The notes beneath the pieces were generated by a model that was not told the DNA's origin, ran no database searches, and saw only the letters and a program-made list of their open reading frames with translations. Positions 1 through 64,000 of a stretch of 64,000 bases of DNA are shown one piece after another. Numbering within the stretch: position 1 is the first letter of the stretch; each line of letters opens with the position of its first letter. Origin of the DNA: Chitinophagaceae bacterium (GTDB lineage: Bacteria > Bacteroidota > Bacteroidia > Chitinophagales > Chitinophagaceae); assembly GCA_040509495.1 (NCBI GenBank), contig JBEVKW010000172.1:4887-68886 (forward strand). Direction: 5' to 3'. Both the position numbers and the translations under genes were made by a program.

Positions 1-3000
1 TGTAGTCTTATTGATCATGGCAGCCTGTACGATTTTGTTTTTCATTTCCACTACTACTTTGCCGATATTCTGGCCTCTATCTATCAGCCCGAATGCTTCC
101 TGCACCTGGTCTGCCGAAAAAGCTGCTGTTGGTAACGGCCTGTAGTAACCTTCATCAAAGCCCCGCCTTATCTCGCCAAATAATTCCTGCAGTTCCCAGG
201 GCTTTTCATTGATCACCTTATCAAGATCGAGTGCGCTGAATGTCAGATTCCTGCTGAAGAATTGCATTGGCAGCGCTGAATTATCAATGATATCTTTTTT
301 GCCGAGTTCTAGATACCGGCCATAAGGCGCCAGCAGGGCAAAGCTCTGATAAAACACTTCCCCCGGCACAGCGCTTAATACCACATCTACACCATAACCA
401 TTTGTATCATGCAGGATACGCGAAACAAATTCGAGGTTCGACAATTTATATACATTGCGTACGCCAATGGAATGGAGATAAGCGGCCTTTTCTTCTTTGC
501 TCGTAGTGGCATACACCTCCGCTCCTACATGCTGAGCATACTGAATGGCTGCAAGCCCTACGCCTCCGGCTGCATTATGTATCAGGATGCGTTCTCCTTT
601 TTGAAGCCGGGCGATACCTTTTAATGCTTTGATCACTGTTGAAAAAACAAGCAAAACATGAGAAGGATGATTGCCTGAAAGTGCGGATGGCACCAGGCTC
701 GTCTTATCTTCCTGTAACAGCGCTGCCGACCTGAATGCGCCGTCCTTCGAGAAGCCCATCACCTGATCTCCTACTTTGAAAGATCTTACATTTTTACCCG
801 TTCTTGTCACGATCCCGGCACAATCCATTCCAATCGCCGTATTAAAGAACGTATCCACGGTTGCTTTCCGTGATATCATGCCTGTGACCTTCAGAAAATC
901 TTTAAAGTTTATAGATACGTCATCGACCTCGATCTCTAACTCGTTATCTGCCGGTGCTGCTTTTTCTTCGCGTTCATAAGAAAGAGATTTCACGCCAAGA
1001 GCGTCCGAATAAATCAGCCTTACCTGTTCGGCGGAAGTGTTGACTTCATCCAGGACAGTTGCGGGTGTTGCTCCCTCTTTCTGCAACATACGTCGCGCAT
1101 ACACGTCATTTGCCCGAACTGCCAGATGGCTTTCATCCCGGTATTGCAGGAATACTTCTGCTGGTACGTTAAAGGTCTTGTCATCAGGAGACATCTGGAT
1201 GTCTATGTTGCGAACGGATATGTGGCCAAACTCATTTCCAACCACCGACCCTACTCCCCAAAGAGGAAACAGATCGAAATTATCACACTGGTCACCTTCA
1301 AGGACATATTGTGTATTGGCTGTTACGATGTCAAGCCTTACAGAATGTGGCGGCCGCAGCGCAGCAAGTTTTTTGGCCGTCAGTAGCAGCGGAGACAAAT
1401 GATGATAACAATTTTCGGCGGATGCGTTCTCTATCCGGGATGAATCGGCAGACCATGATGAAAGAAGAATGATTGTAACGGGGCCGGACTGTTGGAGAAG
1501 ATGATCAGTAAAATCTGTTCTCACACCAGGATTAACGGTATCGATACAAACCATCGTGCCGTCATCAGCGGATGAACCAGCGATCCCGAGCATAAATGCA
1601 CTGGCGGAACGCTTGATCATTTCTTTACACAACAGGCTGGCAGCATCAGCTTCAGTTCCGTATATATAGAAAATTTCGTTCCCTGGCGCTGTAGTCGTAT
1701 TATTCCTGATCTTTTCCCATACAGGATAATAAAGAAGGTCGCTGGTTTTTACAGCCGGTGTTGCCTCCGCAGTGTTCATTTCTTTACATTCAAACCCTTC
1801 GATCAGCAGGCAAACTTCGCCATCTTCATCACAGATATAAATATCTGCCGAGAGGCCGGCTTCTGTTTCTCTGGCTGCCGTTCCATAACAGACGACTTTT
1901 CTTCCGGCAGGTTTGAGGCAATGTATCTTTCTTATAGAAACCGGAACTACTTCTTTACCGGGAAGCAGTGCTATCATCGACTGAAAGCAGCAATCCAGTA
2001 ACACCGGATGAATATAACTTTCGTTATTGTCAAGCCCCTGCGGAGCTTCTATCTCTGCGAGAACCTCTGTACTACTTTTCCGGATCTGTACAACGCCCCG
2101 GAATAATGGTCCATATTGCAATTTCCCTTTAGCAAGTGTGGCATAAAATTCTTCCGGAGAGATTTCCTGATCGCATAAAGAGCGGATCGCTGCCAGATCG
2201 ATCTTATGGCGAAGCTGATCCAATCCTCCCTGCGCAATTCTCCCGAAAGCATGCATTTGCCATTGATCGGAATGTTCGTCTTCGCTATGGCTAAAGATCT
2301 GAAACTGGCTGGTTTTTGGAAAGAATCGTGAGTTCAAAAACTGGTTGCGGGCAGAACTCACGAACAGCATCTGGTGGAAGGCGATATCTTCAAGGGTAAT
2401 AATGCCTCCTGTACTGACTACTTCCTTCCCGGCCAGGGCGATAGCAGCCACAACATATCCTGCACCAGGAAAAATTACTTTTCCCTGGACGATATGATCG
2501 TCCATGAACGGGAAAAAGTTCCTGTTCAATTCTATTTCATAAGACGGATAATAATCGGGGATCTTTTGACTCAGGAATAAGTTGCCTTGATATTCGGTTC
2601 GCTCATATTTGCTGGCACGGCCTTCATTCCAGAACTGCGCATGTTGCCACTGATAGCGCGGGAGATCGATCTTGTTGCCAACAGGCGTGATGCTGCTTAG
2701 GTCAAGCGGATATCCTATCGTATAAAATTGTCCGAGTTGCTGGTAAAGGTACATCTGTTCACTTTCCTTCCTGTTCATGGTATCCAGCAATACTGCTTTG
2801 TGCTCTATCTCCTTCAATGTTTCCTGGATAGAGGTTTTTAAAACAGGATGAGGTCCGATCTCTACAAATAACCTTACTCCATCCTTTGCAAGTTGTTCGA
2901 TGGCGGTGGTAAAATCCACAGAATCGCGAACGTTTTTAAACCAGTATTCATTGTTGATCTGAGTGCCGTCGATCTTATGTCCGGAAACAGTTGAATAGAG

Positions 3001-5283
3001 ATCTGTAGTGGTCGTTGCAGGTTGAAGTGCAGACAGTGATTCGAGTAATTCATCTCTGATGGGATCCATCAACGGACTATGATAAGGAACTTCCACATCG
3101 AGCACGCGGTTGAAGATTCCTTTGAGACTTAGTTGTAACGCGATATCGGCGAGACTGTCTTCATCACCAGCGAGAGTAAGCGAGTGAGGACTGTTGATTG
3201 CTGCAATTGACACACCGCTGTAGCCTTGTAACAGATCAGCAGCATCCTGCCTGGTAAGGGAAACAGCCAGCATCGCTCCTTTTCCTGCGGCAGTGCTTTG
3301 CAGTCTGCTTCGGTGATAGCTTACCGTGAGTGCTTCTTCAAGCGTAAGTGCTCCGGAAAAATAAGTAGAAGCAACTTCACCAACACTATGACCTGCAAAT
3401 GCATCAGCTTTTATGCCGAAGCCGTTCAGCAGCCTGACCAGGCCATATTGAATAAAGAAGTTGGCAGGCTGTGCTATGCAGGTATCTTTTATTGTTGATT
3501 TATCTTCGTCTTTCAGTAATTCGTCAATTACCGACCAGGACGAGATCTTTTTAAAGATCCTGTCACATTCCAGCAGGGCTTCACGGAAAACCGGCTCTTT
3601 CTCATAAAGTTCACGCCCCATTTTCCACCATTGTGGCCCCATTCCTGTGAAGATAAATGCCGTTTTAAGGCTATGCTGAACACGTTCATTGTAAACAATT
3701 CCTTTTGCGGGTGTTTGGGAAATGAAGTCCTGAAGCCGATCAATCAATTCTTCCCTTGAACGGGCTGCAATCGCCAGGCGATGACGCAATTGTGATTTCC
3801 GGTAAGTGGTATTATATAGAATGTCTTCTAAAGAATTTGATCTATCACCAATGAACGCCACGTATACTTTGGCCATTTCCGACAGGGCGGCTTTGCTTCC
3901 TGCACTAAGCTGAAAGATAAAAGGACGATCCTTTACTTCTTTTTTGATCTTCGCTTTACTCTTTACCGCCGCCTTGTATTCCTGCAATAGCACGTGTGCA
4001 TTGGTACCTCCGTATCCAAACGAATTAATACCTGCATAGGAAAGTGTATTACGCGGCAGATCCTCCACCTGCTGTGGAACGCGTAATGGACTTTCTTCGT
4101 AATTCAACCCGGGATTGGGCGCATTGAAGTGAAGGTTTGGAGGTACCTGTTTGTTTTTAAGGCAGAGAACGGCTTTTATCAGCCCCGCCACACCGGCGCC
4201 GGCTTCCAGGTGACCGATATTTGATTTTACAGAACCGACAAAACAGCGGCCATTGTTGTATCCCTTTTCTGTCAGCACATGACTGAGCGCTCTGAATTCA
4301 ACCGGGTCACCAGCCTGCGTACCCGTTCCATGTGCTTCGATGTAATGGAGGTCATTGATATTCAGATCAGCCTCTTCGTATACTTTTTTGATAAGTTTTT
4401 TTTGAGATTCATAATTTGGCGTGGTGATCCCATTGGTCTTGCCATCCTGGTTTACTCCTGTTGAACGGATAAGCCCATAGATCTTATCTCCATCCTTTAT
4501 AGCTTTATCCAGCGGCTTCAGCAAAACGATGCCGGCGCCTTCACCCCTCACATAACCGGAAGCATCACGGTCAAATGTTCTGCATCTGCCATCTTTGGAA
4601 AGAAATTTTCCCGCGCTCATTACAATGCTTGCGCTGGGTATCAACATCAGGTTGACCCCTCCGCTTATAGCCATATCACATTCTCCGGCCCATATATCCC
4701 TGCATGCATAATGTAATGCTACCAGGGATGAAGAACAGGCTGTATCAATCGTAATACTCGGCCCCTTCAGGTCGTACAGATAAGAGAGCCTGTTTGATAT
4801 CATCGTCAGCATGGAGCCCGTCGCAACACTTGGGTTGAGTAAATGCCGGCTTTTCCTGTCCAGCTGAAGTAAGGTATAGTCAAATGTGAAGCCTCCAACA
4901 TATACACCGGTGTTGCTGTTGGACAATTGATGAGTAGTGATCCCCGCATCTTCGATCGCTTCAAATGAAACTTCCATCAATAAACGTTGCTGGGGGTCCA
5001 TGCTATTGGCTTCCCGCGGTGACATCTCAAAAAAATCAGCATCGAATCCATCGACCTGCTCACGCAGAAATCCTCCTTGCGTTGTAGCGATCTTATCATG
5101 CCTTGTGTCCTGGTCGGGATTATAAAACTTTCTTATATCCCACCGTTCTTTTGGAACAGTGATAACGGCGTCCTGCTTATTTAACAGAAGTTCCCACAAC
5201 TTATCGGGGTTTGAAGCTCCACCAGGAAGCCGGCAACCAATTCCAATAATTGCGATAGGTGGTTTCTTAGCGCTGCGTTTCAT
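1..5283 (-). CDS. Type I polyketide synthase, N-terminal part (KS-AT-DH-linker/psiKR-ER...). The 3' end runs off the left window edge.
   Basis: My own translation of the minus strand from the ATG at 5283-5281 (MKRSAKKPPIAIIGIGCRLPGGASNPDKLWELL...) stays open to position 1. KS motifs: DTACSSS (Cys codon 4735-4737), HGTGT and GHLE. AT motif: GHSVGE (Ser codon 3385-3387). DH motif: HxxxGxxxxP in DDHIVQGKVIFPGAGY (His codon 2494-2496). ER nucleotide site: HNAAGGVGLAAIQ (about 556-594). It is absent from the ORF track, presumably because no stop codon lies inside the window. Confidence 0.9.
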   Translation of the reverse strand, partial: MKRSAKKPPIAIIGIGCRLPGGASNPDKLWELLLNKQDAVITVPKERWDIRKFYNPDQDTRHDKIATTQGGFLREQVDGFDADFFEMSPREANSMDPQQRLLMEVSFEAIEDAGITTHQLSNSNTGVYVGGFTFDYTLLQLDRKSRHLLNPSVATGSMLTMISNRLSYLYDLKGPSITIDTACSSSLVALHYACRDIWAGECDMAISGGVNLMLIPSASIVMSAGKFLSKDGRCRTFDRDASGYVRGEGAGIVLLKPLDKAIKDGDKIYGLIRSTGVNQDGKTNGITTPNYESQKKLIKKVYEEADLNINDLHYIEAHGTGTQAGDPVEFRALSHVLTEKGYNNGRCFVGSVKSNIGHLEAGAGVAGLIKAVLCLKNKQVPPNLHFNAPNPGLNYEESPLRVPQQVEDLPRNTLSYAGINSFGYGGTNAHVLLQEYKAAVKSKAKIKKEVKDRPFIFQLSAGSKAALSEMAKVYVAFIGDRSNSLEDILYNTTYRKSQLRHRLAIAARSREELIDRLQDFISQTPAKGIVYNERVQHSLKTAFIFTGMGPQWWKMGRELYEKEPVFREALLECDRIFKKISSWSVIDELLKDEDKSTIKDTCIAQPANFFIQYGLVRLLNGFGIKADAFAGHSVGEVASTYFSGALTLEEALTVSYHRSRLQSTAAGKGAMLAVSLTRQDAADLLQGYSGVSIAAINSPHSLTLAGDEDSLADIALQLSLKGIFNRVLDVEVPYHSPLMDPIRDELLESLSALQPATTTTDLYSTVSGHKIDGTQINNEYWFKNVRDSVDFTTAIEQLAKDGVRLFVEIGPHPVLKTSIQETLKEIEHKAVLLDTMNRKESEQMYLYQQLGQFYTIGYPLDLSSITPVGNKIDLPRYQWQHAQFWNEGRASKYERTEYQGNLFLSQKIPDYYPSYEIELNRNFFPFMDDHIVQGKVIFPGAGYVVAAIALAGKEVVSTGGIITLEDIAFHQMLFVSSARNQFLNSRFFPKTSQFQIFSHSEDEHSDQWQMHAFGRIAQGGLDQLRHKIDLAAIRSLCDQEISPEEFYATLAKGKLQYGPLFRGVVQIRKSSTEVLAEIEAPQGLDNNESYIHPVLLDCCFQSMIALLPGKEVVPVSIRKIHCLKPAGRKVVCYGTAARETEAGLSADIYICDEDGEVCLLIEGFECKEMNTAEATPAVKTSDLLYYPVWEKIRNNTTTAPGNEIFYIYGTEADAASLLCKEMIKRSASAFMLGIAGSSADDGTMVCIDTVNPGVRTDFTDHLLQQSGPVTIILLSSWSADSSRIENASAENCYHHLSPLLLTAKKLAALRPPHSVRLDIVTANTQYVLEGDQCDNFDLFPLWGVGSVVGNEFGHISVRNIDIQMSPDDKTFNVPAEVFLQYRDESHLAVRANDVYARRMLQKEGATPATVLDEVNTSAEQVRLIYSDALGVKSLSYEREEKAAPADNELEIEVDDVSINFKDFLKVTGMISRKATVDTFFNTAIGMDCAGIVTRTGKNVRSFKVGDQVMGFSKDGAFRSAALLQEDKTSLVPSALSGNHPSHVLLVFSTVIKALKGIARLQKGERILIHNAAGGVGLAAIQYAQHVGAEVYATTSKEEKAAYLHSIGVRNVYKLSNLEFVSRILHDTNGYGVDVVLSAVPGEVFYQSFALLAPYGRYLELGKKDIIDNSALPMQFFSRNLTFSALDLDKVINEKPWELQELFGEIRRGFDEGYYRPLPTAAFSADQVQEAFGLIDRGQNIGKVVVEMKNKIVQAAMINKTT

Positions 5284-5320
5284 ATTAAAGTGTTTAATAA
5301 CCTCCATAGAGGTTCCTTCC

Positions 5321-5343
5321 GGGCAGAATGCATGACTCTGCCC
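5321..5343 (-). promoter_or_regulatory. Hairpin in the leader between the antiterminator gene and the PKS start
   Basis: gggcaga-N9-tctgccc (7-bp stem) lies 38-60 nt upstream of the PKS ATG. A second hairpin, aacctc-cata-gaggtt, lies at 5299-5314. Confidence 0.3.
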
Positions 5344-5621
5344 GTTAAAAAGGACAAGGCCCTTTTTTTGCAGGAATGATCAGATCGCGTGGCTATTACA
5401 GCGAACTGCGGCGACTGCCACAGTATGAGCCTTACGATCTTCGATACAATAAAGACTGCGATTTTGTTAGCAAGGATCAGGAGCTTTCAAGCGGAGGCTT
5501 TCGTAGTAAAAGATATTGGATAGAAGAATCTGAGACTTTATCTAAAAATGCTAACAGATGAAGAATAGATGATTTATCAGCTATGTGATTCCGTATTTGA
5601 CGATTTAAATATCGCTTATAG

Positions 5622-6131
5622 TTAGTGAATTATTTGTATCAATGAAGGGCAAATTGTTACCAGCAAAGCTCTTTCAATTACTTTAACTGATACGCAAACC
5701 TTCTTCTCTCCCTTGAAGTCAACAAGTTCACCGGTCAATCCTTCGAACGCGCCACCGGTGATCCTCACCTTCTGTCCCTTTGGTAAACCATGAAGCACTT
5801 CAAAGCTTTCTGATTCACCTGTGATTGTCTTGATGTCTTCAATGATCGAACTGTCCATCGAATAAACTTTGCCATCTGACTTTAAAAAATACAATGCTCC
5901 AAGGCAATTTAATGTTACGAGGTATTCCTGAGATGAGTTGATTTTTACAAACAAATAAGAAGGAAATAATGGAAGGCTTCTTTTTACTTTTCTGTTTCTG
6001 ACGGTGGTGACAACATTTCGTAAGGGCAGGTAATTTTCAATTTTCTCCCGTTGCAAAGACTCAGCGATCTTTTTTTCGTTTTTAGAACGGGTATACAGGA
6101 CATGCCAATTACCCGGAGAATGAATTTTCAT
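5622..6131 (-). CDS. UpxY/NusG-like specialised transcription antiterminator (NGN plus KOW domains)
   Basis: 169 aa. The N-terminus WHVLYTRSKNEKKIAESLQREKIENYLPL...LFPSYLFVKI is NGN-like. GQKVRITGGAFEGLTGELVDF is KOW-like. It lies directly upstream of, and co-directional with, the PKS gene, and is not in a secE-nusG-rplK context. Confidence 0.8.
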   Translation of the reverse strand: MKIHSPGNWHVLYTRSKNEKKIAESLQREKIENYLPLRNVVTTVRNRKVKRSLPLFPSYLFVKINSSQEYLVTLNCLGALYFLKSDGKVYSMDSSIIEDIKTITGESESFEVLHGLPKGQKVRITGGAFEGLTGELVDFKGEKKVCVSVKVIERALLVTICPSLIQIIH

Positions 6132-7510
6132 ACAGTGGTATATGGTTTAGTGTGGTATTTGTATACTTAAGAACTCCCTGGCGGCAGCATACTGCGGATA
6201 TCAGGACATGCAATGAACCGGGATGATCTTATTGGTCCGCCGCTACCTGTAAAATTTCAGAGGCCCGTTTCAGATAAATAGAATGCTTGTATAAGGCAAG
6301 TCTTATACAGGTACAACTATCAAAATGTGTTAAAGGAGATTAGACAGGTAGTCGGAAAAATGGTGCAAGCCAGACTTTGTTTAAGTGCATAGCTATCGCT
6401 ACAGTAAAGTGCACTTCCTTTTGTATTCTATTCATTACCGCTCATCACAAATCGTTGACTCTAATTATACATGAGAAAGTTAGAGGTTTTTTAAACAAAA
6501 AACATCAGGATAACTGAATTTTTTTTTAATCAGTATGAACATTGCTCAACGGATAAAAATCAAACCATGTTCTCTTAAAAAAAATGATTCTGCTTTCTTG
6601 TTAACATGATTCGACGATAGACAGTGCATTCATTTTTTTATTAAAGGAAAACACTTAAACGAATGAAGCATATTAGGTGTTTCCTATTACAGACGAGAAT
6701 AAATTCCGGTCAATTGAATGAAATAAAAAAAAAGCGCAGAAGGATCGTTCATTAACAATGGGGGTGATTTCCTCTCTGTATAACCGTTAAAACACCGTGC
6801 CCGTTTTTGCATCTCTATCTTTATTCCGTCTTGACATATATGATGATTTTATCTCCTGTCTTTACGCTTATCTGACCGTGTTGTCGTTAATTCGATCAAA
6901 CATGCCGCTTTAAAATAAGTCACTATTATTTTGTGTAGCATTCATCAGGCGGATTCAATCACTGACTTTGCATCTCTTGAACAATGCGTTTAAACTTTGA
7001 CAAGCTATATTTATCAACCGATCAGGAGAAAGCAGATAGTAATTTATTTTTTTGATAGAAGACCTTGTTAGTTTATCATCACTGATCATTGAACAATCAA
7101 CTTTCTTCATTTGAATTTCTACTCGTAAGGGCCTGATGCCTGTCCCCTGATCAAACAGTTACGAAGATTGTAAGCGTGTTCATTTAATTCAGAATAATAG
7201 ATCAATATCAAAAGAGTTAATTTGATATCCTCTTCTTGAATACGGTTGTTCTCTCGTTAAGCCATGAGTCTTTTATAAACCAGGAATAAAATGCAATTGA
7301 AATATGAATGATGGTCTGACTGGTTTGGATCCAATCTTCACGTTAAAAGCGGAAATGAAAAAAGGTGACGGCTATGAAAGATTTGATGTTTGTTTCATCT
7401 GCAATCTTGTATTGCTTTAATCATTTAAAGCAGTGTATTGAGGAAGATCGTTCCCGCTATAGTTGTACGAAGCAGTAAGAATTTTTTTGCAAAGACGTGT
7501 TATGATAAAT

Positions 7511-7537
7511 ATCAACCGGAGTAGACGTGCGGTTGAT
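7511..7537 (-). terminator. Hairpin downstream of the winged-helix regulator gene
   Basis: atcaaccg-N11-cggttgat (8-bp stem), 30-56 nt after the stop, followed on the minus strand by atttatcata. Confidence 0.3.
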
Positions 7538-7566
7538 TAGCGATACCGGATTGATCGCCACCTGGC

Positions 7567-8463
7567 TCAGGCATTTAATTTATATCCTTTGCCATGCACA
7601 TTTACGATCTTAACAGAAGGATCAGCGCTTAATTTCTTTCTGAGTTTGGATATCAGAACGTCTACATTGCGGGTGATCACCACAACGCCGTCGTCCTCCC
7701 AGATCTCTTTCATGAGCAGTTCCCTTGCAACTACCTGGTTCTGGTGTGATGTAAGCAGGCTCAATGCTTTCGCTTCCTTAACAGAAAGTTCGATGGTTTC
7801 GCCATTAAGGTGAAGCATTCCCGTTGAACCGGCAAATACAAAATTCCCGATTGTTTTATAATCAGCATCAACCAGAAGGGGGGAAACCTTACCTGGCATG
7901 GACTCATTAACCTTTTCGTCTATAAGTTGCCGGGGTGCTGAAATGCTGTTCCTTCTGCGGGTGAAATATAAACCTGCAAAAGCAACCGGGATCAATGTAA
8001 GTAAAAGCCAGCTGTAGTTAAATGATCTTGTTGCGGGAAATGAGATGTCAATGAAGTAGCAGCCGGTTTGCTGTTGACGTCCCCGGCAGGGTTTCAGATC
8101 GCCGTTGGTGGTGTTGACTTCATAAGCAAAAATAGTCCTGTTTTGATCGCAGGCATTTACACTCACCGTGTAATTATTCAGCCTGTCCGTTTTTGCCAAT
8201 TGCTGATGAACGAGTCTCATTAATGTGTCCGGGATAAATCCAAAACCTTTCTCAAAGGAGATCCGGAAAGTGTTCTTATCGATTGTTTCAACCGGCAACA
8301 CGCGGGACGTGGAATCGTTGGAATGAAGCAAAACCTGGTGCCCGATATTGCGCAGCACAATCTCCAGGTGCTTATCAGGACGCTCATTTTCCTTTTTTAC
8401 AAAGGCCATGACAAATATTATCATGGTGACTGAAAGGACGGCGAACAAGGAATATTGCTTCAT
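7567..8463 (-). CDS. Membrane-anchored transcriptional regulator with a C-terminal OmpR/PhoB-type winged-helix DNA-binding domain
   Basis: 298 aa. N-terminal hydrophobic segment (FAVLSVTMIIFVMAF), a roughly 130-aa middle domain, a second TM (WLLLTLIPVAFAGLYF followed by RRR), then LSVKEAKALSLL...VISRNVDVLISKLRKKL...VHGKGYKL, typical of the trans_reg_C fold. Confidence 0.75.
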   Translation of the reverse strand: MKQYSLFAVLSVTMIIFVMAFVKKENERPDKHLEIVLRNIGHQVLLHSNDSTSRVLPVETIDKNTFRISFEKGFGFIPDTLMRLVHQQLAKTDRLNNYTVSVNACDQNRTIFAYEVNTTNGDLKPCRGRQQQTGCYFIDISFPATRSFNYSWLLLTLIPVAFAGLYFTRRRNSISAPRQLIDEKVNESMPGKVSPLLVDADYKTIGNFVFAGSTGMLHLNGETIELSVKEAKALSLLTSHQNQVVARELLMKEIWEDDGVVVITRNVDVLISKLRKKLSADPSVKIVNVHGKGYKLNA

Positions 8464-8585
8464 ATTGATAAAGCTAAGATTGGACTGCTAATGTAAACCG
8501 ATTTTAAACAGTATTTACATTGTTTTACAACCTTTTTACACTCTTTCCCGCTCATCCGGCCGCAAAGCCGATAGGTTTGTCAGGT

Positions 8586-10367
8586 ATGAAAAAAATAAGT
8601 TTAGCGGTCGTTTTGCTCCATTGGTTTGCAACCGTCACCGCACAGCAGCAGTATTCGAAAGCCGTAAGTGAACAGATCGCCCGGGTGGAAACCAACCTGT
8701 CGGGAGGCATGGTTGTAGACGGCAAGCCATATACGCTGACGGAACGGATGAAGCACTATAACGTGGCGGGATTAAGTGTCGCTGTTATCGACAATTACCA
8801 GATCGTGTGGGCCAAAGGGTACGGTTATGCGGACAAAAAAGAGAACAGGAAAGTAACTACCCATACCCTGTTTGAACCCGGATCGATCAGCAAGTCACTG
8901 AATGCAGTAGGCATCCTGCAACTGGCGCAGCAGGGAAAGCTGGATCTTTACCAGGATATCAACCAGTACCTGTCCAACTGGAAATTCCCTTACGACACCG
9001 TGTCTCATGGCAGGAAAATCACCACCGCGCAGTTGCTCAGCCACACGGCAGGCCTGTCAGTGCATGGCTTCCCGGGTTACCACCGGGATAGTGCCATTGC
9101 TGGGGTCACCGATATTTTGGATGGTCGCGCTCCTTCCAACACAGAAGCCGTTCGATCGTTCACGGAACCCGGCCAGCAATCCCGCTATTCCGGCGGAGGC
9201 ATTCTCATAACGCAACAAATGCTTACCGACCTTACAAAGCAGTCTTATGAGCAATACATGTACGAGCACGTGTTCCGGCCGCTCGGAATGACCAACAGTT
9301 CTTACTATCAGCCCCCACCGGTCAGTCAGCGAAAAAATCTGGCAACAGGATATAAACCCAACGGCAATGAAGTGCCGGGAAAGTATTTTATATATCCCGA
9401 AAAAGCGGCCGCCGGATTATGGACCACACCAACAGATCTATGTAAATACATTATAGAAATACAGCTGGCATACCAGGGAAAATCATCAAAACTGTTGAAC
9501 CAGGAGATGGTAAAACTCCATTTAACGCCTTACAAAAATGATATTGCATTAGGCACATACATCCAAAACAGGAACGGCGAGAAATATTTTGATCACACAG
9601 CGAGTAACGAAGGGTTTACCGGCGTATTCATTGCCGGATTAACAAATGGAAAAGGCGCTGTGGTATTTGCAAATTCTGACGATGGAAATCTTATGTTCGA
9701 GGTAATCAACAGCGTAGCACTGGTATATAACTGGGAAGGATTTGCAAAGCCTGAGCAGGTCACCACTGTGCCGGTAAACGACACGTTCACCTCAAAATAC
9801 GCTGGCGACTATATAACAGATGGAATATTTTCAGCAGTGAAAAAAGAAAAAGACGGGCTTTACTACTGGATAGATGGTATCAATAGTAAGATGCACTTTA
9901 CGTCATCCATCGATTTCCGCAACATTGAATTCTCCAGTGCAAAGACCTTTACGTTCGATAATGCCGGCACAGTAACCGGTTTTTTGAGGACGTCTAATGG
10001 CCGGATACTTGCGCCTGCACAAAAGATCACCAGCCTCGACACGTTGCAACCAAAACCCGGGCAATGGGGCATTTACGGGCGTCATTTACTGGAAACTAAA
10101 AATTACGATAGGGCAATTGGCTTTTTGTCGAAAGGTTTGGGCAGCAAACCCTCAGATTCGTTGCTGATCAAAGACCTGGCTCATTCGTATCTCTTTAAAG
10201 GTGATCTCGCCAAAGCAATTGAACTGTATCGGCAATATTTAAACTCAGGACACACCAGGAACGGGAGCGAATTAAGCAACACGTTGAAAAATGAGTTCGA
10301 ATATTTCCGTAAGGCCGGGTTTGATCATTCAGTGATAAAAAAAGCAAGCGGAATGCTTTCACTTTGA
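8586..10367 (+). CDS. Serine hydrolase of the beta-lactamase/transpeptidase fold with a C-terminal TPR-like tail, secreted
   Basis: SxxK motif GSISKS. The signal-like N-terminus MKKISLAVVLLHWFATVTAQ begins at the ATG at 8586, inside the longer TTG-initiated track ORF 8520..10367. The C-terminus has TPR-like helices (YDRAIGFLSKGL...GDLAKAIELYRQYL). Confidence 0.8.
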   Translation: MKKISLAVVLLHWFATVTAQQQYSKAVSEQIARVETNLSGGMVVDGKPYTLTERMKHYNVAGLSVAVIDNYQIVWAKGYGYADKKENRKVTTHTLFEPGSISKSLNAVGILQLAQQGKLDLYQDINQYLSNWKFPYDTVSHGRKITTAQLLSHTAGLSVHGFPGYHRDSAIAGVTDILDGRAPSNTEAVRSFTEPGQQSRYSGGGILITQQMLTDLTKQSYEQYMYEHVFRPLGMTNSSYYQPPPVSQRKNLATGYKPNGNEVPGKYFIYPEKAAAGLWTTPTDLCKYIIEIQLAYQGKSSKLLNQEMVKLHLTPYKNDIALGTYIQNRNGEKYFDHTASNEGFTGVFIAGLTNGKGAVVFANSDDGNLMFEVINSVALVYNWEGFAKPEQVTTVPVNDTFTSKYAGDYITDGIFSAVKKEKDGLYYWIDGINSKMHFTSSIDFRNIEFSSAKTFTFDNAGTVTGFLRTSNGRILAPAQKITSLDTLQPKPGQWGIYGRHLLETKNYDRAIGFLSKGLGSKPSDSLLIKDLAHSYLFKGDLAKAIELYRQYLNSGHTRNGSELSNTLKNEFEYFRKAGFDHSVIKKASGMLSL

Positions 10368-10483
10368 TCTTGCGTTGAACAGCGGTCCAAAAGAAGATCG
10401 ACGACAAGGTAATCCGGTGTCAGATCGCGCCACTTAATGCCGGCTAAAGGTATCGTTGATCGTAACAGCACTACCTCAATTAA

Positions 10484-10550
10484 AACACGCTTACCATCTT
10501 TCCCGCGGTATTATTGCGCCCGATAAAGTGGGAAGGGCGGTAAGCGTGTT
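10484..10550. terminator. Long hairpin between the convergent hydrolase and YceI genes (candidate bidirectional terminator)
   Basis: A perfect 12-bp outer stem aacacgcttacc / ggtaagcgtgtt with a large, partly paired loop, followed by accattttca (plus strand) and tttaattgag (minus strand). Confidence 0.45.
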
Positions 10551-10593
10551 ACCATTTTCAGCTACTAAACGAAGGTATCTTCGAACGTTGTGA

Positions 10594-11148
10594 TTAAACC
10601 GCAGCAGCAACAGCTTCTTTTACCAGCTGTATTTCTGCAAGTATCTTCACTTCTTCACCGAGGATCATGCCACCCGTTTCCAGCGGGCCGTTGAAACTGA
10701 CGCCCCAGTCGCTGCGTTTTATTTTTCCGCTTACGGAAAAACCAGCACGTTCACTACCCCATGGATCTTTGGTAATGCCGTTGTACTCAACATCCAGTTT
10801 AACAGGGTTTGAAATTCCTTTTAACGTCAGCTCACCATGGAGAACAAAGGTGTCATCATCTTCCTTTACAATTTTCGAAGATGTAAATTTCAGTTCCGGG
10901 TGTTTATCTACCTCAAAAAAGTCTGAATTGCGCAGATGTGCATCGCGTTGCTGATTATTCGTATTGATCGATGACATATCGACTGTCACCGCAATTGCAC
11001 CAGTGCTAAAGTCATCATCTGTTGTCGTTGCTTCCACCTGGAAGCTGTTAAAAGAACCTGACAGATTTGTGATCATCAGGTGTTTGATCCTAAAGCCAAG
11101 TTCGCTGTGTACCGGGTCAAGTATCCATTTAGTTGTTGCCATGAGCAT
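10594..11148 (-). CDS. YceI family (polyisoprenoid-binding-like) protein
   Basis: WILDPVHSELGFRIKHLMITNLSGSFNSF... and DAHLRNSDFFEVDKHPELKFTS are typical YceI-like signatures. The start could be 11148 or 11142. Confidence 0.8.
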   Translation of the reverse strand: MLMATTKWILDPVHSELGFRIKHLMITNLSGSFNSFQVEATTTDDDFSTGAIAVTVDMSSINTNNQQRDAHLRNSDFFEVDKHPELKFTSSKIVKEDDDTFVLHGELTLKGISNPVKLDVEYNGITKDPWGSERAGFSVSGKIKRSDWGVSFNGPLETGGMILGEEVKILAEIQLVKEAVAAAV

Positions 11149-11250
11149 CGTTTGTTTGATGAAAGAGCAAAATTATTTACCTTCGCTTACAAAATGTTAC
11201 CACTTTACAAAAGGTTAGCAGTTACCTTTTGGTTAGCGAATGATTTTTAT

Positions 11251-11643
11251 ATGAAGACAAAGCAAAAATTACAGAAGCATTCAGGCGAGCAATGCAAAGC
11301 TCGTCTTGGCGCCGTTGCAGATGCGTTATATGCGATCGGCGGGAAGTGGAAATTGCGGATCATTGTCGCATTAACAGACGGCAACAAGCGCTTCAATGAG
11401 CTGCAAAGAATTGTTGACGGCATCTCCGCCAAAGTGTTATCTGCCGAACTAAAAGAGCTGGAATTGAATGGTTTTGTGATCCGCAAGATCTTTACAGGCA
11501 CACCTGTGGTGGTAGAATATTCGTTATCTGAATATTCCGGCACATTAGACAATGTGTTACATGCATTAAGTGAATGGGGTGAAATGCATCGCGAAAATGT
11601 TAAAAGAAGTATGAAGACTAAGAAGCCGTTGACGGCAGCCTGA
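11251..11643 (+). CDS. HxlR family winged-helix transcriptional regulator
   Basis: C..RLGAVADALYAIGGKWKLRIIVALTDGNKRFNELQRIVDGISAKVLSAELKELELNGFV matches the HxlR-type HTH. The internal ATG at 11251 avoids overlap with the divergent YceI gene, whereas the track ORF starts at 11080. Confidence 0.8.
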   Translation: MKTKQKLQKHSGEQCKARLGAVADALYAIGGKWKLRIIVALTDGNKRFNELQRIVDGISAKVLSAELKELELNGFVIRKIFTGTPVVVEYSLSEYSGTLDNVLHALSEWGEMHRENVKRSMKTKKPLTAA

Positions 11644-12224
11644 ATTTGATCAGTTACTTTTTAGAATGTGCTGAGTGACCGGAAACAATCTGTATAGAAG
11701 CATTTCAATAGCAACTTAAATAGCCTGATCTTACAGTGATCAGTTTCATTGACCGCCGTTCAATGCCCCAACTGCTATCCGCTGACGCGATAAAACATTC
11801 GGGTTAGCATGGTGAAGAATGACGCCCTGAATGTGTTGGATCAGGTTATGTCAGATACGAATGGGCTTGCAGTGTTCCAACGGAAAGACAGTTCGTGAGA
11901 AAAGATAAGGACACCAAATAAGAATCCCGCCTTAAAAGACGGGATGTAAACGAGCTACTACCATAGCTGCATTTCTTTGGAGCTACCACTCCATTTTGTT
12001 AACTATAATCATTGTGATTAGGGGCAGTAAGATAAGCCGGTGCAATCAGCCGCCAATAATATTCACACGGTATTTTCTACCGTTTTTTCACCTATTCACT
12101 TCCGATAGATACACGAGTAAGCTAATTATATGCATGTCGCTCAATAGGCCTAAGAAGTTGTATTTCGCGGCGCTCGCCACTAGCCGCTGTGAAAGCCGCG
12201 TTCTTCCTTCCGAAGAAAAACCCG

Positions 12225-13166
12225 CTATTTGAGCATTCCGTCCGGAAGTTGACCCGTCCAGCAGATCGGCAGATCCCTGTCCCGGATGCCTAATAATTTA
12301 GCGATGACGATGGCAGTATTTTTATTACTGTTGAAGAAATCTACGAGTCCTGCATTCCGTATCCTTGGTCCTGTTACAGCCCAGGGCACCTGCATTTCGT
12401 CCATGCTCGTTCCTCCATGACCGGTTGTAGCATGACCGCCATGGTCCGTGATCAGCAGGAAATGGGTGTCGTCAAATAGTTTTTCGCTCTTCAACCTGTC
12501 CATCAACACTCCGATAGCAGTATCCGCTTTTTCAATCGCAGAGATATACTGCGGAGACATCCACTTATACGTATGCCCCGCATGGTCTGTATGAACACTA
12601 TAAAGGAAAATCAGCTCAGGAAATTGCCTGTTGGCTTTTATAAAGTCGAAGGCATCATTGTACAGACTGTCAAAACCATCATTCTGCTGAAAAAGCAACC
12701 TGTCAAAGTAATTCTTATTGAAAGCATTGATCAGCTCCGGCCAGTTATAGTAAAAGGCTGTTTTTACATTCAGTACCTTATCTTTCGCAAGCTTGAATAT
12801 GGAGGGATAATAACCGCTGTCATCTGTTTGAAGTGGCTGTAGTGAATGCTGGGACACGGTCCAGGTATTATTCGTTACACCGTGTTCTTCCGGACCGGAA
12901 GCTGTAAAATGACTTGTCCAGTTCGGCAGCGTGACAGAAGGCATTACAGGACGCGTAGTAAGTGACAGCACTCCTTTTTCCAGCAGCTTGTCGATATTAG
13001 GATGTTTGGCAGTTTTATACCCGTCAACACTAAGGCCATCAAGGCCGATCACGATAATACGCGCGGGTTGTGCGGAAGATATTACAGGCAGTAACAGGCT
13101 TATCAAACAAAATACGCAGAATGATCGCATCCGGCCTGCAGTAGCATATAGGGTTGTCTTTTTCAT
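12225..13166 (-). CDS. Alkaline-phosphatase-superfamily phosphodiesterase/nucleotide pyrophosphatase-like enzyme, secreted
   Basis: IIVIGLDGLSVDGY...PSVTLPNWTSHFTASGPEEHGV... and HTDHAGHTYKW, ITDHGGH are metal-ligand motifs of the type I phosphodiesterase family. A signal peptide follows MKKTT. The start is ambiguous (13184 or 13166). Confidence 0.75.
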   Translation of the reverse strand: MKKTTLYATAGRMRSFCVFCLISLLLPVISSAQPARIIVIGLDGLSVDGYKTAKHPNIDKLLEKGVLSLTTRPVMPSVTLPNWTSHFTASGPEEHGVTNNTWTVSQHSLQPLQTDDSGYYPSIFKLAKDKVLNVKTAFYYNWPELINAFNKNYFDRLLFQQNDGFDSLYNDAFDFIKANRQFPELIFLYSVHTDHAGHTYKWMSPQYISAIEKADTAIGVLMDRLKSEKLFDDTHFLLITDHGGHATTGHGGTSMDEMQVPWAVTGPRIRNAGLVDFFNSNKNTAIVIAKLLGIRDRDLPICWTGQLPDGMLK

Positions 13167-13492
13167 TGGAATTAAGCAATGCAAGGGGAGAAATATGTTT
13201 TACGATGAAGTATCAGCCAGGCGTTGGTACGATCCTTCTTTTCTTCGACAGATCAAATATATGATTTTATTAAAAAAAGAATTTTCCTTTATAATGACCT
13301 TATTAATCCGAACCACGACGTAAAAGAAAAAGGCTTTAAACAGCTAATACAAGCCATCTTAAAGCCTATTCCTGCCTCCGCTTTAATGTATTACTTAAAA
13401 GAAAGCCTGTGTTTAAGTGTTGTCGAACAACAGAAGCGAATATTTATTTACGAATGCTGCAGAGGTTCGACCCAGTATAATAATGCAATACC

Positions 13493-15001
13493 CTATCTCC
13501 CGCTTCTATACCTGAATTCCGGGTTCATCACCGGTCTTTCTGCAAGGTTCGACACTTTCCATCCAACACGATACATCAACTCAGTTATCTTTTTCAGTTT
13601 TTTATAATCAATAAACTGCGCCTCGTCCTTAGGCGTGTGATAAGTAGGGTGAAGTACCGATGTAAAGAAGATGGATGGCACGCCGACTCTTACCATGGAT
13701 GCATGATCACTCCGATAGAAAAATCCTTCCGGGTGTGAAGGACTATCCCAGGCTGTATCGATCAGGAATTTCGGACCTTCTGCATTCGCCTCCATTGCCA
13801 GTTTCGTCAGCAATTTGGACACTTCCTGCTTGCCATTTGTTCCAAGTATAGCCACACTGTCCGGAGAATTTCTGCCGATCATATCCGCATTCAATACAGC
13901 CACTATATCTTTTAAGGGAACAGTTGGATGATGGCTGTAGTGTGCCGACCCGAACAGGTAAGGTTCCTCGGCTCCAAAAAAAATGAACAGTTGTGAACGT
14001 TTGGCAGGTTGCTTCCGGAACGCTCTTGCAACACCGAGAACAGCTGCACAGGCAGATGCATTATCATCGGCTCCATTGTAAATGGAATCACCTTGCTGCG
14101 TTTCGCGTACACCCATATGATCTGTATGTCCGGAGATGATCACGTATTCTTTCTTCAGGATGGGATCTGTTCCTTCGATCTTTCCGATCACATTTACGGA
14201 TGGATACAGGAATGATTCCGTAAAAATATTTGCTTTGATGCGCGGAGAATTGCCTGTTCCTGCCAAAGGTATATCCTTCTGACGCACCCAGAATACCGGC
14301 ATTTCCGCACGGCCGGGAATGGAAAGCTGGTTATCATACAACTGGTAACGTCCGCGCTTCAGGGAAACATGAACGTGTTCTGTCCAGGCTCTTTCCGTAA
14401 AATCATCTGCCACAATAAAGATCACACCGGCTGCCTTTTTCCTGGTAAGTACAGGAAGATATTTGCGCAATGCAAGACTGGTTACAAAGCGTCTTTCAGG
14501 AAAACTTACGTTAAGGCTGACACTGTCATAACCAGGTATGAATGCAACAACTTTCCCTTCCAGGTTCGCTTTTTCTATATCGGCTGTAGTTGCTTTATCA
14601 AGCACTATCACTTCAGCATCGACAGAAGCCTGTGCAGTTGCTCCTATCAGAACATCAGACCAAAGAGGAAGACGTTTGTTATTTAACTCTACCGTACTCA
14701 GGGGAGAAACGCGATGGCGCTGAAGATTGAAAAACTGAAAGAATGTTCCGTCATCTCCAGCGGGCTGAATGCCGGCCATCCTTGCCTGTTCGGCCAGCCA
14801 CACCGCCGCTTTCAGTTCGTCTTCTGTACCAAATTCTCTTCCCCGAAAATGATCGGAAGCCAGTGCGTAGAGATCTTTTTTCAGATCGGTTTCTCTGATC
14901 TCCGCCAGGGATCTGGATGGCGGTTGTAGCTGGCTGAAGCAGTACTGATTAACACATGCCATCATCAGGCATGTGAGCAGGAAGGTGATCGACTTTGTCA
15001 T
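13493..15001 (-). CDS. M28 family metallopeptidase with a PA domain, secreted
   Basis: Signal peptide MTKSITFLLTCLMMACVNQYCFSQ. Motifs ISGHTDHMG, GADDNASACAAVLGVARAF and FFGAEEPYLFGSAHY are typical of M28 aminopeptidases. Confidence 0.8.
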   Translation of the reverse strand: MTKSITFLLTCLMMACVNQYCFSQLQPPSRSLAEIRETDLKKDLYALASDHFRGREFGTEDELKAAVWLAEQARMAGIQPAGDDGTFFQFFNLQRHRVSPLSTVELNNKRLPLWSDVLIGATAQASVDAEVIVLDKATTADIEKANLEGKVVAFIPGYDSVSLNVSFPERRFVTSLALRKYLPVLTRKKAAGVIFIVADDFTERAWTEHVHVSLKRGRYQLYDNQLSIPGRAEMPVFWVRQKDIPLAGTGNSPRIKANIFTESFLYPSVNVIGKIEGTDPILKKEYVIISGHTDHMGVRETQQGDSIYNGADDNASACAAVLGVARAFRKQPAKRSQLFIFFGAEEPYLFGSAHYSHHPTVPLKDIVAVLNADMIGRNSPDSVAILGTNGKQEVSKLLTKLAMEANAEGPKFLIDTAWDSPSHPEGFFYRSDHASMVRVGVPSIFFTSVLHPTYHTPKDEAQFIDYKKLKKITELMYRVGWKVSNLAERPVMNPEFRYRSGR

Positions 15002-15153
15002 AGCCCTCTAAGATAGGGATACAGCTTGAAATATCCTGTTGAAATACGGAAGAAGGAAATCCATCTTTTTCTATTCCTCCGATCCTGTTCTGCCCTACTA
15101 TCCCGGTACCCGGGTTTTTATTGAACTGAACTTAATGGCGACATATTGCTAAA

Positions 15154-15168
15154 CCCGGGAACCCCGGG
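15154..15168 (-). terminator. Short GC hairpin downstream of the patatin-like gene
   Basis: cccggg-aac-cccggg, followed on the minus strand by tttagcaa, 31-45 nt after the stop at 15199. Confidence 0.3.
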
Positions 15169-15198
15169 CGGGCCTTTAAGCGAAAGCGAGCTCATTAC

Positions 15199-17532
15199 TT
15201 AAAACATTCCCTTTGAGAACCGAAACCCTATATTCAAATAGTTATTCAGATCCTTTGCCTGGTCGCAATAATTAAAACTAAACTCAAACGGCCCGATAGG
15301 CGTGTCAAGTCCTAATGTCAACCCATAACCTGACAAGAATTTTTGTGAATTGTTCGGCAACTGTTCCAGTAAAAAAGAATGATACATGATGTTGGCATTA
15401 GCTGCCGCAAAAATTGCACCTGCGATCTGGTAACGCCAGTTCACGTTCAGCTTTACCAGACTGTTCGTACGTAAGGATGCATCCTGTATTCCGGCAAAGG
15501 TCACCTGGTTGCGGAAAACAGGTTGCATACCACCCGCTACAAAATCATGGAAGAGCAACTGCCTGCTGTTGAAATTCGCATCAGCCTCTGCCTGTATGGT
15601 AATGATATTTCTTTGCCTGAAAGGCATCACATGTTGAACCTGGGCCTTTGCCCTGAGAAAACTTCCTGCATTACCTCCTATTGAATCAAGGTAATCGACA
15701 GGCACTCCCATTGATTTAAACGTCAGTTTTTGAGATTGACTGACAATAGCGGACGGTTCCAGCAAGATGTATGTGCCCTTACGGGGTAAGAACAACTTGT
15801 CGAGTGTATTGTACTCATACCGCAGGTAAGGTTGTATATAATTATTCCTTCCGTAAAGATCGAATAACGATCGCGAAACAGGCTTTAGTGATACATGCTC
15901 AAGCCGCACCCCCAATCCATATAATTCCCTTCTTTTGTAAGCAACCTGCAATCGTGTGTCGAAATAAATATCAGATTGCTTGTAATTATTACCCGTTTCA
16001 TTAAAATCGGTGTATTGCGAAAACTTCTGCTGTTCACCATAGATCTCCGTGACGGATGAGAGCGGAAACCTGCTGGAGCCCATGATCACTGAATGCCCTA
16101 CTCTTATTCTCGGATTTTCAGAGATCCCTGCTGTAACATAACTTACACTTGGCTTCCCGACGAGATCCTCTTTAGTAAAATTGGCAATGAGCATTATCTT
16201 GGTCATCGTGCTGTAATGCAATCCCAGCTTCATTTTAAATGAAGGAAATTCCTCAGTGATGATATGCAGGTCTGCTATACCATTCTCCACGGGCAGCAGC
16301 TCATAGTACAGCTTGCTGAAATACCTGGTTCCATATGCGCGCCGCATAGCTGCTTCTAACTCTGTTGTACTATAGGTGGCGCCTTCTTCAAGATTCAGCA
16401 TCCGCGAAAAATAAGCCGGGCTGATCTGCCTTAAAGTATCTGTGATTATACGCCTGATCGTTATGCCGGCGGGAGTGGGCGGCAATGTTTTAGCCGGGGG
16501 CACTCCATAAATTGCATTTAAGGAGTCTGCCAGATTTTTGAATACAGGATAATAAGCCAGGCCAGTTCTGACTCCAATTGTCATAATAGAATCGAATGAG
16601 CTAAAAGCACCTGCAGAATAATCAGACAAAGGGTGGTCAACCACATAATCACAAAGCGCAACATCTTTCTTGCTTAACTCCTGCTCTCTAAAAAAAACGA
16701 CATTCATTAAAACCTGCATCATGGATGTGATCGCTCCTGTTTCAGGCTGCGTAAAAGGATTGACGGTACTGCCTATCACGATATCGGCGCCCATCCCCTT
16801 CACATCACTTGCCGGAAAGTTTCTTACGATCCCGCCATCAACCAGCTTTACGCCGTTGTAGTCAACCGCCGTGAATACGCTTGGTATGGCCATGCTGGCT
16901 CTTACAGCAGTTAGCAGGCTGCCTGTGTCCAGCACAACGGCCTGTCCGGTCACAATATCAGTTGCGATACATTTGAATGGTCTGGGCAAATTCCTGAATT
17001 CCCTGATATGGTATACGGGATGATATAGCTGATCAAATTTCAACCATAGTTCTTCGGCTTCAAACAAACCGCTGGGTGATTTGAGCCTGCCATTCTTGAA
17101 AGGCATTTCAAGAGCATAACGCCCGTACTCGTCTTTCTGTTCCATGATGAACGAGTTCAGCGGCGGGCGGTTCAGCAGCAGGTCATTCCATTGTATTTTG
17201 CTTGCGAGCTGGTAGATAGAATCGCCGGTGTATCCTGCTGCATATAAACTTCCGATTACGGCTCCCATTGATGTACCTGTCACATAGTCGATCTGTAAAC
17301 CTGCTGAATCAAGTGCTTTCAATAACCCGATATGGGCAAGACCTTTGGCCCCACCGCCGCTAAGGGTCAGCCCGATCTTGGGCCGCCCCGGCTGTTGCGC
17401 CGATGCAATTAAACCAGAAAAAATAAGGGTGCTGAATAAAAAACGAACAAATGATTTCCGTGATCTCATGAAGCGGCTATGCATTATTCTGTTAAGGTTG
17501 GTAGAACGATACCAATTTACAGATTTTTGCAT
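15199..17532 (-). CDS. Patatin-like phospholipase fused to a C-terminal Omp85/BamA-like beta-barrel domain
   Basis: GLTLSGGGAKGLAHIGLLKAL is the oxyanion GGGxxG. GTSMGAVIG is the GxSxG. The long C-terminal region is beta-strand-rich and ends in a terminal F. The likely true start is internal (for example 17469, MRSRKSFVRFLF...). Confidence 0.75.
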   Translation of the reverse strand: MQKSVNWYRSTNLNRIMHSRFMRSRKSFVRFLFSTLIFSGLIASAQQPGRPKIGLTLSGGGAKGLAHIGLLKALDSAGLQIDYVTGTSMGAVIGSLYAAGYTGDSIYQLASKIQWNDLLLNRPPLNSFIMEQKDEYGRYALEMPFKNGRLKSPSGLFEAEELWLKFDQLYHPVYHIREFRNLPRPFKCIATDIVTGQAVVLDTGSLLTAVRASMAIPSVFTAVDYNGVKLVDGGIVRNFPASDVKGMGADIVIGSTVNPFTQPETGAITSMMQVLMNVVFFREQELSKKDVALCDYVVDHPLSDYSAGAFSSFDSIMTIGVRTGLAYYPVFKNLADSLNAIYGVPPAKTLPPTPAGITIRRIITDTLRQISPAYFSRMLNLEEGATYSTTELEAAMRRAYGTRYFSKLYYELLPVENGIADLHIITEEFPSFKMKLGLHYSTMTKIMLIANFTKEDLVGKPSVSYVTAGISENPRIRVGHSVIMGSSRFPLSSVTEIYGEQQKFSQYTDFNETGNNYKQSDIYFDTRLQVAYKRRELYGLGVRLEHVSLKPVSRSLFDLYGRNNYIQPYLRYEYNTLDKLFLPRKGTYILLEPSAIVSQSQKLTFKSMGVPVDYLDSIGGNAGSFLRAKAQVQHVMPFRQRNIITIQAEADANFNSRQLLFHDFVAGGMQPVFRNQVTFAGIQDASLRTNSLVKLNVNWRYQIAGAIFAAANANIMYHSFLLEQLPNNSQKFLSGYGLTLGLDTPIGPFEFSFNYCDQAKDLNNYLNIGFRFSKGMF

Positions 17533-17832
17533 TCCATTCTAAGATCCGGGACAATTAACCACGAATAATACTGGCAGGGAAAGGTTTCCCATTGATACCT
17601 GAAACCTTTTAAACCACGACTTCCACCACTTTTGCTGATAAACTGGTAAGGTTACCCGGGTAGAATAGACGGACCTGCGCCTCAGCTAAGGACGCATTCT
17701 TTTGCCGTGCATCATGAATTTCAGACGGGCTGCATACTTGCGCCAAAGCTACAGCCAGACGCCAGTCCGCAGCCCGCCTGTTCCTTCTTTCGTAGTGATT
17801 TCTATACAGACTTTCAGTAGCTATTGTATGAA

Positions 17833-18273
17833 CTAAAACTTCTGAATAATAATTACTCCGATGATGATCAGGAACATACCACCCATCCTCCAGATATTGA
17901 TGCTGTGTTGCTCCGCTACCAGGATCTTGAAATGATCAAACACCACGGCGATCACCATCTGCCCCGCCACTACCAGTCCGAATGTGAGCGCAGGCCCTAT
18001 CCGTGGAAATGCCAGCATGGTGATTGTTACAAAGAAAGCGCCCAGCGCGCCGCCGAGCCATGCATAGCCAGGTGCTGTTTTTATTCCAACCCAGGTAACT
18101 TCCTGTTTTGTGATGAGTACATACAGCAACAGGGAGACAGCGCCTACAAAAAAAGATAGCATCGATGCATACAGGGGGCTGTCAATCGATTTTCCCAGCC
18201 GGATATTCACTCCCGCCTGTATAGGCAACAGCATACCCGAAACAAAGGCAAGAAAGATCCAAAGTGTTTTCAT
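17833..18273 (-). CDS. Small DMT-superfamily membrane protein (DUF606/YdcZ-like)
   Basis: 146 aa and very hydrophobic (MKTLWIFLAFVSGMLLPIQAGVNIRLG...), with five predicted helices. It resembles YdcZ-type half transporters. Confidence 0.65.
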   Translation of the reverse strand: MKTLWIFLAFVSGMLLPIQAGVNIRLGKSIDSPLYASMLSFFVGAVSLLLYVLITKQEVTWVGIKTAPGYAWLGGALGAFFVTITMLAFPRIGPALTFGLVVAGQMVIAVVFDHFKILVAEQHSINIWRMGGMFLIIIGVIIIQKF

Positions 18274-18442
18274 AAACAGTTTTAATAGATATCATTTTGT
18301 TGCCGATCATCTGAAGCAGCCCGATGGCGTTGGGTAATGACGCGCGATAGTTCGCCGCATCAATGCAGGCTATACCGAACTCCTGATAATGGATCGACGT
18401 AATCTGCTATCATTGACCTCCATCGCCATCGGCCGATCCCAT

Positions 18443-19138
18443 CTAATGCTTTAACATATCCTGTGCATACTGGATCCCTACTCCATATGAACCGCCAAAT
18501 CTTTTGATCAGATCGGTTACGCCTTTATAAGTCTCGCTTCTGGCCCAATCGCGTTGCAGCTCGAGAATATACTGCATAGCCGTCATTGGCTTTACACCTG
18601 CCTGTATCATCCTGTTGACAGCCATTTCATGCGCCTCTCTGCTTACATCACCGCTTGCATCAGTGATCACATACACGTCGAACCCTTCTGCTTTTGCGGA
18701 TAAGGCCGGCCCAACAATACATACGCTTGTCCATAGTCCCGCAAACACGAGCTTCTTTTTATTTTTCGCCACAATGGCTTTTTGAGCATTCAGATCTTCC
18801 CAGCAATTCATGGTTGTTCTGTCGATACTGAGATTCGCCGCGTAGAATTCAGTGATCTCCGGGAATACCGGACCGCTGAATGTTTTGGCAGCTACAGTAG
18901 TAACAACCGTTGGAATATTAAATATTTTAGACGCCCCGGCAAGAATGCCTGCATTGTTTCTCAAAACTTCCATTTCGATATTCTTTGTGGCAAAACCCAT
19001 TTGGCTTTGATGATCCACCAGTACCAGCGCATGATTTAGCGGATTCAGCAACTCGGGAGATGGTTTTTGCGCATACGACTGTACAGTAAAAACTGTGGTA
19101 AAAAAAAGTACTGCTATTGAATTGATTGTTCTTTTCAT
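18443..19138 (-). CDS. Isochorismatase-family cysteine hydrolase with a signal peptide (paralog of 50910..51611)
   Basis: Signal-like N-terminus ending YAQKPSP. VLVDHQ carries the Asp and GLWTSVCIVGPA the catalytic Cys context. By eye about two thirds of residues are identical to the product of 50910..51611. Confidence 0.8.
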   Translation of the reverse strand: MKRTINSIAVLFFTTVFTVQSYAQKPSPELLNPLNHALVLVDHQSQMGFATKNIEMEVLRNNAGILAGASKIFNIPTVVTTVAAKTFSGPVFPEITEFYAANLSIDRTTMNCWEDLNAQKAIVAKNKKKLVFAGLWTSVCIVGPALSAKAEGFDVYVITDASGDVSREAHEMAVNRMIQAGVKPMTAMQYILELQRDWARSETYKGVTDLIKRFGGSYGVGIQYAQDMLKH

Positions 19139-19202
19139 AATGTCTGTTTGGTTTGATTTGTTTTGGTTAATCTTAAAAGAAACCTACCCTTAACTCCTTC
19201 AA

Positions 19203-19426
19203 CTGGCCGGCATAGTTTCCCGCAGATGACGCAGATTTTGACAGCCTTTCTCAGGAGATGTTTTTCTGTTTCTGTCATGTTTACCGTTTATGATGCAGAT
19301 GGCGCAGATAATTTCATTACATCCTGTAATGATCTGTGGTATCTGTGTTACCGAAAAGCAGCGATCCAGAAAAGCGGCTACCTCAGCTACAGCAAAGGAG
19401 AACATGCGACATCTGGGGGAAATTAC
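19203..19426. repeat. CGCAGAT-rich palindromic intergenic element (MITE/REP-like), long copy
   Basis: The left arm ctggccggcatagtttcccgcagatgacgcagat (19203-19236) pairs with the right arm catgcgacatctgggggaaattac (19403-19426), about 16 of 19 core positions. There are inner inverted gcagatggcgcagata / atctgtggtatctgt repeats and a central attaca-tcc-tgtaat hairpin (19316-19330). Confidence 0.7.
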
Positions 19427-19473
19427 AGCAATCAATCAAAATGGTGTTCTTAACGGCAGGTTTAAATACCTGG

Positions 19474-19671
19474 TCAATCTGTTGCATCGTCAGTCTTCTT
19501 CAGCTGCAACAGCTTCGCCTCTTCCTGTGCAAGCACAGGCCCCCACAAGCTATCCCCGCATTCGTCCGGCAAATTGGGAATCGGTTCTACCTGTTGCCGC
19601 AAGCCTGCTTTCTGCTTTTCGCCATCGCCCGAATGCTGTATAGGATCAATGTTGGGATCTTTCTTGTCCAT
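19474..19671 (-). CDS. Possible small hydrophilic protein (65 aa), function unknown
   Basis: The ATG is preceded by an A-rich stretch (aaaaacaaaaaaagat), 62 nt downstream of the hydrolase stop at 19734. The product is low-complexity and acidic/basic. There is no homology evidence. Confidence 0.25.
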   Translation of the reverse strand: MDKKDPNIDPIQHSGDGEKQKAGLRQQVEPIPNLPDECGDSLWGPVLAQEEAKLLQLKKTDDATD

Positions 19672-19733
19672 ATCTTTTTTTGTTTTTAGAAAATAAATTG
19701 GAATGAGAAGGCCAGGTACTGTAAGGTCGTTTC

Positions 19734-20645
19734 TTACTCAGCGGTTTGTTCTGCCTGAAGTTTGGTGGTTGATGTGCGCGACACTTTCCTGTCAAGGAAA
19801 TCCCTGATCGTTGAAGCGATCTCTCCGCAGAAACTTTCGAGGGCAAAGTGACCCGTTGGATATAAATGGAATTCAAGATTCTTCACATCCTTTTTATAGG
19901 CCTCAGCGCCCACGCCCGGGAAAATATAATCGTCTTTACCGTATACGATCAGCATCTCCGGATCGTATTTCCGCAAATACGCCTGCCAGTTGGGATATTG
20001 CTTTACATTATTCCTGTAATCATAAAACATAGCGATCTGTATATCGTCATTTTCGGGCCGAAGCAGGTGGCGCAGATCGATCTCCCAGTTGTCAGGAGAG
20101 ATCACATCCGTATCAGGTACATTATGCGTGTATTGCCATTTCAGTCCTTCGGGGCTATGAAAGGCCCTGCATTTCTCAATAGCATCCTGGTCATTTCTGT
20201 CTTTCCACAATGCTTTGATCGGATCCCAGAAAGTTTCCAGGCCTTCTTCATAGCAACAACCGTTTTGCACGATCAGCGACTCGATTTTTTCCGGATATTT
20301 TGATGCCAGTGTCCAGCCGACTGGTGCGCCGTAATCCATCAGGTAAAGGCTGTACTTTTCAATTCCCAGTTGATCGAGCAGGCCTTCTACAATGGCAGCA
20401 AAATTACTGAACGAGTATTCAAACGCTGCGATAGGTGGCTGTTCACTACGGCCATATCCCGGATAGTCTGGCGCGATCAAGTGATACCTGTCTGACAGAT
20501 CATTGATCAGGTTGCGGAACATATGTGAGGAAGTAGGATATCCGTGCAGCAATACAAGTGTGGGTGCATCAGCCGGACCAGCTTCCCTGAAAAAAATCTC
20601 CACTCCATTTACAGTTAAAAATCTGTACTGTGTTTTGTTTGTCAT
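19734..20645 (-). CDS. Alpha/beta hydrolase (epoxide-hydrolase/haloalkane-dehalogenase-like)
   Basis: VNGVEIFFREAGPADAPTLVLLHGYPTSSHMFRNLI...APDYPGYGRSE and the nucleophile elbow LMDYGAP. It is a paralog of 21538..22416. Confidence 0.8.
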   Translation of the reverse strand: MTNKTQYRFLTVNGVEIFFREAGPADAPTLVLLHGYPTSSHMFRNLINDLSDRYHLIAPDYPGYGRSEQPPIAAFEYSFSNFAAIVEGLLDQLGIEKYSLYLMDYGAPVGWTLASKYPEKIESLIVQNGCCYEEGLETFWDPIKALWKDRNDQDAIEKCRAFHSPEGLKWQYTHNVPDTDVISPDNWEIDLRHLLRPENDDIQIAMFYDYRNNVKQYPNWQAYLRKYDPEMLIVYGKDDYIFPGVGAEAYKKDVKNLEFHLYPTGHFALESFCGEIASTIRDFLDRKVSRTSTTKLQAEQTAE

Positions 20646-20688
20646 CTTTTTAAATTTTATTGTTAGAAAATATAATTGGTTGATTGGT

Positions 20689-21495
20689 TTATTTTTCGCC
20701 CGCAGCTTTTAAAATAACTTTGGCTACTTCTTCAGGTTTTGATAACATGGAGACGTGACTTGCCGGAAGATGCGTAGTGATAGCACCGATGTTCTTCGCC
20801 ATTTCCTTCTCGAGTTGCGGTGAAATGATCTGGTCATTGTCTGATACGATGTAATAAGAGGGTTTGTTCTTCCATGCAGGCTTGGTGATCTTAGCGCCAA
20901 GTGTACTTACATGAAAACGGCCCTGCACTGCTGCAATATTCTTCGCTTCCTGCGGCGGCAGGTCTTGTGCAAAATACCTGACCACTGTTTCTTCTTTTAA
21001 ACGGATATAACCATCGGTCACCACCGGATCGCTCAATCCCGGAACACCAGGCACCTTCCTCACCTCGTGCGCATCTTTGCTGAGGCTTTCGATGCTTTGT
21101 CCCGCATCAGGTGCATAGGCTGCTACATACACAAGCGCTTTCACTTTTTCCGCATTCCCTGCTTCCGTAATAACAACGCCACCCCATGAATGACCAACGA
21201 GGATAACATCACCCTGAACTTCTGCAAGGGCTCTTTCTGTAAAAGCCACATCGTCGCTTAAAGAGGTAAGCGGGTTCTGCACACTGATGGTTTGATAACC
21301 TTTCTTTTGCAGGATCGGTATCACTTTGTTCCATGATGAACCGTCGGCAAATGCACCGTGTACCAATACAATGGTCGGCTTGCCTGCAGGATCCTGTGTT
21401 GTTGAGGGTTTACTTATATCGGCCAGGTAAAGACCAGATAGTAAAGAGAAAATCAGGGCGATGCTGCCCAGGTAGTTTGATCTCAGCTTTTTCAT
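20689..21495 (-). CDS. Secreted alpha/beta hydrolase
   Basis: Signal peptide, PTIVLVHGAFADGSSW and VGHSWGG (GxSxG). Confidence 0.8.
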   Translation of the reverse strand: MKKLRSNYLGSIALIFSLLSGLYLADISKPSTTQDPAGKPTIVLVHGAFADGSSWNKVIPILQKKGYQTISVQNPLTSLSDDVAFTERALAEVQGDVILVGHSWGGVVITEAGNAEKVKALVYVAAYAPDAGQSIESLSKDAHEVRKVPGVPGLSDPVVTDGYIRLKEETVVRYFAQDLPPQEAKNIAAVQGRFHVSTLGAKITKPAWKNKPSYYIVSDNDQIISPQLEKEMAKNIGAITTHLPASHVSMLSKPEEVAKVILKAAGEK

Positions 21496-21537
21496 TTTGC
21501 GTTTTTTGGTTTGATGAATGGTTATTGATCGTACCGC

Positions 21538-22416
21538 TCACAATGTGTTGCTTGTTTTGCGGTCATAAATGAAACGATGTATCAACTCTGCCACATACTG
21601 GTGATGCTCTTCGAGCAGGCAATGTCCTCCGTCGATCTGCACTATTTCTGCAGCAGGAAGGTCTTTTTTATACGCCTCTGCTCCTGCCGCGATGAACATC
21701 GCATCATTCTTTCCCCAGAGCACCAGTGTTTCAGGCAATGAGGTCCTCAAATATTCTTGCCATTCGGGGTATTTCAGATAATTATGCTGGTAATCGCGGA
21801 AGAGGGCCAATTGGATTGTATCGTTTCCCGGCCTGTCGAGATAATACTGATCCGTGATATAGCTATCGGGATTGACTGTAGCAGGATCACCCGCACCGTG
21901 CAGGTATTGCCATTTGGTAGCATCCAGGCTTAAGAAAAATCGAACAGCTTTTTCATTTTCCTCATCCGGTTGTTGTGCGTACTGCGTCAGTGGTTGCAAT
22001 AATGACCCCAACCCTTCTGCATACGCATTTGCATTTTGAATGATCAGTGCGCGGAAAAGCCCCGGCCGGCGGACGGCAATTCTCATTCCTACTGGTCCGC
22101 CATAATCCTGCATATAAAGTATGATGTTGTTTAGTTGAAGCTCATCGATAAACCGTTCGATCACTATCGAAAGGTTATCAAATGTGTAAGTGAATTCCTT
22201 CACATCCGGCGCATGGCTCTGTCCAAATCCGGGGTAGTCCGGCGCTATGAGGTGAAAGGAATCCGACAGTTCCCTGATCAGATCCCTGAACATATGCGAG
22301 GAAGACGGGAACCCGTGTAATAAAAGCAATGTGGGCTGATCTTTGCTGCCCGCTTCACGATAAAAAATATCGATACCATTGATGGCTACCGTTCGGTAGA
22401 ATATTTTGTTTTTCAT
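21538..22416 (-). CDS. Alpha/beta hydrolase (epoxide-hydrolase-like), paralog of 19734..20645
   Basis: INGIDIFYREAGSKDQPTLLLLHGFPSSSHMFRDLI...APDYPGFGQS and MQDYGGP. Confidence 0.8.
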   Translation of the reverse strand: MKNKIFYRTVAINGIDIFYREAGSKDQPTLLLLHGFPSSSHMFRDLIRELSDSFHLIAPDYPGFGQSHAPDVKEFTYTFDNLSIVIERFIDELQLNNIILYMQDYGGPVGMRIAVRRPGLFRALIIQNANAYAEGLGSLLQPLTQYAQQPDEENEKAVRFFLSLDATKWQYLHGAGDPATVNPDSYITDQYYLDRPGNDTIQLALFRDYQHNYLKYPEWQEYLRTSLPETLVLWGKNDAMFIAAGAEAYKKDLPAAEIVQIDGGHCLLEEHHQYVAELIHRFIYDRKTSNTL

Positions 22417-22456
22417 CTTTTGTTTTTCTTTGTCGATAATTTTTTTGATCGCTCTC

Positions 22457-23344
22457 CTATGCCGGATAAACTTCCAGGTTGGCTAACTCATACTTCTTCA
22501 CTTCGGAAAAATTCTTTCCGCTTCCTTTTTTAAAGAACTTGCTGAAATGAGCATAGTCGCTGAAGCCAAGATCGCAGGCCACTTCTTTAAGACTGGCACC
22601 GGTGAGATTCACTTTCCTGATGGCCTCCATGATGACCCGTCTCCGGATATGTGAGCTGGCAGACTTTCCTGTTGCCTTTTTGATCGCAAGGTTCAGGTAA
22701 CTGGGAGTAATGGAAAGCAGGGCTGCATAGTCGGACACCTTTTTGTTGGTTCTGAAATTCTTTTCCAGCAGAACATTGAACCGCTGGATCAGTAAGAACT
22801 TTCTTCCATCATCGGGATCGTCACGCAGCCGGTTGATCTTTCTCATCAGGTTGAACAGTAACACGTTCATAAATCCGCTCAGGATCTGCAGCTTGAAATT
22901 GCTTTGTGTCTCGAACTCTACGCGCATCATCTCGCACAACTTTATACTCTCATACATCGCTGTTTCTTCTAACCTGATCACGTCTTTCTGCAAAGACATT
23001 ACCTGGAACGCCGGAAAATACAAACCGGCAAACTCCCTGTCGCCGCTGAGGATAAGCGCCTGGTTAAACCGTATCAGGAAGCCCTCAGTATCTTTACCTG
23101 TTTCAACCCGGTTATACCTGTTGCGCGATGTGCAGTAAAAACTATTGGCAGAAAGTAGCGGCCTGCTTTCCGGTAATGCAAGTGTTGCTTTGCCGCGCGA
23201 GACCAGGCAGATCTCAAACATATCCTCTCCTACAGGTGCGTCTTGCAGATCTGGAAGGTTTGAAAGGGGTTGTATGCTGAAATAAGCATACTGACCGGGC
23301 ATTTTAAAAGCCGGAGGAGCATCGGCTGTAAAGATTTTCTTCAT
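22457..23344 (-). CDS. AraC family transcriptional regulator
   Basis: C-terminal double HTH (VSDYAALLSITPSYLNLAIKKATGKSASSHIRRRVIMEAIRKV...ACDLGFSDYAHFSKFFKK) and an N-terminal cupin-like sensor region. It is embedded in the hydrolase operon. Confidence 0.85.
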   Translation of the reverse strand: MKKIFTADAPPAFKMPGQYAYFSIQPLSNLPDLQDAPVGEDMFEICLVSRGKATLALPESRPLLSANSFYCTSRNRYNRVETGKDTEGFLIRFNQALILSGDREFAGLYFPAFQVMSLQKDVIRLEETAMYESIKLCEMMRVEFETQSNFKLQILSGFMNVLLFNLMRKINRLRDDPDDGRKFLLIQRFNVLLEKNFRTNKKVSDYAALLSITPSYLNLAIKKATGKSASSHIRRRVIMEAIRKVNLTGASLKEVACDLGFSDYAHFSKFFKKGSGKNFSEVKKYELANLEVYPA

Positions 23345-23348
23345 TGCA

Positions 23349-24191
23349 TTAAAGTCTTTGAGTGAGCCAGCTGATTATATCATTTAAAACAACCTCATTA
23401 TCGAGGTCGTTCAACAGATCATGATAATGTCCTTCATACAACTTCAGCTCCCGGTCAATGGAAGAAACATGTTGCATGATGTACTTGCTTCCCGAGGGCT
23501 TTGTTGCCCTGTCTGCCGTTCCATGAAGAAGCAAGAGAGGGAGTGTGATCCGGCTGATCTCTTTCTTCATAAAGGCTGATGCCAGCAGCAGTTGCTGCAT
23601 CGTTTTAACGGGTTGCTTCTCATTGATCGTTAGCGGATCATTTGTCATCGCATTCACAACAGCCATATCTCGGGAGAAGTCGGCATTCTTCAATTGGATC
23701 AGCTTTGCATGCGGAATAAAATGAGCCAGCATTTTTATAATGCCCAGTGCAAAACCGGGAGCTGGCAACTGAAAGGCAATGCTCTCAGATATGAGGCCCT
23801 GTAACTTATCTTGATAAAGAATTGCATACACTGAGGCGAAGACACTGCCGGCACTATGTCCGAATAAAAAAATGGGTAACGGCGGCTGTGAGGTCGCGAT
23901 CCTGACTAATTCATTAATGTCAGCAATAATATCGCGATAGTCGTTGATGTAATAACGTTCACCGTCGGAATGGCCCCGCCCCCGTAGATCCAGTGCATAC
24001 ACATCAAAATCATTTTCCGTTAACCGGAGAGCCAGCTTTTGAAAATAATAGCTATGTGAGTTCAGGCCATGAACAAGCAACACAATTCCTTTTGGATTGT
24101 TGTTCGTCTTCCATACACGATAAAAAATAGTCTGTCCATCATTTGTTTTAAAGTCAGCAGTAAACTGGCTGTCGTTTGGATGCATAAGCAT
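23349..24191 (-). CDS. Alpha/beta hydrolase (monoacylglycerol-lipase/lysophospholipase-like)
   Basis: VLLVHGLNSHSYYF, DLRGRGHSDG and GHSAGS (GxSxG). It is the first gene of a tightly spaced operon (gaps of 4-43 nt). Confidence 0.8.
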   Translation of the reverse strand: MLMHPNDSQFTADFKTNDGQTIFYRVWKTNNNPKGIVLLVHGLNSHSYYFQKLALRLTENDFDVYALDLRGRGHSDGERYYINDYRDIIADINELVRIATSQPPLPIFLFGHSAGSVFASVYAILYQDKLQGLISESIAFQLPAPGFALGIIKMLAHFIPHAKLIQLKNADFSRDMAVVNAMTNDPLTINEKQPVKTMQQLLLASAFMKKEISRITLPLLLLHGTADRATKPSGSKYIMQHVSSIDRELKLYEGHYHDLLNDLDNEVVLNDIISWLTQRL

Positions 24192-24218
24192 TAGTTAAGC
24201 TTGAGGGTGGTGATTGTT

Positions 24219-24242
24219 GCTATACAGATCGTCTGTTATAGC
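24219..24242. promoter_or_regulatory. Near-palindrome GCTATACAGAtcgTCTGtTATAGC just upstream of the hydrolase operon
   Basis: It lies 28-51 nt upstream of the start at 24191. Outer 6-bp and inner 4-bp arms are complementary, with a one-nucleotide bulge. Confidence 0.3.
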
Positions 24243-24381
24243 AGATCACTTGTTTGCATCCAGTTAGTCCATTAATATGCCACTTCACAAATAAAAACAG
24301 ACCATACAGATTGACTGCTTCAATCCGTTCTTAGTCAGTGTCTTAATAAAGTGTGTGCAGATCGGGGGAATATAAAAATGA

Positions 24382-24414
24382 AATAGCAACTCCATTTTAT
24401 TGGGAGTTGCTATT
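24382..24414 (-). terminator. Rho-independent-type terminator downstream of the sigma54 regulator gene (possibly bidirectional)
   Basis: A perfect 12-bp stem aatagcaactcc / ggagttgctatt with a 9-nt loop. On the minus strand it is followed by ttcatttttatatt, and on the plus strand it is flanked by a run of A. Confidence 0.6.
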
Positions 24415-24563
24415 AAAAAAATCCAAAAATTTTGGAGATAGTATTTGCGTTATTTTGACGAGGTGGTAGTAACTGGAGTTGAAAGCCAGTACCGGAACGT
24501 GAAGTTTTTTTCAGTGACCATCAAAAAAACAACACCGGTTTGTCCGCCATCAATCAGCATGCT

Positions 24564-26531
24564 TTAATAAGCGTGCTGATCATCTGAAATATCTTCCTTG
24601 GTGATGTTCAGCTTTGCTATCTTGGCTTCAAGCGTTGTCGGTTTGATATTTAATAATTCCGCTGCCCCTTTGACTCCGCGGATCCGTCCTTTAACTTTTT
24701 TCAGAACGGAGATCATGTAAGATCTTTCGGTCTCCCGCTGGATCTGTTTGATATCTTCAAACGAGTTCGTCAGCCCGTTGCCAACCTCTTTTTCCTCTAT
24801 CCGGGCTAACACCCTTTTTAATTCGAGTTTTGATTTTCCGTCATTCAGGATCACGGACTGTTCCAGAATATTTCCCAGCTCGCGGATATTACCGGGCCAG
24901 TCATAGGCTGCGAGTTCATCGGCCATTGACGGCGAAATGCCATGAAAGGGCTTATTGAATTCCCTGCAAAATTTATCTGCGAAATATAATGCAAGCGCAT
25001 ATATATCACTTTTCCTTTCACGTAAAGGAGGAAGCGTGATGGGAAAGGCATTCAACCGATAATAAAGATCCAGCCTGAACCTTCCCTGTGCTACTTCCTG
25101 CTCCAGATTCTTGTTGGTCGCTGCCACAACGCGTACATTAACCTTGATCGGAGATGAACCACCTACATATTCTATCTCCTTTTCCTGTAAAACACGCAGC
25201 AGTTTTACCTGCATGGCCAGTGGCAATTCCCCGATCTCATCCAGGAAAATGGTTCCGCCCTGCGCCTGCTCGAATTTACCTTTCCTTTTTTCACTGGCGC
25301 CTGTGAACGCGCCCTTCTGATGCCCAAATAATTCAGACTCGATCAGTGTAGGCGGAATGGCGCCACAATTCACTTTGACGAAAGGTTCTTTTTCCCTTCC
25401 TGAAAGGGTGTGGATCAGTTGGGCCACTTTCTCTTTGCCTGTTCCACTTTCTCCGAATATTAAGACCGACGTATTGTAGGGCGCTACCTGTGCCGTAAGA
25501 TCAAGGGCAGACAGCAATAAGTGATGGCTGCCGATAATGCTTTTAAATCTCACATCATTGACCTCCTGATGGAGCAATTGCCCGGAATTATCGGGAAGAG
25601 CCAATAAAGAAGCCGCAGCATTTGAATACAATCTTTCCGCAACCTCAGTAAGGCAATCATTCAATCTGCTTAATAACGCAACATGATCGTCTGTATAAAT
25701 GTTTCCCTGCCGACTGTAAAAGAAGTACTGCACTGACCGTCCATCACTCAGGTTGACGGTGAGAGAAAGATATGACTGCAAATTGAACGCCTGCGTCATC
25801 AAACCAGACAAAGTCGATACCACTTCTTGCTTCTCCGTTCCGCCCCTTGAGATGCCTGTTTCACCAGCTTCAGCAATGCCCGGGTCTGCCGGAACCTCAC
25901 TCTCTTTCATCCCCGTGATGATCAGCAACTCTTTTTTACTGATGAACTGGTATTCATCAAATCCTATACGCAGGTATCCCTTGTCAATTGAAGGGTTGCT
26001 GACCGTTTCTTTGTATGCCGAAATAAAAAGATCAAATGGAATAGAAGACTGCAGTTGCCTGACGATCTTCAAGATCCGTTGGTCAACTGAAATAGCTTCA
26101 CTGCTGGCTTTTTTGAGTTTATCCTCGAGCAACGCTTCCTGTCGGAGTTTTGATTGAGTGCTTTGTTCATGACGGTACCACGCAATGTCCAGCGTTACGA
26201 GAAGGTCTTTTTTGCGGAATGGTTTTACCAAAAAACCGTAAGGGTCGGTTGCTTTGGCTTCTTCCAGGATTTTCTGGCTGGAATTAGCCGATAAAAAAAC
26301 GAAGGGGATATTTTCAGCCCGCAGCTCTTTTGCTATTTCAATACCAGAAGAATTTCGTTCCAGGCGGATATCGAGCAGAACCATATCCGGCTTGTTGCGT
26401 GCGATCATTTCTGCCGATTCATCTGCGGAAGCTGCAATACCCGTTACATTGTAGCCAGCCCCCGTTAAGATCAACCGGAGATCATTCGCTACGATAAATT
26501 CGTCTTCTACTATCAATAAAGTCTTACTCAT
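24564..26531 (-). CDS. Sigma54-dependent response regulator (REC, GAF-like middle domain, AAA+ sigma54-interaction domain, Fis-type HTH)
   Basis: REC (LLIVEDEFIV...MVLLDIRL), Walker A GESGTGKE, GAFTGA motif (GHQKGAFTGA), and a C-terminal HTH (GAAELLNIKPTTLEAKIAKL). Confidence 0.9.
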   Translation of the reverse strand: MSKTLLIVEDEFIVANDLRLILTGAGYNVTGIAASADESAEMIARNKPDMVLLDIRLERNSSGIEIAKELRAENIPFVFLSANSSQKILEEAKATDPYGFLVKPFRKKDLLVTLDIAWYRHEQSTQSKLRQEALLEDKLKKASSEAISVDQRILKIVRQLQSSIPFDLFISAYKETVSNPSIDKGYLRIGFDEYQFISKKELLIITGMKESEVPADPGIAEAGETGISRGGTEKQEVVSTLSGLMTQAFNLQSYLSLTVNLSDGRSVQYFFYSRQGNIYTDDHVALLSRLNDCLTEVAERLYSNAAASLLALPDNSGQLLHQEVNDVRFKSIIGSHHLLLSALDLTAQVAPYNTSVLIFGESGTGKEKVAQLIHTLSGREKEPFVKVNCGAIPPTLIESELFGHQKGAFTGASEKRKGKFEQAQGGTIFLDEIGELPLAMQVKLLRVLQEKEIEYVGGSSPIKVNVRVVAATNKNLEQEVAQGRFRLDLYYRLNAFPITLPPLRERKSDIYALALYFADKFCREFNKPFHGISPSMADELAAYDWPGNIRELGNILEQSVILNDGKSKLELKRVLARIEEKEVGNGLTNSFEDIKQIQRETERSYMISVLKKVKGRIRGVKGAAELLNIKPTTLEAKIAKLNITKEDISDDQHAY

Positions 26532-29014
26532 TAAATCGCCATTATTTCGTTAACTGTGGATTTCTCCACACGCTCGACAGTCGCTTTTCGGAATCGCACC
26601 GTTATATGCAATCCGTTATCGCTTTTAAAGGTCAGAATCCCGCCAAGCTGTTTTGCAAGTCCGCGCATCAGATCAAAACCAAGTGAATTATGCCGGGATA
26701 TATCAAGTCCTGCCGGCAAGCCCACTCCGTTATCGACTATTTGCAGCACTAAACGATCATCTGCATCCTGATGCAATGTTAAGCGTACGGTTCCTTCCCT
26801 GCTTCCCGGGAAAGCATACTTCATCACATTAACGATACATTCGTTAATGATCAGGCCCAGAGGGATTGCCTGCGATACATCAAGGTCCAGTGGCTCGATC
26901 TCCTGTTCGAAAATGATCCTTTTTTCTGTATCAAAACTTTCCTGTACATAAGATACCAACTCATTAATGTAATCCTGCATGGCAATACAGGACATGTTAT
27001 CTGAAAGATACAATTTCTGATGGATCAATGCCATGGCCTGCATCCGGCGTTGACTGTCATTGATCGCAGTCCTTGCATCCCTGTTATCGATATATACTGA
27101 TTGTGAGTTCAACAGGCTGATCACGATCTGCAGATTGTTCTTCACCCGGTGGTGGATCTCTTTCAACAGCCATTCTTTATCGTCAACAAGGTCCTGCAGT
27201 TGTTCATTTTTCCGGCTGATCACTTTATTGGCTCCCTGTTTCAACCTGTTTTGGCGGTATAACAGTCCCGCGATGATCAGGACTGTAATAATGCCGGCAA
27301 TGGTGAGGTTTCTCAGCAGAGCGGCCCGTTTCGATCTTTCCTTTTCCAGAGCAGCCTGTTGCGTTAACTGGGAGATCTGACCTTCTTTTTCCTGTATCTG
27401 GTATAACACCTGGAGCTCTTCTGCCTGCCGGATCTTTGTTACTTTAAAAGTTGCATCCAGCAGTGTAACGTATTTTTTGTAATGTGCCACAGCCGATCGG
27501 TCATCCCCCAGTATAGAATCGATGGTGATCAGGGTGCGGTAGAGATCGAGGTCAGCGGTTAGCGGCCGTAGTCTTGAGCGCGGGGCCAGGAGATGAGTAT
27601 CCAGGATTTTCCTTGCTTTCCGGTATTCTCCTTTTTTCATTAAAAGAAAGCCAGTCAGCTCTTCAATGTCCGTTCTCCGGAAAGGTGGCCTGAATGTTTC
27701 AGCAATGGTCTCCAGTGAATCCATTTTTGCCAGGTGCCACTCAACCATTTTCAGTTGATTATTGTACAAATAGCCATAAGCAAATGCATAATGATAGGTG
27801 AACTGATCCGCCAGTGTTTCCGGCGGGGTCACCTGCGTTGAAATATTCTTTACCATTTCCAGGGCCTCCTTGCTCTTTCCATTCTGCGACATCCGATAAA
27901 CGACGGCGATCATCTGGTTATAGACCGTTGGATTCCGCTGTCGCAGGAAGTGTTGGATCGCTTTTTCGATCACAGCGAAACTTTCCTCTTCCCGGCCTTC
28001 TGACGACAGCATGAGAGACAGGTTACTGTGAAAGTATCCCCACCCTATACTGTCAAGGCAATTCTCTGACACTTTGATCATTTCAAGTGTGTATCGCAAT
28101 GGTTCGCCAAATTTGCCCATGAATGTGTTTACCATCGACAATGCCTGCGCATTATAGTGTATATACGGAAACTGGATTGACTCCGCGAGGCGATATGCCT
28201 GCTCCAATACCTCATGGGCAGTATCCAGTTGACCCGAGGCCGTGAACAAATAACCGGCATCTGTCAGCGCATTGATCTCTCCTTCCTTATTACCCAGGCT
28301 GTGACAGAGGGCGGCAGCTGCGCGGGTGTCATTGATCTTACCAGGAAAACTCGCACCCGTTGGCGGTGTATACCTGCTGCGATAAGCCAGTGCTTTTGCT
28401 TCTGTTTGTTTATCCCCCGCATACCTGCACTGCCTGATCAGCCGGGCATATATCGAATCGCCCTCGGAGTTACCGGCCTGTAAATACATTTTTCCCAGCA
28501 GGCAAAGGGCCTGCCGGCCCATCCCGGGTTCGTTAAGTTTGCGGCTTTCAGTGATCACCTGCTGAAGATAATGTTCGACGCTATCGCGGAAATAGGTATA
28601 GCTGTTCCGCTGAAACGCGTAATACGATCCCAGCAGTAGCAACCGCTGCAGGCGCTTCCGGCCGCTTGCCGCCGACAACTGACGCACACCGCTCGCCGGG
28701 TCTTTCCTGTCTATCCATTGCGATTCCTTGAAAAGCTCCTGGTCTCCGAAACCTTCTGCCAGTATAGAGAAGCGGCTGAGGCCGAGCGACCGACTGGCCT
28801 TGAACAAAGCACTGTCGAGATCCACCTGACCCTCATTTACCACATTGATAAAAGTGGAACTTAATAGCAGATACAGTCGCTGCCAGGACTCCTTATCCTC
28901 CTGTGGATGGTGATAGGTATAGCTTGTTAAAGCGTTTGGAGTGGAAGATGCGGGTTGGGCACCCACCTGTGTCATCAAGCTGACCAGCAGCCATATCAAA
29001 GCTAATCTGTACAT
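26531..29014 (-). CDS. Sensor histidine kinase: signal peptide, extracytoplasmic TPR region, one TM, HisKA_2 plus HATPase_c
   Basis: MYRLALIWLLVSLMTQVGAQ signal, a TPR-like region of about 540 aa, TM LTIAGIITVLIIAGLLY, H-box EIHHRVKNNLQIVISLL, and the ATPase region DNGVGLP. The stop overlaps the regulator start by 1 nt (TAATG). Confidence 0.85.
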   Translation of the reverse strand: MYRLALIWLLVSLMTQVGAQPASSTPNALTSYTYHHPQEDKESWQRLYLLLSSTFINVVNEGQVDLDSALFKASRSLGLSRFSILAEGFGDQELFKESQWIDRKDPASGVRQLSAASGRKRLQRLLLLGSYYAFQRNSYTYFRDSVEHYLQQVITESRKLNEPGMGRQALCLLGKMYLQAGNSEGDSIYARLIRQCRYAGDKQTEAKALAYRSRYTPPTGASFPGKINDTRAAAALCHSLGNKEGEINALTDAGYLFTASGQLDTAHEVLEQAYRLAESIQFPYIHYNAQALSMVNTFMGKFGEPLRYTLEMIKVSENCLDSIGWGYFHSNLSLMLSSEGREEESFAVIEKAIQHFLRQRNPTVYNQMIAVVYRMSQNGKSKEALEMVKNISTQVTPPETLADQFTYHYAFAYGYLYNNQLKMVEWHLAKMDSLETIAETFRPPFRRTDIEELTGFLLMKKGEYRKARKILDTHLLAPRSRLRPLTADLDLYRTLITIDSILGDDRSAVAHYKKYVTLLDATFKVTKIRQAEELQVLYQIQEKEGQISQLTQQAALEKERSKRAALLRNLTIAGIITVLIIAGLLYRQNRLKQGANKVISRKNEQLQDLVDDKEWLLKEIHHRVKNNLQIVISLLNSQSVYIDNRDARTAINDSQRRMQAMALIHQKLYLSDNMSCIAMQDYINELVSYVQESFDTEKRIIFEQEIEPLDLDVSQAIPLGLIINECIVNVMKYAFPGSREGTVRLTLHQDADDRLVLQIVDNGVGLPAGLDISRHNSLGFDLMRGLAKQLGGILTFKSDNGLHITVRFRKATVERVEKSTVNEIMAI

Positions 29015-29172
29015 AGATTCCTTTTTTTCGATGCAGAGTTGCGAACTTTTAAAGATAAGAAATTTAATAGCTGCATCTTGCGCTGTTATAATTAATACAG
29101 CATTTTGATGTATACGAACATGTGTGCGGCGGCCGGTGGCCGAAGGGAGGCGCTGTTAATGAGTGCGAAGAT

Positions 29173-29255
29173 GACGGCTTCTACGAAGCCGATGCGTAGT
29201 CGGCGACATACGCATAACCCTTGATTGTTGTTGAGTTCGTTATGGGTTGGGAAGA
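29173..29255 (+). repeat. REP-like structured repeat, copy A (upstream of the RAYT gene)
   Basis: gacggcttctacgaagccgatgcgtagtcggcgacatacgcataacccttgattgttgttgagttcgttatgggttgggaaga. It contains hairpin 1 (cggcttc-tac-gaagccg) and hairpin 2 (atgcgta-N10-tacgcat). There are 4 mismatches in 83 nt versus copy C. Confidence 0.85.
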
Positions 29256-29375
29256 GACCACGGGCAACCGGAAAATTCAAGAACGTAGCAGCCTCTTCCC
29301 GAAAAAAACATTTTTCCACCGTTAAAACTACATTGTCCGAACGCGGCTTCTTCTTTCCTTCAGCAAAAATCAATC

Positions 29376-29933
29376 ATGCTCATCGGAGGATACAAGATCC
29401 GCAATCAGGCTGCTGCTCACTTTCTGACATTTACTGTTGTGGGTTGGATAGACGTATTCACCCGCCAGCTTTACAGGGATATACTGCTTGATAACATCCG
29501 ATACTGTCAACAGAACCGCGGGCTATTAGTTCATGCATGGTGTCTGATGAGCAATCATATTCACCTGGTGGCTACAGCCGGCAAAAAGGATCTCAGTGAT
29601 GTTATCCGGGATTTCAAAAAAGAAAGTGCCCGCCAGTTACTGCGATCTATTTCCGGTAACCGTGCTGAAAGCCGCCGTGAATGGATGCTGTCTCTCTTTT
29701 CCGACTTTGGACGATCCAACTCACGCAATAGCCGATACCAGTTCTGGAAACAGGATAATCATCCCGAGGAACTTTTTACCGGCCCAGTAATTTTTCAAAA
29801 AATCGACTATACCCATCAGAACCCAGTGGCGGCCGGCATTGTGGATAAGGCCGAAGACTACCTGTACAGCAGTGCGAGAGATTATCGTTTGGGAAGGAAG
29901 TGTGGTTTGCTGGAAATTGATTTCCTTGTATGA
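29376..29933 (+). CDS. REP-associated tyrosine transposase (RAYT, IS200-like Y1/HUH transposase family)
   Basis: 185 aa. HUH motif in CLMSNHIHLVAT and catalytic Tyr region IDYTHQNPVAAGIV. It is flanked by structured repeats in inverted orientation (29173-29255 and 29994-30067). Confidence 0.8.
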   Translation: MLIGGYKIRNQAAAHFLTFTVVGWIDVFTRQLYRDILLDNIRYCQQNRGLLVHAWCLMSNHIHLVATAGKKDLSDVIRDFKKESARQLLRSISGNRAESRREWMLSLFSDFGRSNSRNSRYQFWKQDNHPEELFTGPVIFQKIDYTHQNPVAAGIVDKAEDYLYSSARDYRLGRKCGLLEIDFLV

Positions 29934-29993
29934 AAGGGAATGGTTTTATAAGTGGAAGGCTCGATACATCGTTTAACTTACTCCATTCTTTAT

Positions 29994-30067
29994 CCCACAT
30001 GAAATGAACTCAACAACTGTCGAGCGTTGTATGTAGTCTGTAACTACATACGGTTTCGAAGAAACCG
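29994..30067 (-). repeat. REP-like structured repeat, copy B (inverted, immediately downstream of the RAYT gene)
   Basis: The reverse complement reads cggtttc-ttc-gaaaccg, then gtatgtagt-tacag-actacatac, then ...cagttgttgagttcatt. The two-hairpin layout and the ttgttgagttc tail are the same as in copies A and C, but the stem sequences changed in a compensatory way. Confidence 0.75.
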
Positions 30068-30180
30068 CCCGCTTGCAGGTTTGAGTTGGTAGCGGTTTAA
30101 TCGGGCATCGAAAAAGCGACTTAGCCTTGGAGGCCTTCTTCACATGCGCAAACAAATCAGAGGGTGAGAGATCGGCCAAC

Positions 30181-30285
30181 GACTGGCTGACAACAGCAGG
30201 CGGACGGCTTCTACGAAGCCGATGCGTAGCCGGAGACGTACGCATAACCCTTGATTGTTGTTGAGTTCGTTATTGGTTGGGAAGA
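30181..30285 (+). repeat. REP-like structured repeat, copy C (core 30203-30285, with an extended left flank shared with copy D)
   Basis: The core is near-identical to copy A. The left flank gactggctgacaacagcaggcgga resembles gactgactaacgacaacgaaccgaa at 31975-32000. Confidence 0.85.
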
Positions 30286-30342
30286 AATTACTGGTAACGG
30301 AGTAACAAACTGATCATTATGGTCATTCTCATCATCGCGTAA

Positions 30343-31356
30343 TTATTTTTTAATTGTATTTCTTAACTGATTCCGGGTATTCTCGAGTTGCGCCATTGCG
30401 TACAGGTCATTCCACCCGTAAGCAGCCAGGCCATTTGAGGTCGGCTCATGAAGTTTGTATAATTCCAGCGCCGTCTTCGCATCTCCCGTTAAAACGCTTG
30501 CCCATGCCAGGTTATAATCTGTCATTTTTTTCACATCGCTCTGCTGTTGAAAAACTGCTTTTGCAGATTGCAATACTTTGTCTGCTTCGGCGGTATTGCC
30601 GGCATCCAATAAGCTATATGCTTGCTTTAGCTGATCTGCCGCGGTATTGAGTTTGCTGTATTCAGCCACTCCGCCTGCATCTGGAATAAATGCACAGACC
30701 ATAGATCTTCTCTCCGAATAATCTGTATAAAGGGCCGTCATCATTATAGCAACTTTCTTATAGGCTGCCAACATCGCATACCTTTCGATGTACCTGCTGA
30801 TGTCTTTATTGCCTGTTTGAAATTCCCTGGCTTCCTTTTCAGTGCCGAAATAAACCGGCGAATACATCATCGTATTGTATTTGGGTGTACTCTTTATATA
30901 TAAAATGGAATGCTCCTCGCTGCCCGTGAACACATCAAACGAATACAAAGTTTGCAGGGCAGCATCCTTTATCAAGAGGCGGCAGGGAAAATTATATGTA
31001 TAATCAAGCGCATAGGCATTTCCTTCATTACGAATACCTTTAAACTGCACATTGGTGATACCGGATGCTTCAATCACAAAAGTCACATCGGGAGTATTGC
31101 CTTTGTTCTTTGCCTTCAGAGGCATGTCGCTAAATGAAAAAAGTATTCCATCCATCTGCATCTCCCGATGGCTGGCATAATAGGTCAGCTTTTCCGGGAA
31201 AACGGGATTGTAGGTATTCTCTTTTGTAAGAGCCTGCACCAATGCAGGATATTTCATTTTAACAGACGAACTGCTGTGTTTGATCTTAACAGACGACTGC
31301 GATAAGGTAACCTGACTGACTAATGCCGCACAGCCAAGTAGAAGAGTTAATTTCAT
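30343..31356 (-). CDS. Hypothetical secreted/lipoprotein-like protein with a helical (TPR-like) C-terminus
   Basis: The likely start is MKLTLLLGCAALVSQVTLSQ (an internal ATG of track ORF 30343..31386). I recognise no family. Confidence 0.6.
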   Translation of the reverse strand: MKLTLLLGCAALVSQVTLSQSSVKIKHSSSSVKMKYPALVQALTKENTYNPVFPEKLTYYASHREMQMDGILFSFSDMPLKAKNKGNTPDVTFVIEASGITNVQFKGIRNEGNAYALDYTYNFPCRLLIKDAALQTLYSFDVFTGSEEHSILYIKSTPKYNTMMYSPVYFGTEKEAREFQTGNKDISRYIERYAMLAAYKKVAIMMTALYTDYSERRSMVCAFIPDAGGVAEYSKLNTAADQLKQAYSLLDAGNTAEADKVLQSAKAVFQQQSDVKKMTDYNLAWASVLTGDAKTALELYKLHEPTSNGLAAYGWNDLYAMAQLENTRNQLRNTIKK

Positions 31357-31430
31357 GTGATATATAATTTGTATATCAATAAACAAATTTTTATTGACAA
31401 CACAAATACTATTCTTTAAAAAGAATCGCG

Positions 31431-31892
31431 CTAATCTAAAAGGGTCATTGTTAGTCGATGCAAATACTCAAACTGGCTGCATTTTATATAAACTCCGATA
31501 GCGGTATCCGCTTTTTCAATTGCGGAGATATACTGCGGAGACATCCACTTATACGTATGACCTGCGTGGTCTGTATGAACATTGTAAAGGAATATCAGTT
31601 CGGGAAATTTCCGGTTGGCTTTTATAAAGTCGAAGGCATCGTTGTACAGGCTGTCAAAACCATAACTCTGCTGAAAAAGCAACCGGTCGAAATAATTCTT
31701 ATTGAAAGCATTGATCAGCTCTGCCCAATTGTAGTAAAAAGCTGTTTTCACATTAAGCACCTTATCTTTTGCAAGCTTGAATATGGAAGGATAATAACCG
31801 CTGTCATCTGTTTGAAGCGGCTGCAGTGAATGCTGCGCAACAGTCCATTGGATGTGATTACCGAGGCAATATGTATCCCCCAAATGCGGCAC
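31431..31892 (-). pseudogene. Truncated duplicate of the phosphodiesterase gene 12225..13166 (central about 120 codons only)
   Basis: WTVAQHSLQPLQTDDSGYYPSIFKLAKDKVLNVKTAFYYNW...HTDHAGHTYKWMSPQYISAIEKADTAIG is nearly identical to residues of the 319-aa protein. Nucleotides 31492-31847 align with 12518-12864 without gaps. It lacks the N-terminal nucleophile region and the C-terminus. Confidence 0.85.
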
Positions 31893-31974
31893 TTCTTTTA
31901 ACGCCGGAAGAAATCCGTGTCTTTAAAATCTTCATCTACTGCGTAAAAAATATTAGTAGTTGATATGGCGTTCC

Positions 31975-32080
31975 GCGACTGACTAACGACAACGAACCGA
32001 ACGCTTCTCTGAAGCCGATGCATAGTCGAAAACATACGCATAATTCCTGGCTACTGTTGGGTTCAATATTGGTCAGCAAG
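31975..32080 (+). repeat. Degenerate REP-like copy D
   Basis: acgcttctctgaagccgatgcatagtcgaaaacatacgcataattcc... aligns with copies A and C, with mismatches that weaken both stems. It lies between the phosphodiesterase pseudogene fragment and the Moco-enzyme operon. Confidence 0.6.
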
Positions 32081-32147
32081 CGGGACTCAAACTAAACCAT
32101 GTCCGGGTATCCGCGATCACCCCGCCAAATTAGCGTCATCGCAAACA

Positions 32148-34430
32148 CTACAACAACTTATCCGGTGTCAATGGAAGATCTCTCACCCGCTTACCCGTCG
32201 CATTAAAAACCGCATTGGCAATTGCTGCAGACACACCCGTAATCCCGATCTCCCCTATTCCCCTTGCACCTATCGGGGATATATGCGGATCCGGTTTGCC
32301 AATAAAATGCACATCAATTGGCGGCACATCCAGGTGTACTGGTACATGATAGTCTGCCAGCGTCCTTACTACTGCATTGCCCCAGCGTTTGTCGTATTCG
32401 GTTGCTTCCATCAGTGCGGCGCCGATCCCGAAAATAACGCCGCCGATGATCTGTGAGCGGGCTGTTTTTTCATTCATGATGCGACCAACATCCTGTACAC
32501 TGGTGAAACGTGTTACGCGAATGGTTCCGAAATCTTCATCCACCCATACTTCGGCAAACTGTGCACCGAAGGAATGAAAAGCATGTTGTTTGATATCACT
32601 GTTCTGATCAGCAGGTATTTCACGCGGTGTACAAAGCGCACCGGGAATGGTAAGCCCTGCTCCGGATATGGGCTGAGTGGTTGCACAGGCTTCCATCTCA
32701 TTTCGTTTTGCACGCTTCAGGATATCGCTATACGATTCCGATTTATTAGGGTCTGCGGTCACAAATAATTTTCCATCGGCATATCCGAGGTCTTCAGGTT
32801 TGCGTCCATTGAGTTTGGAGGATGGATCGGCGATTGCCAGTGTCGCCAGTTCAGCGCGCAATAGCTTGCAGGCTTCCAGTGCTGCCGGATGGATACTGGC
32901 CGTGGTTTGTGATCCGCCGGCAAGGGGCGAAGGCGGCAATGCGGAATCACCGATCTTCACCTCAATTCTTTCCACGGACACACCGAGCGCATCGCTGGCC
33001 GTTTGCGCAAGTACGGTATAGGTTCCGGTGCCGATATCAATGGAGGCAGTCAACAGCGTCACATCACCGTTACTCTTCATCACTACTTTAACGGAAGACG
33101 CACTGCGTCCTGCGGGGTATGTAGCCGTTGCCATTCCATAGCCCACCAGGTATTTTCCGTTACGTTTTTGTCTTGGTTCAAGACTTCGTGATGACCATCC
33201 GAATCTTTCCGCACCAATGCGGTAACAATCAACCAGGAATTCACTGGAGAATTCATGGCCTTTCATCGGATCCTTTGTTGTATGATTTTTTATCCTGAAT
33301 TCAACGGGATCGATCTTTAACTTATAGGCCATCTCATCCATGGCAGATTCCAGTGCGAAAGTCCCGGGTGTTTCGCCGGGTGCACGCATGAAGGTAGGCG
33401 TACCACGATTTAATTTCGTAACATTATACGTCACCTCACGCAGTGGTGCTTCATACAGCACGAGCGACTGTTTCCCGCTTGGTTCAAAGAATTCGGTCAG
33501 GTTGTTATAGGAATCTGTGTGATGCCGCATCACGCTCAGTTTGCCGCTTGCATCCGTTCCTAATGCTACGCGCTGTATGGTTGCTGCGCGATGACCGACA
33601 TTGGTTTGCATCATCTGTCGGGTCAGGGCGAGTTTTACCGGTCTGCCCGCAGCTTTGGCCGCCATCGCCACCAGCAATGTATGCAACCACAGGCCTTTGC
33701 AGCCAAAGCCACCACCGACAAATGGTGCGATCACGCGTACATTCTCCGGCTTCAGACCAAAAAAATAAGCGGCAATGGTACTCGTCAGTCCCACGCCCTG
33801 CGTCGCATCATACAATGTAAGCTGATCGCTGTTATCCCAAAGCGCAACGGTTGCATGAGGTTCCATTGGATGATGATGTTCAACCGGCGTTGAATAAGTG
33901 TGATCCACGCGATTAGTGGCGCTTGCCAGTGATGCCGCGGCCTTTCCCTCATTCACCTGTGCTTCTTCGCCCATGAACATCTTGGGTTTTTTGCTTTTCA
34001 GCAATTCAGTCTTCAGGTCCGTTGCCCCTTTTTCAGTCGTGTAACGGACTTTTAATTTATACGCAGCTGCACGTGCCTGCTCATAGCTTTCCGCAACTAC
34101 AACGGCAATGAACTGTCCGGGGTAATGCACAACATTACTCTGCAGTGGAGGCAGGTTCTCCCCCAGGAATGCCGCGCCGGCTTTCATCTGCGCCTGTATA
34201 TCGAGTGGTTTTAACCTGAATGAGTTCTTATGGCTGATCACGCTGAGTACGCCGGGCTCTTTCTTTACAGCAGCATCATCTATGGAAGCGATCTTTCCTT
34301 TTGCGATGGTCGCCCTTACAGGGAATGCATATGCCATATTTGGCTGATTGAATTCTGCTGAATACGTAGCTTTGCCGCTTACTTTCAGTCGGCCGTCTAT
34401 CCGGTTGATCGGTTTACCTGTTTCACTCAT
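32148..34430 (-). CDS. Xanthine dehydrogenase/aldehyde oxidase family molybdopterin-binding subunit (PaoC-like)
   Basis: 760 aa, with typical Ald_Xan_dh motifs (GGGFGCK, RAPGE..., GIGE...). It is the last gene of a three-gene FeS-FAD-Moco operon. Confidence 0.85.
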   Translation of the reverse strand: MSETGKPINRIDGRLKVSGKATYSAEFNQPNMAYAFPVRATIAKGKIASIDDAAVKKEPGVLSVISHKNSFRLKPLDIQAQMKAGAAFLGENLPPLQSNVVHYPGQFIAVVVAESYEQARAAAYKLKVRYTTEKGATDLKTELLKSKKPKMFMGEEAQVNEGKAAASLASATNRVDHTYSTPVEHHHPMEPHATVALWDNSDQLTLYDATQGVGLTSTIAAYFFGLKPENVRVIAPFVGGGFGCKGLWLHTLLVAMAAKAAGRPVKLALTRQMMQTNVGHRAATIQRVALGTDASGKLSVMRHHTDSYNNLTEFFEPSGKQSLVLYEAPLREVTYNVTKLNRGTPTFMRAPGETPGTFALESAMDEMAYKLKIDPVEFRIKNHTTKDPMKGHEFSSEFLVDCYRIGAERFGWSSRSLEPRQKRNGKYLVGYGMATATYPAGRSASSVKVVMKSNGDVTLLTASIDIGTGTYTVLAQTASDALGVSVERIEVKIGDSALPPSPLAGGSQTTASIHPAALEACKLLRAELATLAIADPSSKLNGRKPEDLGYADGKLFVTADPNKSESYSDILKRAKRNEMEACATTQPISGAGLTIPGALCTPREIPADQNSDIKQHAFHSFGAQFAEVWVDEDFGTIRVTRFTSVQDVGRIMNEKTARSQIIGGVIFGIGAALMEATEYDKRWGNAVVRTLADYHVPVHLDVPPIDVHFIGKPDPHISPIGARGIGEIGITGVSAAIANAVFNATGKRVRDLPLTPDKLL

Positions 34431-34465
34431 GTGCTTTCTTTTTTTTAGTGAATCGACATTCGTTC

Positions 34466-35485
34466 CTATCCCTGATCCGTTTCATCCTGAAGCCCATAGG
34501 CTCCGCCCGCCATTGCTCCCTGCAATGCGCGGATGATCGCCTTTTTTGCAAGGGCGATCTTAAATTTATTATGTTCAAGCGGCCTTGCCTGTTTCAATTC
34601 AGCCTCGGCAGCGGCTTTGAAATTCTCTTCCGTTGCATCTTTACCTGTCAGCCATTTTTCAGCAATGGATGCTCTCCATGGTTTATGTGCAACACCACCC
34701 ATCGCAATGCGCACCTGGTTGATCCTGCTTCCATTCAGCGACAATGCTGCCGCAACGGAAACGAGTGCAAACGCATACGAAGACCGTTCACGGATCTTGA
34801 GGTAATAAGAGTGATCTGCCAGGTCGTTTTCCGGAAGCTCTATGGAAGTAATGAATTCTCCCTGCTTCAGTGTATTATCTTTTTCCGGATTGTCACCCGG
34901 CAGACGATGATAATCACCAAAGGGAATGCTGCGTTTTGTTTGCTGCGCTCCTTCCACATTCACGACAGCGCCGAGTGCGGTTAATGCAACGGCCATGTCT
35001 GAAGGAAACACGGCCACACATTTTTCAGACCATCCTAATATAGCATGATTGCGGTTGATGCCTTTCAATGCCCCGCAGCCGGAACCGGGTTCGCGTTTAT
35101 TACAGGGCATATCCACATCATAAAAGTAAGAACAGCGTGTGCGCTGATTAATATTACCTCCATTGGTCGCCATATTCCTGATCTGTGCGCTGGCACCTGC
35201 AAGGATCGCCATTGACAGTAGCGGATAGTCCTGGCGGATGGTTTCATGATTGGCGGTATAAGAATTGGTAGCCGTGCTTCCGATCAGCACACCGCCACCC
35301 GTCTTTTTGATATCGGCATATTTCAACCGCGTTATATCGACCAACTCCGTAGGATGCATCACATCTTCCTTCATCAGGTCCACCAGGTTTGTTCCGCCAC
35401 CCAAAAACCTTGCGCCAGGATTTGCCGACACCAGGGTAATAGCGTTACCTGCATCAGCAGCTTTTGAAAATTTGAATGCTCTCAT
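34466..35485 (-). CDS. FAD-binding subunit of a xanthine dehydrogenase family enzyme (PaoB-like)
   Basis: MRAFKFSKA...ARFLGGGTNLVDLMK is the FAD_binding_5 signature. The internal ATG at 35485 is preferred over the track start at 35557, which overlaps the upstream gene. Confidence 0.8.
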   Translation of the reverse strand: MRAFKFSKAADAGNAITLVSANPGARFLGGGTNLVDLMKEDVMHPTELVDITRLKYADIKKTGGGVLIGSTATNSYTANHETIRQDYPLLSMAILAGASAQIRNMATNGGNINQRTRCSYFYDVDMPCNKREPGSGCGALKGINRNHAILGWSEKCVAVFPSDMAVALTALGAVVNVEGAQQTKRSIPFGDYHRLPGDNPEKDNTLKQGEFITSIELPENDLADHSYYLKIRERSSYAFALVSVAAALSLNGSRINQVRIAMGGVAHKPWRASIAEKWLTGKDATEENFKAAAEAELKQARPLEHNKFKIALAKKAIIRALQGAMAGGAYGLQDETDQG

Positions 35486-35504
35486 GATAAAATTGCTTGG
35501 ATGA

Positions 35505-36293
35505 TCAAATAGTACCGTCAGCAAATTGCCACAGCTGCGCAACGGCTTTGTTGCCATGAACCTCGCGGATGGCGTCTACAATATTGGGATACGCGCCGCA
35601 GCGGCATATATTTCCGGACATGCGTTCCCTGATCTCTTCATCAGACAGTTTCAGGTTTTTTTCTTTCTTGCGGACATTGCCGGTTACATAACTTGCTTCC
35701 CCGTTCTTTGCTTCACTGATCAGTGCCACGGCAGAACAGATCTGCCCTGGCGTACAGTAGCCGCATTGAAAGCCGTCATGTTTGATGAATGCAGTTTGCA
35801 TGGGATGGAGTTCATTTCCATCTGCCAGCCCTTCGATCGTGGTAACATGCTTATCTTCACAGGACGCAGCCAGTGTAAGGCAGGAAAGTACACGCCGGTC
35901 ATCGACCATCACCGTACACGCTCCGCATTGGCCATGATCACATCCTTTCTTTGAACCTGTTAGTTCAAGACGTTCACGAAGTGTATCGAGCAGGGTCATG
36001 CGCGAGTCCACCATCAACTGGCGGGTATTGCCATTCACCTTGAACGAAAGATTTACTCCGTTCTCGATCCCGATCGGTGGCGGCGGTGGCGTAGTAATAC
36101 TGCGGGCCATCAGCTGCTCGATGCCAAGCAGGTGTGCGGCAAGCAGACCGGTTCCGGTAAAAGTGATGAGTTTAAGGAAGTGGCGTCGTTTGATGCCCGA
36201 AGTAATGATCTCACTCATTTCATCAGGCATAAGTTCTTCAATGACCTTTCGTTCTTCGACCGTCAGGTCCGGAAACTTGGGTTGATCTTCCAT
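35505..36293 (-). CDS. (2Fe-2S)-binding subunit with a twin-arginine (Tat) signal (PaoA-like)
   Basis: KRRHFLKLITFTGTGLLAAHLLG is a Tat signal. CDHGQCGACTV and GFQCGYCTPG are the two 2Fe-2S cluster motifs. Confidence 0.85.
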   Translation of the reverse strand: MEDQPKFPDLTVEERKVIEELMPDEMSEIITSGIKRRHFLKLITFTGTGLLAAHLLGIEQLMARSITTPPPPPIGIENGVNLSFKVNGNTRQLMVDSRMTLLDTLRERLELTGSKKGCDHGQCGACTVMVDDRRVLSCLTLAASCEDKHVTTIEGLADGNELHPMQTAFIKHDGFQCGYCTPGQICSAVALISEAKNGEASYVTGNVRKKEKNLKLSDEEIRERMSGNICRCGAYPNIVDAIREVHGNKAVAQLWQFADGTI

Positions 36294-36579
36294 GTTGTAT
36301 GTTTGAGGGATGTTCTGAAGTTACGGACTTTAAAAACGCGATATTGCTTTTTTAATGATCCAAAGCGGTACATTCAGCGCGGATTCAATGTCTCAAAAAA
36401 CGGACCATTACAGTGTGACGATGATCAGCTCAATATTAATTCATCCGGAAAAGGCACTGAACATGATCATAATCTGCAGCGACACATCCTCTGGTGGTAA
36501 AGAAACGCTGCGAAAGATAACTTAGCCTCTCCGTCGGAGCGCTTGCTGCGTTTCGCCTGAGTACCGTTGTACACGAACT

Positions 36580-37230
36580 CTACACGGACACCACAAATAT
36601 TTTATTGATCCCGAATTCGATCAGCAGGTAACCCGGAAACACCTGATCCATCAGGTGACATATCCCCTCGAACAACGCCTTACTTTTTTCAAGATAATTC
36701 AGAATAAGATGGCCGCCAGGTTGCAAACCAGCCTTACATTGTTCCAGGAATGCGGCAGACGAAACAAAACCGGGGACATTCCTTCCCATAAAAACATCGC
36801 AAACGATCAGAGGATACTGCTCTTGATTCTGCTGCATAAAGATTTGCGCATCGAGGCATACAAGTTCGACCCGGGTCAGGTCATGCGCAGGCATCAGCTC
36901 TGCTGCCAGGAGGAGGATATCATTGTCTATGTCAACCAGCGTATAGGCGGGATGGAATCCCATATCATTGAGGATATGAACGGCACTTGCAAGCCCCGTT
37001 CCCAGCACCAGCACATGATGAACACGTGCCAGCTCATGCCGGATCTTTCTGAACGCGCTGCGCAGCGGCCGGTAGCGCTTACCATCGGAATACCATGCAT
37101 CCTCAGTACCAAGTTGCCATTGATTACGGTAGAGGTACAGATCTAATACCGGGTGAAGCGGACTTGATCGCTGTTCTATACAAACAGGGTATAAGAAACT
37201 GAGCAGCCGTTTATAAAAGGGAAGTTTCAA
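36580..37230 (-). CDS. Spermidine-synthase-like class I SAM-dependent methyltransferase-fold protein
   Basis: VLVLGTGLASAVHIL...LVDIDNDIL...IVCDVF is a Rossmann-type SAM motif arrangement. Confidence 0.6.
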   Translation of the reverse strand: MKLPFYKRLLSFLYPVCIEQRSSPLHPVLDLYLYRNQWQLGTEDAWYSDGKRYRPLRSAFRKIRHELARVHHVLVLGTGLASAVHILNDMGFHPAYTLVDIDNDILLLAAELMPAHDLTRVELVCLDAQIFMQQNQEQYPLIVCDVFMGRNVPGFVSSAAFLEQCKAGLQPGGHLILNYLEKSKALFEGICHLMDQVFPGYLLIEFGINKIFVVSV

Positions 37231-37584
37231 CCGGGGGCACTTTTGGTAACTGAAACATGATGTTGAGAATTCACCCCGACCTGAACAGGTTAGTCAGCTA
37301 TCTGACGTTCTTCCGCCACCGATACAGTAGCTGAAATTTGAAACAGATCCGGTTTATCTATGTCTCTGTCCCCAATATCAATGCCAAAGGCGCTTGCTGA
37401 AAAGTCCGTTGCATATACCTTGTATACCCGATTCATTACCGTGTGCCGCATAAGAATCCAGTAAGGCGCATGCTTCAACATTCAAACCATTTATTGATTT
37501 CCTAAGGAGCGGATAAGTGGAAAACGGTCGACGAAGATCCTTGTTCCGACAATCTAATTCCAATGTCGTTTAGTTAGCGGCCCT

Positions 37585-37696
37585 GAAGTAACGCGGCGGG
37601 CGCGGCGATACGCGGAGAGCGCAGCGAAAATACAAGATTTTCTATGGTTGTTTTCGCTGCGTACGCTGCGTATCGTCGCGTCCGCCGCGTTACTTC
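37585..37696. repeat. Isolated GC-rich long hairpin (46-nt arms, 20-nt loop), REP-like or structured RNA
   Basis: gaagtaacgcggcgggcgcggcgatacgcggagagcgcagcgaaaa (37585-37630) pairs with ttttcgctgcgtacgctgcgtatcgtcgcgtccgccgcgttacttc (37651-37696). 40 of 46 positions are complementary, and two of the six exceptions would be G-U pairs in RNA. Confidence 0.75.
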
Positions 37697-38381
37697 TACG
37701 CCAGGCAAACATTAAGCGGGGGATTTCCTGGAGGCCTCAGTCCGTCACAGGCGGATAAACCGAAGATGCAGTTGGCGCAATGTTCATCGTTTTCAAATCC
37801 CCCCGAAAAGAGCAATATACAATCTATCACAAAGCGTCTGAAAGATCCCGTCATTATCGATCTTAAAGCCGGGAATTATACGTTAGTGATCACTAAAAAT
37901 TGAAATGGCTGCAATGGTAAAATATTTCCTACTCCTTCGTTTGCCGTTTGCCAGAGATCTTTGCTAAAAAGAAATCATCCCGGAAAACTCTTGCTGGTAT
38001 TGATAAGCTCTTGCAACAACTTTCTTATCCACTGGCAAATGAGGACCTCGATACGATGAGGAGCCTCGCTGAAGCACTCGCGCATAAAGTGAACGCAAGC
38101 ACCGAATGTACAGGCGAATGAATTGCAAGCAGAACGAGTTAGGCCAGTTGCTTCAAAAACTTTCCAGCGAATGCACACAGGCAACGGCAATGCTGAACCT
38201 GGATGATACGTTTCCTGAACTGAAAACAGTTGTTGATAATATGCACCAGCTCTTTCAACAAATCAGGAAAGCTTGTGAAGGCTCGTTCACCGCAGTTGCG
38301 TAGAAATACTGCATTGGCATGAATGAAGTAGCCTTTATATGACAGTGCAAAAGAAAGATACGATCTTGGTATGAATGGCGC

Positions 38382-38798
38382 TTATTGATTGAACTCGGTT
38401 TGAATGTTAATTTTACCTTTCAGGATCCGGGAAATGGGACAGTTCTCCGCCACCCGGATCAGCCGCAGCTCCAATTCCTTGTCCAAAATTTGAGGTATGG
38501 TGATCTTGCGGTCGATGCGCAGAACCATTACATCATTCTCTACCTCGTGCAACATATTGGCCTCTGCTGCGATTTCGGGGATCTCCAGGCCCTTGTGATC
38601 GATATACATCCGGAGTGTGGCCAGCGTACAGGATACAAGGGACGACAGTAACAGCGTGTAAGGATCAGGACCGATATCCTTTCCGCCAAGTTTCTCGGGT
38701 TCGTCTGTGATCAGTACACCATTTCGCCAGTGAATAACCGTTTTGAATTTTTCATTCCCGATCATTCCGTTGACCGGTTTCTCTAATATATATTTCAT
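38382..38798 (-). CDS. OsmC family (peroxiredoxin-like) protein
   Basis: GGKDIGPDPYTLLLSSLVSCTLATLRMY and AENCPISRIL carry the two conserved Cys contexts. The internal ATG at 38798 forms an ATGA overlap with the stop of the upstream GNAT gene. Confidence 0.75.
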   Translation of the reverse strand: MKYILEKPVNGMIGNEKFKTVIHWRNGVLITDEPEKLGGKDIGPDPYTLLLSSLVSCTLATLRMYIDHKGLEIPEIAAEANMLHEVENDVMVLRIDRKITIPQILDKELELRLIRVAENCPISRILKGKINIQTEFNQ

Positions 38799-39097
38799 TG
38801 ATGCCCGTCTTTTTCCCATACATCCGTGTATTCTGCGGGGTGGCGCCTGAACTGTGCGTTCACATACGGGCAAAGCGGTATGATCTTCAATTCTTTCTCC
38901 CGCGCATAACTCACCAGTTGTTGAAGCAATAATTTTGCAAAGCCACGCCCTTCAAACTCCGGTGATACTTCAGTGTGAAATACCGTCAGTCGGCCTTCAC
39001 TAATAGCAATGTCCATTTTTCCGGCGTTGATGTTATCTGTAAAGAGTTGAACCTCGCCGTACACGCCCCCGTTTAAAACTACCGTTGTTGTCTCCAT
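38795..39097 (-). CDS. Small GNAT family N-acetyltransferase (YjdJ-like)
   Basis: 100 aa. VSPEFEGRGFAKLLLQQLVSYAREKELKIIPLCPYV is the acetyl-CoA-binding core of single-domain GNATs. Confidence 0.75.
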   Translation of the reverse strand: METTTVVLNGGVYGEVQLFTDNINAGKMDIAISEGRLTVFHTEVSPEFEGRGFAKLLLQQLVSYAREKELKIIPLCPYVNAQFRRHPAEYTDVWEKDGHQ

Positions 39098-39330
39098 TAT
39101 CCTTTCGCTTGAGTTTCGTCAACATGATATTGAATGGTCAATGCCCCGGACGGGCACCTGGCTACCTGGTCGATCAGCTCTTGTGTTGTTGCATTTTCCG
39201 GCCGTATCCAGGGGCGTGCCCTCGGGTCATACACCTGGGGTAGCGTCTTCACACAAACACCGGAATGAGTACATACTTTCGGTTTCCATAAGATAGTTAT
39301 TTCCCCGTTATAATATTTGATTGTTTCCAT
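39097..39330 (-). CDS. Divergent 4Fe-4S mono-cluster protein (YjdI/DUF1271-like)
   Basis: 77 aa. ITILWKPKVCTHSGVCV...VARCPSGAL is a Cys pattern as in Fer4_19-type proteins. The stop overlaps the GNAT start by 1 nt. Confidence 0.7.
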   Translation of the reverse strand: METIKYYNGEITILWKPKVCTHSGVCVKTLPQVYDPRARPWIRPENATTQELIDQVARCPSGALTIQYHVDETQAKG

Positions 39331-39412
39331 ATCGTGCTTCCTTTAAAAAAAATGACAGGCAAATTTCTGTCACGGAACTATAACAGGAAGATGATATTTC
39401 TCAGCAAAATCA

Positions 39413-39428
39413 GTAGATAAATGTCTAC
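39413..39428. promoter_or_regulatory. Palindrome GTAGAtaaatgTCTAC, candidate operator upstream of the yjdI-like/GNAT/OsmC operon
   Basis: It lies between the Crp/Fnr gene stop (39455) and the operon start (39330). It shares the 10-mer tgtctacgtt with the site at 40207-40220. Confidence 0.4.
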
Positions 39429-39454
39429 GTTATGGGCTGTAAAAACAAAGGCAG

Positions 39455-40057
39455 TTATTTCAGATGGTGCTGACGTTTGACACGGCTTAACGTGTCTTTA
39501 TTCACACCGAGATAGGACGCGATGATATGCTGCGGAAAACGCACCAGAAGTTCAGGATAGCATTCGATAAAATCGGTATATCGCTTATCTGCGGTAGAAC
39601 TGATCGCCGAGGTAAGCCGACGGTTGTTGGCCATCTGATTGCGCTCGTCCAGCTTCATTTTCATTTCACGGAAGGCCGGCACTTTATTCTGAAGTTCGAT
39701 CGTCCATTCTTTGGTAATGCAAAGCAGTTCGCAGTGCTCCCAGGCTTCGATGTGATACTGGCTTGGCGTGAGCATTACAAAGCTTTCCCGGTCACCCATC
39801 CACCACTCTTCAACGCCGAGCCTGACAATGTGTTCGATACCCTTGTCATCCACTGAATACATCCGCATGGCACCTTTGACGATAAATGCAAAATACTTAC
39901 AACGATTACCGGCCTGTAACAAAAATTGCCTCTTTCTTAATTTGGATGGCGTAAAAGCCTGCATGATCAATGCTTTTTCGTCTTCGGAAAGCGGGTCAGC
40001 ACTGAATTTCTGCAGGTATTCAAAAAAAGCGTCGTACATATCAGCCTCGCGTATCAT
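39455..40057 (-). CDS. Crp/Fnr family transcriptional regulator (cNMP-binding fold plus C-terminal HTH)
   Basis: 200 aa. RKRQFLLQAGNRCKYFAFIVKGAMRMY...QHIIASYLGVNKDTLSRVKR. Confidence 0.85.
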   Translation of the reverse strand: MIREADMYDAFFEYLQKFSADPLSEDEKALIMQAFTPSKLRKRQFLLQAGNRCKYFAFIVKGAMRMYSVDDKGIEHIVRLGVEEWWMGDRESFVMLTPSQYHIEAWEHCELLCITKEWTIELQNKVPAFREMKMKLDERNQMANNRRLTSAISSTADKRYTDFIECYPELLVRFPQHIIASYLGVNKDTLSRVKRQHHLK

Positions 40058-40206
40058 CTAATGATTAATTATTTTGAACGTTGGCAAATATACGATTTGA
40101 CGAAGGTTTTTTCCGCCTGGCGCGCAATGGCAACCACCTAAGCATTGAAAATGTTCTGATTACGGCGTATCGACTTTCAACTTACAAGGCGGCTCGCAGC
40201 ATTTGA

Positions 40207-40220
40207 TAGACACTTGTCTA
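40207..40220. promoter_or_regulatory. Perfect 6-2-6 palindrome TAGACActTGTCTA in the divergent region between the Crp/Fnr gene and the isochorismatase-LLM-pirin operon
   Basis: It lies 150 nt upstream of each divergent start (40057 and 40370). Confidence 0.45.
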
Positions 40221-40369
40221 CGTTTTTTTGCGACATACATCATCTTCCTGCTGTAGCAGGAATTTGACATTTGCTTTCTCAAAGCAGGTAAAGATCATCC
40301 TTAGGTCCAGGCAAGCTATTGTCTTTGAACGTCGTATTAATTCATCATTAACTATACAATTATCAGAAC

Positions 40370-41023
40370 ATGCCGAAAAATGTAAAAACAGGCCTTGAAG
40401 CCCTGCTTCGTCCGGAAGACAGTATCGTCGTATTGATCGATCATCAGCCATTCCAGTTCGCCAACCTGCACAGCCACGAGCCGACCATGATCATCAACGC
40501 GGTAACGGGATTAGCCAAAGCAGCGAAGGTATTCAGTGTGCCGACGATTCTGACCACCGTTCTTGAGGAGCGTGGCGGTTTCATCCTTAAACAGCTTCAG
40601 GATGTATTCCCCGACCAGAAACCGATCAACCGGACTTTTATCAATACCTGGCAGGATACGAATGTTACCAGCATTGTAGCGAACAGCGGCCGTAAGCAGC
40701 TTATCATCGCCGGTCTGTGGACGGATATCTGCGTAGCAATGCCCGCTATCCAGGCGGCCGGTGAAGGGTATGATGTATTCGTTGTGACCGATGCATGCGG
40801 ATCAAGTTCTAAGGAAGCGCATGATATGTCGATACGCCGGATGGCGGCGCATGGCATCACACCGATCAACTGGCTGGCTGTTGCTTCAGAGTGGCAACGC
40901 GACCATGCGCGCAGTGCAACAGCAGCACCTTTTGCCGATGTGATCCTGGAACATGGAGGCGCAAGCGGTGTTTCATTTGCATGGGAATTACAGTTGCTGA
41001 ACACGCCTGTTCCCGCAAAATAA
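40370..41023 (+). CDS. Isochorismatase-family hydrolase (cytoplasmic paralog)
   Basis: VVLIDHQ, IIAGLWTDICVAMPA (Cys context) and FVVTDACGS. It has no signal peptide. Confidence 0.8.
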   Translation: MPKNVKTGLEALLRPEDSIVVLIDHQPFQFANLHSHEPTMIINAVTGLAKAAKVFSVPTILTTVLEERGGFILKQLQDVFPDQKPINRTFINTWQDTNVTSIVANSGRKQLIIAGLWTDICVAMPAIQAAGEGYDVFVVTDACGSSSKEAHDMSIRRMAAHGITPINWLAVASEWQRDHARSATAAPFADVILEHGGASGVSFAWELQLLNTPVPAK

Positions 41024-41044
41024 TTTCACACATCTCTTTCAGCA

Positions 41045-41152
41045 GGCTGGCGTAGTTTCCCGCAGATGAACGCAGATCGATGTGCAGATACGCAGATCAT
41101 TTTCTAACACAAGAATAGGATCTGCGTTCATCACAGGGAGCCTACGCCCTCC
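41045..41152. repeat. CGCAGAT-rich palindromic intergenic element, copy 2
   Basis: The left arm ggctggcgtagtttcccgcagatgaacgcagat (41045-41077) and the right arm atctgcgttcatcacagggagcctacgccctcc (41120-41152) form 33-nt imperfect inverted repeats. The terminal sequence is shared with 19203-19236. Confidence 0.8.
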
Positions 41153-41175
41153 CATCAAAAAACAAACACGACAAC

Positions 41176-42198
41176 ATGGAAATAGGTATAGACAGTTTCG
41201 CATCTGCAATGTACAGCAGCAATGAACTGAACAGCATCGATGCGATGGAGCAACTTCTCGATAGAATAGTTGCCGCGGATGAGGCGGGGCTGGATGTTTT
41301 TGGTATCGGGGAACATCATAAAAAAGAGTTCCTGGATTCTGCTCCCGCAGTGATACTGGCGGCCGCTGCAGCGCGTACTAAAAAGATCCGGCTGATGAGT
41401 GCGGTGACAGTATTGAGCACGTCCGATCCTGTGCGGTTGTTCCAACAGTTCGCCACACTGGATATCATTTCCAAAGGACGCGCGGAGATCATTGCCGGCC
41501 GTGGTTCTGCAACAGAAGCATTTCCCCTGTTCGGATATAACCTGGCTGATTACGACGCTCTGTTCAGCGAAAAATTAAAACTGCTACTGCAGATCCGCGA
41601 AGAGGAGTTCGTTACCTGGTCAGGCAGGTTCAGACCCGAATTAAAAAATCAACCGGTCTACCCGCGCCCTGTACAGAAGAAATTGCCGGTATGGGTAGGC
41701 GTAGGCGGAACACCGGAATCATTCGTTCGCGCGGGTAAACTGGGCCTTCCGCTGATGGTGGCCGTTATCGGAGGACAAACAGAGAGCTTCAGGCCACTGG
41801 TCGACCTTTACAGAAAAACGGGTCAGGAAGCCGGATTCAAACCGGAGGAATTGAAGGTAGGATTGCATTCGCCGGGTTATGTAGGTGAAACCGATCAATC
41901 AGCGATCGCTGATTATTTTCCAGGCTATATAGAATCATGGACTAAAATTGGCCGTGAACGCGGCTGGCCACCCGTCACCAAGGCTCAGTTCGATGCAGGG
42001 GTCGCTCCGAAAGGTGTGCTCGTCGTTGGTGGTCCGGAAACAGTAGCTGAAAAATTAATGAGACACAGCAAGTCGCTCGGGGGCGTCGACCTGTTTTCAT
42101 TTCAAATGGATATTGCCGGTCTTACACACCAACAGCTAACACGGTCTATAGAACTGATCGGGTCAAAATTGATCCCGCTGGTAAAACAGCCTCGTTAA
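41176..42198 (+). CDS. LLM-class (luciferase-like) flavin-dependent oxidoreductase
   Basis: MEIGIDSF...AGLDVFGIGEHH...LDIISKGRAEIIAGRGS is typical of the luciferase-like monooxygenase family. Confidence 0.8.
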   Translation: MEIGIDSFASAMYSSNELNSIDAMEQLLDRIVAADEAGLDVFGIGEHHKKEFLDSAPAVILAAAAARTKKIRLMSAVTVLSTSDPVRLFQQFATLDIISKGRAEIIAGRGSATEAFPLFGYNLADYDALFSEKLKLLLQIREEEFVTWSGRFRPELKNQPVYPRPVQKKLPVWVGVGGTPESFVRAGKLGLPLMVAVIGGQTESFRPLVDLYRKTGQEAGFKPEELKVGLHSPGYVGETDQSAIADYFPGYIESWTKIGRERGWPPVTKAQFDAGVAPKGVLVVGGPETVAEKLMRHSKSLGGVDLFSFQMDIAGLTHQQLTRSIELIGSKLIPLVKQPR

Positions 42199-42270
42199 GA
42201 TGTACCCGGACTTCCTCAGATAGGTGACCATCGAACTCCATCACAATTTTTAAACAACATTGAATCTGTC

Positions 42271-43194
42271 ATGAAAAAGAGAAGTAGTTTTTCCACCCGG
42301 GGAAAACGAGAGGATATCGGCGACCTGGAAATTTACAGGATGATGCCGAACAGGTATGCGGATGCCGTTGGGCCCTTTGTTTTTTTAGATCATATTGCCC
42401 CAAGGATCCGGACAACGATCAACAAAGAAGGCACCGGGGCGCATCCGCACCGTGGTATGGCAACATTGACTTATATCCTTCATGGCGAAGCCGAACATTT
42501 TGACAGCACCGGGAATTATGCACTCGTTCATTCCGGCGGCGTTCAATGGATGAATGCGGGTAACGGGATCATTCACGATGAAACACTGAACTATGATACC
42601 CAAACGGATTCGAAACTGATCCATGTGCTGCAATTCTGGATCAACCTGCCTGCAAAGATCAAAGCCGGAAAGCCGTCTTACCTGGCTATTGAAGGCACTG
42701 ACATTCCTGTGAAGACACTGGCGGATGAAAAAGGATGGATCAAAATAATCGCGGGTTCATACGATGAAGTACATGCGGTGATACCAACTTATTCGCAGCA
42801 ATTCCTTTATCATATCCATCTGGTACCGGGCGCAAATTTCGGGATCGAATTTGCCGACAAAACAGAGGTTGCCGCTTTTCTTCCCACTTTACCAGCCATC
42901 ATCAATGATGAAACATTCTATGCGGGTGATTTCATCGAATACGACAGAAGTGCAGGGACGATCGAACTGCGGAATGAGAACACGGAGGCTTGTGACTTTA
43001 TATTATTCGGTGGCGAACCCTATCGGGAGCCGATCTACGCTGAAGGGCCTTTCGTCATGAACTCGATGCTGGAGATCGCAGATGCCTATCGTGGTTTTTT
43101 CAATGGCGATTACGGTAAAATAGTGTATGAACAGCAAAGAGCTAAGAATGCAGCGCTGATTGAACAGGATATGAATAGACAGGACTCACCTTGA
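42271..43194 (+). CDS. Pirin family protein
   Basis: PFVFLDHIAP...GAHPHRGMATLTYILHGEAEHFDSTGN carries the pirin N-terminal cupin metal motif. Confidence 0.8.
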   Translation: MKKRSSFSTRGKREDIGDLEIYRMMPNRYADAVGPFVFLDHIAPRIRTTINKEGTGAHPHRGMATLTYILHGEAEHFDSTGNYALVHSGGVQWMNAGNGIIHDETLNYDTQTDSKLIHVLQFWINLPAKIKAGKPSYLAIEGTDIPVKTLADEKGWIKIIAGSYDEVHAVIPTYSQQFLYHIHLVPGANFGIEFADKTEVAAFLPTLPAIINDETFYAGDFIEYDRSAGTIELRNENTEACDFILFGGEPYREPIYAEGPFVMNSMLEIADAYRGFFNGDYGKIVYEQQRAKNAALIEQDMNRQDSP

Positions 43195-43207
43195 AAAAAC
43201 AGGCAAC

Positions 43208-43260
43208 GGTGTCCGCTACCAGGTGACAAATTGGACATGATGCCATTTGTCGCGGACACC
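43208..43260. terminator. Compound hairpin between the convergent pirin and methyltransferase genes
   Basis: An outer 9-bp stem ggtgtccgc / gcggacacc encloses an inner 7-bp stem gacaaat / atttgtc. It lies 14 nt after the pirin stop and 19 nt after the methyltransferase stop. Confidence 0.4.
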
Positions 43261-43278
43261 GGCAATGATCTTTGTGCT

Positions 43279-44091
43279 CTACGCGATCTTTCCCGGCTTG
43301 ACCGCATGACCGGCGTACAGCATATTCATATCCGTGTCTTCTACCAGGCAAAAATTTCTACCAAGGTCCGCGAACGTCCATTCGCCTTTGGCCCGTTTTC
43401 TAAGGTATTTGAGCATCACCGGAACGGAGATATTGGGTTTCGAACCGGTATGCTCTTTCCATTGCATACCTGCTTTTGTAAGGAGATGGCGGATCTCGCC
43501 TGGTTTGATGAACATTTTCCATACATGCAGACCGGCTGGCATAAAGGCCCAGCGTTTCCATTCCTGCCATATCTTGATCGCAACCAGTTTACTTACCAAC
43601 GTGCGATTGATCGTATCATAAATAAAAACGCCGCCAGGCTTCAACACCCGCGAGATCTCCATGATCACTTTAGGAAGATCGCGGACATGCTCCAGCACAT
43701 CGCAGCAGAAAACAACATCAAAAGAAGCGTCGGCAAAGGGGATGTCTTCGCCTGAAGCCACCCGATAAGCGATGCTCAACCCTTGTGACGCAGCATGACT
43801 GCGGGCTGTATGTACAGATTCATCTGCCGGGTCGATCCCGGATGTGTCAAAGCCCATTCCGGCGATCTCTTCCGTCAGGATCCCACCGCCGCTTCCAACT
43901 TCCAACGCAGACTTACCTTTCGGATCAATGCCAAGCCGGTGCAATACCCGCTCCGCGTAGCCAACTCTCCAGGGATTCACCGAAGTTTTCAGGATATGCA
44001 GCACATCGTCTTCGTTCCACCAGATATCGCCTTGCTCCCTGTATACCTGGTTATTGATCTGGCCGTATATTTCAATGGGTGTCTTTTCCAT
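43279..44091 (-). CDS. Class I SAM-dependent methyltransferase (UbiG-like)
   Basis: WWNEDDVLHILKTSVNPWRVGY, ALEVGSGGGILTEEIA and VVFCCDVLEHV. Confidence 0.75.
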   Translation of the reverse strand: MEKTPIEIYGQINNQVYREQGDIWWNEDDVLHILKTSVNPWRVGYAERVLHRLGIDPKGKSALEVGSGGGILTEEIAGMGFDTSGIDPADESVHTARSHAASQGLSIAYRVASGEDIPFADASFDVVFCCDVLEHVRDLPKVIMEISRVLKPGGVFIYDTINRTLVSKLVAIKIWQEWKRWAFMPAGLHVWKMFIKPGEIRHLLTKAGMQWKEHTGSKPNISVPVMLKYLRKRAKGEWTFADLGRNFCLVEDTDMNMLYAGHAVKPGKIA

Positions 44092-44137
44092 GATTTATTT
44101 TGATGACTGATTATTTGATGGATTGATAAAGAAAAAA

Positions 44138-44572
44138 TTAGTTGGCCACCGCAACAAGTCCGTACTGACGCATGATGTCTTTTAATCTTGCCATATCCGG
44201 TGGACCACCAGCGCGTAGAACACTGAGCAGGTCTTTAAAATAATTAGCGGTGAAAACGCCGGGATTGGCGAACGCGAGTATCTCCACTGTTTCACTGGAC
44301 TCATTGGTGAAACTGTGTATACGCCCCCGTTTGATGAAATGATGATCGCCGGGTTGTAACTGGATCGTAACATCATCAACAGTGAGAGTAAGTGTTCCTT
44401 TCAGACCGTAGATGGTTTCATCAAAGTTATCATGATAGTGCGCTGACGGCACCTTGGCATGGGGATGGATAACGACCCTGAACATCGTGAATTGTCCGTT
44501 CGTATCCATAGCATCCAGGCAAAAATGGATCTCAAGGCCATTGCCCAGATCGATCACTTCAGTTGGTTTCAT
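44138..44572 (-). CDS. Cupin domain protein
   Basis: 144 aa. PSAHYHDNFDETIYGLKG...GDHHFIKRGRIHSF carries the cupin motifs. Confidence 0.75.
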   Translation of the reverse strand: MKPTEVIDLGNGLEIHFCLDAMDTNGQFTMFRVVIHPHAKVPSAHYHDNFDETIYGLKGTLTLTVDDVTIQLQPGDHHFIKRGRIHSFTNESSETVEILAFANPGVFTANYFKDLLSVLRAGGPPDMARLKDIMRQYGLVAVAN

Positions 44573-44618
44573 ACTGGTGGTTTAGTGAAGCAAAAGAAAG
44601 AGAAAACCTCTCACAAGA

Positions 44619-44636
44619 TCTTGACGCGCGTCAAGA
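44619..44636. promoter_or_regulatory. Perfect 18-bp palindrome TCTTGACGCGCGTCAAGA (FNR-box-like TTGAC-N4-GTCAA)
   Basis: It lies between the stop of the Crp/Fnr gene (44641) and the start of the cupin gene (44572), 47-64 nt upstream of the latter. It could alternatively act as a hairpin. Confidence 0.45.
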
Positions 44637-44640
44637 AATA

Positions 44641-45222
44641 TTACAAATGCATGTTTCTTTTCCGGATCCTGCTCAGCGTTTCCGGAGATACGCCAAGATA
44701 GCTGGCTATATGATATTGAGGCAGCCGGTTGATCCAATGTGGATTTTCCTTCAGTATGCGACGGTATTTTTCATCCGGCGTTTCGTTGGTCATATTGCTC
44801 AGCAGATTCTTCAGCCAGGCGACGGTGCGTCCACGATTCTTGATCTGGTACATGGCATAGTCAGGTATGGTCCGGGTGGCATACTCCCAGTTTTTCCTGC
44901 TCAGGTAGATCAATGTACAATTCTCCACGGCCTGCATACTCATGGTGGATGGAGTGCGGTAAATAAAGCTGTCCATTTCGCCGCACCACCACCCTTCTTC
45001 GGCAAAGAAAATATTGCGTTCATCTCCGCCCGGAGAAATATGATACTGGCGCAAACAACCGCTTAGTACAAAACCAACGCGGTTCACCACACTGCCTTGC
45101 GCAAAGAATAACTCATTCCTGGAAAGAGAAAAATTTTCGAACAGGGAAAGTAACTCCCTAAAAGCTTCATCAGGAAAATGATGTCTGTCGCGAAGGGTTT
45201 GAAGAAGTAAATCTGTATTCAT
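44641..45222 (-). CDS. Crp/Fnr family transcriptional regulator
   Basis: 193 aa. A cNMP-binding-like fold and the C-terminal HTH YHIASYLGVSPETLSRIRKR. Confidence 0.85.
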   Translation of the reverse strand: MNTDLLLQTLRDRHHFPDEAFRELLSLFENFSLSRNELFFAQGSVVNRVGFVLSGCLRQYHISPGGDERNIFFAEEGWWCGEMDSFIYRTPSTMSMQAVENCTLIYLSRKNWEYATRTIPDYAMYQIKNRGRTVAWLKNLLSNMTNETPDEKYRRILKENPHWINRLPQYHIASYLGVSPETLSRIRKRNMHL

Positions 45223-45437
45223 GATCGGCGGATAGAAACGTTGCGCAAATATTTATTGCAGGAGCGGGAAGATACTGATTTCTATGCCCGGTAAAATATG
45301 AATTGAAATGGCTTTATGACCAGTGTGCAGGCTGCGGGCATAATGAGGGGGCAAACCCGGTGCTGCATACCTCAGCAAGCGCGGCCTGTTTCAGATAAGG
45401 TGTCATCAATCTGATAAGCGCCGCCTGCAGTAAAATT

Positions 45438-47375
45438 TCAGCTGGTTGAAAAAAAATCCTTTTTGATCCCCAGCTTTTTGATCTTGGAAGCGAGCGTTGT
45501 TGGTGGCACACCCAGTATTTCTGCTGCTCCGCCTGAGCCACGGATACGGCCATTGCATTTACGGAGCACCCTTAATATGTGTTCACGTTCATTTTCCTCG
45601 ATCGTCCGGTCATGTTCAGCCTGGGTGGTGGCTGGAATGCTGTTTATTGCCGATGGAAGAACGATGCCGGATATCTCCGTTCCTTTTGTTGTCAATACAC
45701 TTCGCTCGATTACATTTTCCAGTTCCCTGATGTTCCCGGGCCATGTGTAGTTCTGAAGCGAATGAAGTGCATCCCCCGTCAACCGTACTATCTTTTTTTG
45801 ATTTTGCTCAGCATACAGTTTTAAAAAATGATTGGCCAGTAAAGGGATGTCTTCCTGGCGTTCGCGCAGTGCGGGGAGATGAATGGGGAATACATTCAGC
45901 CGGTAGTATAGGTCGAGTCGAAAGCGTCCTTCAGCCACTTCCTTTTCAAGATTCCTGTTCGTGGCCGCTACGACCCTGGCATTGATACGGATGGTTTCTT
46001 TACCTCCCACCCGCTCGATCTCTTTTTGCTGCAGTACGCGCAACAGCCGCGATTGCATTTCCAGCGGCATTTCTCCTATTTCGTCAAGGAATATTGTCCC
46101 ATTCCCAGCCTGTTCGAATTTGCCGATGCGTCGTTCGGTGGCACCTGTAAAAGCGCCTTTTTCATGACCGAACAATTCCGACTCGATCAGTGAAGAGGGT
46201 AATGCGCCGCAGTTGACCTTCACCAATGGACCATTCTTGCGGTGGGAAAGCCGGTGAATGTTGTCTGCAATGCTTTCCTTTCCGGTACCACTTTCCCCGG
46301 TGATCAGCACTGATGTTTCAGCAGAAGCCACCTGCATAAGAAGGTCGAACACCTGCATGATCGGCGCACTTGTTCCTACTATGCCGGCCAGCCGGGCAAC
46401 AGGGACATTGTCTTTTTCCGCGTTTGATGCAACCACCGGCTCTATGGAAGGATTATCCATGCTTTGGACGATCGTCAGCAGGCTATAGCGAAGCCGTTCA
46501 CAAAGATCGACATGGTCGGGATCGAAGCCTGCCGGTTGCCGGCTGAAAAAACTGAAATAGAAAACGCTGCCATCAGTCGCCTCCCAAATGGGCACCACCA
46601 GGTTACTTCTCATGCCGTAATGGTGCTTAATGGCTTCTTTCATTCCGGATGACTGTGTGGCCTTCTCGAAAGCTGCGTTCGTGTACAGGGTTACATTTGC
46701 TTCAGGGGAAACCTGTTCAAGCCGCTGCCTGAGTTCATGTGTCTTTAGCTTCGTTGCCAATTGAAACTCTTCCACACCGATCACATTGTATTGATCGTAT
46801 CCTGTTCGTAAAAATGCGGTGAGTTCATTCAGGTCATTGCGGGCGGTCTTTCGCACTGCCACTGCCAGGTCGTACGGAATCAATGGCTGCAAGGCCTGCA
46901 CCAGCTTCAGCATTTTGGTCGGATGATCGCCATCAGATTTTTTCAGCGCCAGCAGTTGTCGCTGAAAAAATGTTTCTTTCCGCAAACCTGATTCCCTGCC
47001 GTACTCCTGGTGATAAGCCGCGATCTCCATTGTTACCAGCAGATCCCTTTCCCTGAATGGTTTGATCAGGAAGCCGAATGGATGTGTTGCTTTAGCTTCA
47101 TTCAAAATATCTTCATTCGAATTGGCTGATAAGTAAATAAACCCGATCTGTTCCTTTTTCAGGTATCTCGCAAGATCGATCCCTGTTTCTTTTCCTGAAA
47201 GAAATATATCTACCAATACCAGGGCGGGTCTTTCCTTTGAGATCAGTTCAATAGCTTCACGAACAGAGCGGGCTACGGGCTGCACTTCATAACCGGCTTT
47301 GTTCAACATCAACCGCAAATGATTTGCTTCGACGAACTGATCTTCTACAATTAAAATTTTATGTGGCGTGTCCAT
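45438..47375 (-). CDS. Sigma54-dependent response regulator, paralog of 24564..26531
   Basis: REC (ILIVEDQFVE...LVLVDIFL), GESGTGKE, GHEKGAFTGA and the HTH GAAEILGVPPTTLASKIKKL. The domain order is the same as in the first copy. Confidence 0.9.
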   Translation of the reverse strand: MDTPHKILIVEDQFVEANHLRLMLNKAGYEVQPVARSVREAIELISKERPALVLVDIFLSGKETGIDLARYLKKEQIGFIYLSANSNEDILNEAKATHPFGFLIKPFRERDLLVTMEIAAYHQEYGRESGLRKETFFQRQLLALKKSDGDHPTKMLKLVQALQPLIPYDLAVAVRKTARNDLNELTAFLRTGYDQYNVIGVEEFQLATKLKTHELRQRLEQVSPEANVTLYTNAAFEKATQSSGMKEAIKHHYGMRSNLVVPIWEATDGSVFYFSFFSRQPAGFDPDHVDLCERLRYSLLTIVQSMDNPSIEPVVASNAEKDNVPVARLAGIVGTSAPIMQVFDLLMQVASAETSVLITGESGTGKESIADNIHRLSHRKNGPLVKVNCGALPSSLIESELFGHEKGAFTGATERRIGKFEQAGNGTIFLDEIGEMPLEMQSRLLRVLQQKEIERVGGKETIRINARVVAATNRNLEKEVAEGRFRLDLYYRLNVFPIHLPALRERQEDIPLLANHFLKLYAEQNQKKIVRLTGDALHSLQNYTWPGNIRELENVIERSVLTTKGTEISGIVLPSAINSIPATTQAEHDRTIEENEREHILRVLRKCNGRIRGSGGAAEILGVPPTTLASKIKKLGIKKDFFSTS

Positions 47376-47379
47376 TTGA

Positions 47380-49632
47380 TTAGGGTAATGGGAAGTTTAT
47401 TTCTATTTTCAATCCATTCTCGTTCGAGATCCCGAGATGACCTTTTATATCTTCACTTAATCCGCGGATGAGGCTCAATCCCAGTGAAGCATTCTTTTGA
47501 AGCGCCCCGGAATTTGCAAAACCGATACCATTGTCGCGGATGATCAACCTGAAATAACCTGGTTCGGCCTGCTTGAATGACAGGTTGATCTCTCCTTCGC
47601 TCCTGCCGGAGAATGCATATTTGAACGAATTGGTTACGGCTTCATTAACGATCAAACCAAGCGGAATAGAAAGTGAAAGCGGGAAGTTCACTTTTTCTAC
47701 ATCGAGAATAAACCGGACAGGGATGGATTTATCCAGGGAGTCTTGCAGGTAATCAGTCAACTCCCTGAAATAATCCGCCATATTGGTGAACGACAGGTTT
47801 TCGGATTGATACAATTTCTGGTGAATGATCGACATGGCCTGAACCCTGTGCTGGCTCTCGCTGATCGCATCGAGTGCTTCCTTTCCTTTGATATATTCTG
47901 CCTGGCTGGCAAGCAGACCTACTACCATGTGTAAATTATTTTTAACGCGGTGATGTATTTCGCGCATCAGCCAGTCCTTTTCTTTAACGAGTGTATTAAG
48001 CGCCTCATTTTTTTCTTCTATCAATTGTTGTTGTTTCAGCAATGCAGCATTCGCCTTTTTTTTGAGGTTGTATGCATATAAAAGCAAACCGGCGATCATC
48101 AGGATAAGCGCAGCACCTACCAGTGTTATTTTTTCGCGTGTATCAGCCTGATGAAGATGATCCTCCTGGATCTCAGCAGCTCTTTGTAATGACTGGATAT
48201 TTTTTTCCTTTTTTGCCGTTTCATACTGAACATTGAAGTATTCGATCTGCCTGCTCTTTCTTTCGGTAAGCAATGAATCTTTGATGATCTTATACCGTTG
48301 AAAGTGTTTGATCGCACTTAAAAGATCTCCTGTAGCTGAATCGACCCTGAACTGCAGCAAGGAATACTGGGCGGCATAATCTGCCCGGTTAAGTTTTTGA
48401 GCAACCGCTCTGAACGAGCCTGCATATTGCACAGCCTTCAGGTTCTGCTGTGTTGCAACATAATACGGAATGAGCGCCGTATATATCAGCGCGTACACTT
48501 CCGGATCAAATCCTTTGCGTTCTGCCACTTTCTCCAGGAAAGCGATCTGTGGCGCGGCCTGTTCATATTCTTTCAGCTCGAGGTACGCAGGAATGAGGAT
48601 CCAGGCGAACTGTATCTTGAAATTGTCCCGTATAGCCGGATATCGCTTAAAGATCGTGTGTAAGAAATCCAATGCCTGCCGGGCCCTGCCGGTTTTCACC
48701 AGTTGTTCAGATATACTGCTGGCAATATTGGCAATGTAATTCTTATCATCGAACCTGATGGCGATCTGAAGGGCTTTATCGAAATAAGCACTCGACTTTG
48801 CTGTATCACCAAGTTCAAAATAAGAAGAGCCCAGCCTGTTATAGTAAGTACACATCGACAGACTTGTATCTCCCAATGCTTCCGCTGTCTGAATGGCTTT
48901 TAATCCATACTCCACCCCACGCTCATAGTCGCCCATTGCAACATGGAGTGAACCGAGCAGATCATACACGCTCATCAACCGGGGATATTTTATTTCCTGG
49001 TAAAGAGCCAGCGACTCCTGCAATGCCATGCGCGCTGCCGGCAAACGGTTGGTAATATAAAGCAGGTCTCCCTCCTCCCGCAAGCAGTCGGCCAGGCGCA
49101 TCTTGTTCCCTGCCTGCCTGAACGCCTTCGCTGCACTGTCAAGATAGCTGATGCGCAGAAGGAAATAATCCATCATGGCATCTCCCGGTTCAGGCTGACC
49201 GGCATTGGTTGTTATCGACCAGAGCGACACATAAGTTTCTCCGAGTTCATCATAAGCTGACAGGCTTTTAAATATTCTTACTGCATCATCTGCTGCAAGC
49301 TTCGCCTGTTGATACTGATGATTGATCTCCGCAATATGAGCAAGCTGAAAACTGCTTTTACCTTCACCGGCCTTGTAGCGCAGTTGCCTGCTGTATTCCT
49401 GTGCCTGGCTGGCCAGTGTAAAGGCTGAGTCGACCCGCGCAGAAGGCTGACCTATTCCGTTCACCAGCCATGCTGCCCATTGTAATTGCAGGTCTACCTG
49501 TTCTGCTGAAGGCTTTTTTGTGCGCAGTACCGCCAGCCTCGACCTCGCTTCTTGCTCGCTAAAGCCAGGCTTCTGTGAAAGCCCTGGCAAGGCAAGCCAG
49601 CAACACAATATGAACACAAGCCGTAAGCGCAT
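47380..49632 (-). CDS. TPR-containing HisKA_2 sensor histidine kinase, paralog of 26531..29014
   Basis: Signal MRLRLVFILCCWLALPGLSQ, TPR-like region, TM ITLVGAALILMIAGLLLYAY, H-box EIHHRVKNNLHMVVGLL, and DNGIGF. Confidence 0.85.
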   Translation of the reverse strand: MRLRLVFILCCWLALPGLSQKPGFSEQEARSRLAVLRTKKPSAEQVDLQLQWAAWLVNGIGQPSARVDSAFTLASQAQEYSRQLRYKAGEGKSSFQLAHIAEINHQYQQAKLAADDAVRIFKSLSAYDELGETYVSLWSITTNAGQPEPGDAMMDYFLLRISYLDSAAKAFRQAGNKMRLADCLREEGDLLYITNRLPAARMALQESLALYQEIKYPRLMSVYDLLGSLHVAMGDYERGVEYGLKAIQTAEALGDTSLSMCTYYNRLGSSYFELGDTAKSSAYFDKALQIAIRFDDKNYIANIASSISEQLVKTGRARQALDFLHTIFKRYPAIRDNFKIQFAWILIPAYLELKEYEQAAPQIAFLEKVAERKGFDPEVYALIYTALIPYYVATQQNLKAVQYAGSFRAVAQKLNRADYAAQYSLLQFRVDSATGDLLSAIKHFQRYKIIKDSLLTERKSRQIEYFNVQYETAKKEKNIQSLQRAAEIQEDHLHQADTREKITLVGAALILMIAGLLLYAYNLKKKANAALLKQQQLIEEKNEALNTLVKEKDWLMREIHHRVKNNLHMVVGLLASQAEYIKGKEALDAISESQHRVQAMSIIHQKLYQSENLSFTNMADYFRELTDYLQDSLDKSIPVRFILDVEKVNFPLSLSIPLGLIVNEAVTNSFKYAFSGRSEGEINLSFKQAEPGYFRLIIRDNGIGFANSGALQKNASLGLSLIRGLSEDIKGHLGISNENGLKIEINFPLP

Positions 49633-49831
49633 AATTTTTACTAAGCTATTCTTTTTATACTAATCTCCTGCCAGGAAGTATTTCCCGCATTGCCACAAGA
49701 TTCCGTTACCGGTACCGGCGTGGCAGAGAAGGGCGTGTTATTGTTGTATGAGGGCGCAGGGGTCCTGCAATCCAGGGGTTCATTATCACTATCCTTTTTT
49801 TAAGGAATGATCTTTTTTACCACGCACAGAC

Positions 49832-49845
49832 CCCTGTATACAGGG
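49832..49845. promoter_or_regulatory. Perfect 14-bp palindrome CCCTGTATACAGGG in the divergent kinase/hydrolase intergenic region
   Basis: It lies between the HK2 start (49632) and the hydrolase start (50014). It is a candidate regulator-binding site (UAS or operator). Confidence 0.35.
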
Positions 49846-49904
49846 CCCGTATAAGAACCTGCATGGCGTTTCTGCGACGAAAGCTCGTTGCCCGTTTCGT
49901 TCAA

Positions 49905-49920
49905 CGACGATATATCGTCG
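49905..49920. promoter_or_regulatory. Perfect 16-bp palindrome CGACGATATATCGTCG upstream of the alpha/beta hydrolase gene
   Basis: It lies about 95-110 nt upstream of the ATG at 50014. Confidence 0.35.
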
Positions 49921-50013
49921 GAGAACCGCCACCTGTATCGCTCATTGCTCCTGATTATCAATCATGGTTGTTATGGAATGAGATTCGTACCTGTTCTTGC
50001 ATCAACCAATGTT

Positions 50014-50799
50014 ATGACCCAACCGATCACTTCCAAAACCATACTGTTCATTACCGGTGCGTTTATCAGTCACCATTGCTGGGATAATTGGATCAGGTAC
50101 TTCCAGGAGAAGGGTTACCACGCTGTGGCGATACCCTGGCCGCAAAAAGATGCGCCGGCTGCGGTATTGCGTCATCGTCATCCGGATGCGGATGTGGCGG
50201 CCATCCGCCTCGCACAATTGACCAGCTTTTATCATGATGCGGCTTTGTCTCTACCGGAAAAACCCATCATTATCGGCCATTCTCTTGGCGGACTCATTGC
50301 CCAGCTGCTATTACAACAGGGCGTGGCTGATGCCGCTGTCGCCATTCATTCCGTACCGCCGCAGGGTGTGTTCAGTTTTAGTCTTCCCTTTCTTATTGCC
50401 GGCTGGGGTCCGCTTGGATATTTTACTGATGCCAGGCAAACCTTCCTGATGAGTTTTAAGCAATGGAAATATGCATTCGTTAATGGACTGCCAGTCCAGG
50501 TGCAGCAGGAAAGCTATGAATCAGCTATCCCGGAATCAAAACGGGTTGTACGTGATACGATCACCCGCGCGGCAAGGGTCGACTTTACACGACCGCACCG
50601 CCCACTCCTTTTCCTGGCCGGTTCAAAGGATCATGCGATTCCTTCTTCACTCAATTATAAAAACTACCGTCGTTATACAGATCAACAGTCACACACCTCT
50701 TTTAAATTATTTGAAGGACGTACACACTATGTTTTAAACCAGGAAGAATGGCCGGAGACCGCGGAATATATTCTGAGCTGGCTTTCCGGTATACAATGA
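50014..50799 (+). CDS. Alpha/beta hydrolase
   Basis: The internal ATG at 50014 (MTQPITSKTILFITGAF...) is preferred over the track start at 49888. It has GHSLGG (GxSxG). Confidence 0.75.
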   Translation: MTQPITSKTILFITGAFISHHCWDNWIRYFQEKGYHAVAIPWPQKDAPAAVLRHRHPDADVAAIRLAQLTSFYHDAALSLPEKPIIIGHSLGGLIAQLLLQQGVADAAVAIHSVPPQGVFSFSLPFLIAGWGPLGYFTDARQTFLMSFKQWKYAFVNGLPVQVQQESYESAIPESKRVVRDTITRAARVDFTRPHRPLLFLAGSKDHAIPSSLNYKNYRRYTDQQSHTSFKLFEGRTHYVLNQEEWPETAEYILSWLSGIQ

Positions 50800-50909
50800 T
50801 CGATCCTTCATTTGCCTGCATCGACTGTCTGAAACCGGCATCCCGGTTATGAACACGGGCACTCATCACCGCCGCGCTTATTTAATCAATAACCATCAAA
50901 ATACTCAAC

Positions 50910-51611
50910 ATGAAAAAGCAGCTCTTTTTTAACTTATCAACCCTGCTGGCAATTTTATTGTCAGCAACAGGCATGGCGCAAAAGCCTTCACCCGAATTAT
51001 TATCACCCGTCAATCACACGCTTGTATTGATCGACTTCGAGGGACAGATGGGATTTGCCACGCATAACATCGATATCGCTCAGTTGAGAAATAACGCGGC
51101 GATAATCAGCGGTGCATCAAAGATCTTCCAGGTACCAACTGTTGTGACCACCGTTGCCGAACGATCTTTCAGCGGTCCTGTATTCCCGGAGATCCTCGAA
51201 TTCTATCCTGTTGCATCCTCGGGGTATATCGACCGCACGACGATGAATACCTGGGAAGACGAGAAAGCCTGGAAAGCAATCACCGGAAAAGGAAAGAAGA
51301 AGATTGTTCTCGCAGGTTTATGGACAAGCGTATGTATCGTTGGACCCGCACTATCAGCGAAAGCAGAAGGTTATGATGTGTATGTGATTGCAGATGCCTG
51401 CGGGGATATCAGCGTAGAAGCGCATGAAACAGCAATGGACAGGATGAAACAGGCAGGCATCAAACCGATCACGTCCATGCAGTATTTACTGGAACTGCAG
51501 CGTGACTGGTCAAGAACGGCCACGTATGCACCGGTCAACGAGCTGATCAAAAAATACGGTGGTGCCTATGGCATTGGTGTGCAGTATGCGCAGGATATGC
51601 TAAAGCATTAA
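50910..51611 (+). CDS. Secreted isochorismatase-family hydrolase (paralog of 18443..19138)
   Basis: Signal ending GMAQKPSP. LVLIDFEGQ and GLWTSVCIVGPALSAKAEGYDVYVIADACGD. Confidence 0.8.
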   Translation: MKKQLFFNLSTLLAILLSATGMAQKPSPELLSPVNHTLVLIDFEGQMGFATHNIDIAQLRNNAAIISGASKIFQVPTVVTTVAERSFSGPVFPEILEFYPVASSGYIDRTTMNTWEDEKAWKAITGKGKKKIVLAGLWTSVCIVGPALSAKAEGYDVYVIADACGDISVEAHETAMDRMKQAGIKPITSMQYLLELQRDWSRTATYAPVNELIKKYGGAYGIGVQYAQDMLKH

Positions 51612-51641
51612 TGATTATCAACCTCAATAGACTAAATAAGG

Positions 51642-51994
51642 ATGAAAAATATATTTACCAGCTATATTCATCGGTTCTGCTGCACCATTGCGGTGGCTGT
51701 ATCAATGGTATCAATGGCTGCAAATGCGCAGACCGGAAAGCCGGGGGTAAAAAATATAGTGATCGTTCATGGGGCTTTTGCGGATGCTTCCGGTTGGGAA
51801 GCCGTGTATCACCTGCTAAAAAACCCATTGTTGCTACCGAAGACAAAAGCATTGACCCTGATCTTGAACGACGGATGTACAAACGTACTGGTTCCATTGT
51901 AAGTGAGATCAAAGGCAGTCATGCCATCTATATTTCACAGCCAGCTGCTGTAGCGGCAGTGATTGAAAGGGCCGCAAACGGTCTGAACAAATGA
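51642..51994 (+). pseudogene. Internally deleted, frameshifted remnant of a secreted alpha/beta hydrolase (relative of 20689..21495)
   Basis: The frame of 51642 gives a signal peptide plus KNIVIVHGAFADASGWEAVY, comparable to PTIVLVHGAFADGSSWNKVI. The frame of 51611 gives the C-terminal part KSIDPDLERRMYKRTGSIVSEIKGSHAIYISQPAAVAAVIERAA, comparable to QIISPQLEKEMAKNIGAITTHLPASHVSMLSKPEEVAKVILKAA. The catalytic GxSxG core is missing. The junction is near 51810-51830. Confidence 0.75.
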
Positions 51995-52064
51995 ACGCCA
52001 TCGGCACTTAATACATCTTCCATCTTCAACATTCAACAATCAGCTACGCATTTAAAAATTTATT

Positions 52065-53078
52065 ATGAAACAATTTCAACTACCAACTTCCCCAACCAGG
52101 AATTTATCAGCCGTAATCCTGTCTGCTTTGCTCTTAACGCTTCTTCCATTTTTTGCCTGCAAGAGTGATCCAACACCGCCCGGCAATAAGGAGAATACCG
52201 CTGCAAGCAGCCATAATGTATCCATTTCCGCACCCGCCCCACCACCAGCTGGCTTCAGTCACAAATATGAAACTGTCAACGGCATAAAGATCCATTATGT
52301 AACAGGTGGAACAGGAGAGCCATTGGTGCTGTTCCATGGGTTTGGACAGAACTGGTATATGTGGAACAGGATAATGCCAGCATTGGGAAAACATTTTACC
52401 ATCATCGCGCCAGACCTTCCCGGAGTAGGAGAATCTGATAAACCGGCAAATGGCTATGATAAAAAATCAATGGCGGCAGTGATGCACGGATTTATCAAGC
52501 AACTCGGTTTCTCCGATATCAATCTCGCTGGTCATGATATCGGCTTAATGGTGGCGTATGCATATGCGGCTCAGTTCCCGCAGGAAGTTAAAAAACTGGC
52601 GCTGATGGATGCATTACTGCCGGGCGTTGAACCCGTGTGGTCTGACGTAAAAGGAAAAGCATGGTGGTTTGGCTTCTTTGCCTGGCCTGCATCAGGAGAG
52701 ATCGTCGCAGGAAAGGAAAGGGCATTCTTAACAAATTTCTGGCCGCAGGTTGGGCATGTAAAAGATCCGTTCACCAACATAGAAACAGATGAATTTATAA
52801 GGGCATACGCCGTCCCCGGGGCTACAACGGGAAGCTTTCACTGGTTCGGTGGATTTGAACAGGATGCAACAGACAATAAAGTTTTTATGCAAACAAAATT
52901 AAAGATGCCTTTGCTTGCCATGGGAGGAGAACACTATGCCGCTGCATTCCTTACCGAACACTGCAAACTTGTTGCAGAAAATGTCAGTTCCTCCAATATA
53001 AAGGGGGCCGGACATTGGTTAGTGCAGGAAAATACTGCACAGGTGGAAAAAGATCTGCTTGACTTTTTTGGACATTGA
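52065..53078 (+). CDS. Alpha/beta hydrolase (epoxide-hydrolase-like), lipoprotein-type signal
   Basis: LLLTLLPFFACKSD resembles a lipobox. VNGIKIHYVTGGTGEPLVLFHGFGQNWYMW...APDLPGVGESD and GHDIGLMVA. Confidence 0.8.
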   Translation: MKQFQLPTSPTRNLSAVILSALLLTLLPFFACKSDPTPPGNKENTAASSHNVSISAPAPPPAGFSHKYETVNGIKIHYVTGGTGEPLVLFHGFGQNWYMWNRIMPALGKHFTIIAPDLPGVGESDKPANGYDKKSMAAVMHGFIKQLGFSDINLAGHDIGLMVAYAYAAQFPQEVKKLALMDALLPGVEPVWSDVKGKAWWFGFFAWPASGEIVAGKERAFLTNFWPQVGHVKDPFTNIETDEFIRAYAVPGATTGSFHWFGGFEQDATDNKVFMQTKLKMPLLAMGGEHYAAAFLTEHCKLVAENVSSSNIKGAGHWLVQENTAQVEKDLLDFFGH

Positions 53079-53096
53079 TCTGTCGGGTCAGCACAT

Positions 53097-53196
53097 ACGG
53101 TTTCCGCAGTGAAGGCAGGGAAGGAAATGTGAAGAGTTGAACTGTCCTTCGCTTTTAATCGACGGGTTAACAGGATCTGCATGATCTGCGGGAACC
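53097..53196. repeat. CGCAGAT-rich palindromic intergenic element, copy 3 (more diverged)
   Basis: The left arm is acggtttccgcagtgaaggcagg (53097-53119). The right arm is ggatctgcatgatctgcgggaacc (53173-53196), whose reverse complement ggttcccgcagatcatgcagatcc matches the family terminus. Confidence 0.6.
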
Positions 53197-53218
53197 TTCT
53201 GTGTCAAAATCAAAAACA

Positions 53219-62276: not shown

Positions 62277-64000
62277 TTAATATTCCACTACGAGCATATC
62301 CCAATAGAGAATGGATGGAAGCGTAAAAGAAACTTCATTTCCTGATTGCACAAACTGTAACGGTTTCGCCACACCACGATCAGCATCCGGCGAAGCAAGC
62401 CAGATCTTTTTAACAGAGCCTGTAGCCGTAAAGCGGATCGCAACATCTTCCACCAAAGATGGTTTTAACTGTGTGCCATCCGTGTCACGCCAGTTAGTGG
62501 AGTTCGCGTTAGAGAAATTCAGCAGATGAAAGATCTGACGGTTGCCGATCAGTTTTCCCTGTACCGCCACTTTACCTGCAGCAGCAGGCCAGTTCTCCAG
62601 CGAAAGTTTTCCATTGGTACAGCTGATCGCGGGTTGATTAAAAGTTCCGCCATCGCGCAATAGGTTTTCATAGGCAACAAGGAAATCATAATAGCTTATC
62701 AGCGATGTCTTTAATTCATCAGGCATCTGCAGGTTATTATTCGGGAAATATTCTTTCCCCAGCATATGCTCGCCCAGCTCCAAATGCGAACCGCCGAATG
62801 CAAAGATCACGGCATCGGCCATTAAAACCGCAGGCGTATTGAACATTCCCGGGTTGTTCGCCTTATTGTAATTTATGTAAGCAGCAAGCACCGTCTTCTT
62901 TGCATTGTTGCCATAGAAATCATTGTTGCGGATAATGTTCGCCAGATCCTCGAAGCGTTCATTTGGGCCCCATACTTCAGTATACAGAAAATCTACGGGC
63001 GATTGGGAGATACTTGTTTGTTGGCCATATTGATTCACGGCGTTCATCACCAGTCGTTTTGTTGGTGCAGCGGCTTTCATTGCATCAAGGAACGGTTTGA
63101 ACGTTGCTGCCTGGTTGATCGATTGACCACTGAAATTATACAAACTGCCACGATCGCCTAATGCATCCACATGATAACCGTCAAAATCAAGTGCGGTGTA
63201 TACATCCTTGTTCTTTGCCGCGATATAATTCTGCCAGCCCGTATTTCCCGCATCTAGCACGTAGATATCGCTCTTGAAAAAAGGTTTGGGTAATTCATGT
63301 TTATCTTTCGTTCCATGATTCGCATCTTTGAACGCGTACCATTCTTCATTGACACCATCCGCCGCTGCATCACTCAGGGCACCGAATGCAAGATTATAGA
63401 ACATCGACTTCATGTTCGCCGCATGTCCTTTCCCGATGTACTTCTTAAGAGTTGAAAGATATACATCCTTATTGGCGATCTCCTTCCAGCTGCTTTGCGG
63501 CGCCGCACCTGTACCAGCCATTGGCCAGTGATGCTTGTACAACCAGTCGTAATATTGCAGACCATTGATATGATGTCTTGAAAGGTTCTTCACCACTTTA
63601 TTTATTTCATCATCGCTCAACTGGCTGAAGTTGGTGAGAAATCCATAACGCGGAAACCTGGCCCAGTCCGAAGAAACATCCACACCAATGCTGGCATGCA
63701 CTTTTTCTTTTCCATCGGCCACTTCGTAAAGGTCAACCATGTAGCCGGTGTAATCTGCTGAAGGTGCCGTCCAGCTCCAGTTTGTTCCAGACAGCGTGGT
63801 TTCAGTGATCGTCTCACTAAAATGGCGGTAACGGATCTTTATATTTCCTGCAAGTGCTTTGTTCAGCGTGAACAAAACCTGTTCACCCGGCTTATACATT
63901 GCTTTGTCTGTGTAAATGGTCAGCGAAAAGGAAGAGCCATATGTAACCGGATCATTTTTCGGCTCCTCTCTGCGGCAACCAGGTACAATGCTACTAACCA
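62277..64000 (-). CDS. Glycoside hydrolase family 66-like (dextranase/cycloisomaltooligosaccharide glucanotransferase type). The 5' end runs off the right window edge.
   Basis: NGLQYYDWLYKHH and DFDGYHVDALGDRG resemble GH66 catalytic-region motifs. The frame upstream of the track start (63899) stays open to 64000 and reads ...LVSSIVPGCRREEPKNDP, a lipobox-like Cys, so the true start lies beyond the window. Confidence 0.7.
   Translation of the reverse strand, partial: VSSIVPGCRREEPKNDPVTYGSSFSLTIYTDKAMYKPGEQVLFTLNKALAGNIKIRYRHFSETITETTLSGTNWSWTAPSADYTGYMVDLYEVADGKEKVHASIGVDVSSDWARFPRYGFLTNFSQLSDDEINKVVKNLSRHHINGLQYYDWLYKHHWPMAGTGAAPQSSWKEIANKDVYLSTLKKYIGKGHAANMKSMFYNLAFGALSDAAADGVNEEWYAFKDANHGTKDKHELPKPFFKSDIYVLDAGNTGWQNYIAAKNKDVYTALDFDGYHVDALGDRGSLYNFSGQSINQAATFKPFLDAMKAAAPTKRLVMNAVNQYGQQTSISQSPVDFLYTEVWGPNERFEDLANIIRNNDFYGNNAKKTVLAAYINYNKANNPGMFNTPAVLMADAVIFAFGGSHLELGEHMLGKEYFPNNNLQMPDELKTSLISYYDFLVAYENLLRDGGTFNQPAISCTNGKLSLENWPAAAGKVAVQGKLIGNRQIFHLLNFSNANSTNWRDTDGTQLKPSLVEDVAIRFTATGSVKKIWLASPDADRGVAKPLQFVQSGNEVSFTLPSILYWDMLVVEY

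What the first reader, a model, noticed from the sequence alone, without database searches (positions are those of the whole stretch)
18443..29014. Module 1: TPR sensor kinase plus sigma54 activator, followed by a four-hydrolase/AraC operon and a secreted isochorismatase
All genes are on the minus strand. The kinase (extracytoplasmic TPR, HisKA_2) is translationally coupled (TAATG) to a REC-GAF-like-AAA+(GAFTGA)-HTH activator. A strong terminator hairpin follows. Then comes a tight operon of alpha/beta hydrolase, AraC and three more alpha/beta hydrolases (gaps of 4-43 nt). After a repeat-containing spacer comes a signal-peptide-bearing isochorismatase-like hydrolase. The same gene set recurs at 45438-54592, which argues for a functional unit rather than chance adjacency. 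The function is unknown. My inference is a regulated, partly secreted or periplasmic esterase/lactonase/amidase battery for some xenobiotic or signal molecule.
Basis: partly seen in the sequence, partly recalled or inferred. Interest (0 to 1): 0.65.

Follow-up and report, generated by a model that had tools for sequence, protein, structure and literature searches.

The report
Two-component/sigma-54 regulators beside a hydrolase island
A soil Bacteroidota (Terrimonas-like) genome carries two copies of an uncharacterised sensor kinase and sigma-54 activator pair next to a set of hydrolases that is conserved across families. The genes are real and the linkage recurs, but it looks more like a stress or detoxification island than a pathway for one compound, and control of the hydrolases by the pair is not shown.

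Summary
Every gene, strand, gap, the TAATG overlap and the hairpin are confirmed. The activator is REC, GAF-like, AAA+ (GAFTGA), HTH.

Refinements:
- Two of the four "hydrolases" (ABH2, ABH4) have an Asp nucleophile (epoxide-hydrolase/dehalogenase class). ABH1 resembles monoacylglycerol lipases. ABH3 is a secreted Ser esterase.
- The isochorismatase is a signal-peptide-bearing YcaC-like Cys hydrolase.
- The "repeat spacer" is a truncated small ORF plus a replacement of a PNPOx gene that relatives keep.
- Module 2 is an ancient paralogue (kinase 31%, activator 45%, isochorismatase 68%). Its hydrolases are not orthologous, it adds a porin, and it holds an ABH3-like pseudogene.

The enzyme set recurs in Pedobacter (LysR, no kinase/activator) and in Flavobacterium (with the pair). 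Six of six homologous regulator pairs sit beside alpha/beta hydrolases, usually with stress or redox-type genes (AhpC-like peroxiredoxin, Dps, DJ-1, epoxide hydrolases).

No canonical -24/-12 promoter precedes the window's cargo genes. Module 2 has a palindrome (ACGATATATCGT) shared with Flavobacteriia isochorismatase operons, plus twin -24/-12-like motifs 24 nt before two start codons. In Flavobacterium, a sigma-54-type site before the isochorismatase gene occurs in 10 of 15 loci with the kinase and 0 of 15 without.

Best reading: an envelope or electrophile stress detoxification island under an uncharacterised two-component/sigma-54 system. This is inferred, not demonstrated.

The parts
26531..29014 (-). 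Sensor histidine kinase HK1. Order: leader peptide, about 540-aa extracytoplasmic TPR-like domain, one TM (residues 564-582), HisKA_2 (H-box EIHHRVKNN), HATPase_c.
   Evidence: Pfam HisKA_2 2e-25, HATPase_c and TPR_12. Hydropathy and sequence. The closest NCBIfam model is the stress kinase PhyK, kinase core only, 124 bits against a cut-off of 750.
24564..26531 (-). Sigma-54 enhancer-binding response regulator EBP1. Order: REC (Asp54), coiled coil, GAF-like domain, AAA+ with GAFTGA at residue 407, weak HTH_8. Its start overlaps the kinase stop (TAATG).
   Evidence: Pfam Sigma54_activat 4.8e-72, Response_reg 1e-18, HTH_8 17 bits against a cut-off of 22. GAFTGA. TAATG. D54 is invariant in 37 homologues. 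AlphaFold model pLDDT 86. The top Foldseek matches are a REC-GAF dual-sensor kinase, 6oaq.
24382..24414 (-). Terminator-like hairpin after EBP1: 12-bp stem, 9-nt loop, U-rich tail.
   Evidence: Folds at -16.3 kcal/mol, z = -4.2. Kept in T. ginsenosidimutans with one G-U change.
24192..24563 (-). Regulatory spacer upstream of ABH1. It holds the conserved palindrome TCCAAAATTTTTGGA (24422-24436), an ATCTG-N4-GTCTG repeat (24298-24311), the -24/-12-like TGGCAT-N5-TGGAC (24267-24282) and the palindrome TCTGCTATAACAGA (24232-24245).
   Evidence: These blocks stay conserved in the more distant relative L001 while the flanks diverge. The -24/-12-like site lacks the -12 C and scores only 6.1 bits, rank 229 in the window.
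23349..24191 (-). ABH1: cytoplasmic Ser hydrolase (GHSAG) resembling monoacylglycerol lipases and lysophospholipases.
   Evidence: Pfam Hydrolase_4 5e-62. PDB 6eic, M. tuberculosis monoglyceride lipase, 5e-41. Motif.
22457..23344 (-). AraC-family regulator inside the operon, 4 nt after ABH1.
   Evidence: Pfam HTH_18 1e-15. The best NCBIfam model is HpaA, 98 bits against a cut-off of 275.
21538..22416 (-). ABH2: cytoplasmic alpha/beta hydrolase with an Asp nucleophile (HGFP oxyanion motif, QDYGG elbow), of the epoxide-hydrolase/dehalogenase class.
   Evidence: Pfam Abhydrolase_1. PDB haloalkane dehalogenases about 2e-21, N-terminal half only. Motifs. NCBIfam dehalogenase models 105 bits against a cut-off of 241. 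45% identical to ABH4.
20689..21495 (-). ABH3: exported Ser esterase (GHSWG) with an N-terminal hydrophobic leader. Distantly similar to pyrethroid hydrolase and SABP2-type esterases.
   Evidence: Pfam Abhydrolase_6 2e-23. Leader at residues 9-27. PDB 5y57 5e-10.
19734..20645 (-). ABH4: paralogue of ABH2 with an Asp nucleophile (MDYGA). It is the most conserved cargo enzyme across families, 71-72% identical in Pedobacter and Flavobacterium.
19474..19671 (-). Small ORF of 65 aa, a C-terminally truncated version of a 78-aa ORF kept in relatives.
   Evidence: Called as a 78-aa gene in L001 and L002. Aligned. tblastn 68% over 50 aa.
19139..19473 (-). Replacement scar. About 300 bp of unrelated, repeat-bearing DNA lies where relatives carry a 204-aa PNPOx-family gene. 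It contains three ATCTG-N4-ATCTG repeats (19223-19236, 19296-19309, 19332-19345).
   Evidence: PNPOx_N gene in L001 and L002. No homology in the alignment. No PNPOx remnant by tblastn. Repeats.
18443..19138 (-). ISO1: exported YcaC-like isochorismatase-family Cys hydrolase (Asp42, Arg106, Cys140; leader ...SYA|QK).
   Evidence: Pfam Isochorismatase 1e-23. PDB YcaC 1yac 5e-33, with the Cys region aligned. YcaC active-site residues Asp19, Arg84 and Cys118 from PMC4519933. NCBIfam YcaC 133 bits against a cut-off of 310.
17833..18273 (-).
   Evidence: Pfam DMT_YdcZ 6.5e-40. It holds the same position in L001, and a YdcZ gene lies inside the ISO-Amidohydro_3-DoxX-porin-Dps operon of L087.
45438..49632 (-). 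Module 2 regulators: HK2 (47380-49632) and EBP2 (45438-47375), 4 nt apart. They are paralogues of HK1 and EBP1 at 31% and 45% identity.
49633..50013 (.). Module 2 divergent control region. It holds the perfect palindrome ACGATATATCGT (49907-49918) and twin motifs, TGGAATGAGATTCGTA (49974-49989, +) and TGGCAGGAGATTAGTA (49658-49673, -). Each motif ends 24 nt before an ATG: 50014 for the likely true start of ABHa, and 49632 for HK2.
   Evidence: The palindrome is unique in the window at 0 mismatches. The same CGATATATCG lies upstream of isochorismatase operons in 31 Flavobacterium and Aquimarina loci. Twin motifs and their geometry.
49888..54592 (+). Module 2 cargo: ABHa (Ser hydrolase; ORF from 49888, likely start 50014, to 50799), ISO2 (50910-51611, exported), an ABH3-like pseudogene (51642-51994, two frames, about 140 codons missing), ABHb (52065-53078, Asp nucleophile, lipoprotein-like leader) and an Alginate_exp-family outer-membrane barrel (53201-54592).

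Best explanation
Module 1 is a composite stress or detoxification island. A set of hydrolases that travels together in Bacteroidota sits next to a two-component/sigma-54 regulatory pair, and probably partly under its control. The hydrolases are an exported YcaC-like Cys hydrolase, an exported Ser esterase, a cytoplasmic lipase-like Ser hydrolase and two cytoplasmic Asp-nucleophile hydrolases of the epoxide-hydrolase/dehalogenase class. Relatives also carry a PNPOx-family flavoprotein.

Proposed mechanism:
1. The kinase reads a cue in the periplasm with its TPR domain. This step is inferred.
2. It phosphorylates Asp54 of the activator. The domain logic is shown; the chemistry is inferred.
3. 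The activator's GAF-like domain may add a second, cytoplasmic input. The fold is shown; a ligand is unknown.
4. The AAA+ domain with its GAFTGA loop remodels sigma-54 RNA polymerase at -24/-12-type promoters. This is shown only as candidate, non-canonical sites in this genome.
5. An internal AraC-family regulator gives the hydrolase operon a second, local layer of control. This is inferred.

The likely inducers and substrates are exogenous reactive or electrophilic organic compounds, such as epoxides, quinone- or phenol-derived esters and amides, rather than one nutrient. This follows from the gene company these families keep.

Module 2 is an old paralogous island with the same logic. There the cis-evidence is better: an upstream palindrome shared with Flavobacteriia, plus twin -24/-12-like motifs in front of both divergent operons.
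For: - Gene content and architecture.
- REC plus GAF-like fold.
- The order of the island is conserved in two relatives.
- The enzyme set is conserved at 53-72% identity in Pedobacter and 42-71% in Flavobacterium, whereas the kinase/activator pairs found next to it (Flavobacterium only) are only 32-47% identical.
- From the regulator side, 6 of 6 loci with a homologous activator have alpha/beta hydrolase genes within a few kb. In 5 of them the TPR-HisKA_2 kinase is called alongside; the Dyadobacter locus L090 shows none. Companion genes include AhpC-type peroxiredoxin, Dps, DJ-1, ABM, EHN epoxide hydrolases, aldehyde dehydrogenase, SDR, cupin, YceI, Amidohydro_3 and a porin.
- From the isochorismatase side (81 loci), the partners are Amidohydro_3, an Alginate_exp porin, DoxX, Dps, YceI, pirin and glyoxalase, across Bacteroidota, Proteobacteria and Myxococcota.
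- In Flavobacterium module-2-like loci, a sigma-54-type site of at least 10 bits lies 49-51 nt before the isochorismatase ATG in 10 of 15 loci that carry kinase and activator, and in 0 of 15 that lack the kinase. My own Fisher arithmetic gives about 1e-4, uncorrected for phylogeny.
- Ulvibacter and Aquimarina have 16.3- and 13.5-bit -24/-12 sites in front of isochorismatase or porin operons that lie divergent from an activator gene.
- The window's module 2 carries the same palindrome as those operons, and two near-identical TGG-N3-GAGATT-N-GTA motifs, each 24 nt before a start codon.
- The candidate TGGCAT-N5-TGGAC upstream of ABH1 lies in a block conserved in L001.
Against: - No canonical TGGCAC-N5-TTGC site precedes any cargo gene in the window. 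The best sites in the module spacers rank 62nd to 229th among all window positions.
- The Terrimonas candidates lack the -12 C (GA or GT instead of GC).
- A terminator-like hairpin separates the activator from the hydrolase operon, and the operon has its own AraC regulator.
- The same enzymes occur with a LysR gene and no kinase/activator in Pedobacter. The isochorismatase-porin core occurs without the pair in Chryseobacterium and Proteobacteria, and with an AraC gene in the third T. ginsenosidimutans locus.
- The stress or detoxification reading rests on guilt by association. No substrate is known for YcaC (PMC4519933) or for any of these hydrolases.
- The Flavobacterium correlation is not phylogenetically independent.
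- rpoN itself is not in the window.
Confidence: 0.45

Rival explanations
1. There is no regulatory link in module 1. The kinase/activator pair controls unlinked sigma-54 promoters elsewhere in the genome. The hydrolase operon is an independent unit driven by its own AraC-family regulator, and the isochorismatase by whatever promoter lies in the replacement scar. Adjacency reflects shared residence in a variable accessory or stress region.
For: - Terminator-like hairpin between the activator and ABH1.
- AraC gene inside the operon.
- No canonical -24/-12 site in the spacers.
- The same enzymes occur with LysR and without the pair in Pedobacter.
- Regulators diverge much faster than cargo, 32-47% against 42-72%.
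- An IS200/RAYT-like gene flanks HK1, and the locus shows a gene replacement. This suggests a plastic region.
Against: - The same regulator family lies beside alpha/beta hydrolases in 6 of 6 independent loci and beside isochorismatase/hydrolase genes in Terrimonas (twice) and in Flavobacterium (two architectures).
- The sigma-54-type site before the isochorismatase gene tracks presence of the kinase in Flavobacterium.
- Module 2 has shared cis-elements on both divergent operons.
Confidence: 0.28
2. One reading: a dedicated, regulated catabolic or degradative battery (esterase, lactonase, amidase) for one particular xenobiotic or aromatic ester. The AraC regulator senses the compound, and the kinase/activator senses it or a product outside the cell.
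For: - Several different hydrolases in one tight operon.
- The AraC regulator is most similar to HpaA, the 4-hydroxyphenylacetate regulator, but far below its cut-off.
- ABH3 is distantly similar to pyrethroid and salicylate esterases.
- Porin and exported enzymes in module 2.
- Sigma-54 activators such as XylR and DmpR control aromatic catabolism (established knowledge).
Against: - No downstream catabolic genes are in the module: no ring-cleavage, CoA-ligase, dehydrogenase or transporter set for a carbon source.
- The hydrolases belong to different mechanistic classes with no obvious pathway order.
- The cargo next to the regulator family varies widely between genomes.
- The conserved company is Dps, DoxX, YceI, peroxiredoxin, pirin and glyoxalase.
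Confidence: 0.17
3. A quorum-quenching or signal-degrading module: exported lactonases or acylases that destroy N-acyl-homoserine lactones or similar signals from neighbouring bacteria.
For: Alpha/beta hydrolases and isochorismatase-like enzymes can act as lactonases or amidases. ABH1 has a very weak hit to a UilS-type lactonase model, 30 bits against a cut-off of 400.
Against: - No match reaches any curated lactonase or acylase model.
- Only two of the six module 1 enzymes are exported.
- The neighbourhood is of the stress or redox type.
Confidence: 0.04

Closest known systems
NtrBC-type two-component systems with a sigma-54 enhancer-binding response regulator, for example ZraS/ZraR of E. coli (envelope stress; from established knowledge)
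   Same: A membrane kinase with a periplasmic sensor domain is encoded next to, and translationally coupled with, a REC-AAA+(GAFTGA)-HTH activator. In module 2 the target operon is divergent from the regulators, with an upstream palindrome about 90 nt before a -24/-12-like element.
   Different: The kinase core is HisKA_2, not HisKA. The sensor is a TPR-like domain of about 540 aa. The activator has an extra GAF-like domain between REC and AAA+. No curated NCBIfam activator model is reached. The candidate promoters in this genome lack the -12 C.
YcaC of E. coli and P. aeruginosa (PDB 1yac, 4wgf), an isochorismatase-family Cys hydrolase of unknown function
   Same: The fold family and the Asp-Arg-Cys active-site residues are kept. 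The function is likewise unknown, and the authors suggested a stress-related role (PMC4519933).
   Different: The window's protein has a signal peptide and so is exported. It scores 133 bits against the YcaC equivalog cut-off of 310. It belongs to a large separate subfamily of 229-233 aa proteins that is about 70% conserved across Bacteroidota.
MhqR, YodB and CatR quinone/electrophile regulons of Bacillus subtilis (from established knowledge; not tested here)
   Same: The same protein families recur around this isochorismatase family: DoxX (MhqP-like), Abhydrolase_2 carboxylesterase (MhqD-like), glyoxalase or ring-cleaving dioxygenase, azoreductase or WrbA-like flavoproteins (inferred from N-terminal sequences only), and nitroreductase/PNPOx-like proteins.
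   Different: The regulators are MarR-type repressors there, against a two-component/sigma-54 activator (or AraC or LysR) here. Exported enzymes and a porin are prominent here. The window's own modules lack DoxX, Dps and glyoxalase.
HWE/HisKA_2 general-stress kinases of Alphaproteobacteria (PhyK type)
   Same: PhyK is the best NCBIfam match of HK1, covering the HisKA_2 plus HATPase core.
   Different: The match is 124 bits against a cut-off of 750 and covers the kinase core only. The partner is a sigma-54 activator, not PhyR/NepR/EcfG. The sensor domain is unrelated.
Haloalkane dehalogenases and epoxide hydrolases (alpha/beta hydrolases with an Asp nucleophile)
   Same: ABH2, ABH4 and ABHb share the HG(F/Y)P or HGFG oxyanion motif and an Asp at the nucleophile elbow. 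Their best PDB and NCBIfam matches are dehalogenases.
   Different: Scores are well below the family cut-offs (103-107 bits against 241). Only the N-terminal core aligns. Tyr or Ile follows the Asp rather than the usual Trp. The cap-domain residues that define dehalogenase or epoxide-hydrolase chemistry were not assessed.

Membership tests
Bacterial enhancer-binding proteins (sigma-54 activators) | AAA+ Sigma54_activat domain with the GAFTGA loop | tested here: met
   PF00158 matched over 1-167 of 168 positions, E 4.8e-72. GAFTGA is at residue 407 in both EBP1 and EBP2.
Bacterial enhancer-binding proteins (sigma-54 activators) | C-terminal Fis-type HTH for binding an upstream activating sequence | tested here: inconclusive
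   EBP1 HTH_8 scores 17.1 bits, below the Pfam cut-off of 22. EBP2 scores 28.4 bits, above it.
Bacterial enhancer-binding proteins (sigma-54 activators) | Target genes preceded by a -24 GG / -12 GC promoter | tested here: inconclusive
   No canonical site lies in the window's module spacers. Non-canonical candidates are at 24267-24282, 49974-49989 and 49658-49673. Sites of 10 bits or more (GG and GC in register) lie before the orthologous isochorismatase operons in Flavobacterium, Ulvibacter and Aquimarina.
Two-component response regulators | Receiver domain with the phospho-acceptor Asp, and a cognate kinase encoded alongside | tested here: met
   Response_reg 1e-18. Asp54 is invariant in 37 homologues. 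The kinase overlaps by TAATG. The kinase is called next to the activator in 5 of 6 homologous loci; none is called beside it in the Dyadobacter locus L090.
HisKA_2 histidine kinases | HisKA_2 dimerisation/phosphotransfer domain with the H-box His, plus HATPase_c | tested here: met
   PF07568 2e-25 and PF02518 5e-9. H-box EIHHRVKNN in both kinases.
YcaC (NCBIfam NF041461 equivalog) | Score above the curated equivalog cut-off | tested here: not met
   133 bits against a cut-off of 310. It is YcaC-like, not YcaC.
YcaC-type isochorismatase-family Cys hydrolases | Asp, Arg and Cys active-site residues (Asp19, Arg84, Cys118 in YcaC) | tested here: met
   The alignment to 1yac shows the LVDHQ Asp, the DR(T) Arg and the SVC(I) Cys. 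Residue roles come from PMC4519933.
Haloalkane dehalogenase (NCBIfam NF002938, NF002043) | Score above the curated cut-off, and an Asp-Trp nucleophile elbow | tested here: not met
   105-107 bits against 241. The elbows are QDYGG and MDYGA, without Trp. The Asp nucleophile itself is present.
Monoacylglycerol lipase / lysophospholipase-like Ser hydrolases (ABH1) | Hydrolase_4 domain, GXSXG elbow, full-length similarity to solved monoglyceride lipases | tested here: met
   PF12146 5e-62 over the whole profile. 6eic 5e-41 over residues 21-280. GHSAG. Substrate specificity was not tested.
GAF domain (middle domain of the activator) | GAF fold between REC and AAA+ | tested here: inconclusive
   No Pfam GAF hit. 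The model (pLDDT 86) has a long helix followed by an alpha/beta domain. The top Foldseek hits are a REC-GAF dual-sensor kinase, E 9e-13, but TM is about 0.4 because of domain orientation. JGI names some homologues "regulator with GAF, ATPase and Fis domain".

The most novel reading that the evidence does not exclude
The TPR-HisKA_2 kinase plus REC-GAF-like sigma-54 activator may be an undescribed, Bacteroidota-wide envelope or electrophile stress signalling system. It would drive a variable, partly exported detoxification regulon: a YcaC-like Cys hydrolase, Asp-nucleophile hydrolases, esterases, a porin, and elsewhere Dps, DoxX and peroxiredoxin. It would act through an ACGATATATCGT-type upstream site and -24/-12 promoters with a relaxed -12 element. 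If so, it would give the first physiological context for the long-unexplained YcaC family.
Probability: 0.3. Interest if true: 0.62.

Novelty: new variant of a known kind. Interest (0 to 1): 0.42.

Why it matters
Sigma-54 regulons in Bacteroidota are poorly charted. A 2025 PSSM survey mentions chaperones, proteases and a few enzymes for this phylum, and a term search of its main text found no isochorismatase or hydrolase islands there (PMC12316311).

YcaC-type hydrolases are highly conserved from bacteria to fungi and have no known function (PMC4519933). The genomic company found here is a porin, Amidohydro_3, DoxX, Dps, YceI and peroxiredoxin. Together with the recurrent kinase/activator pair and its candidate cis-elements, it turns "unknown hydrolases" into a testable hypothesis about how soil Bacteroidota sense and neutralise reactive organic compounds at the envelope.

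If the regulatory link fails, the locus is an ordinary accessory cluster of hydrolases next to an orphan two-component system.

Tried and rejected
1. Canonical sigma-54 pattern and PWM scans of the window found nothing upstream of cargo genes. The best window hit (13 bits, 47530 minus strand) lies inside the 3' end of HK2.

2. Strong PWM hits in Flavobacterium loci L025, L027 and L029 (up to 17.7 bits) lie inside the Amidohydro_3 coding sequence, on a conserved peptide motif. I rejected them as coding artefacts.

3. The ATCTG-N4-RTCTG repeat has 5 hits in the window against 0.31 expected, all in module spacers, so it looked like an activator binding site. In Flavobacterium, however, the same kind of array sits in hypervariable, repeat-stuffed spacers that are present or absent between close relatives. 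I now treat it as a probable REP/MITE-like element, not as a regulatory site.

4. The generic sigma-70 promoter and terminator scan was uninformative and missed the hairpin because of its 9-nt loop.

5. Rfam and tRNA scans of the window were empty.

6. Literature searches for this kinase/activator/hydrolase combination found nothing specific.

7. I looked for the module 2 orthologue in T. ginsenosidimutans through a 233-aa isochorismatase. It turned out to be a third, AraC-linked locus of the core type.

8. The search with the activator's N-terminus returned mostly short or split proteins, and not even the window's own 655-aa protein. The regulator-side sample is therefore biased towards truncated genes.

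9. I considered an EntB/PhzD-type isochorismatase (siderophore or phenazine) reading. I rejected it because the protein is of the YcaC type, is exported, and has no biosynthetic neighbours.

Full report
**1.

All eight ORFs lie on the minus strand at the stated coordinates, and their Pfam domains are as described.

The kinase (26531-29014) has an N-terminal leader, then about 540 residues with TPR matches, then a single TM helix (residues 564-582), HisKA_2 with the H-box EIHHRVKNN, and HATPase_c. Its stop overlaps the activator's start as TAATG.

The activator (24564-26531) has a receiver domain, the Sigma54_activat AAA+ domain with GAFTGA at residue 407, a lid domain and a weak HTH_8.

A 12-bp hairpin at 24382-24414 (-16.3 kcal/mol, z = -4.2, U-rich tail) follows about 150 nt after the activator stop.

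The hydrolase/AraC genes are separated by 4, 40, 42 and 43 nt.

The organism is close to Terrimonas ginsenosidimutans. The isochorismatase is 98% identical to that of strain NA20. That genome and a metagenome contig keep the whole gene order.

**2. Refinements of the anatomy**

- *The activator's middle domain.* A model of residues 1-331, built on 37 homologues, has mean pLDDT 86. It shows a receiver, a long helix (107-143) and an alpha/beta domain. The best structural matches are a REC-GAF dual-sensor kinase, 6oaq. "GAF-like" is therefore reasonable, although Pfam sees no GAF domain.

- *The four hydrolases are not one kind.*
  - ABH1 (GHSAG) matches monoacylglycerol lipases over its full length (6eic, 5e-41).
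  - ABH3 (GHSWG) has a leader peptide and only distant esterase relatives.
  - ABH2 and ABH4 are 45% identical to each other. They carry HG(F/Y)P and an Asp at the nucleophile elbow (QDYGG, MDYGA), as epoxide hydrolases and dehalogenases do. They fall well below NCBI's dehalogenase cut-offs.

- *The isochorismatase* is of the YcaC type (1yac, 5e-33) and keeps Asp, Arg and Cys. It carries a signal peptide and scores 133 bits against the YcaC equivalog cut-off of 310.

- *The "repeat-containing spacer" (19139-19733) is a scar.* Relatives have a 78-aa ORF and a 204-aa PNPOx-family gene there. The window keeps a truncated 65-aa ORF (19474-19671). It has about 300 bp of unrelated, repeat-bearing DNA in place of PNPOx, with no remnant.

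- *A DMT_YdcZ gene (17833-18273)* downstream of the isochorismatase is probably part of the neighbourhood.

**3. Module 2 is an old paralogue, not a copy**

Identities to module 1 are 31% for the kinase, 45% for the activator and 68% for the isochorismatase. The two hydrolases of module 2 are at most 31% identical to any of module 1.

The cargo is divergent from the regulators. It lacks AraC and ends with an Alginate_exp-family outer-membrane barrel.

The "127-aa ORF" at 51611-51994 is part of a pseudogene. The N-terminus of an ABH3-like exported esterase is readable in one frame (51642-51830), and its C-terminus in another. About 140 codons are missing.

ABHb has an Asp nucleophile and a lipoprotein-like leader.

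**4. Comparative genomics from the isochorismatase side**

The survey covers eighty genome loci plus one metagenome locus.

The most constant partners of this isochorismatase subfamily are a secreted Amidohydro_3 enzyme and the Alginate_exp porin, then DoxX, Dps, pirin, glyoxalase, and here and there YceI. This holds in Bacteroidota, Alpha- and Gammaproteobacteria and Myxococcota.

T. ginsenosidimutans itself has a third locus of this core type. It begins with an AraC-family regulator gene, followed by peroxiredoxin, DsbA-like, MBL, isochorismatase, Amidohydro_3, DoxX, porin, Dps, YceI, glyoxalase and carboxylesterase (similar).

| Group | Loci with kinase/activator within 10 kb |
|---|---|
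| Terrimonas-like | 2 of 2 |
| Flavobacterium, module-1-like | 7-8 of 8 |
| Flavobacterium, module-2-like | 15 (kinase) and 22 (activator) of 31 |
| Other Bacteroidota | 3-4 of 8 |
| Pedobacter | 0 of 3 |
| Chryseobacterium | 0 of 14 |
| Proteobacteria | 0 of 10 |
| Myxococcota | activator only, 1 of 5 |

(Counts.)

The module 1 enzymes are well conserved across families:

| Enzyme | Identity to the window's protein | Found in |
|---|---|---|
| ABH4 | 71-72% | Pedobacter and Flavobacterium |
| ABH2 | 53-65% | Pedobacter and Flavobacterium |
| ABH1 | 57% | Pedobacter |
| ABH3 | 42-43% | Flavobacterium |
| Isochorismatase | about 70% | Pedobacter and Flavobacterium |

The regulators next to them are only 32-47% identical. 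In Pedobacter the set sits next to a LysR gene.

The enzymes therefore form the conserved unit. The regulator is a recurrent partner but not an obligatory one.

**5. Comparative genomics from the regulator side**

I searched with the activator's REC plus GAF-like part and inspected six loci from Spirosoma, Mucilaginibacter, Dyadobacter, a Parafilimonas-like assembly and a metagenome.

The TPR-HisKA_2 kinase accompanies the activator in five of the six. The Dyadobacter locus shows none.

All six have alpha/beta hydrolase genes within a few kb. Companions vary: EHN epoxide hydrolases, AhpC-type peroxiredoxin, Dps, DUF417, YceI, DJ-1/PfpI, ABM, cupin, SDR, aldehyde dehydrogenase, Amidohydro_3 and the porin.

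Variable cargo of this kind argues for a stress or detoxification regulon rather than a fixed catabolic pathway.

One caveat applies. The search returned mostly short or split proteins, so the sample is biased.

**6. Cis-elements**

No TGGCAC-N5-TTGC-type site lies upstream of any cargo gene. The best PWM hits in the module spacers rank 62nd to 229th in the window.

Related loci are more informative:

- In Flavobacterium module-2-like loci, a TGGCA(T/C)-N5-T(G/A)GC site of at least 10 bits lies 49-51 nt before the isochorismatase ATG. It occurs in 10 of 15 loci that carry kinase and activator, and in 0 of 15 without the kinase. By my own arithmetic, a one-sided Fisher test gives about 1e-4, not corrected for relatedness.
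- In the loci with the site, the palindrome CGATATATCG sits about 69 nt upstream of it.
- Ulvibacter has TGGCACGTAAATAGCC immediately before a pirin-isochorismatase operon that is divergent from an activator gene.
- Aquimarina has the palindrome followed by TGGCATACTCTTCGCA before a porin operon that is divergent from a kinase/activator pair.

*Module 2 of the window.* The divergent spacer contains the same palindrome, ACGATATATCGT (49907-49918), unique in 64 kb at zero mismatches. It also contains two near-identical motifs, TGGAATGAGATTCGTA (+) and TGGCAGGAGATTAGTA (-). Each ends exactly 24 nt before an ATG: 50014, the likely true start of ABHa, and 49632, the start of HK2. These motifs have the -24 GG and the -13 G in register, but T instead of C at -12.

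*Module 1 of the window.* The only candidate is TGGCAT-N5-TGGAC (24267-24282), with A at -12. It lies in a block that stays conserved in the more distant relative L001, together with two palindromes.

These are candidate sigma-54 promoters with a relaxed -12 element, not demonstrated ones.

**7. Interpretation**

The best-supported reading (confidence about 0.45) is an envelope or electrophile stress detoxification island. It is controlled in part by an uncharacterised two-component/sigma-54 system, with a local AraC layer in module 1.

The main rival (about 0.28) is that the kinase/activator pair of module 1 does not control the adjacent operon at all.

There are no downstream pathway genes, and the cargo varies between genomes.

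Quorum quenching has no specific support.

**8. Novelty**

I found nothing in the literature on this kinase/activator family or its hydrolase islands. YcaC remains without a function.

The system is a new variant of a familiar kind: a two-component sigma-54 activator with a stress or detoxification regulon. Interest is moderate. It rises if the regulatory link and the relaxed -12 promoters are confirmed, because that would place the YcaC family in a defined response.

Noticed in passing
window 1-5379 (minus strand): One open reading frame of at least 1793 codons runs off the start of the window. Near its N-terminal end it has the peptide AIIGIGCRLPGG, which I recognise from memory as typical of a type I polyketide synthase ketosynthase domain. 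No domain scan was run. The ORF list omits it because it runs off the end.
   Followed up: partly
window 29376-29933 (+): A 185-aa ORF with a weak IS200-like Y1 transposase match (REP-associated tyrosine transposase type) lies divergently just upstream of HK1. It may relate to the short repeats seen in the module spacers.
   Followed up: no
window 19223-19236, 19296-19309, 19332-19345, 24298-24311, 53175-53188: The repeat ATCTG-N4-RTCTG occurs 5 times (0.31 expected), only in spacers of the two modules. A 20-nt version (ATCTGCNNNATCTGCGGGAAMC) is shared between the ISO1 upstream region and the module 2 porin upstream region. Similar CAGAT arrays occur in hypervariable, repeat-rich spacers before dps and carboxylesterase genes in Flavobacterium. 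A REP/MITE-like element therefore seems more likely than a regulator site.
   Followed up: partly
window 51642-51994 (+): Pseudogene of an exported ABH3-like esterase in module 2. The N-terminus and C-terminus are in different frames and the middle is deleted.
   Followed up: yes
window 47515-47530 (minus strand): The best sigma-54 PWM hit in the whole window (TGGTATCGGTTTTGCA, 13 bits) lies inside the 3' end of HK2, about 140 nt upstream of the EBP2 start. It could be an internal promoter for the activator or chance.
   Followed up: no
window 39455-45222 and 54733-56276: Three Crp/Fnr-family regulators (39455-40057, 44641-45222, 55674-56276) each sit beside small redox or detoxification-type genes. 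These are a third, cytoplasmic isochorismatase (40370-41023, 36% identical to ISO1), a luciferase-like monooxygenase, pirin, a methyltransferase, a cupin and an SDR. The whole 40-56 kb stretch looks like an accessory stress or redox region.
   Followed up: partly
L084, L085, L089, L090 (activator genes at about 9-12 kb in each locus): In four of six homologous loci the activator is called as two ORFs, split between the AAA+ core and the lid/HTH part. This may be a selection bias of the search (short proteins ranked first), sequencing errors, or recurrent inactivation.
   Followed up: no
L003 8700-9000 (T. ginsenosidimutans, between ABH4 and the small ORF): About 310 bp of heptamer arrays (CGATGAC / CGATGGC and their complement) are inserted there and absent from the window and from L001. 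This is another sign that the spacer is a hotspot for repeat insertion.
   Followed up: no
window 15199-17532 (minus strand): A 777-aa fusion of a patatin-like phospholipase with an Omp85-type outer-membrane barrel lies just downstream of the module.
   Followed up: no
window 30343-31892 (minus strand): A 153-aa ORF matching only part of a type I phosphodiesterase domain lies next to a 347-aa ORF with no Pfam match. It may be a disrupted gene. An intact paralogue is at 12225-13184.
   Followed up: no
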